From NCBI GenBank assembly GCA_009859145.1, contig VRVR01000014.1, forward strand, positions 335,373 to 392,309: a DNA stretch of 56,937 bases, in the 5' to 3' direction. How positions within the stretch are numbered: the stretch's first letter is position 1; every line of letters starts with the position of its first letter. Of this stretch, positions 1 to 56,937 are shown in pieces. Source of the DNA: Andalucia godoyi And28. Its lineage: Eukaryota; Protista; Jakobida. The position numbers and the translations under genes were made by a program. The notes under the pieces are model-generated. The model did not search any database, was not told the origin of the DNA, and was given only the letters and a program-made list of their open reading frames with translations.

Positions 1-132
1 CAGTCAGTCCGTATTTTTTCCAGATATCCTTTCACAACGATTATCTCTTGGAAGCTATTGGAAAAGGAGAAAAGAAAGCAAAGCAAAGTAAAGCAAAAAA
101 GCACCAACAACAAAAACAGCGTCGTGTTTGGA

Positions 133-969
133 ATGGGGTTATTTGGATCAAAGCACCACGAAGTGCTGAAGTACATTCCGGACAAGTACCGCAGCGTTGA
201 AGACGTGTATGAAGCGCTTCGTCGGAAGGGCGTTGAGTCCTCTGAGCTGGTGTTTTTCGTGGATTTCACAAAGTCGAATCACACTTCTGGGACACGGACT
301 TTTGGAGGGCGTTGTCTGCATGCGATTGACCAGTTCACGAAGAACCCATATGAGCGAGGAATCGAAGTACTTGGGCGGACGCTTTCGCGGTTTGACGACG
401 ACGGGTTCATTCCGGGGTTCGGATTCGGGGATGTGACAACGGCCGATCGCGCGGTGTTTGCGCTCGAGAATTTGGTTCCGGAGGAAAGCAAGGGCATTTT
501 GAACAGTATGAAAGGGTTTGAGAGAGTGGCGTTTTCGTACCGGTGCACTGTTCCCCAGGTGTTTGACCACATGAGCGGACCGACTAGCTTTGCTCCCGCA
601 ATCCACAAGGCGATTGAGATTGTCCGCGCGTCCGGAAACCGATACCACATTGCAGTCATCATTGCCGATGGACAGGTCAGTCCGGGATCGCCAATGCAAG
701 AAACGGTCGCAGCCATCCAAGCGGCATCACACTATCCACTCAGCATCGTTTGCTTGGGCGTTGGAGACGGACCATTCAGCGACATGCATCACTTTGACGA
801 CAAGCTTCCAGGACGCGAGTTTGACAATTTCCAGTTCGTTGAGATGGCCGAGCTCGAGAAGAAGTACAAGGAAGAGCAGTTTGATGCGGCTTTCGCATGC
901 GCCGCATTGCAGGAGATTCCGGATCAGTACAAGTCCATTGTGAATCTCGGATATTTCAATCGATCCTGA
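133..969 (+). CDS. Copine/RGLG-family vWA-domain protein, N-myristoylation signal, no RING domain (278 aa)
   Basis: ATG at 133 gives MGLFGSK (MGxxxS). Copine vWA motifs: FFVDFTKSN, NPYERGIEVLGRTLSRFDDDGFIPGFGFGD, SGPTSFAPAI, YHIAVIIADGQ, ASHYPLSIVCLGVGDGPF, REFDNFQFV, AALQEIPDQY. The ORF-track start at 58 is TTG. Confidence 0.85.
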   Translation: MGLFGSKHHEVLKYIPDKYRSVEDVYEALRRKGVESSELVFFVDFTKSNHTSGTRTFGGRCLHAIDQFTKNPYERGIEVLGRTLSRFDDDGFIPGFGFGDVTTADRAVFALENLVPEESKGILNSMKGFERVAFSYRCTVPQVFDHMSGPTSFAPAIHKAIEIVRASGNRYHIAVIIADGQVSPGSPMQETVAAIQAASHYPLSIVCLGVGDGPFSDMHHFDDKLPGREFDNFQFVEMAELEKKYKEEQFDAAFACAALQEIPDQYKSIVNLGYFNRS

Positions 970-1473
970 GCAATACGCGCAGCGTACAATAACGGGAAAA
1001 ATGCAAAAGACTCGGTGTTTTTCTTTTGGGTCTGTGCCCCCCCCCCTCCCCTTCTCTCTCTCTCTCTCTGGAGTTCAATCTTCCTGGACGTGTCGGAGTT
1101 TAGTAGCAGGCATGTGCTCGTATGTGCTGTCCACAGCTCGCAAGTGGAAGAGCTTTGCTCGTACCTCGAAGTGAGATTGTCCCAAGAATCTCGCAAGGCT
1201 CTACAAAATGCTTTCTGCGATTTGATCAAATGATTTGTTTCTATTTGCTCGTGCATTCGATTTGCGTGATCATTGATCACGGATGATGAGGATGACGAAC
1301 GCGAAAAGAGTACTTAAACTCGTACTCCTTCGATTTGTTTGAATTTTTTTTCTTTTTCTTTTTCTTTTCTTTTCTCCTTTCTCTTTCCACTTCTTCTTTT
1401 CTTCTTATTGTTTTCGTTTTCCTGATTCGCTCTACATTCTGTACATCGACATCTGTTTTTTTTTTCAGTCATC

Positions 1474-4400
1474 ATGGGGAGCGTCATGCGAGCGGGTTTC
1501 ACTGCCTGTTTGGCTCTGTTTGTTTGCTTATGCGTTTCTCCGGCACATGCCGCCTGGAACCAAACGTTTGCTTTGGCTGTCGATGGATACACTACGCAGT
1601 CCGGATTTGGAACGTCAGTCGCTGTAGACGGCAACTACGCTGTTGTTGGAAGCTACGGATCTAACACGGCATACTTCTTCGCGAAGACGAATGGTGTCTG
1701 GAGCAAGACCGCTGTGGCCGCAGTTACAGGATATACTGCGCAGGCAGGGTTTGGATCCAGCGTTGCCATTTCTGGAGACTATGCCATCGTCGGCGCTCCT
1801 GCCGCTGGTCGAGCATATATCTTTGCACGAAACACCGCGACAGGTGCCTGGGGTACTACCGCCGTCACCACGATTTCGGCGTATTCGGCTACCTCCAACT
1901 TTGGATACTCGGTGAGCATGCAGGGGTCCACCGCTGTCGTGGGATCGTACACTGGAAATCGTGCGTATATCTTCGTCCGCTCTGGAAGCTCGTGGAGCGC
2001 GACCGCTGCGGCAACGCTGACCTCCTCCGATGCGTTCTACGGTGCAGCAGTTTCAGTGTCCGGGAACACGGTTGCTGTTGGTGCTCCTGGTACAAACAAG
2101 GTGTACCTTTACACACAGTCTACTGCTGGTGCGTGGAGCACAACTCCGTCCCTCACATTGGACGGACAAGTCTCGCAAACGTACTTTGGATCTTCGGTTG
2201 CCGTCGGCAGTTCTTGCATGGTTGTGGGTACTGGAATTAGCAAGGCTTTTGTGTTCTGCAAATCTAACAACCAGTGGACCAAAACCGTCACGGCGACGAT
2301 TGACTCGTATGCTGGCGCAGAACTCTATTTTGGCTCTTCTGTGGCGATTTCCGACAATTCTATTGTGATCGGAGCGTACGGAACCAACAAGGTGTTTGTC
2401 TTTGACAAAAATAGCGATTCCTCTTGGCCGGTGACTGCAACGCGAGTGATCAACCGGTATGCGACGTCCAACAGCTTCGGAAAGACAGTGTCCATTTCTG
2501 GTGACTTCATTTTCGTTGGTGCTCCCGACACAACGCAGGCTGCGTATTTTATCCCCAGTGTTTGCGGAAGTGGAACGTACGGAGCGAGTGCGTCCAGTTG
2601 CACGAGCTGTCCTGCCGGAACTTACAGTGCTGTTGAAGGAGCAGCGACTGCAGCACTGTGCACCGCTTGTCCGGCGGGTACTGCGAGTTCCACGGTTGGC
2701 GCTTCTGCAGTGTCTCAGTGTGTCGCATGCTTGCCTGGTTCGTTTAGCTCCTCCACAGGAGCTGCTACTTGCAGTGCATGCCCTGTTGGTACTTTCAGTG
2801 CGGCTGCTGGCGCTACTTCCTGTTCGTCGTGCCCTGCGGGAACTTTTAATCCGTCAACGGGTGGAGCAGCAGCAGCATCGTGTCTCGAGTGCCCTGCGGG
2901 TTCTTTTGGAGCTACTGCTGGTTTGGCGGCATGCAGCCCTTGCGGAGCTGGATCATACAGCGGTGTCCTGGGATCTCAGACTTGTTCGTTGTGCCCAGTA
3001 GGAACCTCGAACCCCAATCCAGGATCGAATGCAGCTTCTGCTTGCGCTCCATGTGCGACCGGATTGTTCGCGGACGTTGTCGGCCTATCCACCTGCAAGG
3101 CGTGCCCCGCGGGATCGTTCTCGGGATCCACTGGATCAACATCATGCGCCACTTGTGCTGCGGGATCGTATTCGACTGGATCCGCACCTGCGTGTTCACT
3201 GTGCCCGGCGGGCTCGTTTAATCCATCCACGGGTGGCTCTGCGTTGGCCTCTTGCCAAGCGTGCCCCGCGGGATCGTTCTCGGGATCCACTGGATCAACA
3301 TCATGCGCCACCTGTGCTGCGGGATCGTATTCGACTGGATCCGCATCTGCTTGTTCACTGTGCCCGGCGGGCTCGTTTAATCCATCCATGGGTGGCTCTG
3401 CGTTGGCCTCTTGCCAAGCGTGCGCTGCTGGATCGTTTTCCGACGTCGGTGCTTCGGCTTGCTCTCTTTGCCCTGCCGGGTCGTTTTCACCGGTCAATGC
3501 TGTAGCTTGTTCACCGTGCGCCGCTGGTACGTTCTCCGATACGGCAGGTCTGGCAACGTGCGCTGCTTGCCCTCGCGGATCGTTTTCATCCCAGACTGGA
3601 GCCACCACGTGCGCCCTCTGTGACGCTGGCCACTTTTCAGCGAATGATGGTGCGACTTCGTGTGATGCATGCCCCATTGGAACCTACCAGACTGCCACGG
3701 GTACCTCCTCTTGTGTTCCTTGCCCGGCTGGAACGAGCAATGTCGGTACAGGGGCAGTTTCTGCGGATTCGTGTGCGCTGTGCCCGGCCGGCTCGTATTC
3801 TGCTGCTGGATCTTCGGGATGCATTCTGTGCGAAGCTGGAAAGTTCTCCTCTGTTGCTGGAAGCGGTGTTTGCGAGTCATGCCCGCAGGGATCATTCGGA
3901 GCAACACCCGGTGCAACGCAATGTGCAACATGCCCTGCTGGCTCTTATTCAAACATTGCTGGTTCAGTAGCGTGCACACAGTGTGATCCTGGGTTTTTCA
4001 ACCCTGCAACTGGTTCGTCGTCTTCAAAGGACTGCGGATTGTGTCCCGTGGGAACCTACGCGGATGCTTCAGGTAGTTCTGCCTGTGCATCATGCCCTGC
4101 GGGTACATTCAACGGCAACCAGGGATCCACTGGAGCAAGTGCTTGCTTGTCTTGCCCTGCTGGCTCGTTCTCTGCCACTCCGGCATCTGGCGTGTGTGAT
4201 CAGTGTCCCGCCGGTACGTTCACCGCCGACAACGGACAATCATCGTGCGCAGCTTGCCCATCTGGACAGTTTTCACAAACGAATGGATCAGTTGCATGCG
4301 ATCTGTGCCCGGTCGGAACGTTCAATCCGTCCACGGGGTCGTCAACTGCTTCTGCATGTGTTGCATGTGCCGCTGGAACCGCTTCCAGTCAGATTGGATC

Positions 4401-5532
4401 CTCTGCTTGCGCAGCCTGCCCGACCGGAACGTATGCTGATTTGACTGGCCAAGCAGCGTGCACAGCCTGCCCTGCGGGTACCGTGAACTCCAATACCGGC
4501 TCAGCTTCGGCGGACGCTTGTGTTGCCTGTGTCGCTGGTACATACTCTGACGCGACAGCAACATCTTGCGCCGCTTGTGCTGCTGGATCGTATGCAGCCA
4601 CTGCTGGTAGCGCATCCTGTTCCGCATGTGCAGCCGGATCGTTCGCAAGCTCTGCCGGTGCAGTCACTTGTGATTTGTGTCCTGCGGGACAGTTCTCAAA
4701 CGCGACAGGCTCCACGAGTTGCGACCAGTGTCCGTCTGGGACATTTCGCGCGGATGTTGGTGGACAGTCGGTTTCTGACTGCTCCCCTTGCGCAGCGGGC
4801 TCTTTCTCGTCGACGGAAGGCAGTGCAGCGTGCAACTTGTGTCTGCCAGGGTCCTTTGCCTCTTCGGCAGGCTCGTTGGCTTGTTCCGAGTGTCCCGTTG
4901 GAACGTACAACAAGGAGTCTGGATCTGTGGATGAGACTGCCTGCACCCCTTGCGGCGCTGGATCTTACGCCGACGCGACAGGCTCTTCTGTTTGCAACCT
5001 CTGCCCTGCAGGCTCGTACAGTGATGCCACGGGCGCTTCCAGCGCAGACGCATGCACCAAGTGCCCTGCCGGAACCTTCTCTTCATCAGTTGGAGAAGTC
5101 TCGGTAGATTCGTGTGCTCCTTGCGAAGCTGGCTTCTACAATGACGTGGAGGGTGCCACAGTCTGCCAGGCATGCTTGCCCGGAACATTTGGCAACTCCA
5201 CCGGAGCAGTCTCTTCGGAGGCGTGCCAGCCATGCCAGCCGGGATCGTACGCGCCCACTTCTGGGTCTGCAAGCTGCTCGTTGTGCAATCCGGGTACCTT
5301 CAATCCGAGCTACGGCGCGGTCAACACAACCCAGTGCACCTCCTGTTCGGCCGGCACGTATGGACCTGCTCCTGGACTGACCACCTGTGTGTCGTGCCCG
5401 GTCAACCAGACCTCCCCGATCGCATCGATTTCGGTCTCCGATTGCTACACGAGTGTTTCGTTTGCAGTGCCGATCACGATGTCATCCATATTTGCAGTGA
5501 TTGTTTCTTTATTCGGAATGTTGACAATGTAG
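1474..5532 (+). CDS. Secreted/surface protein: signal peptide, 7 FG-GAP (integrin-alpha-like) repeats, long CxxC Cys-rich (GCC2/GCC3, ephrin-receptor-like) stalk, hydrophobic C-terminus (GPI signal or TM) (1352 aa)
   Basis: Hydrophobic N-terminus ending AHA. Seven FGxSVAxxGxxxxVGA-type repeats. Roughly 50 C(P/A)xGxF/Y-CxxC units. Terminal SIFAVIVSLFGMLTM with no cytoplasmic tail. Confidence 0.85.
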   Translation: MGSVMRAGFTACLALFVCLCVSPAHAAWNQTFALAVDGYTTQSGFGTSVAVDGNYAVVGSYGSNTAYFFAKTNGVWSKTAVAAVTGYTAQAGFGSSVAISGDYAIVGAPAAGRAYIFARNTATGAWGTTAVTTISAYSATSNFGYSVSMQGSTAVVGSYTGNRAYIFVRSGSSWSATAAATLTSSDAFYGAAVSVSGNTVAVGAPGTNKVYLYTQSTAGAWSTTPSLTLDGQVSQTYFGSSVAVGSSCMVVGTGISKAFVFCKSNNQWTKTVTATIDSYAGAELYFGSSVAISDNSIVIGAYGTNKVFVFDKNSDSSWPVTATRVINRYATSNSFGKTVSISGDFIFVGAPDTTQAAYFIPSVCGSGTYGASASSCTSCPAGTYSAVEGAATAALCTACPAGTASSTVGASAVSQCVACLPGSFSSSTGAATCSACPVGTFSAAAGATSCSSCPAGTFNPSTGGAAAASCLECPAGSFGATAGLAACSPCGAGSYSGVLGSQTCSLCPVGTSNPNPGSNAASACAPCATGLFADVVGLSTCKACPAGSFSGSTGSTSCATCAAGSYSTGSAPACSLCPAGSFNPSTGGSALASCQACPAGSFSGSTGSTSCATCAAGSYSTGSASACSLCPAGSFNPSMGGSALASCQACAAGSFSDVGASACSLCPAGSFSPVNAVACSPCAAGTFSDTAGLATCAACPRGSFSSQTGATTCALCDAGHFSANDGATSCDACPIGTYQTATGTSSCVPCPAGTSNVGTGAVSADSCALCPAGSYSAAGSSGCILCEAGKFSSVAGSGVCESCPQGSFGATPGATQCATCPAGSYSNIAGSVACTQCDPGFFNPATGSSSSKDCGLCPVGTYADASGSSACASCPAGTFNGNQGSTGASACLSCPAGSFSATPASGVCDQCPAGTFTADNGQSSCAACPSGQFSQTNGSVACDLCPVGTFNPSTGSSTASACVACAAGTASSQIGSSACAACPTGTYADLTGQAACTACPAGTVNSNTGSASADACVACVAGTYSDATATSCAACAAGSYAATAGSASCSACAAGSFASSAGAVTCDLCPAGQFSNATGSTSCDQCPSGTFRADVGGQSVSDCSPCAAGSFSSTEGSAACNLCLPGSFASSAGSLACSECPVGTYNKESGSVDETACTPCGAGSYADATGSSVCNLCPAGSYSDATGASSADACTKCPAGTFSSSVGEVSVDSCAPCEAGFYNDVEGATVCQACLPGTFGNSTGAVSSEACQPCQPGSYAPTSGSASCSLCNPGTFNPSYGAVNTTQCTSCSAGTYGPAPGLTTCVSCPVNQTSPIASISVSDCYTSVSFAVPITMSSIFAVIVSLFGMLTM
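3100..3423 (+). repeat. Intragenic 159-bp tandem duplication (2 copies, 53 aa each)
   Basis: Copies start at 3100 and 3259 (gcgtgccccgcgggatcg...) and differ at 4 positions by manual alignment. Confidence 0.95.
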
Positions 5533-5713
5533 ACAAATGAAACGACAACAGACAAAGGAAAACGTAGAATTAAAAAAAGCAATAAGCAAAAAGCAGAAAA
5601 ACAAAACAAAACCAAACCAAACTAAAAAACAAAAACAAAAACAAAAACAAAAAAAACGCGAGAATTCAAATATAAGAAACACGGAGGAGAGGAAGCGGAG
5701 AAGGGTAAAAACT

Positions 5714-7465
5714 TCAAGCCGCAACAGTGTCCCAGAATGGACACACGTCATTTCCAAGGCCAGTTTCAACAGACAGTGGAAGTGTGATGTCGTACGTGGT
5801 AGCCTGGCTGTCATACAACGGCCAGCGAACACCCAGTCCGGACGGCTGGTTGGGATCTGCGGACTTTGCAAAGTTCGCCCACGCTGTTCCAAACGCGCTT
5901 GCAACCGCCTTGTCATCCTTGCTAAACGCACCAATGACAGGGGGCCACGCATTTCCAAAGACGAACACGAGTTCGGAGGCGTGGAAATCTCCGAGAACGT
6001 CCCAGAGGATGTTCTTTCTCGGATATGTAAACTGGTAAGAGTAGACCGGCACAAACTCTGCGAGCGAACGCAGTGCTCGTCGAGCCGCACATAAGAAGAA
6101 GTAATCCCGGAACACTGCCTGTGCACGGGCAACTTGATTTCCATATTTCTCGAGCGGGTATTGAGCAAGCACGTCTTCTGTGATGGATTCGTTGAAGAAA
6201 TGCGCAATGAGCAATTCCAAAGAGTGCTCATTGTAAGGGAACATCACACCTTTGACGATGATGGGCATTACTGGTAAAAAGATGGATCCTTCTTCCTTGT
6301 TTGTTCCCATGATAATCGGGACCTTGTTGAACTTTCCGCTGCGCACCAAGTTGAGTGGCAAATCCGGAAGTCCGTCTTGCGACCCGTCAATCGTGGGGCC
6401 GAAAGGCATGACCGGGAAGAGGGCAGGCAAGTAGTCGCTGAGCTTTCCGAGCTGCGGATATGCGGCAAGCATGACTTCGGGGTAGTTCACGAATGTGTCC
6501 CAGTTGACTGCGTCTGCCGTCTGCCCCGGCCCAAGAACGGTGACATGTCCTTCAAACAGCTGACCAACCGTCTTTCCTCGCAAGCAACTCAGCAGCTGCG
6601 GACCTTCACGCGGGCATCCCCTCGCTTCTGCCCAGTCCCGGGAAAACTGCACGGAATTCTCCCACGTGACAAAGAACTGCGGCGCATCAAAGGTTCCCGA
6701 TTCAACAATCGCCTTCTGGAACAGTCCCGCAGAAGCAGGCGATGCAACGTGGTACGCAACAGAGAAGCCGCCTGCCGATTCGCCCGAGATGGTGACCTTT
6801 CCATTATCACCACCAAACGCCGAGATCGCATTGTGGACAAACCGAAGAGCCATTCGCTGATCCTGGACTCCGTAGTTCCCCGTCGACCCGGACTCAGCAA
6901 GCAGCTCGGGCAACGCAAGGAACCCGAGTGCCGACAGCCGATAATTATGCGTAACGACAATGATGTTCTGCGCATCCGCAAGATTTGCACCGTCATACAG
7001 CCCAAACTCGAATCCGTCCCCCAGCACATATCCGCCTCCATAAATCCAAAACAGCGTCGACAGCGACCCGGCACTCGGGAAAGAGCCGTCAGCATTCAGC
7101 GGTACCCAAACGTTCAGATACAGGCAGTCTTCAACCCCCGCAGTAATGTATTTCCCAAGATGCAGGTTCAGCTGCGGACACGGCATCCGCGCAACCAAAT
7201 CGCCCTTCTCCTCCGTCCACGTGCTCACACCAACAGTCGGCTTCAGCCGAAGCTCGCCTACTGGTGGCTGCGCAAACGGAATCCCCAGGAACGACACGAC
7301 GCGCGACCCCGGCGCACGGTACCCCCGAACGGGTCCGTACGGAGTGCTTACCTTGTACTCCACCTGCGACTCTGCTGCATCCACACCGCCGCTCATCAAC
7401 ACTCCTCCAAACAACACCAGCGAAAACATCATCAACGACAACGACAACGACGGACCCTTGCTCAT
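5714..7465 (-). CDS. Type-B carboxylesterase/lipase (cholinesterase-like), probably secreted (583 aa)
   Basis: FLGIPFAQPPVGELR, EDCLYLNVW, WIYGGGY, nucleophile GESAG, EEG acid, GDFHASEL His motif. Hydrophobic signal after MSKG. First ATG at 7465. Confidence 0.92.
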   Translation of the reverse strand: MSKGPSLSLSLMMFSLVLFGGVLMSGGVDAAESQVEYKVSTPYGPVRGYRAPGSRVVSFLGIPFAQPPVGELRLKPTVGVSTWTEEKGDLVARMPCPQLNLHLGKYITAGVEDCLYLNVWVPLNADGSFPSAGSLSTLFWIYGGGYVLGDGFEFGLYDGANLADAQNIIVVTHNYRLSALGFLALPELLAESGSTGNYGVQDQRMALRFVHNAISAFGGDNGKVTISGESAGGFSVAYHVASPASAGLFQKAIVESGTFDAPQFFVTWENSVQFSRDWAEARGCPREGPQLLSCLRGKTVGQLFEGHVTVLGPGQTADAVNWDTFVNYPEVMLAAYPQLGKLSDYLPALFPVMPFGPTIDGSQDGLPDLPLNLVRSGKFNKVPIIMGTNKEEGSIFLPVMPIIVKGVMFPYNEHSLELLIAHFFNESITEDVLAQYPLEKYGNQVARAQAVFRDYFFLCAARRALRSLAEFVPVYSYQFTYPRKNILWDVLGDFHASELVFVFGNAWPPVIGAFSKDDKAVASAFGTAWANFAKSADPNQPSGLGVRWPLYDSQATTYDITLPLSVETGLGNDVCPFWDTVAA

Positions 7466-7580
7466 CCTCGAAACACGCACGCACACAGATTCACGCAATC
7501 TCTCTCTTATCAATCCCAAGGAAACCTCCAATGTTTTTTAACACTTACAAACAGTAACAAAGAAAACAAAACCAAAAAAA

Positions 7581-7589
7581 TATACATAT

Positions 7590-7622
<33 letters not shown>
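7581..7622. repeat. (CA)n/(TA)n microsatellite between the divergent esterase and TAM41 genes
   Basis: tatacatata-(ca)5-(ta)11 read directly. Confidence 0.9.
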
Positions 7623-7948
7623 GAGGTATGTTTATAACATTCAAACGCCATTTAATTAATGAAATTGGATTCTCCGCTTGTCCCCCACTACGACTGGTGA
7701 GCAAGAAAGGCAAGAAGCAACAGGAAGTTGCACTTCAACTTATGGACTATGAAAGCTTTCATTGTGTGTTGAAACTGTGTATTGGTCTTTTGTATCTATT
7801 GGTTTTGTATTTATTGGTTTTCACTTGTACGAGTTTTAATAACGAGAATGTTTTAATTATAATTATTGAGTTATTTATCATTTCTTAATAAATATATTTA
7901 TTTTTGAATTCTTGCAAGTAGCGCGCTCAGACTGTGGTTGAGAGACTG

Positions 7949-8995
7949 ATGGAGCGGATTTTGAGTCGGTTTCCGGTACGTCCGGTGTTTTGTTTTGCGT
8001 ATGGATCGTCGGTGTTTAAGCAGGCGACGAACATGGCTGCGTCTGCGAATCGGATGCTTGACTTGATTCTTGCGGTTGATGATTCGCATGGTTTCCACAC
8101 AGAGAATCTGAAGGCGAACCCAAATGACTATCCGTTGTCGCTGCGGGTTGCAGGTGCATCGGCGATTACGAGGATTCAGGAGGAATTCGGCGCAAAAGTG
8201 TACTTCAATACGCTGGTGGATGTAGAGCCGTCGTTACTTGCTGGGGTTGACAACCTCGCTGTGGTGCCGTCGAAGCTCAAGTACGGAGTGGTCTCTGTGG
8301 ACCATTTGAAAAGGGATCTTATGCAGTGGGAGAGCCTGTATGTCGCGGGCAGGATGCAGAAGCCGATCCGAGTGCTGCACTGTGATAATCCAGACATTAT
8401 GGGCGTGTGGCAGCCCAGGAACCTTGAAATGGCGTGCTCGGCTGCATCACTGTTCTCATCGCATGCGCAGTACGTGCGCCGGAAGACACGCGACGAGCCG
8501 TGTGCAGACATATCGGTTGCAAAGACGGAGTTTTACGAGCGGATAGCAATGTTCTCGTATGCTGGAGACATTCGCATGGGCGTTGCAGAGAACAACAACA
8601 AGATCCAGGATCTTGTTGCGGGATGTTTTGAAGAATGGAACAAGATGTATGAGCCCGTCCTGAACCGTATCCCTGGCCTTTATGTGCGAGACGACTCGTT
8701 TACGCTGCGCCCGTCCTCGTCGAACGTGCAAACGTGGTTCAGTGTGCTGCCCAAGGATATTCGAGATGACGTCTGCGAACTGCTTGATTCTACTGAGGAA
8801 AATGCGCTGCAGTCCGCGTCCTTTGTAGGCGCATTCGGAGACACTTTGCGAGACATTGTCCGCGAGTCCAGCACCGCACAGACGATGAAGGGCTTCGTGT
8901 CCTCCGGGCCCATCAAGTCGTTTGTGTACGTTTCAGAAAAGGTCAAAAAGGCGCTTGCTTCGCAACCAAAGTCTGCTGCCGCCCAGATGAGCTAG
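7949..8995 (+). CDS. TAM41: Mitochondrial phosphatidate cytidylyltransferase Tam41/Mmp37 (348 aa)
   Basis: FAYGSSVFKQ, MLDLILAVDD, VYFNTLV, KYGVVS...DLMQWESLYVAGRMQKP, SYAGDIRM...ENNNKIQDLV. First ATG at 7949. Confidence 0.92.
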   Translation: MERILSRFPVRPVFCFAYGSSVFKQATNMAASANRMLDLILAVDDSHGFHTENLKANPNDYPLSLRVAGASAITRIQEEFGAKVYFNTLVDVEPSLLAGVDNLAVVPSKLKYGVVSVDHLKRDLMQWESLYVAGRMQKPIRVLHCDNPDIMGVWQPRNLEMACSAASLFSSHAQYVRRKTRDEPCADISVAKTEFYERIAMFSYAGDIRMGVAENNNKIQDLVAGCFEEWNKMYEPVLNRIPGLYVRDDSFTLRPSSSNVQTWFSVLPKDIRDDVCELLDSTEENALQSASFVGAFGDTLRDIVRESSTAQTMKGFVSSGPIKSFVYVSEKVKKALASQPKSAAAQMS

Positions 8996-9021
8996 TGTTT
9001 ATTAATGTGCTGTGTACTGGC

Positions 9022-9046
9022 ATATATATATATATATATATATATA
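9022..9046. repeat. (AT)n microsatellite downstream of TAM41
   Basis: Read directly. Confidence 0.9.
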
Positions 9047-9423
9047 ATGTTAAGGATGTGTGTGTGTGGAAGAACAAGCTTTGCATTCTGTCGTTGGCTG
9101 GTCCGTGTGTCGCTTTTCTCAATATGGCCATGTTGCAGACCTTTCCCCGAATGCTCCATTAAATAAAAAGAGGAGTTCTGGGTTCGTTCGACGGTGCCTG
9201 CCGTAGGGGAAGACTATCTCTCTATCTCTCTATGCAAAATGTGCGAAACTTCCTCAGTCCCAATGGTGGTGTATTCACGCTCAAGCAGCCGTTGACGCGT
9301 GGCGAGGTACTGAGGACGGCGACGCACAGAGACAAACGGGCGATCTGAGCGGGCACCGAAAATCTCGGGGAGGGAGGGATTGGCGTGGCGAAGTACGAAA
9401 CAGCGGCACAGCGGATCATTTAG

Positions 9424-10932
9424 ATGGATGCATTTCGAGCTGCGGAAAAGCTGTATCGGTCCGCGTCGTCATTGGAGGACCGCTACATCGCGACGCACTT
9501 TCCGAAGCTTGCGTTTGAGCGCGAACCCATGGGGGTTTCAGACATGTCGATTCCAAAGGTGCGCTGCAGTGCTCGCTTTCCGGGGCTGTACATTGTGCGA
9601 AACGCACTGAGTCCGTCTGCGCAATTGGAGATCATGAAGAAAGCGTTTATGGAGTACTGCAGTCCTCCGAACGACACCAACCTGCATGCTCATTACAGCA
9701 GCGACAGGCTCCAGCAGCTGTGGAAGGATGCATGCGATGTGTATGCGTGCGAGAAGAAGGAGAAAGGGCAAATCCACGATGCGTCGAAGCGGCCCTTGCT
9801 GGAGCTCTTGCGATGGTCTACTCTTGGGATCCGGTACGATTGGTCCGCAAGGAAGTACGATTTCGGATCGAACGACCGTCAGTTTCCTGCCGATGTCGCT
9901 GCACTCTGCGATTCTGTCGCGAAAGTGTGTCTTGGGAACGATTTCACATTCCGGGCAGAGGCAGGGATCATGAATTACTACGTGCCCAATTCGCAGCTTT
10001 GTGGACACGTCGACGATGCAGAACTGGCCTTTGACGCCCCGATTGTTTCTCTATCTCTTGGCAACTCGTGCATCTTTCTTGCAGGCGGCGACTCGAAGGA
10101 TGTTGAGCCGGATGCATTCGTCCTTCGGTCTGGTGATGCGGTTGTCATGCACGGTGCGTCACGAAGATGCTATCACGGGGTAGCAAAGATCTTTTCCGGA
10201 ACCTTGCCAGCATTCTTGCTTCCTCAGAACGTGCCAGACGACAGTAGCTGCTGCAGGAAGCTTGCAGAGTTTTGGAAGGACATGCGGATCAACGTGAATG
10301 CTCGGCAAGTGTTTCCATCTCCCGAGCCAGCGCTTCCTGTGCCGGACACGAGTGGCAAGCCCAGCGGCATAGCAGCACAACCGGGAACCCAAACCGCATC
10401 GCAGATGGCCGCTCGTTTGCAGTTGATTTCACACGACGAGGGTGGATGGTTTCGGCAGACGTATGAGACCACGGAAACGGTTTCGACCCCCGATCGGATT
10501 GATGGCGTTCGCCCGGCCATGAACACGATTTATTACATGCTTACTGGTATTCAATCCATCGGTCATTTGCATTCCAACATGTCAGATATCATGCACTACT
10601 ATCACGGTGGAAACCCGATCTTGTATGTTGTGCTGAACGAGGCGCACATGACACTGGAGCGGTTCGTGATGGGAAGCGATGCCGCGTGCGGACAGGTTTT
10701 CCAGCTTCTTGTTCCTGCGAATCTCGTCAAAGCATCCGTGTTGCTGCATGCTGACGGGTCAATTCCCACCGCAGACCGCCCTTTGGATCCTGAAGAATGG
10801 GGGCTCATATCCGAAGTTGTAGCTCCAGGATTCGACTATCGAGATCGGCAATTGCTGTGCAAACCCAGTTGCCCTGCTTCCTTCCAGCAACTGCTGCACT
10901 CCTCTGTCGGCCTCGATCTGTTTCACAAGTAA
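9424..10932 (+). CDS. ALKBH1: ALKBH1-like Fe(II)/2OG dioxygenase fused in frame to a C-terminal Cupin_5 (DUF985) domain (502 aa)
   Basis: AlkB part: LRWSTLGIRYDWSARKY, AEAGIMNYY, GHVD, PIVSLSLG, LRSGD...YHGV, RINVNARQV. Cupin_5 part: HDEGGWFRQTY, NTIYYML, HLH...DIMHYYHGG, QLLVP, LISEVVAPGFDYRD. Confidence 0.88.
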   Translation: MDAFRAAEKLYRSASSLEDRYIATHFPKLAFEREPMGVSDMSIPKVRCSARFPGLYIVRNALSPSAQLEIMKKAFMEYCSPPNDTNLHAHYSSDRLQQLWKDACDVYACEKKEKGQIHDASKRPLLELLRWSTLGIRYDWSARKYDFGSNDRQFPADVAALCDSVAKVCLGNDFTFRAEAGIMNYYVPNSQLCGHVDDAELAFDAPIVSLSLGNSCIFLAGGDSKDVEPDAFVLRSGDAVVMHGASRRCYHGVAKIFSGTLPAFLLPQNVPDDSSCCRKLAEFWKDMRINVNARQVFPSPEPALPVPDTSGKPSGIAAQPGTQTASQMAARLQLISHDEGGWFRQTYETTETVSTPDRIDGVRPAMNTIYYMLTGIQSIGHLHSNMSDIMHYYHGGNPILYVVLNEAHMTLERFVMGSDAACGQVFQLLVPANLVKASVLLHADGSIPTADRPLDPEEWGLISEVVAPGFDYRDRQLLCKPSCPASFQQLLHSSVGLDLFHK

Positions 10933-11648
10933 GCACAGCAAGTCTGAAGCACTGTGTCCGTCTATCAGCAGCCCGTCACAGTCGATCCTTCATTCTCCCC
11001 GCATATGCACAATCTTGGATCCCAGTGTCGCCCCCCCACCCAGACACGCGACTGTTTGTTTTGCTTCGTTTTGCTTTGTTCCGAACGCCAAAAAACAAAC
11101 CAATGACAATAACAAAAAAACAAAAACGCCTTCTATTTGTTGTAAAAACGTTGACGAACGTTATGAACTACATTAACGGACTGCACGCCTACGTTATACA
11201 CTGAACATGCATAACTACAAATAGACATGCATATTCAGTCTTGCATCCCGTTGCCGGGAAGGGGATCGGCCCTGCATCGAGCGGCGTAGGCGTAGGCGAA
11301 TGCGTCATCCCAGCGCACCCACGCCCATATTTGAATTAAAAAACAAAATCAACGAATGATAGAATAGATGGCTACGGATGCTGAGTTAAAGAGCGTCGAA
11401 AATGCGGAGCCTGTGTCACCGGCTGAATTTTGGCCGAGTGTGCGTAAGCATGAATTCCTGTGAAGCAAAAAACGTGCTGGTGTCGGCCAGTATTGACCGT
11501 GTCATTATTCAACGGCATATGCTCTGCTGGACATTCGTGCGTTAATTTTTGTTTCATTATGAAATAAAACAATAGTCAGCGTTTACGTTTACGTTTTAGG
11601 TGTTCTGGAGGAATATACAAATCGAACCGCACGGGACCGCACTAACGC

Positions 11649-13397
11649 ATGAGCCGTTCTGTTCTGTCCATCCATGACTTGTCTCCGGTGCAGTCTCCGT
11701 CACACGCTCTGACACCGACGGCTGGTTTGTCATTGCAGACGCGACAGGGGTCATCGAGAAAGGAGTTTGCGATGTCCTCTTCGTCGCTCCGCGAGCTGGG
11801 CAATTCATCCGCATCGTCATCCGCAGCGGCGGCGACAGCGAGAGGGACAGCGACAGGGACAGGAACGGAATCAGTGCCAGTTTCATCGTTTGGAAAAAGC
11901 TCGAGGACTGCCCAAGTACTGGATTCAGAGTTGGATCGACTTCGGTCGTTTTGGTCGGCGACTCGGAAGGACCTGTCTGTGCATGCACACCGGTTATCGA
12001 TGGAACACGAAAGAGAAAAGTCGGATGTTGAGGATGCTCGAGAAAAGCTGCAAATCGCGCTGGAGCAAAGCAAAATATATAAAGACGGCATCGAACAGTT
12101 GGAAGCAGCGCTCGCGGAGTCGAATGACAAGTGCAGACTGCATGAGATGACTCTGAAGTCCTCGAAAATGGAAAATGCTTTTCTCAGGGAACAAGTCTCT
12201 ACGCTCAAGCTGGAATTGGAGAAGACGCAGGATACGCTGGGGTCGCACATGAGCAAGTACGACATCCAGTCCTCGCAGATCGCACAGCTGATGTCCAAAC
12301 TGAAGGGGCTGTCTTCCGAAACTGCTGACAAGCTGGCGTATGCGTTGGAGAGGAATCAGGTGCTGGAGTCAGAGAATGTGGCGTTGCTTGACGAAGTGAC
12401 TCTACTGCGGCAGTCTTCTGCGGAGGGAGAGAGGTACAAACAGCAGTGCGTGACGATGGATCGTGCGATGCGCGCTTGCGAGGTGCATATGGCCCAGTCT
12501 GTGTCTGCAAAAGAGCAAGTCGGCGAACTGCGGGAAACCGTCCGAAGACTTGTTGGCATGCTTGGAAAGACAAGGGAGTTCGCTGGGTTGCTGTGGGACG
12601 GAAAGGCAGAGATTGTGTTTTTTGGAGGCGGCCATACGTCTGCCAAACGGAAGACGGTCATATCCGGTTCGGGCTCTGCAAAGTCCGAGTTCATTCGGTC
12701 CGATTGGCTTCCTGCAGAAGCTCTCAATGCACTTCGAAGGTTCCGTGATCAGCATATGCCGAATGTCTCTGTGTCCGCGTTTTCCGAGATGCTAACGTCG
12801 CTGAATCAGGCGTTCTTGGAGCGAGAGTCGCACTCTGTCAGCCGCCTGAAGCACAAGTACAAGCAGCAAATATTGGATCTGAAGAGACAAGTGGGCCAGC
12901 GGCAGCCGTATTCTTCTGTCGTCTACGAGGAACGAATTCAACATTTGAAAAAGGAACTCGAGGAATGTAAGTCTTCTCTTGATGTGCGTGGAGACCAGAG
13001 GGAATGGTTGCACAAGTTTGGCAAGCTGATTGAGAGAATCCAGAAGCTGGAAAAGGACAATGAATTTCTGGAAGAGCAGCTGCAGTCCCATCGTGCTCCG
13101 GAAGTTGAACTGCAAGACTGGGCATACGCCGACGTAGCCTTGAACCGGGTTCTCACGGAATTTGCAGCTGCGCGGAAGCATTTTGCCGAGTACGACCCTG
13201 TCCAATCACAAATCTCTGAGATTGTGTCGCAGCTCGAGCACTTGGTGTCGTTTGTGCGTGTGCGGCGGTCTGATCGAGACGGTGCGCTTTGCAGTTCAAG
13301 AAGAATCGAGAGCGCGAGTCGTAGCAATACCGACGACGATCAGAACGGTCAGTCGGAGGGTTCGGAGGGCAGCAGCCACGATCTGTCAGATGAATAG
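11649..13397 (+). CDS. Long coiled-coil protein of unknown function (582 aa)
   Basis: Long ORF from ATG with heptad-like E/K/L/Q-rich segments and Ser-rich termini. No family recognised. Confidence 0.7.
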   Translation: MSRSVLSIHDLSPVQSPSHALTPTAGLSLQTRQGSSRKEFAMSSSSLRELGNSSASSSAAAATARGTATGTGTESVPVSSFGKSSRTAQVLDSELDRLRSFWSATRKDLSVHAHRLSMEHEREKSDVEDAREKLQIALEQSKIYKDGIEQLEAALAESNDKCRLHEMTLKSSKMENAFLREQVSTLKLELEKTQDTLGSHMSKYDIQSSQIAQLMSKLKGLSSETADKLAYALERNQVLESENVALLDEVTLLRQSSAEGERYKQQCVTMDRAMRACEVHMAQSVSAKEQVGELRETVRRLVGMLGKTREFAGLLWDGKAEIVFFGGGHTSAKRKTVISGSGSAKSEFIRSDWLPAEALNALRRFRDQHMPNVSVSAFSEMLTSLNQAFLERESHSVSRLKHKYKQQILDLKRQVGQRQPYSSVVYEERIQHLKKELEECKSSLDVRGDQREWLHKFGKLIERIQKLEKDNEFLEEQLQSHRAPEVELQDWAYADVALNRVLTEFAAARKHFAEYDPVQSQISEIVSQLEHLVSFVRVRRSDRDGALCSSRRIESASRSNTDDDQNGQSEGSEGSSHDLSDE

Positions 13398-13670
13398 TTC
13401 ATGGTTACTTTCTTTTCTTCTTCTCTTTGTTTTTCCTTTGTAGGTGCGACTCTGATCCAAAACAACAACAACAACTACTACTACGTCTTTCTTCTTCACG
13501 CATCCTGTTTTCCCAGGATGGTCTTCGTGCAATTTACAAACGTCCGAGATCTCCAATCAGTAAAACCTTCAAGCTGCCTTTGACATCCGACATCCGATGA
13601 CACTTTTATTTAAAAAAACCAATAGTTAATCTAGCCAGAGTTACCGCGAAAAAGGAAGCGTACGTTTTGA

Positions 13671-16600
13671 TCAGAAATCAAACCAGGAAATAGACTCTTG
13701 CAAGTCCGCAAATGAATTGATCTCGGCTATCGTCCGCAACATTCGAATGGCTTCGGCAACGTCGTACGACGCCAATCCTTCTTTCAAATCCTTGACGTCG
13801 CCCATGTTATCAATCTTCATTTCTTTGCTGTTTCTACCCGGAATGTGGTAATATGTGTCCTGAACTTGGAAAGAAACCATCAGCTTCTGAACATGCTCCA
13901 GCAAGCGCTGCTCAATATCATGCGGGTCGAACAGACCACCACAATACTGACATGGCCATTGGCCATCCGGGGTCCTGTCCTGGAACAGGTCGAGATCTTG
14001 AACAGTCATGCAAAAGCCACAAATGACATCATGAAGAGCATACGATTTCGAACGAAGCGAAAACTCATCATCTTTGGAGAATTCCTTCACTGCGAGGATT
14101 TTCAAACAATTTTTCTTGACCTTGTTGGCCTGTTCTCGCAGTCGGGAGTCGCAACTGAAAACTTCAAAGAAAAACTTGGTGAAGTCCAGGGCAGGATTTC
14201 CGGTGACCGCCCGTATGCTTGTGCCTTCGTCCTGCTTCTGAAACTGCGAAACATGACTGTGGATGTTCTCCACGATATTCAAGACATGCGAGCCCAGGAC
14301 ATCCGCAAGATAGGCACCCATTGACGAAGGAACTTCGTCCGACACCTCATTCCTTTCGTTGAATCGATCTGCTGCAGTGTGATGCGCCGTTGACGGGGTC
14401 TCCGAAACCTGTCGTTGCGATAACGCACTGCGGAGGAATTCGCGCACCAGAGGTATACACAGTTGTTGTACAGGCTCGGCAAGACACCGAAGCACGTTCC
14501 ACTGCTCAAAGAAGAAGAGTTCCACTTCGTCCGTATCGTCCAGCCGTGACAGCGCGGTAGAGCTCAGTCCGAACCCCGAGTAGTTCCGAATGTCCACAAA
14601 CAGCAACTGCTCAAAGACGTTTGCGGAGTGCAGATCGACAAGACGAAACACGTCGATCGACTTCAAATATGTAAACACGTTGTGAACGTAGCGAAGACCG
14701 TCGGCAAGATTTCTCTTGCCCGTTGAAATGAACAGTTTTTGGAAGGAAGCGAAGACCAGAGACATACCCTGATTCTTCAGTTGCAAACAGAGTTTGACAA
14801 ACACCTGCTTCATCAACCGGCGAATCGCTCTGAACAAGGTATCATCGTGGAACCGAGAATGGGCGCTCCGCAGCCATCGAAAGAAATTCTGCAGCAGAGA
14901 ATCGGCACTGGTACTTCGATTTTGAGTGGCCTCCAAGACCAGAGATTGAGCAATGGAGCGAAGGACTGGCAGGCACCAGGTGTCACTTACTTTCACAGAT
15001 GCCGTGTCTCCCTTTTCCTTCTTTTTCGCTTTGGCATCTCCAAGATATCCGTTCATGTCCAGATGCGGCACATCATTCTCAAAGAGAGCCGCGTTACACA
15101 AAATTGTGTCAATGTCAAGATGCAGGAGATCCACCTCGACGCAAACCTTGTCATAGAAGCCTGGAACACACAGAATGGTGGGCTTCTCTTCATCACCCCA
15201 TATCGCGGATTCCTCGTCTTCTGTGCCACCGAGATCTGGTTTCAAACCATCTGAAGCCCACATAACAAAATTCTCCTTTTGCAATTGTCTCCCGAGAATC
15301 ACATCCATACAAAAGATGTGGACATCATTGTCGATATTGCCCAACGGCACTTTCGCAAACGCAGCAATCTCGATGCGCCTTTCGTACCAAGGAAGAAATT
15401 GTGCGGCGCGGAGGACAGAAGTTCGAACAAGCGGTTTGATCCAGTCCAACGCTGGCAACAGAGTGTCGCGATCGGAAACTGGCAGGTCGATGACGGGTGA
15501 TGTCCCGAAGATTTTGCTGAGGTGCGGCAAGCAAGCTCGGGACCCTTGGAAAAAGAACACGCGAGAGGATTGCACATTGTTTGTCGCAGTATGAACAAAC
15601 GACTCGACATTTCGAAAAAGTTCATCAACGGAAGAAGAAGCCTGGAACATGAAAGACGGAACCTCGATTTCGGTGGTTCCCAGTGCTTGTTGAAACATTT
15701 CGGAGGAGTTGATGCGCGGAACCTGCAAATTGCGGAACGGCTGAAGAAGAAACTGTGCTCCACGAACAGATTGCAGAGACTCAAAAACAAGAACAACAGC
15801 AATGCCTCTAGGCTGTGCTCCGGACGTCATCGTCGAATAGATGAAAACTTTCCTGCAAGAAGGCCGAGCGACGAAGGAGACTCGCTTCTTGTCCTTCTTT
15901 GCAGACATCACGAGGTCTTGCGGTCTCATGATGAGGGCTGAATCGGCAGCCACATCTCGAATCTGTGGAGCGAACCGCAGCAAACTTCCATATTCGACCA
16001 GGAATCGAAACAGCGGCGACGTGCCCGACTCGTAGATTCCTTCCACATCAGGATTGTTCAGAAAGGACACGGCTTGGGATGAAAAAGACAGATACTGGTC
16101 TTCGGTGAATTTGTGTTGGTACAAGAACATCGGAACTCGGCCATGCGGAAGCACTTTGAAAACCCGTTCCGATGTACCCGTTGTATCTTCTGAATAGGTA
16201 TTGATGAGAACAGTGCGATCCAAACTGATTAGAAAAGACGAAATGTATCCCGTTTCGCTGATGTACCACGCACGGTGAACTCCTGGCTTCTCAGTCTCTT
16301 TCAAACACAACAGTTCAAAATCGGATCGGACAAGTGCGTCCGCTTGCCGACGCAGCATTCCTCCGATACCAGTCTGCAACTGAAGAGATGAAGATGCTGA
16401 ATCGGAGTCTTTCCCCGAAACCAAAGCTCGGCGCCTTTTCTTTGCGCGAAGCTCGCGCCACTTTTCCTTTTGCGTTGCCAGCCACTGCGGATAATGCTCA
16501 TGCTTGTAGAAGGCAGCACCGAGCGACATTCCGGCCGTGGAAGGGTCGAAAAACCCGCTGAAAGCGTTCTCGAGCTCACGACTTTTAAGTTGGGATTCGG

Positions 16601-19600
16601 AGGAGGCAGCAGCAGATTTGATTGTGGAGGGCGGACGGGTCACCAGCGATTCATCCGCCTTGCCAGCGACAGCAGGGCCGGACATATCTTCAAGATCCAC
16701 TATCGCTGACGCCGCGGAATTCCGGGCAGCAGCAGCAGATGCGGACGCAATAGATCGAAGCAGGTGAGAGACATTGACCGCGGTCGAGGACTGCTCGCGG
16801 CCGCGAACCACCCGAGACAGCCAATCCGGTTGCACAACTCGAGGGACAGGGTTCTGCATTTTCTGAAATCCCGAGGGAATTGTGACAATTTTCTGAATCG
16901 ATTTCGAAAGTCTTTCAATGTAGTAGTTCCAATCCAGAATATCCCGAAGTCCAAAATCTTGCAATGATGCATCACGACACCATTTTCTCAAATAAAACTT
17001 CCGGACACTCTCTTCAGCAGAGAAAATCGCAACAGGGATGGCCCTTTCGGTTACCGGAAGGCCCTCGGGCTTCTTGGAAATGATAAATGTACAATTCAGT
17101 CCCTTGTCTTTCACCATTCCTGCGCCTAAAAACTCAGCCAGCCGCTTTGCAGTCGAAATAGCGGTAGATTTCTGACTACCATAATCTTCAAGTGAGCGAG
17201 ACATGTTGGACGACTCAGAGATCAAGCTCAGCAATTCGTCATCTTCGACGTCCACGCCCTTTGTGTACAAAATATCCAAGTAGTGATTGCAAAGCGCACC
17301 TACTGCATCGTAACACTCTTGCAGTGTTTTTCCTTCAAGAAATGCCGGAAACAGCTGGCTCTGAAACACCTTGACAAGCTCCAACTCTCCTCTCCGTTTC
17401 ACTTCAAATCCTTTCAGCTCTTTCAGTTTGTGATCATGATCAAAAACTGCGTATCTCTTCTTGATAGACTTTCCCTCTTCCAGAGCCGCCGGAAGAATCA
17501 TTGCCAGATACGGACCATCAATTTCGAAAGAGATTGTGCACTCGGAAGACTTTGAGTAATCCTTCACACGGGGATCCAGCACTTGGTACTGATGGTTTGA
17601 AAAATTGTGATGCACGTCTGCATTCAGCATGGCACACGGATACGAAATGCTGATTTTAGGCCGATCTTTCAAATCTGTCTTGAAGGTGAAGTTCTCGGGA
17701 AAGGAACACGGAAGACACGTCCAGATGCCGTCTGTATCGAGCTCCAGCGGTACACTGATGCGATCCAACAGCGACCTCGCCATTTTAATGATGTTCGCGC
17801 CAGTATGCGTGACAATTCCTGCCATTTCCATGGAGTACCAACGAGCGCCGCGGCGCATGACATAGCCGTAAAAAGAATTCAGAATGCACTTATGCGCCAG
17901 TTGCAACGAATCATACAGGACCACCATGTCTGAGCATTCTCGCAGCCGCACAGTGTCTTTGGCTTCTTTAGCGGACTGCTCGTGCTTTTGCCACGTTTTG
18001 TGCTTGGCTTTGTACTCATAGCGGCGATCACGGAACAAGCGCACGGTATCGACGTAGAAGGGATTCTCTCGCTGACATACAATAGACTCACGTTCTTCGA
18101 GCTGTGTTTCGTGGGTTCTCTTGTACACTCGCCTGGAGTATTCACCCACGCGCTTTTTCAACAATTCGTCTTGCGTTTCTACCGGCAATTCTCCAAACGG
18201 AACCATTTTTTTGTCTTTTCCAAACACCTGCGGAACAACTTCTGTCTGCATCTGCGTCTTCAAATGCTCGTACTCGGATCGAGATGCCTTGAAGAACTCT
18301 CCGCGCCAAATCCAATTCATTTTCCGTTGACAGTCTGATTCCGGTCGGTTGTGGACGCATGCCGCGCATGTCGCTTCATCGACAATCGATACAGGCTGCA
18401 AGCGATTTGTCAAGATGATGTTTGGATACATTGCCGACACGTCAAGATGATAAATCAACGGAGTCTCCATTCTTCGCGGATTGTCTCTCAGGGCTTCCAA
18501 CTTGGAAGCGATCGCTGATCGCACTTCGTCATAGTTCACAACATGAGAGAGAGGCACCCCGCTTTCGACTTCAATGGCAAATTTCAGGGACTTGTCCAAA
18601 TCATTCAGCAGCATTTCAAATGCTGTCGGGTCCAAGTGAAACTTCATCGGAATGTCCGATCGGAAAACGCCGGATTGCAACGCCTCAACATGCCCACCGA
18701 CATATGTCTCAGATTCAAGGCGATGCCCCTTGAAGAACGATTCCACGTCCGAAGAGTACTTGTCGGGGCACAGAATGTCCTTCTCCGTCGCTTCCACCAT
18801 CAGCAATGTCTCGCAGAGAGTGCCAGACCCCTTTCGCAGCACTTCATCAGGAGACATTGGAATGATCGTGCAGAGAGAGAAGATAAACGGATGTACGTAC
18901 TTCATGTAGAGATAGTACGTTGCAACGGCGTCCGACACCGAGTAGGATGCCATTGTCCACGGTTTCTCCTCTGCAAATCTCATCATATCTTCTGGATGAA
19001 TTTCCAATGGGTCGTAGCCAAGCTTGGCTTTCGTGACAGCCTTCAAACCTTGGGAGCCTTGGGGAAGATACGAATCTCTCTTCACCCAAGCAAACGCATC
19101 CATATGAATACCGGATTTCGACATGTACTGTTCGTCGTCCTTGTAATACCCAATTTCCGCTCTCAGATCAATTCCGTACACTTGGCATCGGGCGTCAATG
19201 AAGGGCCAGTCGAAAAAGTCGCCGTTAAACGTGACCATAATAGATGGCTTGGTTGCTTGCAGCTCCGAAATCCAACGGTTCAGGAGTTCCCGCTCATTGG
19301 CTACATTGAAGACTGTGAACGGACCTTCGTACTCGGGCTTGGGAGTGTACTCAAAATCCTCAATGTCTTGCGATACGACCTGTCGGTTGACAATCAGATA
19401 TCCTTTTCGATCAATCATGTAAGAAATCATCATGATTTGATCCGTTTTCGCATCAGGAAACTTCAGCGGTGCCTTCGTGGTTTCGATATCAAACGCACAA
19501 ACCTTCGGTTCCGCAAATCTCTCTAGCTCCTTCATGTGTTGGATGGCGGTCTTACCAGAATCGGCATAGACACGGTACCAGTACCCGACTCGGATTCTCA

Positions 19601-20350
19601 AATCAATGGATACCCGGATGTGGTACTTCACGTCATACTCACGAATATCGTTGATGTAGTCCGCCGGGTCGATGGATCCGGAGAACTTTGAACGAACAGC
19701 AGAGAACAACGACTCTTCGTCCCCTAGGAAATCTGTTCTGGTACGTTTTTTGTTCCTTTGTAGTGCGTCAAAAACTACTTTGCGGACCTCCATGAGTTCC
19801 TGTACATTTCGGGTCTGGATTTTCAACAGCGGGCGCTTGAGCCCAGACAAATGATTCAACATGGACAGATCCTCTACGTACTCTTTCGACACTTCAACAA
19901 TTCGTTTTTCGAACTTTTCAACAATCCATCTCCGGACATCGTCCTCAAAGCCAGTACGCACACCGACGAAAAAGTATGGAAAATGTTGAATAGCGCATTT
20001 GAATTTGGTTCCATCCTGCATGGCACATTCCGCGACTGTCAGTACAAAAAAAAACGAACGAGTCTCTCTGCTGCACATGTCCAGAACAGAGAAAGGGGAG
20101 GAAAAGAAAAAGAAAGGAACATACATTTTGAATAAAGTACAGTTCGAGAGCTGACACTTGCACTCCCAGTTCTTCGTCAAAAACAGACGACTGGTGTTCG
20201 ACGGCGATTGATGCGACAGCAAAAAAAAAAGTATACACAATAATATTAGTATTGTCCCCATAAAAGCAACCGTTTCAAACCGCCACCACGACAACAACAA
20301 GAAGAGCAACAGCAATCGGAGATTGGTATCACTCACCGACAAGTGGAGGG

Positions 20351-20388
<38 letters not shown>

Positions 20389-20643
20389 GACAGCAAGGCA
20401 TACCGGGCGCATGTTGACGCACCAACCAATTCGTTCATTGTTCCCGGAAAAGTCTTCAAATCCAAAGCGGTCTGCCACCGCCGTATCCTTGGCGGTCTCG
20501 ATTTCGCGACGATCATTGCGTTCGCGTGCAGACCTGTTGCTGCTGCTGCTGCTGTTGTTGTTGTTGCTGCTGCTGCTGTTGAACGACGTTGTTGGATATG
20601 CCTTGCCATGGCTCGCAGAATTCTTTCCTCGATAAAACGCCAT
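13671..20643 (-). CDS. POLE: DNA polymerase epsilon catalytic subunit; exons 20404-20643, 20125-20190, 13671-20015 (about 2216 aa)
   Basis: Exonuclease motifs FDIETTK, FNGDFFDWPF, YSVSDA. Polymerase motifs YHLDVSAMYPN, QLAHKCILNSFYGY, ELDTDG. CysX motif CAACVHNRPESDC. The spliced N-terminus RFGF...GWCVNMRP/SSVFD...LYFIQN/DGTKFK matches the Pol2/POLE consensus. Confidence 0.95.
20016..20124 (-). other. Spliceosomal intron 2 of POLE (109 nt, phase 0)
   Basis: GTATGT donor at 20124, TACTGAC branch site, TGCAG acceptor at 20016. Gives YFIQN-DGTKF. Confidence 0.88.
20191..20403 (-). other. Spliceosomal intron 1 of POLE (213 nt, phase 0)
   Basis: GTATGC donor at 20403, pyrimidine tracts, TACTAAT branch-like site, CAG acceptor at 20191. 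Splicing restores the conserved frame. Confidence 0.85.
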
Positions 20644-21218
20644 ATCAAGGTCTACAACAACAACAGTAACAGCAACGGAAGACACACACACACACACACA
20701 CAAACACCAAAAGCCAATCGACGGGAAAAGATAAGAGTACACAGAAGAAACCGACAACCAAAAAAATTAAAATAAATAAAATTTCAAAAGAAAAACAGTA
20801 AACTAAACTTTAATAAAAAAACTGGAAAGAAAGAGAGCAAAAGAGAAGATTGAGAAGAACGAAAATTTAGCGAATGGACAAGATGGAATTCGGAGCAGCT
20901 CCCGGTTTGGCGCCAATGCAGGCGGGAAAGGTTTCATCGCCGAAGTGGCACCATATCCAGTGTCATCGCACAATAGGCATCGGGGATTATCGGACGTGTT
21001 TTTTTTTTTTGGAGTCGGGGCTTTTTCATGAGGCAGTCTCCGCACTGAGTTCGCACGCAACGCAACCCTCCTTACTTGTATTACTTTTGCTTGGACTTGC
21101 CTTGCTGCTGCCGTTCGTCTCAGCGGTGCTTGAATAGTCGAAACTCGGAAGCCCAGATTCCGGAGTCCGGGCACAGAACAGCAGCCTTGGGGAGCACGTT
21201 GAGTAGTCAGGCAGCAGC

Positions 21219-22724
21219 ATGTGGAAAACGGTGCGGAAACTGCAGGCGTATGAAGCATTATGCTTCACGATGAATGTTTGCGCGACAGTGCGTTTTTCAT
21301 GCGGTTCTCGGCTCTCCCTCCGAGACTTGGAGTCTGCGTGGATGCGGGCGTCTCGTTTTCACCCGTATGTCCGATCTCGTGTAGAGTCTCGTGACGGCGC
21401 GCTGTGGTTTGAGTTGTTCGAGTCAGAGAGCTGTGGTCTACCGTTTCACATCAGGTGGGAAGAGTTGCCAAGCGACCTCTTTCACGATTGGCAGCCCCGG
21501 TTGAAAACAGAAGTGAACACATCTTATGAGAGCTCGACACAGACTTCGGTGCGCGTTCGCGTTTGTGCGTTTTACGACACAGTTTTGGAGGCGGAGCGGT
21601 TGCCTTCCACCATTGCTGCTCCGTTTCAATACGAAATGATAGTGTACATGAATCACGCTGGAATGGATGGACCGGGCTTGTTTGCTGTGCTACAGACCGT
21701 GATGCAAGAGTTGCAGCATCCTGGGTTGAGTGCACAGTCTACCGAGAAGAGAGTCGATGGCCTGGTGGATATTGTTGGATTGCGTCCTTCCGACACATCG
21801 AGCCTTTCGCATCCCTTTCAGTTCCCCCCGGTTTCAGAATGCGTGGATCCTATTTCTCCTGGCGAATTTGGTGTGTTTTCCCCCACGGACAATGCAAAGT
21901 CGCTGCCGCCGCCTCACACAAGTGCAGTGTGGACGTGGCTCTCAGAGTCACAGACCTCCAAGCTCCTCCAGATGGCGAAAGAGCACAGATGCACTATCCA
22001 AGGGGTCGTCTCTGTGGCAGCAATGGCCGCTGTATTATGGATGCACGAGGAGGCTTCGCGATTGGATCCGAGGCTGCAGCTCGAGGACCGCAATCGCATT
22101 CGAGACCATCCAGTCTGTTTTGTGTCTCAAGTGCCCTGCAACATGCGCTCCTTTGTTGATCCGCCCGTGTCTCCTGGCGTATGTGTTTGTGCGTCTGCAG
22201 GCCTTGTTTGGCCGCAGACCCTCTGCAAGGACACTCGTTTATGGGATGCTTCTGCGGAGGCTTCGTCCAGTATCAAGACGGTTGCTCTGTCAAAGTGCGG
22301 CTTTGTCTTTTGGGAGAATATCGAAACCTCGCGCTGGCATATGATGCAGCCGTACGCTGTGATGACATCTAGTATTGGTGCGTATTCTCTTCTCTCACCG
22401 CCTCCGCAGGATGACCAAGAGGAGTGTTTGCGGGTTTTGGAAGACGAGGATTCCATTGACTCCGCGGAGTCCAGCGCATCTGGTCCACGCAGCTTACGAA
22501 TTGCAGATGTATTCTTGCTGGGTGGACTGGAAGCCGTGCCTGAAAAGGCCGCGGGCACAATGGTCCATGTCTACACCGTCAACAAGCAGCTGCGGATTAC
22601 CTGTGCCTACACCACGGGCGGGGTACCAGATGCAGCTGGAGGAGCATTTTCCCGGAAGCTGGTGTCTGCAATTCTGCAAATGATGGAATGTGGTTCCACC
22701 ACCTTTGAAGATGTGATGCAGTAA
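21219..22724 (+). CDS. CoA-dependent acyltransferase (condensation-domain/PapA5/alcohol acetyltransferase-like) (501 aa)
   Basis: N-terminal RKLQAYE, catalytic NHAGMDG (HxxxDG), LSESQTSKLLQMAKEHRCTIQGVV, VPCNMR, SSIG, VNKQLRIT. Confidence 0.75.
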   Translation: MWKTVRKLQAYEALCFTMNVCATVRFSCGSRLSLRDLESAWMRASRFHPYVRSRVESRDGALWFELFESESCGLPFHIRWEELPSDLFHDWQPRLKTEVNTSYESSTQTSVRVRVCAFYDTVLEAERLPSTIAAPFQYEMIVYMNHAGMDGPGLFAVLQTVMQELQHPGLSAQSTEKRVDGLVDIVGLRPSDTSSLSHPFQFPPVSECVDPISPGEFGVFSPTDNAKSLPPPHTSAVWTWLSESQTSKLLQMAKEHRCTIQGVVSVAAMAAVLWMHEEASRLDPRLQLEDRNRIRDHPVCFVSQVPCNMRSFVDPPVSPGVCVCASAGLVWPQTLCKDTRLWDASAEASSSIKTVALSKCGFVFWENIETSRWHMMQPYAVMTSSIGAYSLLSPPPQDDQEECLRVLEDEDSIDSAESSASGPRSLRIADVFLLGGLEAVPEKAAGTMVHVYTVNKQLRITCAYTTGGVPDAAGGAFSRKLVSAILQMMECGSTTFEDVMQ

Positions 22725-22920
22725 TTTAAAAACAAATGAAATAAATAACACGAGAAGCGCTCGCTCAATATGCGTCGCCACCTCCTTCGACGCGAACATA
22801 AAGACAGACGCACGGCGGAGGGCGAGAAAGAAAGAAAGGGAAAAGGGGGGGGGGGGGGGGAGGAAAAAACACAACAAAACCAAACCAGAGCACGATTTAC
22901 AAACAGATGAAACGACCTTT

Positions 22921-23296
22921 CTAGAAGAGGCTTGAGATTTCCTTTCCGAGCTTGGCCTCGGTGGGTGCCTTGGTGCTCAGGTGTTGAAGACCGTCACGTG
23001 CCTTGATCGATGCAATTTCCTCATCAATGGACGCAACGACATTGGCAGGAAGCTTCACCGAGTTGCTCTCTGCAGCCTGGAGCTTCGCCTTGAACGCGCG
23101 AATCTTGCGGATAAACGCCTGCTGGACAATATCCAACTTGGGAGCTGACGCGAATCGACGAGCCTACACGCAAAAAGCAAAAAACAAACATTACATGTGT
23201 CAGACGATGGGGGAGGTTCATGAGTGTGCCGCAGCCAGATCGATATCCTGGGCAAAAAGACAAGGAAGTAAAAGAAAAACGACATACAAACAACAT
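22921..23296 (-). CDS. Putative mitochondrial ATP synthase coupling factor 6/subunit h-like protein; exons 23288-23296 and 22921-23163 (83 aa)
   Basis: Spliced product MLFARRFASAPKLDIVQQAFIRKIRAFKAK...IDEEIASIKARDG. Short Arg-rich presequence followed by a LDxVQxxFxxKIRxF/YK motif recalled from F6. Confidence 0.65.
23164..23287 (-). other. Intron (124 nt, phase 0) in the F6-like gene
   Basis: GTATGT donor at 23287, TCTGAC branch site, T-rich tract, TAG acceptor at 23164. Confidence 0.8.
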
Positions 23297-23779
23297 TTGT
23301 CAAATCCAATACTATGGTGAAGTAGAAGAGACCATGGCAAAAGGGAAAAAATAGAGACTGGAAACGAAAAAAGCAGAAGAAAAAGACGACGGGAACGGTA
23401 TAGAGAAACGATGCGAAATGGAAAAAAACAGGCAGCCCAAATCGTACTGATAGTGCGTGCACACTCCTTTTTTTGGAAGACTACAGTCGCACTATTTGAG
23501 CCTAACTTGAGTGGGCGCTTCTCTATTTTGGGTGGGAGGGGGCTTCTCTCACCGTTTTAGTGTCAATTATAGTTGTTATTAATATTTTTTTAAATAATAT
23601 TTGACTGTCACGTTTTCTCTTTTGGTTCTCCAGCATTGGTCATGTTGGCATGTGTGGCATACGGTGTCTAAAGTGTTTAAGAAGGCTTCCATATTTTCCC
23701 CACAGCTCCTTTCTATTTTGAAGTTTATTCGGAGGATATAGTACACGGTGTGATTCTTTTGTTCTTTCTCCTGCGGTCA

Positions 23780-23866
23780 GTGAGTTCGTATTTATTATTT
23801 TTTAATTCTTTCCCTTCCTCCTTCCCTCCCCTCTCCCTTCCCTTTCGTCTTTGATCCGTTGAACAG
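23780..23866 (+). other. Candidate intron upstream of or within the 5' end of the ASH-repeat gene (87 nt)
   Basis: GTGAGT donor, strong polypyrimidine tract, AACAG acceptor. Phase 0 and in frame with the large ORF. The true start codon is unresolved. Confidence 0.5.
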
Positions 23867-23869
23867 GGC

Positions 23870-26800
23870 TTGTTCAGCCTCCTGCAAGGGATGAGTCACC
23901 ATGTCGGCGAAGGACTGCCTTTTGAGTGTCTGGAACCGAAAATCGAGTTGCGGAGTGTGGTTGTCCGGACATCGAAGGCTCTGTCGAGAATCACGCTGCG
24001 GTCCAAGTCGGCAGAGCCGCAGGTCATCCAGCTTTCGTCCTCCTTGGGACGCATTATCTGTTTTCAACTTGACAATCAAAATATTCAAGGCGGAAATTCG
24101 CAGCCGTCGCTTCCAGCGTCCAATTCGCAAGGCCAGTTTGATGACCCAAACGATGATTTCAACGAGCTCTTCAACGAGATCAATTTTGTTCGTGAAGTGC
24201 GACTGCTTCCGTTTGAGACGAAAGGAATCGTTGTTAGCTTTGATTCCGTCCTCGCTGTTTCCCAGTCCTCGGTTCTCAAAGCCGTGGACAAGTACTCATT
24301 CTTCACCATTTCAGGGAATTTGGTCCTGTCTTCGAACGCCCGCCAGCTCCAAATCCCATTCGAAGCGTCGATGTGCAAGTCTGTGATCGACTGCGATACG
24401 AAGGACCTATTTTTCGGGGAATGCACATCGGACGAGGTGTACGTCCGAGATTTCACCGTCAAGAACCTTTCTGAATTACCTGCCTCATTTGTGATTTCAA
24501 CCAAAAACCTGAATTATGGCACTTTAGATTTTTCGGAATTTTCAACGGGAATGTCAATTTCGTCCAGTCGCAATATTGGCCCGTTTGCATCCGTGCGCAT
24601 TCGAGTGTCGTTTCGTCCGACGTTCGTAGGCGCAGTGCAATCTGCGTTTACCATTTTAAATGAAGTGGATACGGAAAATAGGGTTCGCGTTGATTTTGCG
24701 GCTGCTGTTGTTTCCAAGTCCTCGCGGTCTGCTGGAATCTGGCTAGACTGCGGCTCTGTGCTGGATTTTGGAGATTGCTACACGTCTATTGAACGACAGT
24801 GTCTGATTTGCATCAAGAACACATCTTTGGAGGCCTACGATTTGCTGTTAGAGTCGCCATTCAAAGAGGAATTGACATTTTCGGTCAGAAATAATACGTC
24901 CACTGCGTCGCCCTTTGGAGACTCTCGTAGTAGTACGCCCAGTACGGATTCCGACGAGGATGGCATTTTCAGTGTAGTATCCAGTCCTTCGATGAAGAGA
25001 TCCATGTCTGTCGAGGTACCGGATCTTGGAGATTCTGTGTTTTCGACTGCAGGTTTGGGGTCCCTGGAATCGGATCGCCAGACCGTCCGTCCGGAAGATC
25101 GGTTCTTGCATCTGTCCAGGGCCGGCCTTTCCTCTTCTGGGTCTTCGTTCTCGACGGTTCCTGTTGCTCAGCAAGGTTACTGCGCAACGCCGAGACTGCA
25201 GAGCTTCCGCTCTTCTCCTACTTCTCCATTGGGACCAAACAAGCGTGATCCAGAATCCGAAAATCCTTCCCAGATGATTGCAGAGGTCGTCCGGAAATTG
25301 CAAGTTGAGCACATGACAATCTACCCTGGAGAACGGAAGGAAGTTTCGGTTCACTACATCCCAAAGTCGGATGGCATGCCAACATCCTCGGCCAGCAAAC
25401 TCATGTCTCGTTCGTTCTACTTCATTGTTCGGTCATCGGACATGGACTCCTCGTACTCGAAAACGGTATTATGCAAAGCAAAGGTCTGTTCGTCACTGGT
25501 GGATGTCAATTTAGATTCGGCGTTTATCGATCTCGAAGAATGTGAAATCGGATTGCGCCGGACGTTTCAAATACCCATTGTTAACCGCTCTGAGCTTCCT
25601 GCTGAAATCTGTGTCAGTTTGCAATCCACGATCCTCCTTACGGATGCAATGACATACGTGATTCCTCCGAAAGGAAATTTGCTGCTGCCTTTTAGCATTA
25701 CTCCTCGACGCACTAATCTGCGTTACCGGAAGGAGATTATTCTTACGAATACATGCAATCGGGAGTTTCGGTACATCGTCCTTGTGAAGTCGCAAAATGT
25801 GGATCGCAAGGTTCAAGTCATCCACAGTTCCTTTTACAGTCTTGCGGTACACGGGGAAACTGGGTTTTTGCGCACTGTTGACTACGGGGCTGCGGCCATT
25901 AACAGTGTTGCTGTTCGAAGGTTGGTTATTAAAAATACCAGCCCCAAGTCGATTCGCCTGCGGTTTGTGCCGTTGAGCCCCCAAATTGCCTTATTCCAGG
26001 CGGGCTCCCTTCCAAAGAATGTAGATATTGAGACGTTTGCGGAGTTGGGGAAAAAGGAAGCATTCGTTAGCACTGTGGATGAGTCCACGCAGAGTTTTCT
26101 GGAGCGGTTCTTACCATTGCCCCCAGATCTGAAGAAGGTCGTTGAAAAGAACAACTTTCGATCGGCATTTAATGCTGCTGCCGTCGCAGATGCGCCCAGT
26201 GTTGAAGGATCGACAGACTCCATTGGCTCGCCCCCCGTTTCCGAAGGTTCTTCAATAGCGTCATTGTCGGATGAATTGCTGCAGTCTCGACTCGATTTCA
26301 TTGTGCAGGAGTTTATTGATGATAGCTGCCGTTTGCCAGCCGACGACGGGTCTGTGACAGCAGATGCCGAGGAGCAGTATGTTCGGCGCCGCACAAATGT
26401 TGAGCGCGCTCTTCGAAGGTGCATTGAATTCGGGCTGCTGCGATCTTGTCGGTATGTGTTCCTGGGTCCGGACGAGGAGCGCTCATTGTACCTTGTGTTG
26501 AACCCAACGGAGGAGACACCGCAAGGCGAATCCGCTGGAAAACTCAAAAAGGCAGAGCTGGATTTGCAGATATTGCTCGAGCACTATTCCAGGGAATTGT
26601 TTGAATCGCTGCTTGCTGCGGAAGACATTGGAATCTTAAAAGACGTCCCTGCGCGCATGATTACCGCGCGCACGATGCTTTGCCGGTCGATGATGGAGGT
26701 TTCGATGAAGAACCTCAATTTCGGAGAACTGAATGCGCACGAGCATCGCATCAGAGCCCTTACAATCAACAACGTCAGCGAGCTTCCGCTGTTTTACAAA

Positions 26801-29800
26801 GTGCAGAAATCGGGCTCCGTGGCTTCTGGTGATTTGCTCATACCTTCGGGAAGGGTGGGTATCATCCGTCCCTACGGAAGTCGTGACATCCAGTTTTTCT
26901 TCCAGCCATCCTTCACCGGTCCATTTCGAGAGACCTTGACGCTGGAGAACTTGCGAGACAGGTCAAATGATCAAATCATTACCGTGAAAGCGAATGTGCT
27001 GAAACCCCAAAAGTTTTCCATTCGGCCCGATTTTTTGGATTTTGGCATTTTAGGCGTGCCGGAGGGTAAGTCAAGGGTGCAGCGGTTCTATGTTACCAAT
27101 CGGTCAAACAAGAATCGTTACTTCCTTGTGTCTGTTGATGGTGGGTTTTCATCAATGCGCGATGTTCAAGTGGATTTTCAGTTTGAGCTTGAAGCTGGCA
27201 AAGGGGAAATTGACCCGGCTCAAATTGAGGAATTAATCGAAAAGGCAGAGCACAAGCGTCGCATTGGAGTCCGAAAACAGAAACTTGACAAAGTCAAAAA
27301 ACTCACAGAGAAGATCCGGCGGCTGAGGGCAATGCTCAGCGGAGAGGATATCGATGCTGCTGCGTTTTCTGAAGTTGAAGACGGAGGCACTCCAAGGGCG
27401 GGGCGTGAAGGGCGGAAAGTGAATAACTCGATCTCGCTCGTAGTAGGCCCCGCGGACACGCAGGCAGTTTTGGCCGTCGTGACGTGCCGCTGCCTCAACA
27501 CAGAAGTCCCCGTTGGGTTCAGAACCATCCGGGGGAAGTTTTTAGTTTACGAACGCGGAAATACGGACGAGATTCGAAAAGTGGATTTCGAAATCTCTTT
27601 GAGCCCTTCCGATGATCGATCGGTGCCGATTTACAGACCCCCTTCGCTTGGTCTGCCTGTCCCTGCAAGCATCAAGAACTTGCAATTGGAAGTCCGCCAT
27701 GCACGGCAGCAGTCTACGATTGAAGTTTCAACTCCAACGCAAGTCGCACTGTCCTCATCCTCTCTGGTTTCCTCGGCATCTCCGCGTTCTCGGTTTCCAT
27801 TGCCCGATTTTCCGGTTTCCGAACCCCCGCTGTTTCTTCCGCACCCAAATGTAGATTTAGATGTGATGCTCATCAATTCTGAGAAGCAGATTGCCATTTC
27901 TGTGAGCAATCGCACCGATGAAGCCTTTTCATATCGCGCATCTGTGGGTTCAGCAGGTCTTAAACTTGTCTCTTCGGAAGGATCATTTGCCCCGGGCTTG
28001 AGTACAGTTTCGTTGATCTGTCAGCCGGCGTTCACTGGAAAATTTTCTTGGGAGGTGAGCTTCGTCTGTTCCAGTGCATCCTGGCCGTCCTTTGTTCTCA
28101 GCGGGGTTGTTACCGCACGAGTCATTCAACAATCGCCATTGACATTCCCGTCTCTTGGACCCGATGAGTGCCTTCATTTTGGGCACATATACTTGCCGCA
28201 TTCTGATTTTTTGGAAGAAGACTATGCAAAAACCAGTTCGTTGGAGATATTCAACAATTCGGAGGCTTTGTGTCGATGTACGATCTCCTCAAATCTTACC
28301 AAACAGATTTCCATATATTCGGATCCTTCTCTCACCGCTGCCGTTTCAAGCTTTGTTTTATCTGCAAATGAGCGCGTGGTATTGTTTGTGAAGCTCGTAC
28401 CACGCATCAAGAGGGAAATTTCTCAGGGAAATGAAGCTGTCGCTCGGGAAGTCGTCGGTGGAATCAATGTCAAAATTGTTGATGGTGACAATAACGAAGC
28501 ACTGCATTCTCGCACTATCCGCTTGGATTCGGTTGTGGGATTCTCCGGGCTTTCTGTCCCTCAAACCGTTTTTGATGTTCCTTTCGACTCGGCATCAGAG
28601 TTTGCGGAATGCACCGTCCGCGTGCAAAATGAATCACTCCTCCTCCCGGCAATGTTTTCACTGGTCGGCATTCAGGGCTTAGAGATACTGGATGCGGTTT
28701 TCTGCGTTCCGCCGGCGTCTTCTTCAAGCATCCGTGTTCGGCTGCGCAATCGGTACTCTGGATTGCAGTTTGCTGCTTTCTGTGTCGAAGACAGCAATTC
28801 ACCCGGTCGTGTTTTTCGTGTCGTGATTCGATCCATCTCGTCACGCGGCTATCTGTCGCTGACACCCATTATCGCAACGAAGTCAAGAAACTCAGCGTTT
28901 GACGTGTCAGGACTGCCGGTTTTCTTCTCCGGCGACCAGTTGATTACAGTTATGAACGACTTGCACTCTTCTATTCGAGATGTGACCGTTGACGAGCAGA
29001 CTGTATCCCCGCTTTCCTTAAGCCAGCTTAGCCGCAGCATCCCGTTTGCTTCCGTATTCAAAGTTCATAATTGTACTCCAGTGCCGCAGCAAGTCGTATT
29101 TCTGTCCAAGAGCCCCCTTGCCATTGTCCCTCTCTCGCGGAAGGCCATAACGATTGACTCTTTATTGCGCGATGCGCGTCATTGCGAGGTACCTGGTCTT
29201 CAGAACAACATTGATACAGAGTCGCTGTTTGCGACCCTGGGTAATTTTTGCGGCCCGCCGTTCTCCATTTCTCCGGACGACACCACAACGGTGTTCGTCA
29301 TTGCCACTGCCGCACCATTGCTAACTTTGCAGAACCTTGAAGCACTGAAGTCCAGAGGATCTGTGGTCGTTTCGGATTTCATTCGATGTTTATGCATCTC
29401 GCAAGACACAACGAGTCTTGGTGCAGAGGCTGCCTTCACGACTTGTCTGTACACTCCTTTGATCAGGCCTTCTTCCCAGACAGTGTCCATTGGAGACGTC
29501 GGGCACTGCAATGGCTGGAGAGATGTGGTGTTCTCTTTTGGGCTAGAAGGAACCGGCCCTGTCCCTGTTGCTGTGTCTTTTGACGATCCTACCAAGTTGA
29601 TCACATTCAAGATCCCCGATAACGATCAATTCTTATTTGTCCCGCCAATCGGAGGGACAATTCAAGTGCAATGTTCGTTGTCAGTGTCCTCGCTGCCACG
29701 CGATGTGGGCGGAGATGCTGTAACATTTGTGCACGTCCGTTTGCGAGACAGCGTTGCTGATTCGTTCATGATGTCAGTCAAGTATCGCGTTACGGTTCCG

Positions 29801-32092
29801 TCTCTTGTCATGTCGAGAATCGAGAACAATTGTGTGGACTTTCCTCCTATCCAGTACCCCTTGTCCTTTGCTTCCGACCAAGAATTCCAGACGTGGTTTA
29901 CAATACGCAATGTCTCCGAGGGCCCTATTTCCGCGCAATTGTCGTTTGAGCCGAGTGCACACTTGCTGTCCTTTGCGGCCATTGAGCTGATGCAGAGAAA
30001 AACCGACGTACCTGCGAAGAAGGTAACGCTGAAACCGGGAGAATCGATGGATGTATCACTGAAACTTTTGCCCATGAAAGGAAAGCGACCACCAGCTCCG
30101 ATTTGCCATTTTGAGACCTCTTGGTCGACGGCATCGACACCGCTGCCAATGCATACCATTGGCAGACTTCGTGTGAAGACGGGTGGCGATGTTGGAGAAG
30201 TCATTCGTGTCCGTGGCATTGTACTGGTTCGCTCCTCCATATCCCTTAGCGCCTCGACGATCTCCGTCCCACTGATTGAGGGTTCATTGTCTGCAGAACT
30301 GGAAGACGCATTTTCGGTCATAAACTCGGACTCGGACTTGCCGATTCATGTTCGTCTTGATGTGCCACAGACTGTCGCCGGAGTAAAGGTTGTTGTGCAT
30401 CCCGCGTCGTGTTGGCTGGAGCCTGCACAGTCACACAGCATCAGCGTGACCTGCCATATTGACTGGGATTCCGTGGATCGTGCCATACTTCAAAATGGCC
30501 TGTCGGCAGATGTCATCATATCCGATGCGGATCAACCACGATTTGCTTCGAAATTATCCATTGTGCTGGTTCCGCGGGCAGTAGAATTTTCACCTCATCT
30601 GGAGCTGATGTCAGAGGGAGACTTGCTGGCGGATGAAAGTACGTCTTCTTTGGCAAAGCGGAATTCTGGTGACGTCGAGGATGCTCGTCTATCTGCTCTG
30701 TCTCTTTCAGGTCTGCAATCCAATCCCGAATCAAATGACTCGTATCGGCTGCTCTTCAGCGCAAATAGCAAACAGCAGACGTTCTATTTGCAGAATCGTA
30801 GTCAGGCACCGTTGGAATTCCGCATCACGCAGATCGTTGACTATGGCGATGCCGTATTTTCTGTAAATCGACGTATTGGGCAACTGACGGATTCCACGAC
30901 GCAGTTGCCGATCTCCGTCAGTGTTGACACGCGGGCAGCTGGTCGACACGTCACGTTTTTGCTCATTGAGAACCTCGGCAACGCCCAGGACAGCAAGATT
31001 GTTGAAGTCATTGCTGACGTTGTGCCGGATTACCTCCGGGACCCATTATTCGTTGTAGCGCCTTCCGGACTGCTGGACTTTGGATCAGTCTTCATTGGAC
31101 ATGCATCTGCAATTCGATGCATCGATGTGCACTCACACTTTGCTTTTCCGCTGGAAGTACAGATTGAAGTTGAAATTCCAGAAGAGTTTGGAAGTGGCTG
31201 CACAATGATTCTCAGTGCGGATTTGCTGTGTTTGCACGCCCACAGCACGAAACGGTTTACCCTGCAAATCCAATCCGAAGAAGTGTCTTTTTCAACAGAC
31301 AGTCAAGTCGTGGATGGTAGCGTCTGTCTTCGTTCCTTTTCAGGAGTATCCAGTGTTCTCCGTGTTCCGTTTCGCGTAACGCTGGTCCGCCGGTGGTTCG
31401 ACTTGAAAATCGATCGGCAGACAATTGCCTCCGTGGCTTCCGAGGACTTTCTGTTGCATTTCAGTTCATCGGGACGCCGCGGAAACGTGGTTGCGCTAAC
31501 GGTTCAAGATGTGTTGCGTGTTGATGGCGGTGTTGATCCTCTTGCGGTTGCGGAAGATGGAGCGTGTTTTTCGTATCGAGTGCAAGCGGGATCGTCTCTT
31601 GGAAATCACGTCTCGTTTTATGACTGGGACTCCCCTGACGCGCGCGTTGTGTTGCACTTTCAAGACACTGCGTCCACAATTGATGAGGATTTGGAGATTG
31701 TTCGGAAGCTGGTTGTTGCGTTTATTTTCCGTCTCCGTCGGCAGTCCTTTTCAAACTTGCCCGACGAGGACATGAAGCGTATGTTGATTCTGGAATTGTT
31801 TGTTGCAGACTGCGTCCTCGACCTGGCAGCCCGCTATTCGTTCATTTCAGAATTCAGTTCTGTATGTTGCTTGTTTGTATCTACTGTTTTCGGGCACTCT
31901 TCCTTCGCTGCCAGTTTCGCAGCTGCCGTCGACGGCCATGATATCCACTTATCCTCGCTATCTCCTGGTTTCGCAACAGTATTGAGGCGTCTTTGCCATA
32001 TTGCTCGCTGGGTCTCTGTCGACTTTGCGGGTGCGAAGCACAGCAAGGCCGTCACCGCGCTGGCGTCCTTGACGTTTGTCGAGTCTCCATGA
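23870..32092 (+). CDS. Very large protein with many ASH/PapD-like Ig-fold repeats (HYDIN/CFAP47/CFAP65-type fold; about 2740 aa); 5' end uncertain (first in-frame ATG at 23891)
   Basis: Recurrent beta-strand units such as LFFGEC...FTVKNLSELP, LDFGDC...ICIKNTS, LNFGEL...LTINNVSELP, LDFGIL...FYVTNRS, LHFGHI...LEIFNNS, LDFGSV. Confidence 0.7.
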   Translation: MFSLLQGMSHHVGEGLPFECLEPKIELRSVVVRTSKALSRITLRSKSAEPQVIQLSSSLGRIICFQLDNQNIQGGNSQPSLPASNSQGQFDDPNDDFNELFNEINFVREVRLLPFETKGIVVSFDSVLAVSQSSVLKAVDKYSFFTISGNLVLSSNARQLQIPFEASMCKSVIDCDTKDLFFGECTSDEVYVRDFTVKNLSELPASFVISTKNLNYGTLDFSEFSTGMSISSSRNIGPFASVRIRVSFRPTFVGAVQSAFTILNEVDTENRVRVDFAAAVVSKSSRSAGIWLDCGSVLDFGDCYTSIERQCLICIKNTSLEAYDLLLESPFKEELTFSVRNNTSTASPFGDSRSSTPSTDSDEDGIFSVVSSPSMKRSMSVEVPDLGDSVFSTAGLGSLESDRQTVRPEDRFLHLSRAGLSSSGSSFSTVPVAQQGYCATPRLQSFRSSPTSPLGPNKRDPESENPSQMIAEVVRKLQVEHMTIYPGERKEVSVHYIPKSDGMPTSSASKLMSRSFYFIVRSSDMDSSYSKTVLCKAKVCSSLVDVNLDSAFIDLEECEIGLRRTFQIPIVNRSELPAEICVSLQSTILLTDAMTYVIPPKGNLLLPFSITPRRTNLRYRKEIILTNTCNREFRYIVLVKSQNVDRKVQVIHSSFYSLAVHGETGFLRTVDYGAAAINSVAVRRLVIKNTSPKSIRLRFVPLSPQIALFQAGSLPKNVDIETFAELGKKEAFVSTVDESTQSFLERFLPLPPDLKKVVEKNNFRSAFNAAAVADAPSVEGSTDSIGSPPVSEGSSIASLSDELLQSRLDFIVQEFIDDSCRLPADDGSVTADAEEQYVRRRTNVERALRRCIEFGLLRSCRYVFLGPDEERSLYLVLNPTEETPQGESAGKLKKAELDLQILLEHYSRELFESLLAAEDIGILKDVPARMITARTMLCRSMMEVSMKNLNFGELNAHEHRIRALTINNVSELPLFYKVQKSGSVASGDLLIPSGRVGIIRPYGSRDIQFFFQPSFTGPFRETLTLENLRDRSNDQIITVKANVLKPQKFSIRPDFLDFGILGVPEGKSRVQRFYVTNRSNKNRYFLVSVDGGFSSMRDVQVDFQFELEAGKGEIDPAQIEELIEKAEHKRRIGVRKQKLDKVKKLTEKIRRLRAMLSGEDIDAAAFSEVEDGGTPRAGREGRKVNNSISLVVGPADTQAVLAVVTCRCLNTEVPVGFRTIRGKFLVYERGNTDEIRKVDFEISLSPSDDRSVPIYRPPSLGLPVPASIKNLQLEVRHARQQSTIEVSTPTQVALSSSSLVSSASPRSRFPLPDFPVSEPPLFLPHPNVDLDVMLINSEKQIAISVSNRTDEAFSYRASVGSAGLKLVSSEGSFAPGLSTVSLICQPAFTGKFSWEVSFVCSSASWPSFVLSGVVTARVIQQSPLTFPSLGPDECLHFGHIYLPHSDFLEEDYAKTSSLEIFNNSEALCRCTISSNLTKQISIYSDPSLTAAVSSFVLSANERVVLFVKLVPRIKREISQGNEAVAREVVGGINVKIVDGDNNEALHSRTIRLDSVVGFSGLSVPQTVFDVPFDSASEFAECTVRVQNESLLLPAMFSLVGIQGLEILDAVFCVPPASSSSIRVRLRNRYSGLQFAAFCVEDSNSPGRVFRVVIRSISSRGYLSLTPIIATKSRNSAFDVSGLPVFFSGDQLITVMNDLHSSIRDVTVDEQTVSPLSLSQLSRSIPFASVFKVHNCTPVPQQVVFLSKSPLAIVPLSRKAITIDSLLRDARHCEVPGLQNNIDTESLFATLGNFCGPPFSISPDDTTTVFVIATAAPLLTLQNLEALKSRGSVVVSDFIRCLCISQDTTSLGAEAAFTTCLYTPLIRPSSQTVSIGDVGHCNGWRDVVFSFGLEGTGPVPVAVSFDDPTKLITFKIPDNDQFLFVPPIGGTIQVQCSLSVSSLPRDVGGDAVTFVHVRLRDSVADSFMMSVKYRVTVPSLVMSRIENNCVDFPPIQYPLSFASDQEFQTWFTIRNVSEGPISAQLSFEPSAHLLSFAAIELMQRKTDVPAKKVTLKPGESMDVSLKLLPMKGKRPPAPICHFETSWSTASTPLPMHTIGRLRVKTGGDVGEVIRVRGIVLVRSSISLSASTISVPLIEGSLSAELEDAFSVINSDSDLPIHVRLDVPQTVAGVKVVVHPASCWLEPAQSHSISVTCHIDWDSVDRAILQNGLSADVIISDADQPRFASKLSIVLVPRAVEFSPHLELMSEGDLLADESTSSLAKRNSGDVEDARLSALSLSGLQSNPESNDSYRLLFSANSKQQTFYLQNRSQAPLEFRITQIVDYGDAVFSVNRRIGQLTDSTTQLPISVSVDTRAAGRHVTFLLIENLGNAQDSKIVEVIADVVPDYLRDPLFVVAPSGLLDFGSVFIGHASAIRCIDVHSHFAFPLEVQIEVEIPEEFGSGCTMILSADLLCLHAHSTKRFTLQIQSEEVSFSTDSQVVDGSVCLRSFSGVSSVLRVPFRVTLVRRWFDLKIDRQTIASVASEDFLLHFSSSGRRGNVVALTVQDVLRVDGGVDPLAVAEDGACFSYRVQAGSSLGNHVSFYDWDSPDARVVLHFQDTASTIDEDLEIVRKLVVAFIFRLRRQSFSNLPDEDMKRMLILELFVADCVLDLAARYSFISEFSSVCCLFVSTVFGHSSFAASFAAAVDGHDIHLSSLSPGFATVLRRLCHIARWVSVDFAGAKHSKAVTALASLTFVESP

Positions 32093-32254
32093 AAAGTCTC
32101 TTGACGCTCGTAGGCGATGCGTTGCTTGAGTGCTGGTTTTTATTTTTATCCTTTGGTTTTGTGATTTGTGATTTGCAATTTGTAATTTGTATTTTATATA
32201 TATTTTAAAAAATACGTTACGGTGTGCTGTGTGTTTGCAGCTGCTGATTTGAAC

Positions 32255-33661
32255 ATGTGCGACAACGAAACGAGATTCGACATCATTATTGTGGGTGCTG
32301 GAGTTGCTGGTGCATCGTTGGCTGCGCGACTCGGTCAGTGTACGGAGTTCCGCATTGCTGTTATTGAACGCGATTGGAACGAGCCTGATCGGATTGTTGG
32401 AGAGTTTCTCCAGCCGGGAGGAGTTCATGCGCTGAATCAGCTCGGATTGAGCAGCTGTTTGGATGGCATTGATGCAGTGACGACCGCCGGTTATGCGGTG
32501 TTCCTCAACGGCGAAGCGGTTCACTTTCAGTATCCGACTGTCGCAGGCAAGCCCAACACCGGAAGAGCCTTTCACCATGGTCGCTTCATCCAGAATCTGC
32601 GGAGATCCGTGAGAGAGTGTGCGAAAACCGTGACATGCATATCCGGAGCCGTTGTCGGTTTGCTCGAAAATGAGCCACAGGACCATGTGTGCGGTGTTCG
32701 CTACCGGCGAGTTTTGGCGAACGGGAGTGTCAGCGACGAGTTGCATGAGCTGGAATCGAAATTGACTATTATCTGCGATGGGCCTGCGTCTTCTCTGCGC
32801 CGAGTTGTTGCCAAGGCTCTCGCACCGTGTGTTCGTTCACACTTTGTCGCTCTGCTGTTGAAGAATGTGAACCACGAGCTTCCGTTTCCAAATCATGGAC
32901 ACGTGATTTTGTCAGATCAATGCAACCCTATTTTGATGTATCCCATCGGTGATAGCGAGAACCACTGCCGAGTTTTAGTCGACTTGGACGACGAACCGTT
33001 GCCAAATGTCGCCAACGGGGACATGGCGAATTTTCTGTTGCGAAGCATTCTGCCTGAAGTACCTGCGGCTGTGCAGCCGCAGTTTAAGGCTGCTGTCGAA
33101 ACTGGAAGAATAAGGTGCATGCCAAACCGTATTTTAGCAGGGAAGCCCTACGGTCTTCGAGGAGCATTTTTGCTTGGCGACGCATTCAATTGCCGCCATC
33201 CGCTTACGGGGGGAGGCATGACAGTTGCCTTGAGCGATGTGTACATCATGTCTTTGTTAATTTCTCGCATTTCAATAGAAGAGTTGTCGGATCCGGCAGC
33301 AATGCACAAGTTGTTCCAGGAGTTTCTTGTGCGACGCCGACCATTGGCAAAATCAATTAATGTCCTCGCCTCTGCGCTGTATTCTGTTTTTGCTGCCAAA
33401 GACAGCTCAGCCATGCCGGCCATTCGAGAAGCATGTTTTGACTATTTCAAGCAAGGAGGAGAAAACGTCCGAGGCCCAATGGGTCTGCTAAGCGGCTTGT
33501 CGCCATCCGTTCCTGTGCTGGTCAAACATTTTTTTGGCGTCGCACTCCACGGCATGAAATCAGTCCTCCTTCCGATCCCAACTCCTTTCGGTCTCCTGAA
33601 AGCTTCTCACATGTTGGTTGCAGCTTGCAGTGTTATCGTACCTCTTCTTTGGAGATTATAG
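32255..33661 (+). CDS. SQLE: Squalene epoxidase/monooxygenase (468 aa)
   Basis: DIIIVGAGVAG, DRIVGEFLQPGG, FHHGRFIQNLR, GDAFNCRHPLTGGGMTVAL, INVLASALY, ACFDYFKQGG, hydrophobic C-terminal helices. Confidence 0.95.
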   Translation: MCDNETRFDIIIVGAGVAGASLAARLGQCTEFRIAVIERDWNEPDRIVGEFLQPGGVHALNQLGLSSCLDGIDAVTTAGYAVFLNGEAVHFQYPTVAGKPNTGRAFHHGRFIQNLRRSVRECAKTVTCISGAVVGLLENEPQDHVCGVRYRRVLANGSVSDELHELESKLTIICDGPASSLRRVVAKALAPCVRSHFVALLLKNVNHELPFPNHGHVILSDQCNPILMYPIGDSENHCRVLVDLDDEPLPNVANGDMANFLLRSILPEVPAAVQPQFKAAVETGRIRCMPNRILAGKPYGLRGAFLLGDAFNCRHPLTGGGMTVALSDVYIMSLLISRISIEELSDPAAMHKLFQEFLVRRRPLAKSINVLASALYSVFAAKDSSAMPAIREACFDYFKQGGENVRGPMGLLSGLSPSVPVLVKHFFGVALHGMKSVLLPIPTPFGLLKASHMLVAACSVIVPLLWRL

Positions 33662-34333
33662 TCTTTGGTTGCCACTTTTTTTCCCATGTCGTGTGTACTT
33701 CAGCGTGAATCTGTATAAATCGATCGCATTTTCTTGTTGTCTCCACCAATTTGAGCACGAATTATTTATTTTTTCTTCTTTTATTTCTGTTTCAAAAAAA
33801 AAAAAAAAAAGAAAAAAGAAAAAAGAAGAAGAACCGAACAGCGAGACAGCACACGCGCTGGATTACGGATTAAAACCGTGAGGATCGCAACCACGACTCC
33901 GAAACACGGTAGGCAACAGCGAGTTTACCGCAATGATCGTGGGTGCCAGACAGTGACCTCCATCTCCATCCGTTATCCGTGTAGAAGCTGGTTGTGCGGC
34001 ATTGTCGCGTGTCAACTGGCAATGAAGAATTTGACATTTCTGCCGCTCTCCTGCCAATTGCCTGTTTGCTTGGCAAGACGACGACTTCCGAGTTCCATGC
34101 GATCTCGCTGCATTTCCCAGCAGCCATCAAACCAAAAGAAAACCGAAATGCATCCCGGGCCACCAGGAGATCGTCGCCACATTTAACTATAATATTCAGC
34201 CGTCTTTTCAGCGAACGCAGCAACCCTTCAAACCATGATATCATGCTTGGACTGCCACTCCTCCACTTTCTTCCACGGAAACGCAGTCTTCTGTTTGAGA
34301 TGAAGGGGCTCACAGATTCTGTCCAGCTCTTCG

Positions 34334-34873
34334 TCAGTGGGTTGTCTCAGGGGGATCTGCTTGATATCTCTGGACGTCTTCTTCGCTCAGCTTGGATGGC
34401 CAAATGTACCCACGACGAAGATATCGAACAAGTTGACCGTCCATTAGATTGTCAAAGTAATAATCAGGACGCTTGATGACCAGAGCAGCACGGTGTGAAT
34501 AAATAAATGCAACCCAGCCCATCCACCATGGTGCACAGAGAGCTGATGACAGCGCTTTTGGAAGCATATTGTTCGTGTACCCCCTGCGAACCCACTCAGC
34601 GATGCAGCAGTTATAGTACGCTTGGAGACATGTCAGGTTATCTGACCAAGACAGAGTACAGGGATGACGGGACCATGAAACTCCAGTTTGACCCTTCGCA
34701 ACTTTCGTGATGACATCGATCATCTGCGATGCCTCAACGCGTTGTTTCCCAAGGCGCTGGTAATCCAAATGTCGAAACGAGGTTTCGAAGACCTGCTCAA
34801 CTGTTTGAACGGAGGCTGGATGTTCGCCTGGAAGAGGAATGAATAATCCTGCAATGAAAAACGTGTTGACCAT
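34334..34873 (-). CDS. Pyrimidine-dimer DNA glycosylase/T4 endonuclease V superfamily protein (MSMEG_6728/giant-virus type); may extend to 34228 via a frameshift
   Basis: MVNTF, LDYQRLGKQRVEA, WSRHP, EWVRRGY, PWWMG, SHRAALVIKRPDYY, GYIWP. Confidence 0.8.
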   Translation of the reverse strand: MVNTFFIAGLFIPLPGEHPASVQTVEQVFETSFRHLDYQRLGKQRVEASQMIDVITKVAKGQTGVSWSRHPCTLSWSDNLTCLQAYYNCCIAEWVRRGYTNNMLPKALSSALCAPWWMGWVAFIYSHRAALVIKRPDYYFDNLMDGQLVRYLRRGYIWPSKLSEEDVQRYQADPPETTH

Positions 34874-35845
34874 TGCCACAATCAAAAAGAAAAGAAAAGA
34901 AAAGAAAAGAAAAGAAAAAAAGAAACTTGTCTGGCAATGCAACGCCTACATTGTACACTAACCACGGATAATCATCGCTGATCACCCATAATCCATGCTG
35001 CAATCCAAACAACATGCATAATGCGACGTGGCGGCGTGTGTATAGGGATTTCCTGATCAAAATGGGGCGAAACGAATCGGGCATCGTGTGACGGAGTTGC
35101 TTAAGATAGCAAGCGCATGCGCATGGCGCGTGGCAGTGTTTTTTTGTTTGCGCGCGAGGAAAGATGCAACGCCCAGGCTCGATTGTACGTGCAGACGCGG
35201 CAACTGCTCTCCAACCCAAGCTTTCTTGTGTTTTTCTGATCCGCTGGTGATGTCTACGGGTAGTGTTGCTGAGTTGGCAGCCGTCGACCCACGCTGTTTG
35301 ATGAGGGTCCACCAAAACAATTACAGTATCATCTATTTGTGGGGTGCAACGCAGTCACCTTTGCTGCCGCGCGCCATTGGTGTGCAAGTCAAGGTCCAAT
35401 GCAACACTACCGAATGTTCAGTGCCTCGTTTTTTTAATTTAAAAATAATAAATCTCGGGAGTTCTAGCGCAGTGAGCGGCAGACGCGGTCGTGGGTGGCG
35501 CCGTTGCGGGTTTTCAACAGCGACTGTTATACAAATCAAACGAGTTCAGGGAATGCCAGGGCCAGGTCGCGATCATCACGAAAGAATGGAACGGTGGTGC
35601 ACGTAACACCCATCTCATGAACGCCGAAGTGCATGCTGGGGCCCATCCTCCCCCTTCCCGGTGCTGCAGTGCTGATTGAGGATGAGGATGCGTAGTCAGC
35701 GATGCCTACGTATGATCAGTGTGTAAATTCTTCTTGTGCAAACGATTATTTGCAGCTGGCAGCGACGTGGAGGAAGAGAGAACCCCCTCCCCCCTCCACC
35801 CAGAGAACCATATCATCGCACGCCTGCGTGGTCTACGTCATGCTT

Positions 35846-37702
35846 CTACTGTGCGTTGACGCGCACATTCTTGTACAGATCCACTGCTTGCGAAAGTTTG
35901 GATGCATACACTGGATCACGGACCATGTCATCCAAGATGTGCACAACTTCCGCTTGGCCTGGGGACAGAGTGGCCGATCGGCGTACCGGAGATAGATCGC
36001 CACCACGCGGAGAACCCGGAGCCACGGTTTCACTCGGGTTGGCATTCACTGTAGCGCTCGGTGCGCCGATAAGACGCGCTTCGTCATGATCCTCTGGATC
36101 ATTCACATGCCAGTACGAGTCCAGTCGGGACAGCTCAGTTTGTTCGCGGACGACGGTTGGGGGTAGTGTCTCGACTCTTGAAAACCATCGTCTCAGATAC
36201 TTCTCGTCCAAACGCACAAGCCAATTTCCTCCCCGTTGTTGTCGACCACTCATGATCTGACTCCAATACACTTGCGCAGAGGTGACGTTTTCAAACTCTT
36301 CCATTTTGGACATCGTGACCTTGGGCTCAACCTTGAGCAATTTCAGCAAGGGCAGCGTGGACCCACCAAATACCACAATGGTGAACATCACGATGGCCAA
36401 TGTCGTCGTGAATATCATTTCGCCGTCAGCCACAGGAGATTTTGGCCCAACAAGTCCAATTGCAAGAGCGAAAGCGATTGCACCGCGGAGTCCAGAAAAG
36501 AACATGACAAATTGATTCTTCGCGGATATTTTGTTCGTCCGGGCAGTGTTAAGAATCAAAGTAAGCGGATAGATATTTGCGGCACGACCCAGCATGCAAA
36601 ACACGATGCCCCAGAAGATCAGGCCATAGTGAACCTTGTGATCAAACACAAAGATTGCGAATCCCAGATACAGGAAAACAAACGACTCCGAGATGAACGC
36701 AAACATTTTGAACACACGCGCAGACATGACAGACAATTCCTCTGTCAAGTTCGGTCTCACATAATATGACAATACCATTCCCGAGGTTAACACACACATG
36801 ATGCCGGAAAGCGAGATCGCCTCCGCAAGCAAGTACCCCATGTACGCCTGGACAGTCAGCATGGACAGCGCAAGCACCAAGTGATCTCTCATTGCAACAT
36901 ATTTGAAAAACAGTGCAGTGGCGAAACCAACAGCGATTCCAAGAATCGTAGACCCAAAAAACAGAAGCATGAACTGCCAGAGGCCAAGCATGACGGACAC
37001 CCCCGAAAACTCATGGTCCACAAAGTATTCGAACGTCTTGTAGAGCACGATTGCGACTGCGTCATTCACAACGGACTCTCCAAATACAAGATAATGGAGC
37101 GTTGGGTTCACATTGAGCGCCGAAAATATGGCAAGTGTGGCAACCGGATCCACGGCAGAAATGAGAGCTCCAAAGAGCAAGCAGTCCAGCAAAGAAAGTG
37201 AAGCAGAAGCGCCAAACGTCCCAAATGCGTACAGGCCAATTGCAATCACAATCGTCGATATCACGGTTCCAAAAACTGCATACAAGACAATGGATCCGAT
37301 GTTTCCAAAAAAGTCCGTTTTTTCCAGCGAATACCCAGCTTCAAAAATGATGGAAGGCAGTAAAAAGATAAAAAAGACCTCTGGAGACAGCCGAAGCGCT
37401 GCAATGTCGTCGTGAGAGCTCGACAGCTTCACGAACAGTCCAGCGAGCGCACCAACGGCAATCATTGCAATCGACTCGGGGAGATAGTGGAAGTGGAATC
37501 GCAGCAGTAAATACACAATAACCAAGGAAATTGCGAGAAGACCAAACAACATCAGCAGAAGACGAGCTTCAAGATGCTCTTCTTCAACACAGATCGGAGA
37601 AGTGTATTCTTCTTCATTTGCAGCTATGCAAGAAATGCCATTCAAAACAAGCAAACTGCACAGCAGCAATGCAGCCAAAACACGAAACGAGGACAATCGC
37701 AT
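35846..37702 (-). CDS. CPA1 Na+/H+ exchanger (NHE8/endosomal NHX-like) (618 aa)
   Basis: FFIFLLPSIIFEAGYSL, FGALISAVDPVATL, VFGESVVNDAVAIVL, LSGIM, GRAANIYPL, FSGLRGAIAFALA. About 12 TM segments plus a signal peptide. Confidence 0.93.
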   Translation of the reverse strand: MRLSSFRVLAALLLCSLLVLNGISCIAANEEEYTSPICVEEEHLEARLLLMLFGLLAISLVIVYLLLRFHFHYLPESIAMIAVGALAGLFVKLSSSHDDIAALRLSPEVFFIFLLPSIIFEAGYSLEKTDFFGNIGSIVLYAVFGTVISTIVIAIGLYAFGTFGASASLSLLDCLLFGALISAVDPVATLAIFSALNVNPTLHYLVFGESVVNDAVAIVLYKTFEYFVDHEFSGVSVMLGLWQFMLLFFGSTILGIAVGFATALFFKYVAMRDHLVLALSMLTVQAYMGYLLAEAISLSGIMCVLTSGMVLSYYVRPNLTEELSVMSARVFKMFAFISESFVFLYLGFAIFVFDHKVHYGLIFWGIVFCMLGRAANIYPLTLILNTARTNKISAKNQFVMFFSGLRGAIAFALAIGLVGPKSPVADGEMIFTTTLAIVMFTIVVFGGSTLPLLKLLKVEPKVTMSKMEEFENVTSAQVYWSQIMSGRQQRGGNWLVRLDEKYLRRWFSRVETLPPTVVREQTELSRLDSYWHVNDPEDHDEARLIGAPSATVNANPSETVAPGSPRGGDLSPVRRSATLSPGQAEVVHILDDMVRDPVYASKLSQAVDLYKNVRVNAQ

Positions 37703-37857
37703 TTTCAACAAGAACGCAATAAGTAAATAATCCCGATTCCGCCCTCTTTTTCTCTAAAAGTAAGAAAAGAAAGAAAAACCAACAACACCAACCAAAAAAT
37801 TCCCCCAAAAAACAAAAAGTACTACAACTCTCAACTCTCAGAAACGCCAATAACAAA

Positions 37858-37906
37858 AGAATCTTTTTCGACAGAGAGAATCTTTTTTCGACAGAGAGAA
37901 TCTTTT
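37858..37906. repeat. 19-20 bp tandem repeat (about 2.5 copies) in the divergent NHE/TPC intergenic region
   Basis: agaatctttttcgacagag / agaatcttttttcgacagag / agaatctttt read directly. Confidence 0.85.
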
Positions 37907-38180
37907 CTCACGCAATCTTTTTCCTTTTGTACTTTCCTTCTTATTTTTTACATATTTTATTATATATATATAATTGGCTTGTTTGTTACCTTGTGAGGAG
38001 GAGGAGGCGCGCCCCGGCTGCAGTGCCATTGAACCAGCTGACCCTTTCGGGACGTAGGTTTGTGACACTTTTCTCTGCTCGCATCGGTGCTGTGATGATG
38101 TGATCGTTGACGTTTCGGGGACCTACGAGCTTCCCTCCCCCTCTCGTTGAGAAGTGCCCGAGGCGTCATGGAAACAGAGC

Positions 38181-40541
38181 ATGTCAAAGCATCAAAAATG
38201 CTGTCGCGTTGCCACCACAGCAACTCGTCAATTTCGAAGATGTCTTCGATTTCTAGATCCAATTTGTTGCATTCTGCCCGTTATGACAAAAGTTTCCAAA
38301 TACAATGGGGCGCTGTCAAGGGCATGCATTTGTCTGGCAAACGCGAGAGCGTGTGTGGCGTCAGAAGAATACATTAACGAAGGGTTTGTGCTCATCGCTT
38401 ACAAATGGTTTTTGTTGTCGGGAGCTGTGTCAGTAGTCCGGTATTTATCTCTGCTGCAGATGTTACTGGCCCTTTTCGAAGCCCCAGCTGCTTTGTTTCC
38501 GGGGGTGCTTCCTCGAGAACTCTTGTTCTCTCTTGAACTGTTCATGTTGCTCGTGTATCTGCTGGAAATGTGGGTTTCGGTTTGGGTTTTGAAGGACAGG
38601 CGTCGGTGGTTTTTTGATATGTGGAACGTATCGTTCTTTCTTGTGACCGCGATCAGTTTTGGTGGAAATGTTCTGCTGACGTTGGTCCAGGACCGGTATT
38701 CTGCGTTTGTTCGTTTTCTTCGTCCTTTCTATGTGATTTGGCACCACCAAGTTCTTCGAACTGTGGTTTCCAACATCCTGTCTTCCTTAATGGATATTGC
38801 GAACCTCATCTTGGTGTTTGCATTCTACTTTTTCATCATGCTCGCTGTTTTTGTGGGGGTTTTTCGCGGAACTGCAGAGGGAAATGCCTATTTCGCAACT
38901 CCAGGGGATGCGATTTACTACTTGTTTGTGACAATGACGACTGTTAATTTTCCAGATGTGATGATCCCCGCGTACAATGAGAATGGATTGTATGCTTGCT
39001 TTTTTGTTGTATTTCTTCTCACCTGTACCGTTTTCTTCCTCAACTTAACAACAGCGACGATGTACAGGACGTACCGCGGGTCTCTGATACAGTCCACTGA
39101 GGACAAGAAGGGCCACAAGAAGCAGTCATTTCGAAAATCGTTTTTCTATTGCAGGGAAATGGAATTGATTGCCAATTCTGGAGGCGGGAGATCGTTTGAC
39201 AACCTATCCGAACGGGACCCGCTGGTCCAGATCAGCTATTCTACGTTTCATAATGTCCTGAGCGACTGTGGGCTGCAGATGTCGGATGATGAATTTCGCA
39301 AATTCAGCTTTATTGTAGATGAATCGCAAGTTGGAACCATTAACATTGCAGAATTTCAGAAGTCTGTTTCTGCTGTGTGGTTCTCACGTAGAAAACTGGA
39401 TTCCTTTTTGCTCACCAGACTACCGTTTAACAGAATTGTTGAGGAAGGTTGGTATGTCGCGTTGGTACGACTTTGGAAGGGAACGCTGTATCAAGCAATG
39501 GTAGATTCACAGGGATTCTTGTATTTGATCTACCTTCTGAGTGTGCTTTTCGTGAACAACGAGGATCCAGCGTTTCTTTCGCGTGGCCCTTTTGTGAAAT
39601 CGTCGGCCAATGAATCTCTCTTGGCCGGAGGGAGTTCACGAATGATTGTGGATTGTGTCTACCTCGCGACTTTGTGCTGCCACACTTTGTTTTCAATCCT
39701 AGTCCTTCGAGGGAAGTTTTTCTCGACGTCCTCGTGGAATTCGTTTGACCTACTTCTTGTTGTCTACGGAGTTACATTGTACTTCATCGCCATTGGCGTA
39801 GAATGTCCCAGCGGAACTTGGATAACGCTGTCTGTTCTCTTTTGCTGTCGATCTGCCCGGTTGTTGGGAAACTTTTCAGGCACGTCTCGGGTGTTGTTCA
39901 CGATCAAGGACATTGTTCCAGTTTTAGCTCCTTTTTTGTTGTTGGAATTATGCGTTATGTACAGCGTTGCTCAAATTGGGATACTATTGTTCAACGGCAA
40001 GATCGATCGTGATGACGGTGATCTTGTTCGGAGTGACTACGGAAAAGCTGCATACTTTCAACTGTCCTTCAATACCATTGGTGAAGCATATGTTACTCTT
40101 TTCGCATTGTTAATGATTAACAACTGGAACGTGGTTGCGACGGGTTTCGTCGCTGTTACGTCCCCTTGGAGTCGGCTGTTCTTCGTCTTCAATTACTTCC
40201 TGCAGGTCGTGATCATCTTGAACTGCATCCTTGCGTTCATCATCGAGACATACAGTCTGTTGTACACAATGAGGGAGCGTACATCACTATTGCGAGAATC
40301 GAGTTTCGTTGCGAAGAGGAAACTCAGACAGGTCCGAAAGAGTCTCTCAAAAGCGTCTCTGTCGGAAATGGATAACGAAGGTTTTGACTCTCGAATTATG
40401 GAACGATGGCGACGATTTGCTGCCAAACTCTTGCATCACGTTGCGAGCCAGTCTGAGTTGCCCACCGATGAATTTGCGGACGAGGTTACAGGTTCTGTTA
40501 TGGACAATGCTGAAAGTGATGGGAATCTTCCCACAGATTAG
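38181..40541 (+). CDS. Two-pore cation channel (TPC family) with inter-domain EF-hand-like segment (about 786 aa; start may instead be 38283)
   Basis: Two 6-TM modules. S4 VRFLRPF. Pore I LFVTMTTVNFPDVMIPAY, S6 FLNLTTATMY. DESQVGTINIAEF linker. Pore II LFALLMINNW, S6 LNCILAFIIETY. Confidence 0.88.
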   Translation: MSKHQKCCRVATTATRQFRRCLRFLDPICCILPVMTKVSKYNGALSRACICLANARACVASEEYINEGFVLIAYKWFLLSGAVSVVRYLSLLQMLLALFEAPAALFPGVLPRELLFSLELFMLLVYLLEMWVSVWVLKDRRRWFFDMWNVSFFLVTAISFGGNVLLTLVQDRYSAFVRFLRPFYVIWHHQVLRTVVSNILSSLMDIANLILVFAFYFFIMLAVFVGVFRGTAEGNAYFATPGDAIYYLFVTMTTVNFPDVMIPAYNENGLYACFFVVFLLTCTVFFLNLTTATMYRTYRGSLIQSTEDKKGHKKQSFRKSFFYCREMELIANSGGGRSFDNLSERDPLVQISYSTFHNVLSDCGLQMSDDEFRKFSFIVDESQVGTINIAEFQKSVSAVWFSRRKLDSFLLTRLPFNRIVEEGWYVALVRLWKGTLYQAMVDSQGFLYLIYLLSVLFVNNEDPAFLSRGPFVKSSANESLLAGGSSRMIVDCVYLATLCCHTLFSILVLRGKFFSTSSWNSFDLLLVVYGVTLYFIAIGVECPSGTWITLSVLFCCRSARLLGNFSGTSRVLFTIKDIVPVLAPFLLLELCVMYSVAQIGILLFNGKIDRDDGDLVRSDYGKAAYFQLSFNTIGEAYVTLFALLMINNWNVVATGFVAVTSPWSRLFFVFNYFLQVVIILNCILAFIIETYSLLYTMRERTSLLRESSFVAKRKLRQVRKSLSKASLSEMDNEGFDSRIMERWRRFAAKLLHHVASQSELPTDEFADEVTGSVMDNAESDGNLPTD

Positions 40542-41114
40542 CTTGTCGGTGTTCGTGCGTTATGCTGTTTGCGGGCAATGCAGTTTATAAATGAACGAGT
40601 TTTTTTTCTTTGTTTATCCACGAAGCTGAGCATCCAAACCAATGAAATTGTATACTTTGTTCGAAACAAAAGATGATACAGTGAGAGAACCAGTGTCGAT
40701 CGTCAGCTAAGACGAGCAAAAAATCTCTCTTGTTTCCACGCTTGCAGCGCTGCGTGCATCACTCTCTCTATTTCAGTGGTGCTGCGGGCCGGAAAGCTTG
40801 CAAATCAACCACATCTGATTCAATGGGGAAATTGGGTTTCTGCCTCAGAGTGTCGTCGAGCAGGCTTCCCAAGAAGTTCTTGCATCTTTTCTCCCACGGC
40901 GTTCACTCCACACATTTGTCGTGCATCAATCGACTATCGGAAATGCTGCCTGGTGGACGACACTCGGTTCGCAGTCTGAATCGTCGACCGAAGTCCGCCG
41001 TATATGTGCTCTGCGAAGTCGCTACGCTTCACAATCAACAGTCGGGAAATCCTGAATTGCATGCCATGCTTGGTTCTGCTATAAACGACTTCAACGAAGA
41101 TTTGCTTCGACATT

Positions 41115-44100
41115 TTACATGGTCAAAACCGACAGGTCTGGTGGCTGGGATGATAGGATATTCTGCCAGTCTGGATCGGGAAAGTGGGACTCTGTCAGTC
41201 GTTGCTTCACAAAGAAAGTTTGCATTTCTCCCTTTCCCTTAATTTGCGTAAAACCACGGTCTTCAAAGTCATACTTTCCGTATAGGGCTTCGTATGTCGC
41301 TCTGCTGACGTGAATCCTAAATGGATCACCTGACGATTCCATGCGCGATGCCACATTTACGCTGTCTGACCAGAGATCGAACGCAAACTTGCTTTCACCA
41401 ATCACACCTGCAACAACCGGTCCGGTGTGATTTCCAATACGGAGACGGACTTGTTCTTTGACAAGTAATCGACCATCTGAGTTCAGAATGTCCACAAGCT
41501 TGAGAACTGCCATAGAAAACTCCATCATTCGCTCTGCGTGGTCGTGCATGGGCTCGGGAACGCCGCAAACTGCAAAGTACGAGTCCCCGACCGTTTTGAT
41601 TTTTTCCACGCCATAATGTTTTGCTAATCTGTCCATGCAGGAAACGAGTGTGTTCAGCATGTTCACCAGCTGGACCGGAGTTAAACGACTGGACAATTCC
41701 GTGAAGCTCACCATGTCGGAAAAAAACAGCGAACAACTCTCGGTGTAATCCGCAATCACTGTTTCACCATTTTGCAGCCTGCGAACTATCGTGTCCGGAA
41801 GGGTATTACGAAGCAAATCGTCAGATCGCTTCTTCTCGAACGACAACAACTTTTCTTTTCGAATGTCATCGGTCATGTCACGCACGAACGCAACAAAACT
41901 CGCATCCGTCTCTACAATATCGAGCCGGACATTGAACAGCGATCCGTCCGATCTGCACAGCACACTTTCAACACGCTTTTTCTTGGATGTGGACGACAGC
42001 GATTCTTCTATCAGCGCTTTCAGCACGGAAGAAATGGTTCTGCGATTCTCATTTCCGTTAACCATAGACAGAAAGTAGCGACCTGCTAAGGCACCCGTTG
42101 ACTTCGCATTCATCATGGTCTGAAACACCTCGTTGAAACTCTCAATCTGCGGTTCGTCGTAGTCTTTTGTCAACTCGACAATGCCATCTCCGGAAGTTTC
42201 GACAATACGTTTCGCCCTCTTCTCGCTTGCCTGAACCCTTGCCACCAGCTCATTTCTAGAAGCATTGGTTAGGGAAGTGTCAACACCCGCCATTTGCGAC
42301 CGTCGACTTCCAGAATTTATAACGACAGCCAGGATATGGTCGTTTGCTTCGATGAATTGTGCTGGAAGTTGCAGAAACATCATGCGCGTTATGCGGGCGT
42401 CAGCCTCCAGTTCCTGCAGTGAGAAAAACAGCAGCATCAGCATAACCAACGCCACTGGAATCACGCATCCGAAAATAATGTCGGATGTCAGCGTCATGGT
42501 ATTCACATTGTTATCATATTGAGACCGATACAATTCATACTCCGGCAGAAGACACGCCGAGGAAAGAGATGTGTGAAACAGAATAATTCTGTGCAACACG
42601 GGTGATGAATAGGAAAGGGCCGAATCAGGAGTGGCAATCCATTGATTCAATGCGTCGACGTACTGGCTCAGAAAGCCAACACAAGACCAGCAATGGAAAC
42701 TGGATCCGTCGGAGCATCGTTGAGTATAATAAAGTGTATCAAGCTGTGGGACATCACCATCCGAGCCTGGAGTACCGAGAGACTCGGATCCCGTCCTCAC
42801 TGCCAGGTCATACGTCAACATCGTGCTGATCGATTTGCTCATCGCATGTCGTACCTGATTTGTGCCGCTCGGCCAAGTACGTGAATCGTTGGAGATCAGT
42901 TCCAAAGCTAGCGCATGCAGCAGTGACGCTTGACTGCTTCTTCCCGCTGCATAAACTACATTGTTCGTTCTGTACCGATACTGCGCTACGTAAACCAATC
43001 CTTGTGCGCAGAACACGCACATCACACACAACAGAATGAGAGATGTTCCAAGAAAGCAAGCAGTCAGCCGTTTGGCTGGATCTTTCTTGTAAGACAGCTG
43101 TCCAGCAGAATCACTTTCAAAAGGCGATGTTCCAAACTGCTCGGCCACAATCTCTGCAGACCGAGGATCTTTTTGGTGAGTGACATTGCCATCGCGACCC
43201 CCAACCTGGATGTACACTTTCCGAACGACGCTTTTTGGGATTGTTGTAAACAGATGAAAAACTTCATCGCGTTCCTTCTTGAATCTTTGGAGGGAAGGTC
43301 GAAACAACGCCAAGTACAAGATGACAGGAAGCAGGACAGCTAAGATGAGCAATGCAATCAGTACGTTTCTCAAGATTACGTCTTGTTCAAGAACATATGA
43401 AGATATCTTGGATATCACCGAGCCCAATGAGCTGAACATGACATTTGGACAGTTGTCAGCAAGGAAGCGATAGCTTGCATCTACCGAGAGACTGGTAACG
43501 CTCGTGGTGGTCAGATTTGTGACAATTCCAGCAGAAACGATGAAGCGAGCAGCCAGGTCGCGGAACGATAGCACGACGCCCGTCGCAAACTGGTCAGCAA
43601 TCGGATTGTAGACTGCGGGAGCGTACGCATTGGAATCGAAGATCGTTGACACGGCTTCATTGCTCAGCGACGAGCTAGAAGGGGAAGTCAGATTGCCCAC
43701 CATCCAGCCAATTTCTGCAGCTTGAAGCACTATCCGAGAGGGGATACTTGATGCAGAAAACACCTGATCAAGGCCCGCCATTTCGAATGTGCTGTTCGCC
43801 AGCGACATTGTCCGGGTGTAAAACAGAGACATGGCACTCCACGACTGACTCTGGGACGAGATGTCTACTGTCGTCGAATGAAGAGAGTATCCATTCAACA
43901 GCACTTTTTGGACCACAAAAGTGCCAATTACACCGAGAACTAGGAGGAGGATCGCGGCAATAGTAGCTATCCTTAGCTGACTGAAAGTCGAAGAACAACT
44001 GGATTGCAATCGTCGCCGCCATGCAGAAACAACTGCATACTGTCTGTCAACAGCAGACGCTGTTGATAGATTGTCCGCATTGAGTGCATTATTTTCATTT

Positions 44101-46544
44101 TCCCAGGTTCCACTCCTTTCATCATCCAACCCACCATGTGCAGCAGGCTCCATCTCGTTTGTAGCTTCCGAAGATACATTACCAATGAAAACAGGAGTGT
44201 TGTCATCCTTGTTTGGGCTAAACTGAAATGCAGACCTGCGCTTCAGTGACTGGGCGTGTGTCAGCAAAGCAGTGGGATGATTGCTGGGACGATCAACGCT
44301 GGGGCTTACGCTGGGGCTTGCGCTGGCGCTGATCGATGTATGTGCAGGAGCCTTTATCATCCTCGGCACCATAGAGGCTGCTCGAGTCCCATTGTTGGAG
44401 AAAGCGAGCGAGCTCGAAGACTGGTATATGGACATGCTTGTAGCCCGCTGAATCCGTCGATTTGTCTCTTCTTCCTCGTAGACACTCGCGTCATCCAGCA
44501 GTTCATGAGCTCTTGCAGGATCGGATTCTACGTACATGAGAAATCGAGAGAAAGACCGAAGAACACGAGGATCTCTTCCGAAACGCATGGACAGTGTTTC
44601 GAAACCGCTCGTGGCCTTTGCTGAATGTTCATGGATAGCTGATATCAACGGCGGCAGCTTTTCGACCGCAGGATTTTCATCAAGCAGCACATTCCAGAAG
44701 GAACGCAAGGACTCAAAGCAAGTCATGGACTGAAACTGCGGAGCTGCAAGCAGCGTCTGCATCATCATGCTGTCAGAATCAACTCCAGCTGTGCCCGAGG
44801 AAATAGAGATTAGAGTGATCTGCAAAACATCCAGGCAAAATCTTTGGAAGAACGTCAGCTCACGGTGCCCGCTTCCAGGCGTGTCGCTCTCTGCTAGAGA
44901 CCTTTTTCGAGACTTTGTCCAAGTGCCAGCAAGCAAATCACGCATTACGCGATGAGTAAGTCGAGGATCCAGTTGGGATCGTTCGAGGATATCTTTCATT
45001 TCCTCAGAATGTTCGAGGTCTTTTTGCGCGTAGCGAGGAAGACGAGAAGATGCGAATATTCCAATTTCCATGTCACAGCGCACTCCTCGAGCATTCAGTT
45101 CGGAGACGGTCTGCGCGTGCTGCATCAAGTACGATCGAATGCAGAGGTAAAGCAGCCATAGAAGGGAAGAATTGGCATATGTAGATGACAAAGCACGCTC
45201 CAGAAGCGTCACCGCATTGCCAATCCCCGCCGTTGAGTGCTGCAAGATGAACAGCCGAGCGACAAATGCAACGTTGCCCGTCGACGCCATTGCAGCTTCC
45301 CAGAAGGTATCTGCCGCATCGGAAACGCAGCTTCGTGGCGAGCAAGAGGAACTTCTCGAAGAACTGACAGAGGGATCCCACGATACAGCAGACTGGCCAC
45401 GAGAATTCATGTCATCATCGCCGTTCACAGGGGTAATTCGAATACTGTTCTTTGCAGAAGATGAAGTCAGTCCAGCCATGGAATAAAATTGGTTTTCCGC
45501 GACGACCCATCGGCGATACACGGATACGGAGCCCAGTAGAAATCCGCATGTCATAAGAGACAGCAAAATGTAAAAATCGCTGTTTTGTTTTTTTTGCTGC
45601 GAGTCGATCAGACTCGTCAATATCATGGTTACTCCTGCAAATGCACTTGCTAACGACACTCCAGCGACCAAAGCCGTCGCACCAAGTCTTAGAAACGCAA
45701 ACGATGATGAAACTTGCTTGCAAATAAATGCGTACAGGAGAAGAATCAAGACGCCCTGGACGATGGGCATGGGGACCATCATGACAATCACCAAACACAA
45801 TGCAGGAATGATGCGGACGGTAATATTTGTCGGGCCAATCATAATGGCTGAATAGTCCCAAGGACTGCAAATGATGAGTGCAGCAGGCCTGACGATCATG
45901 GCATGCCAAGTCGCCACAGTGATGCACGGAATGAGCGTGAGGACAGACAGAGCGACGAATCCAGATCCGCAAGCAGTGTCCGGAAAGTCTGTGGTTGTAT
46001 GCGTAGAATATCTACAGGAAATGAATACCATCGCACGACGGATCGTCGTGATCAGGCCCAATGAGTTTAGCTCCAAATACAAGGAGACGAGAACAGATAA
46101 GCTGTAGCCGACTTGTTTTGCCCCTCCCCGCATCAGCCTGCTCGCAACCAGCGTGCACACAAGCAATGCATATTGCAAGACACACAAGATGATCAAAAAT
46201 AGAAAGTTGGAATTGGATGATCCAAGGGGGCCAAGAAGCAAGGCAGAGTCACCCAGCATCGCGACGAATGCCAGCTCGGACGATGCGGAAGACGTGCCAA
46301 ACGAACACGTCGAAATGCAAAGCACTTGGAGCAGCAGCAACGCAAACGACACATTCCGAATGATGATCGTTCGTGACGTCCTTCCTTCTCTTCGCATCTC
46401 GGATGCCAGAGGAGCTGAAACCTCGCATGCCTTGCGAACGAAGCGGTGACATCGATCTGCAAGCGAAACAGATTCTGTACTGCTGAAGATTGAGCGGGAG
46501 TCTATCGACACACTGTCCTCTTCTACCGACGCCGATTGCGACAT
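41115..46544 (-). CDS. Multi-TM TmcB/TmcC-like receptor with PAS domain and C-terminal class III (adenylyl-type) cyclase (1809 aa)
   Basis: N-terminal TM cluster. TPR-like ...RFGRDPRVLRSFSRFLMYV...A. Further TM pairs. PAS IVETSGDGIV...RSDGSLF...FVAFVRDMT. Cyclase FFSDMVSFT, EKIKTVGDSY, RIGNHTGPVVAGVIG, FDLWSDSVNVASRMES. Confidence 0.9.
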   Translation of the reverse strand: MSQSASVEEDSVSIDSRSIFSSTESVSLADRCHRFVRKACEVSAPLASEMRREGRTSRTIIIRNVSFALLLLQVLCISTCSFGTSSASSELAFVAMLGDSALLLGPLGSSNSNFLFLIILCVLQYALLVCTLVASRLMRGGAKQVGYSLSVLVSLYLELNSLGLITTIRRAMVFISCRYSTHTTTDFPDTACGSGFVALSVLTLIPCITVATWHAMIVRPAALIICSPWDYSAIMIGPTNITVRIIPALCLVIVMMVPMPIVQGVLILLLYAFICKQVSSSFAFLRLGATALVAGVSLASAFAGVTMILTSLIDSQQKKQNSDFYILLSLMTCGFLLGSVSVYRRWVVAENQFYSMAGLTSSSAKNSIRITPVNGDDDMNSRGQSAVSWDPSVSSSRSSSCSPRSCVSDAADTFWEAAMASTGNVAFVARLFILQHSTAGIGNAVTLLERALSSTYANSSLLWLLYLCIRSYLMQHAQTVSELNARGVRCDMEIGIFASSRLPRYAQKDLEHSEEMKDILERSQLDPRLTHRVMRDLLAGTWTKSRKRSLAESDTPGSGHRELTFFQRFCLDVLQITLISISSGTAGVDSDSMMMQTLLAAPQFQSMTCFESLRSFWNVLLDENPAVEKLPPLISAIHEHSAKATSGFETLSMRFGRDPRVLRSFSRFLMYVESDPARAHELLDDASVYEEEETNRRIQRATSMSIYQSSSSLAFSNNGTRAASMVPRMIKAPAHTSISASASPSVSPSVDRPSNHPTALLTHAQSLKRRSAFQFSPNKDDNTPVFIGNVSSEATNEMEPAAHGGLDDERSGTWENENNALNADNLSTASAVDRQYAVVSAWRRRLQSSCSSTFSQLRIATIAAILLLVLGVIGTFVVQKVLLNGYSLHSTTVDISSQSQSWSAMSLFYTRTMSLANSTFEMAGLDQVFSASSIPSRIVLQAAEIGWMVGNLTSPSSSSLSNEAVSTIFDSNAYAPAVYNPIADQFATGVVLSFRDLAARFIVSAGIVTNLTTTSVTSLSVDASYRFLADNCPNVMFSSLGSVISKISSYVLEQDVILRNVLIALLILAVLLPVILYLALFRPSLQRFKKERDEVFHLFTTIPKSVVRKVYIQVGGRDGNVTHQKDPRSAEIVAEQFGTSPFESDSAGQLSYKKDPAKRLTACFLGTSLILLCVMCVFCAQGLVYVAQYRYRTNNVVYAAGRSSQASLLHALALELISNDSRTWPSGTNQVRHAMSKSISTMLTYDLAVRTGSESLGTPGSDGDVPQLDTLYYTQRCSDGSSFHCWSCVGFLSQYVDALNQWIATPDSALSYSSPVLHRIILFHTSLSSACLLPEYELYRSQYDNNVNTMTLTSDIIFGCVIPVALVMLMLLFFSLQELEADARITRMMFLQLPAQFIEANDHILAVVINSGSRRSQMAGVDTSLTNASRNELVARVQASEKRAKRIVETSGDGIVELTKDYDEPQIESFNEVFQTMMNAKSTGALAGRYFLSMVNGNENRRTISSVLKALIEESLSSTSKKKRVESVLCRSDGSLFNVRLDIVETDASFVAFVRDMTDDIRKEKLLSFEKKRSDDLLRNTLPDTIVRRLQNGETVIADYTESCSLFFSDMVSFTELSSRLTPVQLVNMLNTLVSCMDRLAKHYGVEKIKTVGDSYFAVCGVPEPMHDHAERMMEFSMAVLKLVDILNSDGRLLVKEQVRLRIGNHTGPVVAGVIGESKFAFDLWSDSVNVASRMESSGDPFRIHVSRATYEALYGKYDFEDRGFTQIKGKGEMQTFFVKQRLTESHFPDPDWQNILSSQPPDLSVLTM

Positions 46545-48205
46545 TTTAAGATGCAGAAAGATGCTCAACAACTATTTTAAAATCCTTTTTTGTTTGTTTT
46601 TTTTCAATTTGGTCACAGCACAGAACAACACCAAAGAAAACGCAGTGCACAACTGTTTTTCAATCTTACTTTTTTTCCATGCGCGGAATTTCGGACGCAT
46701 GTTTTTTCCAGGTGCTTTCCGTTTTGCTGGAGTACAAATTTCAATACCACCTGTTCTGCCATGACAAAATTGCCTTTCAGGGAAGAAGTTTATCAAGAAA
46801 GGAATGTTCGGAGAAATGGGGAAATTCTGGTGGATGCCTTCCGGAGGAAGGCGAGGGTTCGTATGCAACCAGCGGATGCAGTTTCGCTTCGTGATTGCTC
46901 GCACACGGTCATCGGGGACCCTGCATGTCGGCGGCATTTTGGCTGTCCCCCTCCGCTTGTCCATCCGTTCCGCCCGCTTCCTTGTCCTTTCCTGACTTTG
47001 CCAAATGCGGACGCTTCGTGTTATTCGCAAACATCGAACGTTACTTGGTACAAGATTTGCTGCAAGCCCCCCTTTCTCTGTCGCAAACCGGGTTGTGTAC
47101 GCTGCGATATCAATCAATCATTGGGATGTTTTCCCTGCACGCCTTTCAACAGTTGTTTTTAAATAATTAATTAATTACTACTTGAAATAATAATATTATT
47201 TTAATGCACACACAATCAACAACACGCATTGAGAAATACAAGACGGTGGCAGGAGCACGCACAAAAAGACTTTGGAGAGATGCGCCATAAGACTAAACCA
47301 AACAAACAAGCAATCCACTCAATCTCAGCACGCAGAGAAATTCCCAAGAAGCAGGCAGATGAAGGCCCGCTGGATTCAACGATAATATGTGGCATCCACG
47401 GATACACACAGTTGGGAAAAAAGGCGACGCGAACATTCAGTACCTGTGAATGAAGAGGTTTGCAAATCATTTTGCATTGTTAAACGTTCGGAGGACAGGA
47501 TTTTTGGAGATCAAGTTCGTCCAAAGTTGAAGCGATTTCCAACTGTTTCGTCACAATGATAAGGGGGCGCAGGAACGCCTCCACAAATCAAAAGACAAAC
47601 ACCGAAAAAGACAGGAGTTTCGAGACCGAGCTGGAAGATTTCACTGGCGAACAGACACTTTCCTAGTTGGCACGCAGATTCATTCAGCAGACTATATCCA
47701 AACTGTCCGGAAAAAGGTCTTGTTTATCAGCTGAACGGAAACAAGAAACGTCAACGAAGTCATCAATTGAAAGAGCTCACACCAGAATTTGTTCAGTACG
47801 GAGATTCTCGTTGGATCTGCTGGTGGTGGGAGCTTCTCGCCTCCGTTCCCTCTCACTTTCGTACAATCTGTATCAAGACGGATTTCTCTTGCACATGTGC
47901 AACTATCTCAAGGAACGGGGGGGTTTTGTGTCCTTCTGGCATCGAAGTTGGAAGCATTTCACCTTTCGGGAATTCCATCCACACATACACGTCATCGAAC
48001 GGTGAAGCATGTCGACCATTTTTCCAGAAGCCGTTTTCTCGAAAAGAAAGCACAACCTTTCTACACACGCCGGAAATGACATTCGTCTGGGATTGCTCGA
48101 TTGCCCGGAGACGCGGAGGGCGTCCGCAATAAGCACTACATTGGAAAAAGACAACAAACAACTGAACCCAGAAGTCCAAAAACCCCCCACTCCATCCATC
48201 CTAGT

Positions 48206-49819
48206 TTAAAAAGGGTCACTCCTGTACAGAAGAGGGTGTCTAGATTCATCGGACCGCTTCATTTGGTTGTCATAGTCCGAAAGAATATTCGAAACTGATT
48301 GAGGAACATTTCGTAACTCAGCCTCCACCAAACAACCAAGCTCGAGGACATTGTTGGCCACGTCGCCCAAAGCACCGACATCGAGCGCCGTCGAGCCAAT
48401 CCTGCAAACATCCTTTGTCGCCGCACAGGCTTCTCCTCGCTGCAGAAACGAGTCTTCCAGAATGTGCACAGGATACAAACCTTCTGCAAAAGCAGTTGGA
48501 CTCAAATACCATTCATAGGGACACCACGTTTTGCGGAAATTTTCAAGAAGCGGAGCTTTAAAGTACTCCGCTACCTCCTTGCAGGGAAACATGGGCAGTA
48601 TCAGATCTCGCTTCAACGAGAGCGCCAAAGTAGTGGCCTTCTTTGCAGCAGCATATCGTTCTGCGAGATTATTCCCGCATTTGTAGTCGTACGTTAGAAC
48701 ACGTCTTTGGAAATGCTTCATGCCTTCCTTCGTTTTGTCAATGTCGAACAAATCCAAGGAACGCAAGCCGTGAGTCTTCGGCGCGAGGTAATAGTTCGTC
48801 ATGTGAATCGCGATGGCATCCGACGCAAATCCCGCGGCATACCCGGCATAGATGGGATACTTCAGCGTATCCAAAGTTCGAATCCGGACACACCAATCAG
48901 GGTGCAGCTTCGCTCCGCTGTACTCGATCACATCTGTTGAGGAATCTGCGTACCCGTACGAACACATCCACTCTGGATGATCAGTCAACAAGCTGATACC
49001 GTACAGTTGGTCATTGCACACACGCTCATGCAGGAGTAGCACCAATGCATACTCTCTCCAGTAAATCATGGTGCGCTTGGTGGGGAACAACACAAAGAAC
49101 CCCCAGTTTGCAGAAACACCAGACGCCAACTTTCGCAGCACACTGACAGTCCTCGGCAGAGGCCCGTAGTAAGGATAGTCGTACGTGGAGAAGGCAATGT
49201 CTGTATTACCCATGATGTGGGACAGATCCATGGGACCCCGAAACACAACGTCAATGTTGGCATAGATCACAATGTATCCCATTTTCAACAGCATGTAGTT
49301 GATAATCGTCTCGATCACGCCGCTGAAGTTGCCACCGTTTGGCTCAAGATCAAGACCATCTTCATACTCGTCTCCGCACTTTCCCAGATCAAGCTTGTCC
49401 ATGATGAGCGAACCAACGATTGTATGACCAGGAAACTCGCGTTCGACTTCGTCAAACAACGCTTGGTGTCGGACGGCAAGCAGCCAGTTTTTGTAACCAG
49501 CCTTTTCGATATGGTGGATCCAATTGAAAACGGTATCCCCACCAAATGTCGCAACACCAAATACGACCTCTCTTCGATTATCAACCGTGTTGCTCGACAC
49601 AATGTGGCGAACCAGGTCGAACTCATACGAGAGACGCCGGATCAAATGGGCGAATCGTTGCGCAGAGACCAATGGATCCCAGACAGCGGTCGAACCCCAA
49701 TCACTCACAAAAACGCCACCTTCATCGAAACCCAGGTGATGGACTAAAGACCCAAGAAGCGTTACGGCAAGGATTACAGAGACAAAGATAAAGGAGATCG
49801 GAAATCTACAATGTAACAT
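48206..49819 (-). CDS. Type II membrane nucleotide-diphospho-sugar transferase (GT77/Nucleotid_trans-like) (537 aa)
   Basis: N-terminal TM, LLKMGYIVIYANIDVVF, ANWGFF, CNDQ, IHMT, C-terminal RDLILPMFPC extension reminiscent of XEG113-type enzymes. Confidence 0.7.
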   Translation of the reverse strand: MLHCRFPISFIFVSVILAVTLLGSLVHHLGFDEGGVFVSDWGSTAVWDPLVSAQRFAHLIRRLSYEFDLVRHIVSSNTVDNRREVVFGVATFGGDTVFNWIHHIEKAGYKNWLLAVRHQALFDEVEREFPGHTIVGSLIMDKLDLGKCGDEYEDGLDLEPNGGNFSGVIETIINYMLLKMGYIVIYANIDVVFRGPMDLSHIMGNTDIAFSTYDYPYYGPLPRTVSVLRKLASGVSANWGFFVLFPTKRTMIYWREYALVLLLHERVCNDQLYGISLLTDHPEWMCSYGYADSSTDVIEYSGAKLHPDWCVRIRTLDTLKYPIYAGYAAGFASDAIAIHMTNYYLAPKTHGLRSLDLFDIDKTKEGMKHFQRRVLTYDYKCGNNLAERYAAAKKATTLALSLKRDLILPMFPCKEVAEYFKAPLLENFRKTWCPYEWYLSPTAFAEGLYPVHILEDSFLQRGEACAATKDVCRIGSTALDVGALGDVANNVLELGCLVEAELRNVPQSVSNILSDYDNQMKRSDESRHPLLYRSDPF

Positions 49820-50129
49820 CGCTGAGCAGAATGAGCAGAAGACTGCGGCGGTCGCAGGATGAACCGTTTTTATCAAACCGCTGGAATATTGATCCTCTAC
49901 TTAACTGTTTTTTTCTCCCGGTTGCAGCTGCGGAGAGGAGTGACGAAAGAAGTTTCCAGGAAAACCCCTCAAGATAGGAATATTATTTTTACCGGTAGCA
50001 ACTTTTCGAGCTTTTCTCATTGCGTATTAAATTTCGTTTTCACTGTCGTTGACAAAATGCTTGAAGCCCTAACTAGGGTTATTATCTTCAACGCAACACC
50101 ACCGCAGGAAACTGCAGTGAAGCTGCAGC

Positions 50130-50655
50130 GTCGCTACATTCGTCACTTCTTGATGGGAGATGACACAGCGTCCCCTTTAAAAAGGTCCACGGAATGTGCA
50201 AGCACTGCGTGCAGGCAGTTCTCGGAGCAGAAAATGCGCCGTGAGCTGCCCAGATTTCATCCTGCAAAAAACATTCCAGTGCCTGATTTGTCTTTGCAGG
50301 AAAAAACGCAACATGGCACACTTATTTGGCCGAATCTGTGCCCCATCTACTCTTTCTGTTTTGAATGCTGTGCAAGAGGAGCGTCCAGTGTCGACTGATC
50401 CACCCTACGAGCGTGAGGGACCGACGGCAGATAGCGGCACGTCTACTGAGCCTCTGAAGAAGCTTCCGCGACAGCAGGTGTCCATCGTGTCGGCTGGGCT
50501 TCGCGAAAGGCGTGAAGCTTGGAGCAATTTTATCCGACGATTCACTAAAAGCCATGTATCGATGTAGCATTCCTTTCGGTATTATCAAAGACCCCGCCGT
50601 GAGAGGTGCATTCGAGGATTTCAGGCAGCAGACAATGGAGAAGAACAGCTCATGA
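50130..50655 (+). pseudogene. Possible degenerate hAT-like transposase relic (BED-finger-like plus IPF segment)
   Basis: Across a frameshift and stops: YIRHF...FKKVHGMCKHC...SCKKH, and later LKAMYRCSIPFGIIKDPAVRGAF. Motif resemblance only. Confidence 0.35.
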
Positions 50656-51441
50656 GTGAATTAGGGGATTGGATGACTTCTTCTTCTTTTCTTTTTCCAA
50701 CTTTCAAAAAAATTAAAAATTTAATATTAAAAAAAAAAACGCGATGTGTACCGTGAACGGGCGTTTACGTCCCCGCGAAAGTTTGGAAAGCAATATGTCC
50801 AATGTCCAACACATACGGAAAATGGTCCATAGCACGACGTCGTTCAGGAGTCATACGTAAAATATTAATTACCTAATTCCCGACTACAGTCGTCTTGTAA
50901 CAATACATAATTCAACAGTGAATCTGTCCTCGCCGCTGCATCCAGTGATGGAATGTGTCACGAGGGACATCCCATGCGTGTGCTCCGAGCCTTCGTTGCC
51001 CGGCGGGGAACTAATCACGCTCGCAGAGAAGAGACAGGAAGGGTGTCACCTGTTGCATTCCGTTGAGTTATGCAGAGTAAGCAGAGTAAGCAGAGCACTG
51101 CATCCAGATTGGGTTCTTTATTGTACCACGCGTGCTCATTGGGGGGCGCGTATGGCAAGGTACAGCGCACACAGCTCCCGCTCCGTCTTGAGCTGGAGAG
51201 GCGCAGTGATGTTCGGCCTGTGCCCATCGGTGAAGCTGTGGCGAATTGGTGATGCAACTGCCAAGCCTACGCTTGTCGACATGGATGTCAGTACGTGTGC
51301 TTGTGTGTGTTTTTGTGTGAGTGACGGTTTGCACGTGTGCTGATCAACTGTTTCTTGTTTTCTTTTATTTTTCGTAATAAAAATCTTTTGCACTAATTTT
51401 CTGATTCCACCACACTCCCCAGCGACGTCGGAGAACAGAAC

Positions 51442-53061
51442 ATGCCTCCGCTACCCGAAGACCACTTCCCAGAGCTCAGCCATGCCACTCTAACAGATTT
51501 CATGTCGAAATCGCAGAGACTGCGTCATCAAAAGCAAGAGAAACGAAACAGGGAAACAGCTGCAAAAGCAGAGCTGGCGTACAAAGCCAGGGAGGCGGCC
51601 GTCCAATCCGGGGTCCGCCACTTTTTAATGAAAGTGGCTGTTGACACCAGCGTGGAACAGAAAGAGGAAGATAAGGAAGGCGAGGAACGGCATTCTGGTG
51701 AAGAGAATAAAGAAAATGCGAATGCAGTGGCGCAGCATCGGCAACCGAGGGACACCATCTGCCAGAGAGACAAGGAAGTTGTCTGGATCAGCATGCGGAC
51801 CAAGACATCCACGTTGCGCGATCTTGCGGCAGTATTGAATCACAAGGAAGCGGCTCTGTACCAGACATATCACCGCGTAGAAAAGCGTGCGAAACGCGGA
51901 GAAGATGCGCTTCAGCCGCTCGCACATGGAGCGATGAATCCCAAATGCCGACGACCTCGACTGCTTTCTGATGACCAGCTTCTTTGGGCAGCGCAGCACC
52001 TGGTAATCGACAACACTCTCCACTACAGAGATCTAATGGGAATGATGCAGAAGCAGTTTCCGGAACTGGAACAGCACAACCTGGAAAACGGAGCTGCAGT
52101 GCTGCAGCACTGGATGCATGTGCATCTGGGATTCCGAGCAGCCGACTTCTATCCTCTCCCACTTAGCAGAAATTTGCCGAGGATTATCGATGCAAGGTAC
52201 CAGTACGCAAAGATGATGTCGACTGTGAAACGCGCAGCGTACGACAATGCAATACTCATCGACGAGGCTCCTTTCAATGTTTGCGTGCTGCCAAACAAAG
52301 GCCTCAGTGTGAAAGGGTGCAGTCCGCTGGTGCCGATTGGAAAGATCGATCTTCCAAACATTTCTGCAATCGTGGCAGTGAACAAAGAGAGGATGATGTA
52401 TTTCGAGTGCTACGACGGCAGAGTGAAAGCACAGACATACGCGGATTTTCTCAGACATCTCTTCGCCGAGTTGCAGAAGACTGGTGGAATTCCCAAGAAA
52501 GGCGACCCAAAACAGCTCATTGTTCAGGACAACTGTGCTATTCACAAAGCAGAAATTGTGCAATCCGAAATCCCAGAAGGCATTGAAATGTGCTTTTTGC
52601 CCGCGTATTCGCCGTTTCTCGATCCTTGTGAAGAAGTCTTCGGCACGTGGAAATGGTATTTCACCCAGATTGTCGTGAGAACTCTTCCGCAATCAAAAGA
52701 GAATCTTGTCGACTTGATATGCAAGGCCTACCGCCAAACCACATCTTCTGAAATCAAAGGTGCGTGGGGTCATTCTCTGTCGTTCTTCACAGATTCCTTG
52801 GACCGCCAGCCGGTCTCAAGGCGGAGGCTTCTTGACCATGTTCATGCAGGAGACGAAAAGGAAGCTGCAGCGATTCGCAAGTTCAGAGAACGGGGATTGG
52901 AGTACGCCCCAGAAAGCACGGGCGAATCGACGGGACTCCGCGAAGAGCATGAAGCGGTCATTGAAGAATCAGACACTGGAGAGCCACAACCAGCCGTCGC
53001 CACCATCCACGCTGCTCAGCAACATCCGGGGGAAAGAGAAGATGACGACGATGATGATTAG
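51442..53061 (+). mobile_element. IS630/Tc1-mariner DDE transposase ORF (DD33E), intact, no TIRs found (539 aa)
   Basis: LIDEAPF, NISAIVAV, YADFLRHL, IVQDNCAIHK, FLPAYSPFLDPCEEVFGTWK, upstream HTH-like segments. Confidence 0.9.
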
Positions 53062-53476
53062 CAATTCGAAAATGAATGTTCTGCTTGGCGTTGTCTCATA
53101 CGTAAAATCAGTGGCTCAGTGAAGCCAGAAAAACCAAAAATGCAAGCCACAAAGAAAATCGGCAAGGGAAAAAAAATTTGGCTTCCTAGCGTCAAGCCTT
53201 ACACTTCAAAATGGATCCCTGCCACTGTAAAATGGATCTCTTACATTCCGTGATGTTTGGGTGTACTTTTGTTTGCCAATTTGCGTTCTTCTGGTTTTCA
53301 GTTTTCGAAAGTGTTTGGGGCTCATATACAAGAATAGCGCGGGACGATCCGGCACGAACATCTAGCACAGATTGCTGCACAAGTCTGCCGTTCTGCTTAG
53401 CGCAGTCCTCGTTTTTGTGTTTTGTGCGGTTTCTACTTCCGTCTTCCCGGTTCACTGCGAACGAATTCTTTTTTAA

Positions 53477-54314
53477 ATGTCTTCCAGTACGTCAGTGTAC
53501 GTTCTTCGGTGCGAGCAGGGGCAAGTATTATGTTGGCAAATCCGCCAATGTGAGGAGTCGGATAGCAGATCACATGAAGGATTTGGGAAGTGCGTGGACT
53601 GCAATGTATCGACCGCTGGAGTTGATTGAGGTCATTTCTGGAATTGATGGAATTGATGAAGACAAGTATGTGAAAATGTATATGCAGAAATACGGCATCG
53701 AGAATGTCCGCGGTGGTTCGTATTCGCAACCGGTTCTGCAGTCATCGTCCATCGAAACATTGCATCGAGAGTTGCGCACGGCCGCAGATCGCTGTTGGAG
53801 ATGCGGTCAAGCAGGTCATTTTGTAATGGATTGCCATGTCTTCAACGAATCTTCTACATTGCATAGACCTTGTCAGCGATGTGGCCGTTATGGTGATTGC
53901 ACGGAGCAGTGCTTCGCTCGCACTGTATTCAGTGGGAATGGGTTGCAAAGATTGGAATGCACTCGGTGCGGAAGAAGAGGTCATAGTTCACTCCAATGTT
54001 TTGCGAGAATGGATAGATCCCTCAAAGGAATCGTCTGTTACCGATGTGGTCAAAAAGGCTACTATGCTACGGACTGCTTTGCTCAAGCTGGTGCTTGGCA
54101 TTCGAGTTTCTGTGATGACAAGACGTCGTTTGCGAAGAGTTCGAATTACCGTCATCGAATGCGCCGTCGGGCGGATTGGACAGCGTACCGTGCACAACAT
54201 CCCCAACAGTCGAACTTCGGATTCTCTGACCACTTTCTGTGCCCCTCAAGTTTTCTTGGAGTGCTGATTGTCTCTCTCTTGTGCTGCGTGTTCTTCAAAT
54301 TCTTGACCAAGTAA
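53477..54314 (+). CDS. GIY-YIG nuclease plus zinc-knuckle repeats (giant-virus-type architecture); apparent 1-nt frameshift at 53518-53521; hydrophobic C-terminus (about 278 aa if corrected)
   Basis: MSSSTSVYVLRCEQG in one frame joins KYYVGKS...R...H...GSAWT..YRP...DEDKYVK.YM.KYGIENVRGGSY in the ORF-track frame. Then CWRCGQAGHFVMDC, CTRCGRRGHSSLQC and two degenerate knuckles. Confidence 0.8.
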
Positions 54315-54827
54315 CAACTCACGAAAATTCCCCGGATCACATCCGTTTTCTTCGGGTTTGAACCACGTTTTTTAAAACAGTTTCGTGAAATACAGCTCCT
54401 TCTGCGTTCGTGATACAGTGCCTTCAAGTGTTCCATCCGATGCGTAGAGGAGGATCACACCATTTGCAACTTGGCTGAGGTCAATATTTTCGTGCAAATG
54501 CGAAGTCCTCAATTCACACATATCCAGAGCACTGGATATCATTTCTGGTGTCGTACTTACGTGTTTGATCGCGGTTTTCGTTCTGACTGCGACTGTATCC
54601 ATACTTTTCTCGTCTACTAAATTCAGATATCCCGACTCTGGTCCCCGAACAGTGAAAAGATCCTGATTGGCGACAGAAGATTCGAAGTAAAGAGCTTCGT
54701 CTGAGCTGCCTCATTTCCAAATCGCGAATTATGGCCAGGGAAGTGTCGGAACGGAACATAAAAAGGAAGCCTTCTTTCGTCTGGTTCGTGCTCGAGTTGA
54801 ACTTCCCAATGTAAACACCTGGTAACT

Positions 54828-56651
54828 TCAACCACGGACAGCCGCACAGAACTCCCGAATGCGTCCAGCCGTTGCATTGTCCACGCTACACCGCTCTTCC
54901 AGCTCAAAAAGTGTAGGCGCTGCGTCCCGTAGCTGCTGGTAAAACAATCGCAGAGAATCGCGGCCGAACAGCACCGGTGTATCAAGCGAGGTATCCAGCA
55001 GATGAGTGATGATTTCTCTTCGAATCTTGAACAAGTCGTCCTTCGTCCGCACGCGAGTGTGTGAGTCCTGTTGCAGATTCTTCCTCTCATCAAGAACAAT
55101 GGCCATTGGCGGCAGCCACGAGAGCACGTCGCCGAATGCAATGCATATCGTGGTCAGCATTGCCTGTTGCAAGCAGACCTGCAATCGCTCGCCATCGGAC
55201 AGATCGGCCAACGACGCCACTGCATCCAGCCAGTCGGGCGAGAAGGCAGCATGGTAGTGAAACTCATTTTTGTCTCGTTTTTGCATAAACGACGCACCGC
55301 CCCAGTCAATCAAGCATATGGGAAATCGCACGGCAGCTTGTTGCTCATCCAGCAACACGATGTTCTGCGGACAAATATCCATGTGGTGGATGCCATTCTC
55401 GTGGCAATTCGACACGATGGATGTCAGCTGAAGAAGGAGCTCGGCGCAGTAAAGCATCGCATGGTCGGAAAAGCACGATGCAAGCGGCAAAGGATTGCCG
55501 ACGGGAGTCGTGCACAGAATGCCGCCACGCTCGGACTGCTCGGCGAGAACAAGAGACGGCACCCAGTACTTGTGAGCGTCCCAGTCGATTCTCGAAATTT
55601 CGAGCAGCACACTTCGCTCCGTTTCCATCTCACCCAGCTTCGAAGGTGGAAAGATCTTCACGACAACTGGGGTCGTTTGATCCACCACACCCGTCGCAAC
55701 CTCGACTGCATCCGGCTCTCCCACTCCATGCACGGGTCCACGCTGCAGCATCCCGGTTAACTGGAGTCGACGTGACACGGAGAGTGATTCGACAATGGCA
55801 GACGATGCAGTGGACACGACGGGAGGTGCTTCGCCGTCCCAGGAACACATCGTGTGGGAATCAAATGACAGCAACATGCACAGTGCACGCAAGCCCTGTG
55901 TGTCCAGTGCAACGGGATTGGTTTGCAGCAGATCATAGTCCCAGCCGCTGCGCGTCTGCAGAATGCGCAGATGCAGGAACACGATCGACGTGCGGTTGCA
56001 CGCAAATCCCCAGTACGAGCGTCGGCGTATCCCGCACTCTTCGACCATGTGTGCAAAGCGTTGGTACACTTGCTGGACAGCCTCCTTCAACTTCGCATCC
56101 GCAACCTCACCGCTCGATGCTTTGAGCTCTCCCACAAGACACGCTTCGAAATATGTGGCCAGCCGCCGTGCAACGCGTCCTCGGCAAAAAAGCAAGTCCA
56201 CGCGCTGGATCAGTCCATAGAGGCCGCTTCTCGAAAAATCGACCACATGCACATCGCCGTGCTTGGAAAGAAATCGCATGAAAAATAGCCGAACCTGATC
56301 ATGCAACTGTGGCTCGGGACAGTCTAGAGGCAAACTTCCCACAGTATCATTCCACAGGGTTTGGAAATCATTCCAATGCAAAAGAGAAACCTCAGCGAAG
56401 GCGAAGAGCTGCTGCAGAGTAGCTCTCGAGGTGCAGAGGGTTGTACCCCGACTGCGTGAAGATGAGCCGACTGCCAGTAGGTCTCGCGAGAGTCCGATGA
56501 GGAACGTTTCGATCCTCGACTTTTTCAATTCATCTTCAAGCCATTGCTCCCTGCTCTGCGACTTCTCTTTTTCTTGCCGTTCCTTTTCTTTCTCACGATT
56601 TAATTGCTCGACTTGCTGACGCAACCTCTGCAGCTCATCGTTTGGATCCAT
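54828..56651 (-). CDS. Crinkler/CR-effector-like protein: coiled coil, PD-(D/E)xK REase-like domain, kinase-like domain (607 aa)
   Basis: N-terminal QRLRQQVEQLNREKEKERQEKEK. REase-like LVGELK...AVQQV...YWGF. Kinase VVVKIF, E helix, IHHMDICPQNIVL, LIDWG. Confidence 0.7.
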   Translation of the reverse strand: MDPNDELQRLRQQVEQLNREKEKERQEKEKSQSREQWLEDELKKSRIETFLIGLSRDLLAVGSSSRSRGTTLCTSRATLQQLFAFAEVSLLHWNDFQTLWNDTVGSLPLDCPEPQLHDQVRLFFMRFLSKHGDVHVVDFSRSGLYGLIQRVDLLFCRGRVARRLATYFEACLVGELKASSGEVADAKLKEAVQQVYQRFAHMVEECGIRRRSYWGFACNRTSIVFLHLRILQTRSGWDYDLLQTNPVALDTQGLRALCMLLSFDSHTMCSWDGEAPPVVSTASSAIVESLSVSRRLQLTGMLQRGPVHGVGEPDAVEVATGVVDQTTPVVVKIFPPSKLGEMETERSVLLEISRIDWDAHKYWVPSLVLAEQSERGGILCTTPVGNPLPLASCFSDHAMLYCAELLLQLTSIVSNCHENGIHHMDICPQNIVLLDEQQAAVRFPICLIDWGGASFMQKRDKNEFHYHAAFSPDWLDAVASLADLSDGERLQVCLQQAMLTTICIAFGDVLSWLPPMAIVLDERKNLQQDSHTRVRTKDDLFKIRREIITHLLDTSLDTPVLFGRDSLRLFYQQLRDAAPTLFELEERCSVDNATAGRIREFCAAVRG

Positions 56652-56937
56652 TGCGCTCACAGTTTAACAGGAAAACGCTTTTTGAAGAAAGGAAAGGGGA
56701 GGGGAAAAGAAAAATGGTGAAGGACCCGGAAACAAAATAAAAAAGAATGGAAAAGGAATGAGACTTGTCACGCGCTATCTGGATTTACGCCAGATCGAGT
56801 TACTGCAAAAATCAAAACCCCCAAATCAATTTCGCACTCAGTAAACTTAAATTATCTATCTTTATTGTGCACTGCAGTCCTTCGGTTTGAACCCAGCTGA
56901 GCACAAAACCTGTCGCGCTGACGCGGTTTTTAAAATT

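Follow-up and report, generated by a model that had tools for sequence, protein, structure and literature searches.

Andalucia godoyi carries an in-frame fusion of an ALKBH1-type 2OG/Fe(II) dioxygenase and a Cupin_5/DUF985 cupin of the Cff1 family. With a probability of about 0.6, we regard this fusion as a derived state, confined to the A. godoyi lineage, that brings together two ordinary and intact enzymes. The gene lies in a 56,937-nucleotide stretch of contig VRVR01000014.1, hereafter called the window, and its features are listed in Table 1. DUF985/Cff1 proteins are widespread, but the reaction that they catalyze has yet to be defined, and which substrates ALKBH1 acts on physiologically is a matter of debate. 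An ALKBH1-DUF985 fusion found in nature would be a useful clue, provided that a shared function lies behind it.

Table 1. Features of the fusion gene and its surroundings (coordinates in the window).
Feature	Coordinates	Strand	Basis
Fusion ORF, 502 codons followed by a TAA stop (10930-10932)	9424..10932	+	ORF list, domain search
In-frame TAG directly 5' of the ATG	9421..9423	+	Window sequence
ALKBH1-type 2OG/Fe(II) dioxygenase half, aa 1-297 (PF13532 at aa 55-294)	9424..10314	+	Pfam, PDB search, P0002 alignment
H195-V-D197, HxD, first two Fe(II) ligands	10006..10014	+	Alignment to ALKBH1
H251 in YHGV, distal Fe(II) ligand	10174..10176	+	Alignment to ALKBH1
R288-x5-R294, arginine pair binding 2-oxoglutarate	10285..10305	+	Alignment to ALKBH1
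Linker, aa 298-322, PSPEPALPVPDTSGKPSGIAAQPGT	10315..10389	+	Alignment, structure model
Cupin_5/DUF985 half, aa 323-502 (PF06172 at aa 327-477)	10390..10929	+	Pfam, PDB search, P0088 alignment
Internal ATG (M328), 5 residues inside the cupin homology; predicted, possible alternative start of a separate cupin	10405..10407	+	Sequence, alignment
E339 in SHDEGGWF, equivalent to yeast Cff1 E44	10438..10440	+	Alignment to 1xe7 chain position 44
H383 in GHLHSN, equivalent to yeast Cff1 H96	10570..10572	+	Alignment to 1xe7 chain position 96
18-residue cupin loop insertion, HADGSIPTADRPLDPEEW	10747..10800	+	Alignment, model
Downstream coiled-coil gene	11649..13397	+	ORF list, comparison with relative

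One reading frame spans both domains

The fusion ORF runs in a single frame without a break over 502 aa (9424-10932, + strand), as described in the initial annotation. No in-frame stop lies between the dioxygenase and cupin halves in the window sequence and both domains share one frame. The ALKBH1-DUF985 join is real. From the ORF alone, we infer a single product of 55 kDa. The N-terminus was set at M1 because an in-frame TAG directly precedes the ATG, and this arrangement leaves no space for an N-terminal presequence, barring an intron. An Rfam search gave zero matches across the window.

It is improbable that the ORF yields no single protein in vivo. That could come about through an assembly or annotation artefact, a very recent loss of a stop codon, or the making of two products, an ALKBH1 from an early-ending transcript and a cupin started at M328 on a transcript of its own. 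The ATG of M328 opens the cupin homology, and a product begun there would hold the entire Pfam domain (aa 327-477). In A. godoyi, adjacent genes that are closely packed often end up in one RNA-seq contig (PMC7050145), and annotation could therefore overlook separate transcripts. The text and supplements of the genome paper contain neither the fusion nor a mention of an AlkB or a cupin (PMC7050145). On the other hand, the junction is free of stops, the public protein set of EukProt carries a 502-aa gene model, and genome and RNA-seq agree excellently (PMC7050145). Moreover, the homology to the stand-alone cupin P0088 reaches 5' of M328 (QTASQ versus YTAQQ in the alignment), so M328 is not the ancestral start.

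Both halves are complete and retain their catalytic residues

The first half matched the Pfam family 2OG-FeII_Oxy_2 (PF13532) at aa 55-294 (6.9e-33; 114.9 bits against a cut-off of 31.2) over the full profile (2-194). When the PDB was searched with the fusion protein sequence, ALKBH1 chains were the best matches (E 1.4e-37, aa 36-307). E. coli AlkB was found at ~1e-12, about 25 orders of magnitude weaker by E-value, and no chain of ALKBH2-8 or FTO fell below E 0.01. In a Foldseek search, the top 14 matches were all ALKBH1 (E 1e-25 to 1e-23; target TM-score 0.69-0.77). Judged by these search scores, ALKBH1 appears to be the AlkB clade nearest to the dioxygenase half. Residues H195, D197, H251, R288, and R294 all align with ALKBH1 residues. 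The complete ALKBH1-type domain that had been proposed, with its HxD motif, YHGV histidine, and RxxxxxR pair, is thus in place.

The second half matched Cupin_5 (PF06172) at aa 327-477 (4.3e-35; 121.2 bits against a cut-off of 25; profile positions 2-138 of 139). In the PDB sequence search, yeast YML079w (1xe7) matched aa 324-478 at 6e-13, which agrees with the earlier assignment of a complete Cupin_5 domain of the Cff1/YML079w family. The domain and PDB scores of both halves lie well outside what chance would give. Foldseek comparison with the DUF985 structures 1xe7/1xe8, 3m3i, 3loi, 1yud, and 1znp gave E-values of 2e-15 to 1e-11 and target TM-scores of 0.71-0.87, and the modelled jelly-roll fold of the cupin half matches that of the solved DUF985 structures. 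The two residues of yeast Cff1 to which E339 and H383 correspond are both needed for production of the furanone MHF (PMC8092285, PMC13267403). What the initial annotation said of Cff1 and MHF agrees with this literature. The 18-residue insertion HADGSIPTADRPLDPEEW is present also in P0088 and missing from bacterial homologues; P0088 is therefore taken as the specific orthologue of the cupin half.

The halves are joined by 25 residues of Pro, Ser, Ala, and Gly (aa 298-322) with a GC content of 67%, and the alignment revealed no homology of this linker to stand-alone P0002 or P0088. The Pro/Ser/Ala linker had been noticed from the sequence, with boundaries at about 10315 and 10400. These estimates are close to the mapped limits, as homology to AlkB runs as far as 10314 and homology to the cupin begins at 10390. 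An AlphaFold model, predicted with the balanced alignment set A4 as input, contains two well-folded domains (pLDDT ~85-95; ~85-96 for the cupin) with a pTM of 0.59. The linker is predicted to be disordered (pLDDT <50 at residues 302-320). With this pTM and a disordered tether, the model suggests independent domains that have no fixed mutual arrangement.

We then compared each half with outgroup sequences. The cupin half shares 41.7% identity with 26 outgroups, the same as its stand-alone orthologue (41.7%; 112 versus 116 bits), and the AlkB half shares 37.9%, compared with 35.0% for the stand-alone orthologue. Neither half is decaying, because identity to the outgroups is no lower than that of the stand-alone orthologues. 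The cupin half contains no stops or frameshifts. It is thus very unlikely that the cupin is a recently captured, non-functional passenger drifting at the end of what is effectively an ALKBH1 with a tail. The event did occur in a single lineage and no partner-specific adaptation is visible, as such a passenger would have it. However, E339 and H383 are conserved, the cupin is modelled with high pLDDT, its divergence is no greater than that of the stand-alone orthologue, and its frame is intact.

The architecture appears unique

The initial annotation was unfamiliar with this fusion, and neither the searches nor the literature yielded a second case. Among the matches of a word-indexed search that covered 5.8 billion proteins, there was no second protein with both domains. 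We also scanned 1.84 billion representatives exhaustively with HMMER. No second two-domain protein was present in the best 150 of 3388 matches, which reach down to ~127 bits, so that fusions scoring lower could be missed. Within these best 150 of 3388, only the protein of the window itself and P0002 scored above 177 bits. None of ten longer AlkB matches contained a cupin. We found no paper in the literature on an AlkB-DUF985 or a Cupin_5 plus 2OG-FeII_Oxy_2 architecture. In these searches one genome carries the fusion, and no recurrence in independent lineages was observed. The fusion appears unique: the architecture is new, and its parts are known.

The nearest relative keeps the two genes apart

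The closest relatives of the two halves are stand-alone proteins, P0002/P0219 for the dioxygenase and P0088 for the cupin, from an uncultured organism in JGI metagenome 3300042934 (SRA run SRR35185192). P0002 (308 aa) shares 58% identity with the dioxygenase half over 296 aa, and P0088 (196 aa) shares 52% identity with the cupin half. Both were recovered from one sample, where they lie on separate contigs with dissimilar neighbours. The AlkB gene is accompanied by a SNF2 helicase gene and a coiled-coil gene, and the cupin gene by WD40, polyprenyl synthase, and TPR genes. In the flanks of P0002 and P0088 on their contigs, neither a linker nor any trace of the partner domain was found. The shared sample, similar GC, codon usage (RSCU r = 0.73), and divergence suggest, though they do not prove, that both contigs come from one relative. 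We found no additional relatives among the metagenome contigs, and searching the contigs for an exact copy of the fusion protein returned no record.

The gene 3' of the AlkB gene in the relative resembles the gene 3' of the fusion (E 3e-7, a weak coiled-coil match with 23% identity). This resemblance indicates that the downstream coiled-coil gene is probably orthologous in the relative, where 3' synteny would have been kept without the cupin. More distant ALKBH1 loci (L085-L088) carried no cupin.

Proposed origin of the fusion

We propose that the ancestor possessed two separate, unlinked genes. The cupin gene would have arrived directly 3' of ALKBH1, with the coiled-coil gene on its other side. 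Loss or read-through of the spacer and of the stop codon of ALKBH1 would then have completed the fusion. Each module has most likely retained its own chemistry. The ALKBH1 half would carry out oxidative demethylation or oxidation of bases in tRNA or unpaired DNA. The cupin half would catalyze a metal-independent reaction through E339 and H383 on a small molecule derived from a pentose or nucleoside, comparable to Cff1-dependent MHF formation. The sole direct effect of the fusion would be obligatory co-expression and co-localisation of the two modules at 1:1 stoichiometry. A second, stand-alone copy of the cupin may be present elsewhere in the A. godoyi genome, as our view is of the window. The fusion is a clean, datable case of two genes merging in a compact protist genome, and a close relative still shows the unfused state.

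Two other sources of the cupin half were considered and rejected. The best named matches of the cupin half are bacterial, but its recent horizontal transfer from bacteria is ruled out by P0088, a eukaryotic stand-alone orthologue that also carries the insertion. Host-like GC and codon usage also argue against such a transfer; in GC, GC3, and codon usage, both halves resemble host genes. An A-rich tract 130-190 nt past the stop codon could be read as a trace of retroposition of the cupin gene. This origin was ruled out, as AAAAACAAA tracts trail many genes of the window (55 matches versus 9.9 expected). No flanking direct repeats were found. The window is characterized by long intronless ORFs and microsatellites, which at first pointed to a kinetoplastid origin. 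That origin was rejected, because gene strands alternate along the window, Pol epsilon is equidistant (55-62%) from all supergroups, and one protein of the window clusters with an A. godoyi entry of EukProt.

Bacterial gene context and a possible pathway link

To place the cupin family in its genomic context, we inspected 80 GTDB Cupin_5 loci (±8 kb, 1.14 Mb in total), a sample skewed to Gammaproteobacteria and Vampirovibrionales. No AlkB-family ORF was detected near Cupin_5 in any of the 80 loci by HMM or phmmer. At 22 of the 80 loci, the DUF985 gene resides inside a purine/nucleoside catabolism cluster, with a PuuE allantoinase, an adenosine-deaminase-like gene, and the purine nucleoside permease NUP as partners. 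These clusters offer an independent lead to the function of the family. The description of the DUF985 entry PDB 3loi gives apo and GDP-bound forms. Yeast Cff1 has been co-crystallised with a nucleotide (PMC8092285), and pyrimidine precursor pools are altered in yeast cff1 mutants (PMC9812406). In view of these observations, a nucleoside theme for the cupin is plausible.

The initial annotation had taken the fusion as a Rosetta-stone link, one that would tie the oxidation or repair of bases to the processing of a ribose-derived product or a signal. Under such a link, both domains would act in one pathway, or the cupin would be a guanine-nucleotide-sensing regulator, maybe with an MHF-like furanone output. 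The ligand or substrate of the cupin could, for example, be a species derived from a nucleotide, nucleoside, or sugar and connected with the action of ALKBH1, such as a product of its AP-lyase or a modified purine. AP-lyase activity has been reported for ALKBH1. In AlkB oxidative demethylation, the base is restored and formaldehyde is freed. We consider a link of this kind unlikely. It would fit two fused halves that are both intact and constrained, and the nucleotide binding of DUF985 proteins, the 22 bacterial nucleoside clusters, and the changed pyrimidine precursor pools of cff1 mutants also favour it. However, the fusion occurs once among the matches from billions of proteins and is limited to one lineage, the orthologous genes are unlinked in the nearest relative, and an AlkB gene accompanies none of the 80 bacterial loci. 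Furthermore, the modelled domains are independent of each other, and AlkB demethylation gives no sugar or nucleoside product for the cupin. Because the closest relative keeps the genes apart and unlinked, the fusion argues only weakly for a shared pathway. The link is not refuted, but the fusion itself is its only support.

A more specific version, which we hold to be more doubtful still, is an adaptive tether. In this case, the cupin would act on or sense a molecule derived from a purine nucleoside or nucleotide, and the tether would physically couple this activity to the oxidation of tRNA or DNA by ALKBH1 at modified adenine or cytosine. Such a tether would fit the crystal form with bound GDP, the bacterial clusters in which DUF985 genes occur beside those for PuuE, adenosine deaminase, and NUP, and the pentose origin of MHF. 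If true, nucleic-acid modifications would be turned over in connection with nucleoside salvage or with the release of a furanone signal. Our preferred reading remains a one-off, lineage-specific fusion of ordinary intact enzymes, and a pathway link is therefore not to be inferred from the fusion alone.

Comparison with ALKBH1 and DUF985 proteins

The Andalucia protein and mammalian ALKBH1 (PDB 6ie2, 6ima, 6ksf, 6l94) have the HxD...H triad and the RxxxxxR pair in common, whereas the identity of the dioxygenase half to the mammalian proteins is only ~30%. In contrast to mammalian ALKBH1, the Andalucia protein opens at the conserved N-terminal helix without a presequence, and it adds a C-terminal cupin, which none of the ALKBH1 proteins in our searches contains. 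The cupin half shares with yeast Cff1/YML079w and other DUF985 proteins a complete domain, the equivalents of E44 and H96, and the fold. It is closer to bacterial members (~42-46% identity) than to the yeast protein (~31%). Among DUF985 proteins, the 18-residue loop insertion sets the Andalucia cupin half apart, and P0088 is the only other protein to share it. DUF985 domains elsewhere stand alone or, in some bacteria and fungi, are tandem-duplicated, whereas in A. godoyi the domain is fused to a dioxygenase.

The fusion is a single ORF with two intact domains

The fusion is encoded by one 502-codon ORF closed by a TAA stop. An in-frame TAG directly abuts its ATG, which fixes the N-terminus and leaves no room for a presequence. 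Both Pfam matches span the whole profile and far exceed the curated cut-offs. Against PDB sequences, the N-terminal half matched ALKBH1 chains (E 1.4e-37) and E. coli AlkB at only about 1e-12. The C-terminal half matched yeast YML079w/Cff1 (1xe7), Leishmania DUF985 (3m3i), and bacterial DUF985 structures. The dioxygenase half keeps the iron triad (H195, D197, and H251) and the 2OG-binding arginines (R288 and R294). The residues at positions 44 and 96 of the 1xe7 chain, which mutagenesis has shown to be needed for Cff1-dependent production of the furanone MHF (PMC8092285; PMC13267403), correspond in the alignment to E339 (SHDEGGWF) and H383 (GHLHSN) of the cupin half. ORF, domain matches, structural homologues, and catalytic residues all confirm the initial annotation's description of a single ORF carrying ALKBH1-type and Cupin_5 domains. 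That two products are made in vivo, from an internal start at M328, or that the join is an annotation or assembly artefact, appears unlikely.

A full-length AlphaFold2 model, built from the balanced alignment A4, had a mean pLDDT of 81.9 and a pTM of 0.59. Both domains fold well, most blocks lying at pLDDT 85-96; residues 302-320 fall below 50, and no interface between the domains was confidently predicted in the model. As modelled, the fusion looks like two independent domains joined by a flexible tether. Foldseek of the model against PDB returned ALKBH1 (E 1e-25 to 1e-23) and then DUF985 structures (about 1e-15), among them 3loi, whose description gives apo and GDP-bound forms.

The surrounding window is dense in genes, nearly without introns, and about 50% GC, with gene strands alternating; the nuclear genome of A. 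godoyi measures about 20 Mb and is compact and poor in introns (PMC7050145). Besides the fusion, the window encodes copine, a giant Ephrin_rec_like/FG-GAP protein, carboxylesterase, Tam41, a coiled-coil protein, the DNA polymerase epsilon catalytic subunit, a HYDIN/CFAP-like protein, squalene epoxidase, ion transporters, adenylate cyclase, and a DDE_3 transposase. A-rich AAAAACAAA-type tracts occur 55 times window-wide against 9.9 expected (about 5x), tending to lie just past gene ends; in this genome they are a possible signal related to 3' ends or polyadenylation.

Features of the window, the fusion protein, and bacterial DUF985 loci
Feature	Position	Details
Ephrin_rec_like ORF	1474-5532	1352 aa; besides 22 Ephrin_rec_like repeats, it has FG-GAP, NCD3G-like, and TNFR-like cysteine-rich modules; giant surface-type protein rich in cysteine
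Carboxylesterase gene	5714-7531 (-)
503-aa ORF	6377-7888 (+)	No Pfam match; antisense to carboxylesterase; probably a spurious shadow ORF
In-frame TAG	9421-9423
Fusion ORF	9424-10932 (+)
2OG-FeII_Oxy_2	aa 55-294 of fusion	Pfam 6.9e-33
Cupin_5	aa 327-477 of fusion	Pfam 4.3e-35
DNA polymerase epsilon catalytic subunit	13671-20648 (-)	2325 aa, intronless; catalytic half 55-62% identical alike to animals, plants, fungi, and oomycetes
501-aa ORF	21219-22724	PapA_C (acyltransferase or condensation-like) 28.2 bits, sub-threshold (cut-off 30); no relatives in its 90%-identity cluster
DDE_3 transposase ORF, followed by 367-aa ORF	within 51442-54314	539 aa, clustering at >=90% identity with a paralogue from another place in the A. 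godoyi proteome, EP00762_Andalucia_godoyi ANDGO_04295 (EukProt); 367-aa ORF with GIY-YIG and CCHC zinc-knuckle matches; together may be a multi-copy mobile element
A-rich tracts (examples)	5596-5651, 11090-11124, 22727-22736, 33794-33821, 46589-46602
Allantoinase PuuE (TIGR03212, 507 bits)		22 DUF985 loci: L011, L013, L015, L017, L024, L025, L028, L031, L034, L036, L037, L040, L043, L047, L050, L051, L058, L062, L064, L066, L069, L083
DUF985-PuuE association in L011	L011:6876-8486	PuuE 118 nt upstream of DUF985 gene, same strand
Adenosine-deaminase-family gene (ADGF-like)		21 DUF985 loci
Purine nucleoside permease NUP (373 bits)		14 DUF985 loci
TonB-dependent receptor		16 DUF985 loci

The architecture is new

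When the full fusion was searched against 5.8 billion proteins (word-indexed), each of the 37 matches carried just one of the two Pfam domains; the cupin half alone likewise gave no match with both. Scanned exhaustively with phmmer, 1.84 billion representatives yielded 3388 matches, of which the best 150 were listed. Among these, besides the window's own protein (1175 bits) and P0002, a stand-alone AlkB orthologue (380 bits, AlkB only), none exceeded 177 bits and all were one-half matches. Ten longer AlkB matches with unexplained extensions lacked Cupin_5. Since an orthologous fusion would score well above 200 bits, none is present among the matches listed from the collections scanned. No description of an AlkB-DUF985 architecture was found in the literature, and the A. 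godoyi genome paper and its supplements mention neither AlkB nor cupin proteins (PMC7050145). The architecture is new, both component domains being known.

Separate genes in the nearest relative

P0002 (308 aa, 58% identity), which is the AlkB half's best relative, terminates seven residues past the conserved RQV motif. It sits on a 4.3-kb contig (JGI metagenome 3300042934), flanked by an SNF2/ERCC6-like gene on one side and a coiled-coil gene on the other; L004 is a second haplotype or strain of this locus, 96% identical. The coiled-coil gene matches that following the fusion (pairwise E 3e-7), and a motif is conserved locally (reading ELDRLRSFWSATRKDLS in the window and EIDRLHSLWSGTKRDFS in the relative), so that weak 3' synteny is probable. 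The cupin half has its best relative in the stand-alone P0088 (196 aa, 52% identity), from the same sample on a different contig, with WD40, polyprenyl-synthase, and TPR genes as neighbours. P0088 and the window cupin share a loop insertion of 18-23 residues absent from bacterial homologues, which marks them as specific orthologues. Neither contig holds a remnant of the partner domain, and on eukaryotic contigs L085-L088 the ALKBH1 genes, which are more distant, also stand alone. GC (0.49-0.51) and RSCU (r 0.67-0.73) are similar among both contigs (L001 and L002) and the window. This uncultured relative (52-58% protein identity, two haplotypes or strains at 96% DNA identity) is also present, P0088 included, in SRA run SRR35185192 (99.9%), and is a possible comparator genome for jakobids.

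Because all outgroups keep the genes separate, the fusion is the derived state. In the Andalucia lineage, the cupin gene would have moved to a site between ALKBH1 and the coiled-coil gene, the in-frame join coming afterwards. The stretch homologous to P0088 starts at aa 323 of the fusion (QTASQ versus YTAQQ), and the 25 residues separating the homologous regions resemble neither partner; they presumably come from former 3' or spacer sequence. Retroposition of the cupin gene was considered and rejected: the A-rich tract after the stop is generic at gene ends here, and flanking direct repeats are absent.

Against 26 outgroup cupins, mean identity and score are 41.7% and 112 bits for the cupin in the fusion and 41.7% and 116 bits for P0088; against 18 outgroup AlkB proteins, mean identity is 37.9% for the AlkB half and 35.0% for P0002. 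Base and codon composition fits host genes. With outgroup identities level with those of the orthologues, intact catalytic residues, and host-like composition, both modules look functional; judged by sequence, neither half is decaying, and a drifting passenger cupin is very improbable. We give a probability of roughly 60% to a real, single-lineage, bifunctional joining of two autonomous intact enzymes, whose sole direct consequence, as predicted from the ORF, would be co-expression and co-localisation.

Bacterial DUF985 genes recur near purine or nucleoside catabolism genes

The initial annotation had proposed, by Rosetta-stone reasoning, that the fused domains link base oxidation or repair with the processing of a nucleoside- or ribose-derived product, a signalling output being possible. 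If the activities were coupled, gene adjacency might be expected in prokaryotes. Among the 80 best bacterial Cupin_5 loci of GTDB genomes (with 8 kb on either side; 1.14 Mb altogether), none had an AlkB-family gene nearby (all ORFs; ALKBH1/AlkB HMM and phmmer), and the comparative evidence gives no support to the proposal. In AlkB chemistry the base is restored in place and formaldehyde is given off, so a cupin would have no obvious product to act on. A theme common to DUF985 and ALKBH1, modified purines, is suggestive only, and we regard true functional coupling of the two halves as doubtful.

In 22 of the 80 loci, from several gammaproteobacterial families, DUF985 lies within 3 kb of purine/nucleoside catabolism genes. 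The association occurs in Halieaceae, Alteromonadaceae, Cellvibrionaceae, and Halomonadaceae. It agrees with the GDP-bound DUF985 crystal and with MHF being pentose-derived. It also agrees with the nucleotide contained in the Cff1 crystal (PMC8092285) and with the altered pyrimidine precursor pools that yeast cff1 mutants show (PMC9812406). These observations point to small-molecule nucleoside/pentose metabolism rather than nucleic-acid repair, and the PuuE/ADGF/NUP neighbourhood provides a purine/nucleoside catabolism context for the family. The searches also recovered tandem double Cupin_5 proteins of about 318 aa (P0030, P0031, P0032, P0038, and P0057; Actinomycetota, Acidimicrobiales), a bacterial parallel to the two-domain Cff1 homologues that exist in fungi (PMC13267403).

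Follow-up and report, generated by a model that had tools for sequence, protein, structure and literature searches.

The DNA polymerase epsilon catalytic subunit encoded in the window (the whole stretch of 56,937 nucleotides analyzed here) carries a segment devoid of cysteine at the position of the CysB zinc finger. We are likely dealing with the functional Pol epsilon, encoded at a single locus, of a flagellated protist that has few introns and belongs to an isolated lineage; there the CysB zinc ribbon would have been converted to a zinc-free hairpin. The loss of CysB, its presence in two relatives and the purifying selection on the replacement form the firm part of this account as read from the sequences; the segment would then be what is left, structurally, of the Dpb2-side finger, with no need for zinc. 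Judged by its sequence, the protein belongs to the Pol2/POLE family as a CysB-less variant, with the remaining sequence features tested all present.

According to the literature, CysA and CysB are conserved features of each of the four B-family polymerases of eukaryotes, and CysB of Pol epsilon binds zinc instead of an Fe-S cluster (PMC7544198, PMC6582351). Entamoeba and some Microsporidia are reported to have lost either Pol epsilon altogether or the C-terminal half of the protein. In the literature searched we found no report of a natural loss of CysB in Pol epsilon.

Structure of the Pol epsilon gene

The gene is located at positions 13671-20643 of the minus strand; its product, 2216 aa long, is a complete catalytic subunit of Pol epsilon. 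The CysB-less tail lies at the 3' end of a minus-strand frame spanning 13671-20648. Exon 1 (20404-20643, minus strand) begins with the ATG at 20643-20641 and comprises 80 codons ending in ...GWCVNMRP. Three-frame translation together with the 5'-end DNA places the conserved RFGFE...GW.NM in the frame of this exon, with a GTATGC donor next to it, at 20403. On the same strand follow intron 1 (20191-20403; 213 nt, GTATGC...ACTAAT...CAG), exon 2 (20125-20190; 22 codons, SSVFDEELGVQVSALELYFIQN), intron 2 (20016-20124; 109 nt, GTATGT...TACTGAC...CAG) and exon 3 (13671-20015), which comprises 2114 codons plus the stop in a single open frame. Splice sites were assigned from sequence and homology, and both introns combine GTATGY donors, ACTRAY branch-like sites and CAG acceptors. 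The joined coding sequence is divisible by three and contains one stop only, at its terminus. Introns are few and 5'-biased with strong splice signals, the GC content is 50%, and no tRNA or Rfam matches were found in the window. Ciliary genes are represented by a HYDIN/CFAP-like ORF of 2740 aa in the window and by a weak CCDC39 match in the neighbor gene of a relative.

Exon 3 codes for the exonuclease domain, the polymerase domain, DUF1744 (a second polymerase module, which is inactive) and the C-terminal domain. Pfam matches were POL2_thumb (4.6e-79, full profile), DNA_pol_B_exo1 (1e-48), DNA_pol_B (1.8e-15) and DUF1744 (PF08490; 1.1e-71, profile positions 30-398 of 399). None of the exonuclease motifs I-III or the polymerase motifs A, B and C is missing, as FDIET, NGDFFDWPF, YSVSD, DVSAMYPNI, KCILNSFYG and LELDTDG were all found. 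The Fe-S cysteines of CysX (motif definition from PMC6582351) are encoded within 18054-18368 on the minus strand, as CAAC...C at residues 652-664 and VCQRENPFY at 747-756, and the ligands C652, C655, C664 and C749 are all in place. By every sequence criterion applied, this Pol epsilon is a working polymerase.

The Cys-free segment at the CysB position

The C-terminal translation reads ...DVICGFCMTVQDLDLFQDRTPDGQWPCQYCGGLFDPHDIEQRLLEHVQKLMVSFQVQDTYYHIPGRNSKEMKIDNMGDVKDLKEGLASYDVAEAIRMLRTIAEINSFADLQESISWFDF, followed by the stop at 13671-13673. CysA, which the original prediction had taken to be intact, can be read directly at 13941-14021 of the minus strand: CGFC (14010-14021) and CQYC (13941-13952) provide the four cysteines C2101, C2104, C2124 and C2127 and align to human CysA. 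The Pfam profile covering this site (PF23250, zf_DPOE_2) scored 24.3 bits, under its 27-bit cut-off. The inter-finger helix (13857-13940, minus strand), recognized from an AF2 model and from alignments, ends in FQVQD (13857-13871), which canonically precedes CysB. The next 36 residues (2156-2191; 13749-13856, minus strand; TYYHIPGRNSKEMKIDNMGDVKDLKEGLASYDVAEA) are without a single cysteine, just as had been noted beforehand for the interval 13740-13875, which correctly brackets the segment. Its conserved core (13788-13841, minus strand; PGRNSKEMKIDNMGDVKD) has a Pro-Gly turn at the former first CxxC and retains the ancestral KIDNM hairpin. The C-terminal helices, homologous to those of human POLE, complete the protein (13674-13748, minus strand; IRMLRTIAEINSFADLQESISWFDF, including IRMLRTIA...LQESISWFDF).

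These 36 residues align with human and yeast CysB. In a phmmer search against PDB sequences, human POLE 2096-2276 aligns to the last 175 residues (E = 2e-18), with the human CxxC...CxC falling on the Cys-free stretch and conserved helices on both sides. The CysB columns are Y, S, K and a gap, i.e. zero of four cysteines. In the multiple alignment with the canonical QVQDLRCIKCNSIKADNMSAKCECSGEW, the first knuckle C-x-x-C has gained four residues and become YHIPGRNS, the central hairpin is retained (IKADNMS in the canonical form, MKIDNMG here), and the second knuckle C-x-C-S-G is deleted (about five residues). QD and the next helix lie 36 residues apart both here and in human POLE, the value of about 36 anticipated earlier, because the four-residue insertion and the deletion of about five residues net out. 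The original prediction had read this spacing as favoring substitution rather than deletion or a missed intron. Replacement in place between homologous flanks stands; both knuckles, however, were changed by indels and only KIDNMG is still recognizable. On sequence grounds the CysB finger is replaced in place, and neither a missed intron nor a wholesale deletion accounts for its absence.

Profile searches agree with the alignment. The CysB profile PF22912 (zf-DPOE; gathering score 21 bits) gave no match at E <= 10 in the window protein or in its two relatives P0121 and P0122, while the canonical controls P0174 and P0129 reached 56.3 and 60.5 bits and the degenerate-type P0210 20.6 bits. Taken alone, the Cys-free 36-mer would be unremarkable; it is remarkable because 103 of 127 aligned C-termini have all four cysteines at this place.

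An artefact of the gene model or of the assembly is scarcely credible; in that case the true CysB-bearing C-terminus would sit in an alternative transcript or an overlooked 3' exon, or would be hidden by a frameshift. The organism does splice, as the two introns at the 5' end of the gene indicate. The Cys-free segment, however, lies between FQVQD and the terminal helices in one open frame, and since the homologous flanks share this frame with it, there is no missing exon. The convergent neighbor gene (11649-13397, plus strand), which encodes a 582-aa coiled-coil protein, is only 273 bp away from the Pol epsilon stop, and these 273 bp contain no CxxC...CxC in three frames. Elsewhere in the window, neither tblastn with three canonical CysB tails nor a six-frame regex scan detected a CysB-like module; the best window match of a canonical C-terminus in tblastn was 13674-13748 itself (E 0.01). 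Two independent assemblies are also Cys-free here, and in one of them (contig L001, carrying P0121) the gap between the Pol epsilon stop and the convergent neighbor is about 40 bp.

It is also quite improbable that His, Asp, Glu or Met ligands have taken the place of the cysteines in an alternative metal site. The segment does contain His2159, several Asp and Glu and two conserved Met. Nevertheless, there is no cysteine for a C4 zinc ribbon, and the sole His is not kept in P0122, where Asn is found instead; the former ligand columns hold Tyr, Ser/Ala, Lys and a gap among the three relatives. The KIDNM hairpin, of which the conserved Asp, Asn and second Met are part, has a counterpart in many canonical proteins that contain zinc, so that these residues are ancestral and not newly acquired ligands. 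Carboxylates alone would be an atypical basis for a structural zinc site. The replacement is very probably metal-free, as originally proposed, with no Cys/His ligand set conserved among the three relatives. We also discarded the idea of an EF-hand-like calcium loop in KIDNMGDVKD, since the motif is ancestral and also occurs in zinc-containing homologues; the consensus spacing of EF-hands is not matched by this sequence.

An AF2 model of the last 180 residues, built from a 32-sequence alignment, has a mean pLDDT of 88.5 and, among PDB structures, matches best the C-terminal domains of human and yeast Pol epsilon (human POLE 7pfo_B, TMq 0.77; 5vbn_B, TMt 0.83, rmsd 2.2 A over 125 columns). Helices with pLDDT >90 cover model residues 97-116 (inter-finger) and 149-166 and 169-175 (C-terminal). 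The sole drop in confidence coincides with the replaced segment (model residues 121-140, pLDDT 56-64). Low confidence as a general property of the region was rejected, since the canonical control P0129, modeled with the same 32 sequences, reached 85-93 at its CysB finger. The helical bundle carrying the Dpb2/POLE2 interface is thus predicted as usual, with pLDDT >90, and so is CysA. For the replaced segment itself, the model predicts two short strands, which together with homology to the canonical ribbon suggest a hairpin of uncertain conformation. No Dpb2 gene was found in the window.

Relatives and the distribution of CysB in Pol epsilon

With the last 200 residues as query, we searched 1.84 billion cluster representatives exhaustively with HMMER and obtained 453 proteins at E <= 0.001, only two of which are close to the window protein. 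P0121, from the Logan assembly of SRR28285705, is 72% identical over 2109 aligned positions, and P0122, from a JGI metagenome, is 42% identical over 872 positions. Both have zero of the four CysB cysteines in the corresponding segments (FQVQDTYYHLPGRDSKEMKIDNMGEIKDL... in P0121, FQVQDLLYNAPGRSAKEMKIDNMGETKDI... in P0122), and the exon fragment P0134 shows a similar Cys-poor QVQDLVHDGRRDVKDDHMGDVMD. The original prediction had named, in advance, loss in related lineages as an observation that would speak against it, and this is what we see, since both known relatives, P0121 and P0122, share the loss. Scanning metagenomes for KEMKIDN and C[MN]TVQD[LV]D yielded no further relatives, a homology search with the last 500 aa gave no matches, and one with the catalytic region gave matches of at most 63% identity and missed P0121. 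To every other full-length representative beyond these close relatives the window Pol epsilon is only 30-39% identical, and for this reason we regard the lineage as isolated.

The core PGRxxKEMKIDNMGxxKD is common to the window protein, P0121 and P0122, with 14 of 18 positions invariant, and is written in different codons. The Pro-Gly-Arg turn, for example, is encoded as CCG-GGT-AGA, CCT-GGG-CGA and CCC-GGA-CGC in the three genomes. Over 33 residues from FQVQD, window and P0121 agree at 29, of which 11 use different codons. The same residues in different codons imply that the replacement is old and under purifying selection. Conservation statistics within this clade are thin, with three sequences, or four with fragment P0134; what they contain indicates purifying selection on the Cys-free replacement.

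The same comparisons make it highly improbable that we are looking at a degenerating paralogue, i.e. a redundant copy, with the working Pol epsilon and its normal CysB encoded elsewhere. Our view is indeed limited to 57 kb of the genome. Exon 3, however, is a 6.3-kb uninterrupted frame in which the catalytic and Fe-S motifs are all intact, and the protein is 72% identical to an orthologue with the same neighbor gene: the convergent neighbor of Pol epsilon on L001, a contig syntenic with the window, is 48% identical to the one described above (E 8e-147). Synonymous divergence combined with amino acid conservation within the replaced module points to selection. Finally, the exhaustive search of representatives brought up no sequence with a canonical CysB near the lineage; after P0121 and P0122, identity over the 200 residues of the query does not exceed 42%.

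We surveyed CysB in 127 aligned representatives covering the region (the nearest cluster representatives at 50% identity). CysA has all four cysteines in 127 of 127. CysB is complete in 103, and about 19 are genuinely without a full CysB. The 24 non-full cases comprise three from the window clade (window protein, P0121 and P0122), 13 with the first Cys only (P0143, P0156, P0163, P0169, P0179, P0191, P0192, P0208, P0210, P0226, P0243, P0246 and P0262; pattern QDxRCxxTxxVSxRL...), two with C-D-C-C (P0166 and P0207), one with C-T-C-S (P0245, a pattern of its own) and about five that either are truncated or resemble gene calls reading into an intron. The first-Cys-only group consists, as far as can be judged, of marine protists, because the related sequence P0275 comes from MMETSP. 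A search with an alignment of the degenerate C-termini returned 11 fragments, one of them from MMETSP. Among the canonical proteins, P0174 (GCA_000004985.1) stems from what we take to be Naegleria gruberi, with which its locus GC of 34% is consistent. In a rough neighbor-joining tree of 20 full-length proteins, computed without support values, the first-Cys-only and C-D-C-C types are placed apart from the window clade and from each other, which suggests that the CysB losses were independent events.

CysB is therefore not the 'normally invariant' module that the original prediction assumed. In the sequences surveyed the site is incomplete in about one in six representatives, with at least three sequence patterns, and the yeast CysB mutant is normal (see below). 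The other CysB-degenerate Pol epsilons resemble the window protein in their intact CysA, incomplete CysB and retained terminal helices. They differ from the window clade in having either kept the first Cys and lost the KIDNM hairpin, or kept three ligands with Asp as the second.

A probable zinc-independent remnant of the finger

The protein can be compared with well-characterized systems. Human POLE p261C (5VBN, 7PFO) and yeast Pol2 (6WJV) are alike in domain order, CysA, helical bundle and terminal helices; in contrast to both, the window protein lacks the four CysB ligands, has both knuckles remodeled and remains unmatched by PF22912. The yeast Pol2 CysB mutant C2167S/C2181S forms a stable four-subunit complex (ter Beek et al. 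2019, PMC6582351). Its polymerase, exonuclease and PCNA-dependent activities equal wild-type, and growth is normal at both 30 and 37 C; a CysA mutant, in contrast, is temperature-sensitive (PMC6582351). In the cryo-EM structure of the yeast holoenzyme, the CysB density was too weak for modeling a ligand (PMC7308368). The yeast mutant is likewise without a functional CysB zinc site, yet assembles four subunits and grows normally, an experimental precedent for doing without the metal. It differs from our case in that two engineered substitutions leave the finger otherwise canonical, whereas in the window clade four ligands are gone, loop lengths have changed and the new sequence is conserved. 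In Pol delta and Pol zeta, CysB (a [4Fe-4S] site) occupies the homologous C-terminal position adjoining the B subunit, and in Pol delta the cluster is needed for B-subunit binding and activity (PMC6582351). The required cluster of Pol delta already contrasts with the zinc-binding, dispensable CysB of Pol epsilon, and the present case widens this contrast.

The yeast mutants without phenotype could also be taken to mean that zinc binding is dispensable and that the segment became a flexible linker without a role, a neutral relic. The low AF2 confidence in the segment and the different, apparently free decay of CysB in other lineages fit such a scenario. We nonetheless consider it improbable: the 14 invariant core positions occur among proteins that are 42-72% identical overall and whose synonymous sites have diverged, and within the window clade the segment is conserved above the protein average. 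As the sequences stand, this clade is a specific case in which the finger was rebuilt into a well-conserved Cys-free segment with the ancestral hairpin and did not merely decay.

In the scenario that we favor, a zinc ribbon converted to a zinc-free hairpin, the first CxxC knuckle would have given way to a longer Tyr/His/Pro-Gly turn (YYHIPGRNS) and the second CxC knuckle would have been deleted. The central hairpin KEMKIDNMG would have been kept, and the flanking helices of the three-helix bundle holding Dpb2/POLE2 would be unchanged. The segment would no longer bind zinc; it may still fold as a small beta-hairpin, packed at the bundle's Dpb2 end, and may still contribute to the Dpb2 interface. 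The brace once provided by the metal would then come from turn-forming residues, aromatic packing and Lys/Asp/Glu pairs.

A bolder reading, which we put forward only tentatively, is that PGRxxKEMKIDNMGxxKD is no mere relic but an interface re-engineered to work without metal, which in a deep-branching clade of protists co-evolved with an altered Dpb2 or some other partner in the replisome, with CysB being recurrently discarded across eukaryotes. If true, it would overturn the textbook status of CysB as conserved in all B-family replicases.

For the zinc-free hairpin as we favor it, the significance is below what was originally proposed, since the CysB site is variable in nature and dispensable in yeast. 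Known biology is refined and no new mechanism is revealed. That CysA never varies and CysB is often incomplete mirrors the yeast phenotypes and lends evolutionary support to the observation that only CysA mutants are temperature-sensitive. The natural CysB-free Pol epsilons also set Pol epsilon off more sharply from Pol delta, which cannot do without CysB. The window clade would provide a naturally optimized zinc-free Dpb2-side module, which could be used for asking what the finger contributes.

Structure of the Pol epsilon gene

Two 5' introns interrupt the Pol epsilon gene of the window (positions 20016-20124 and 20191-20403). Both carry strong yeast-like signals, i.e. a GTATGY donor, an ACTAAT or TACTGAC branch-like site and a CAG acceptor, and both contain long pyrimidine runs. 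The rest of the gene (6.3 kb) is intronless, and one long Pol epsilon exon is likewise present in P0121, the close relative of the window protein from the SRR28285705 assembly. A (TG)n microsatellite lies immediately upstream of the start codon (about 20682-20705), and an AGC/AAC repeat in exon 1 (about 20536-20582) codes for the Ser/Asn run SSSSNNNNSSSSS.

Partial CysB sites in Pol epsilon homologues

The word-indexed homologue search never retrieved P0121, despite 72% full-length identity to the query and although P0121 is a cluster representative inside the collection covered by this search. An empty result of this search is not equivalent to the absence of close relatives.

Among the homologues, Pol epsilon C-termini that keep only the first CysB cysteine form a fairly large group apart, with the pattern QDxRCxxTxxVSxRL...S....PL (P0143, P0156, P0163, P0169, P0179, P0191, P0192, P0208, P0210, P0226, P0243, P0246 and P0262; the related sequence P0275 comes from MMETSP). 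This type scores 20.6 bits against the Pfam CysB model PF22912, slightly below the cut-off of 21 bits. Its hosts are probably marine protists.

In a second group (P0166 and P0207, with cluster members P0292-P0307) the second CysB cysteine is replaced by Asp (C.RD...C.C), so that zinc binding might be retained through a Cys3-Asp site. P0180 looks related to this group. The P0166 cluster comprises 19 members and is plentiful in metagenomes, the largest contigs reaching 1 Mb.

Other open reading frames of the window

The ORF at 51442-53061 encodes a transposase domain of the DDE_3 (Tc1/mariner) type, and the one after it (53211-54314) has gag-like CCHC zinc knuckles; both are likely the remains of transposable elements. 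A further ORF (9424-10932) fuses 2OG-Fe(II) oxygenase (AlkB-like) and Cupin_5 (DUF985) domains. Three ORFs are very large: the first (1474-5532) combines 19 Ephrin_rec_like repeats with FG-GAP and NCD3G domains, the second (23870-32092, 2740 aa) encodes a HYDIN/CFAP65/CFAP74-like ciliary protein, and the third (41115-46571, 1818 aa) carries TPRs of the TmcB type, with a nucleotidyl cyclase domain at its C-terminus. Taken together, these three ORFs point to a flagellated protist.
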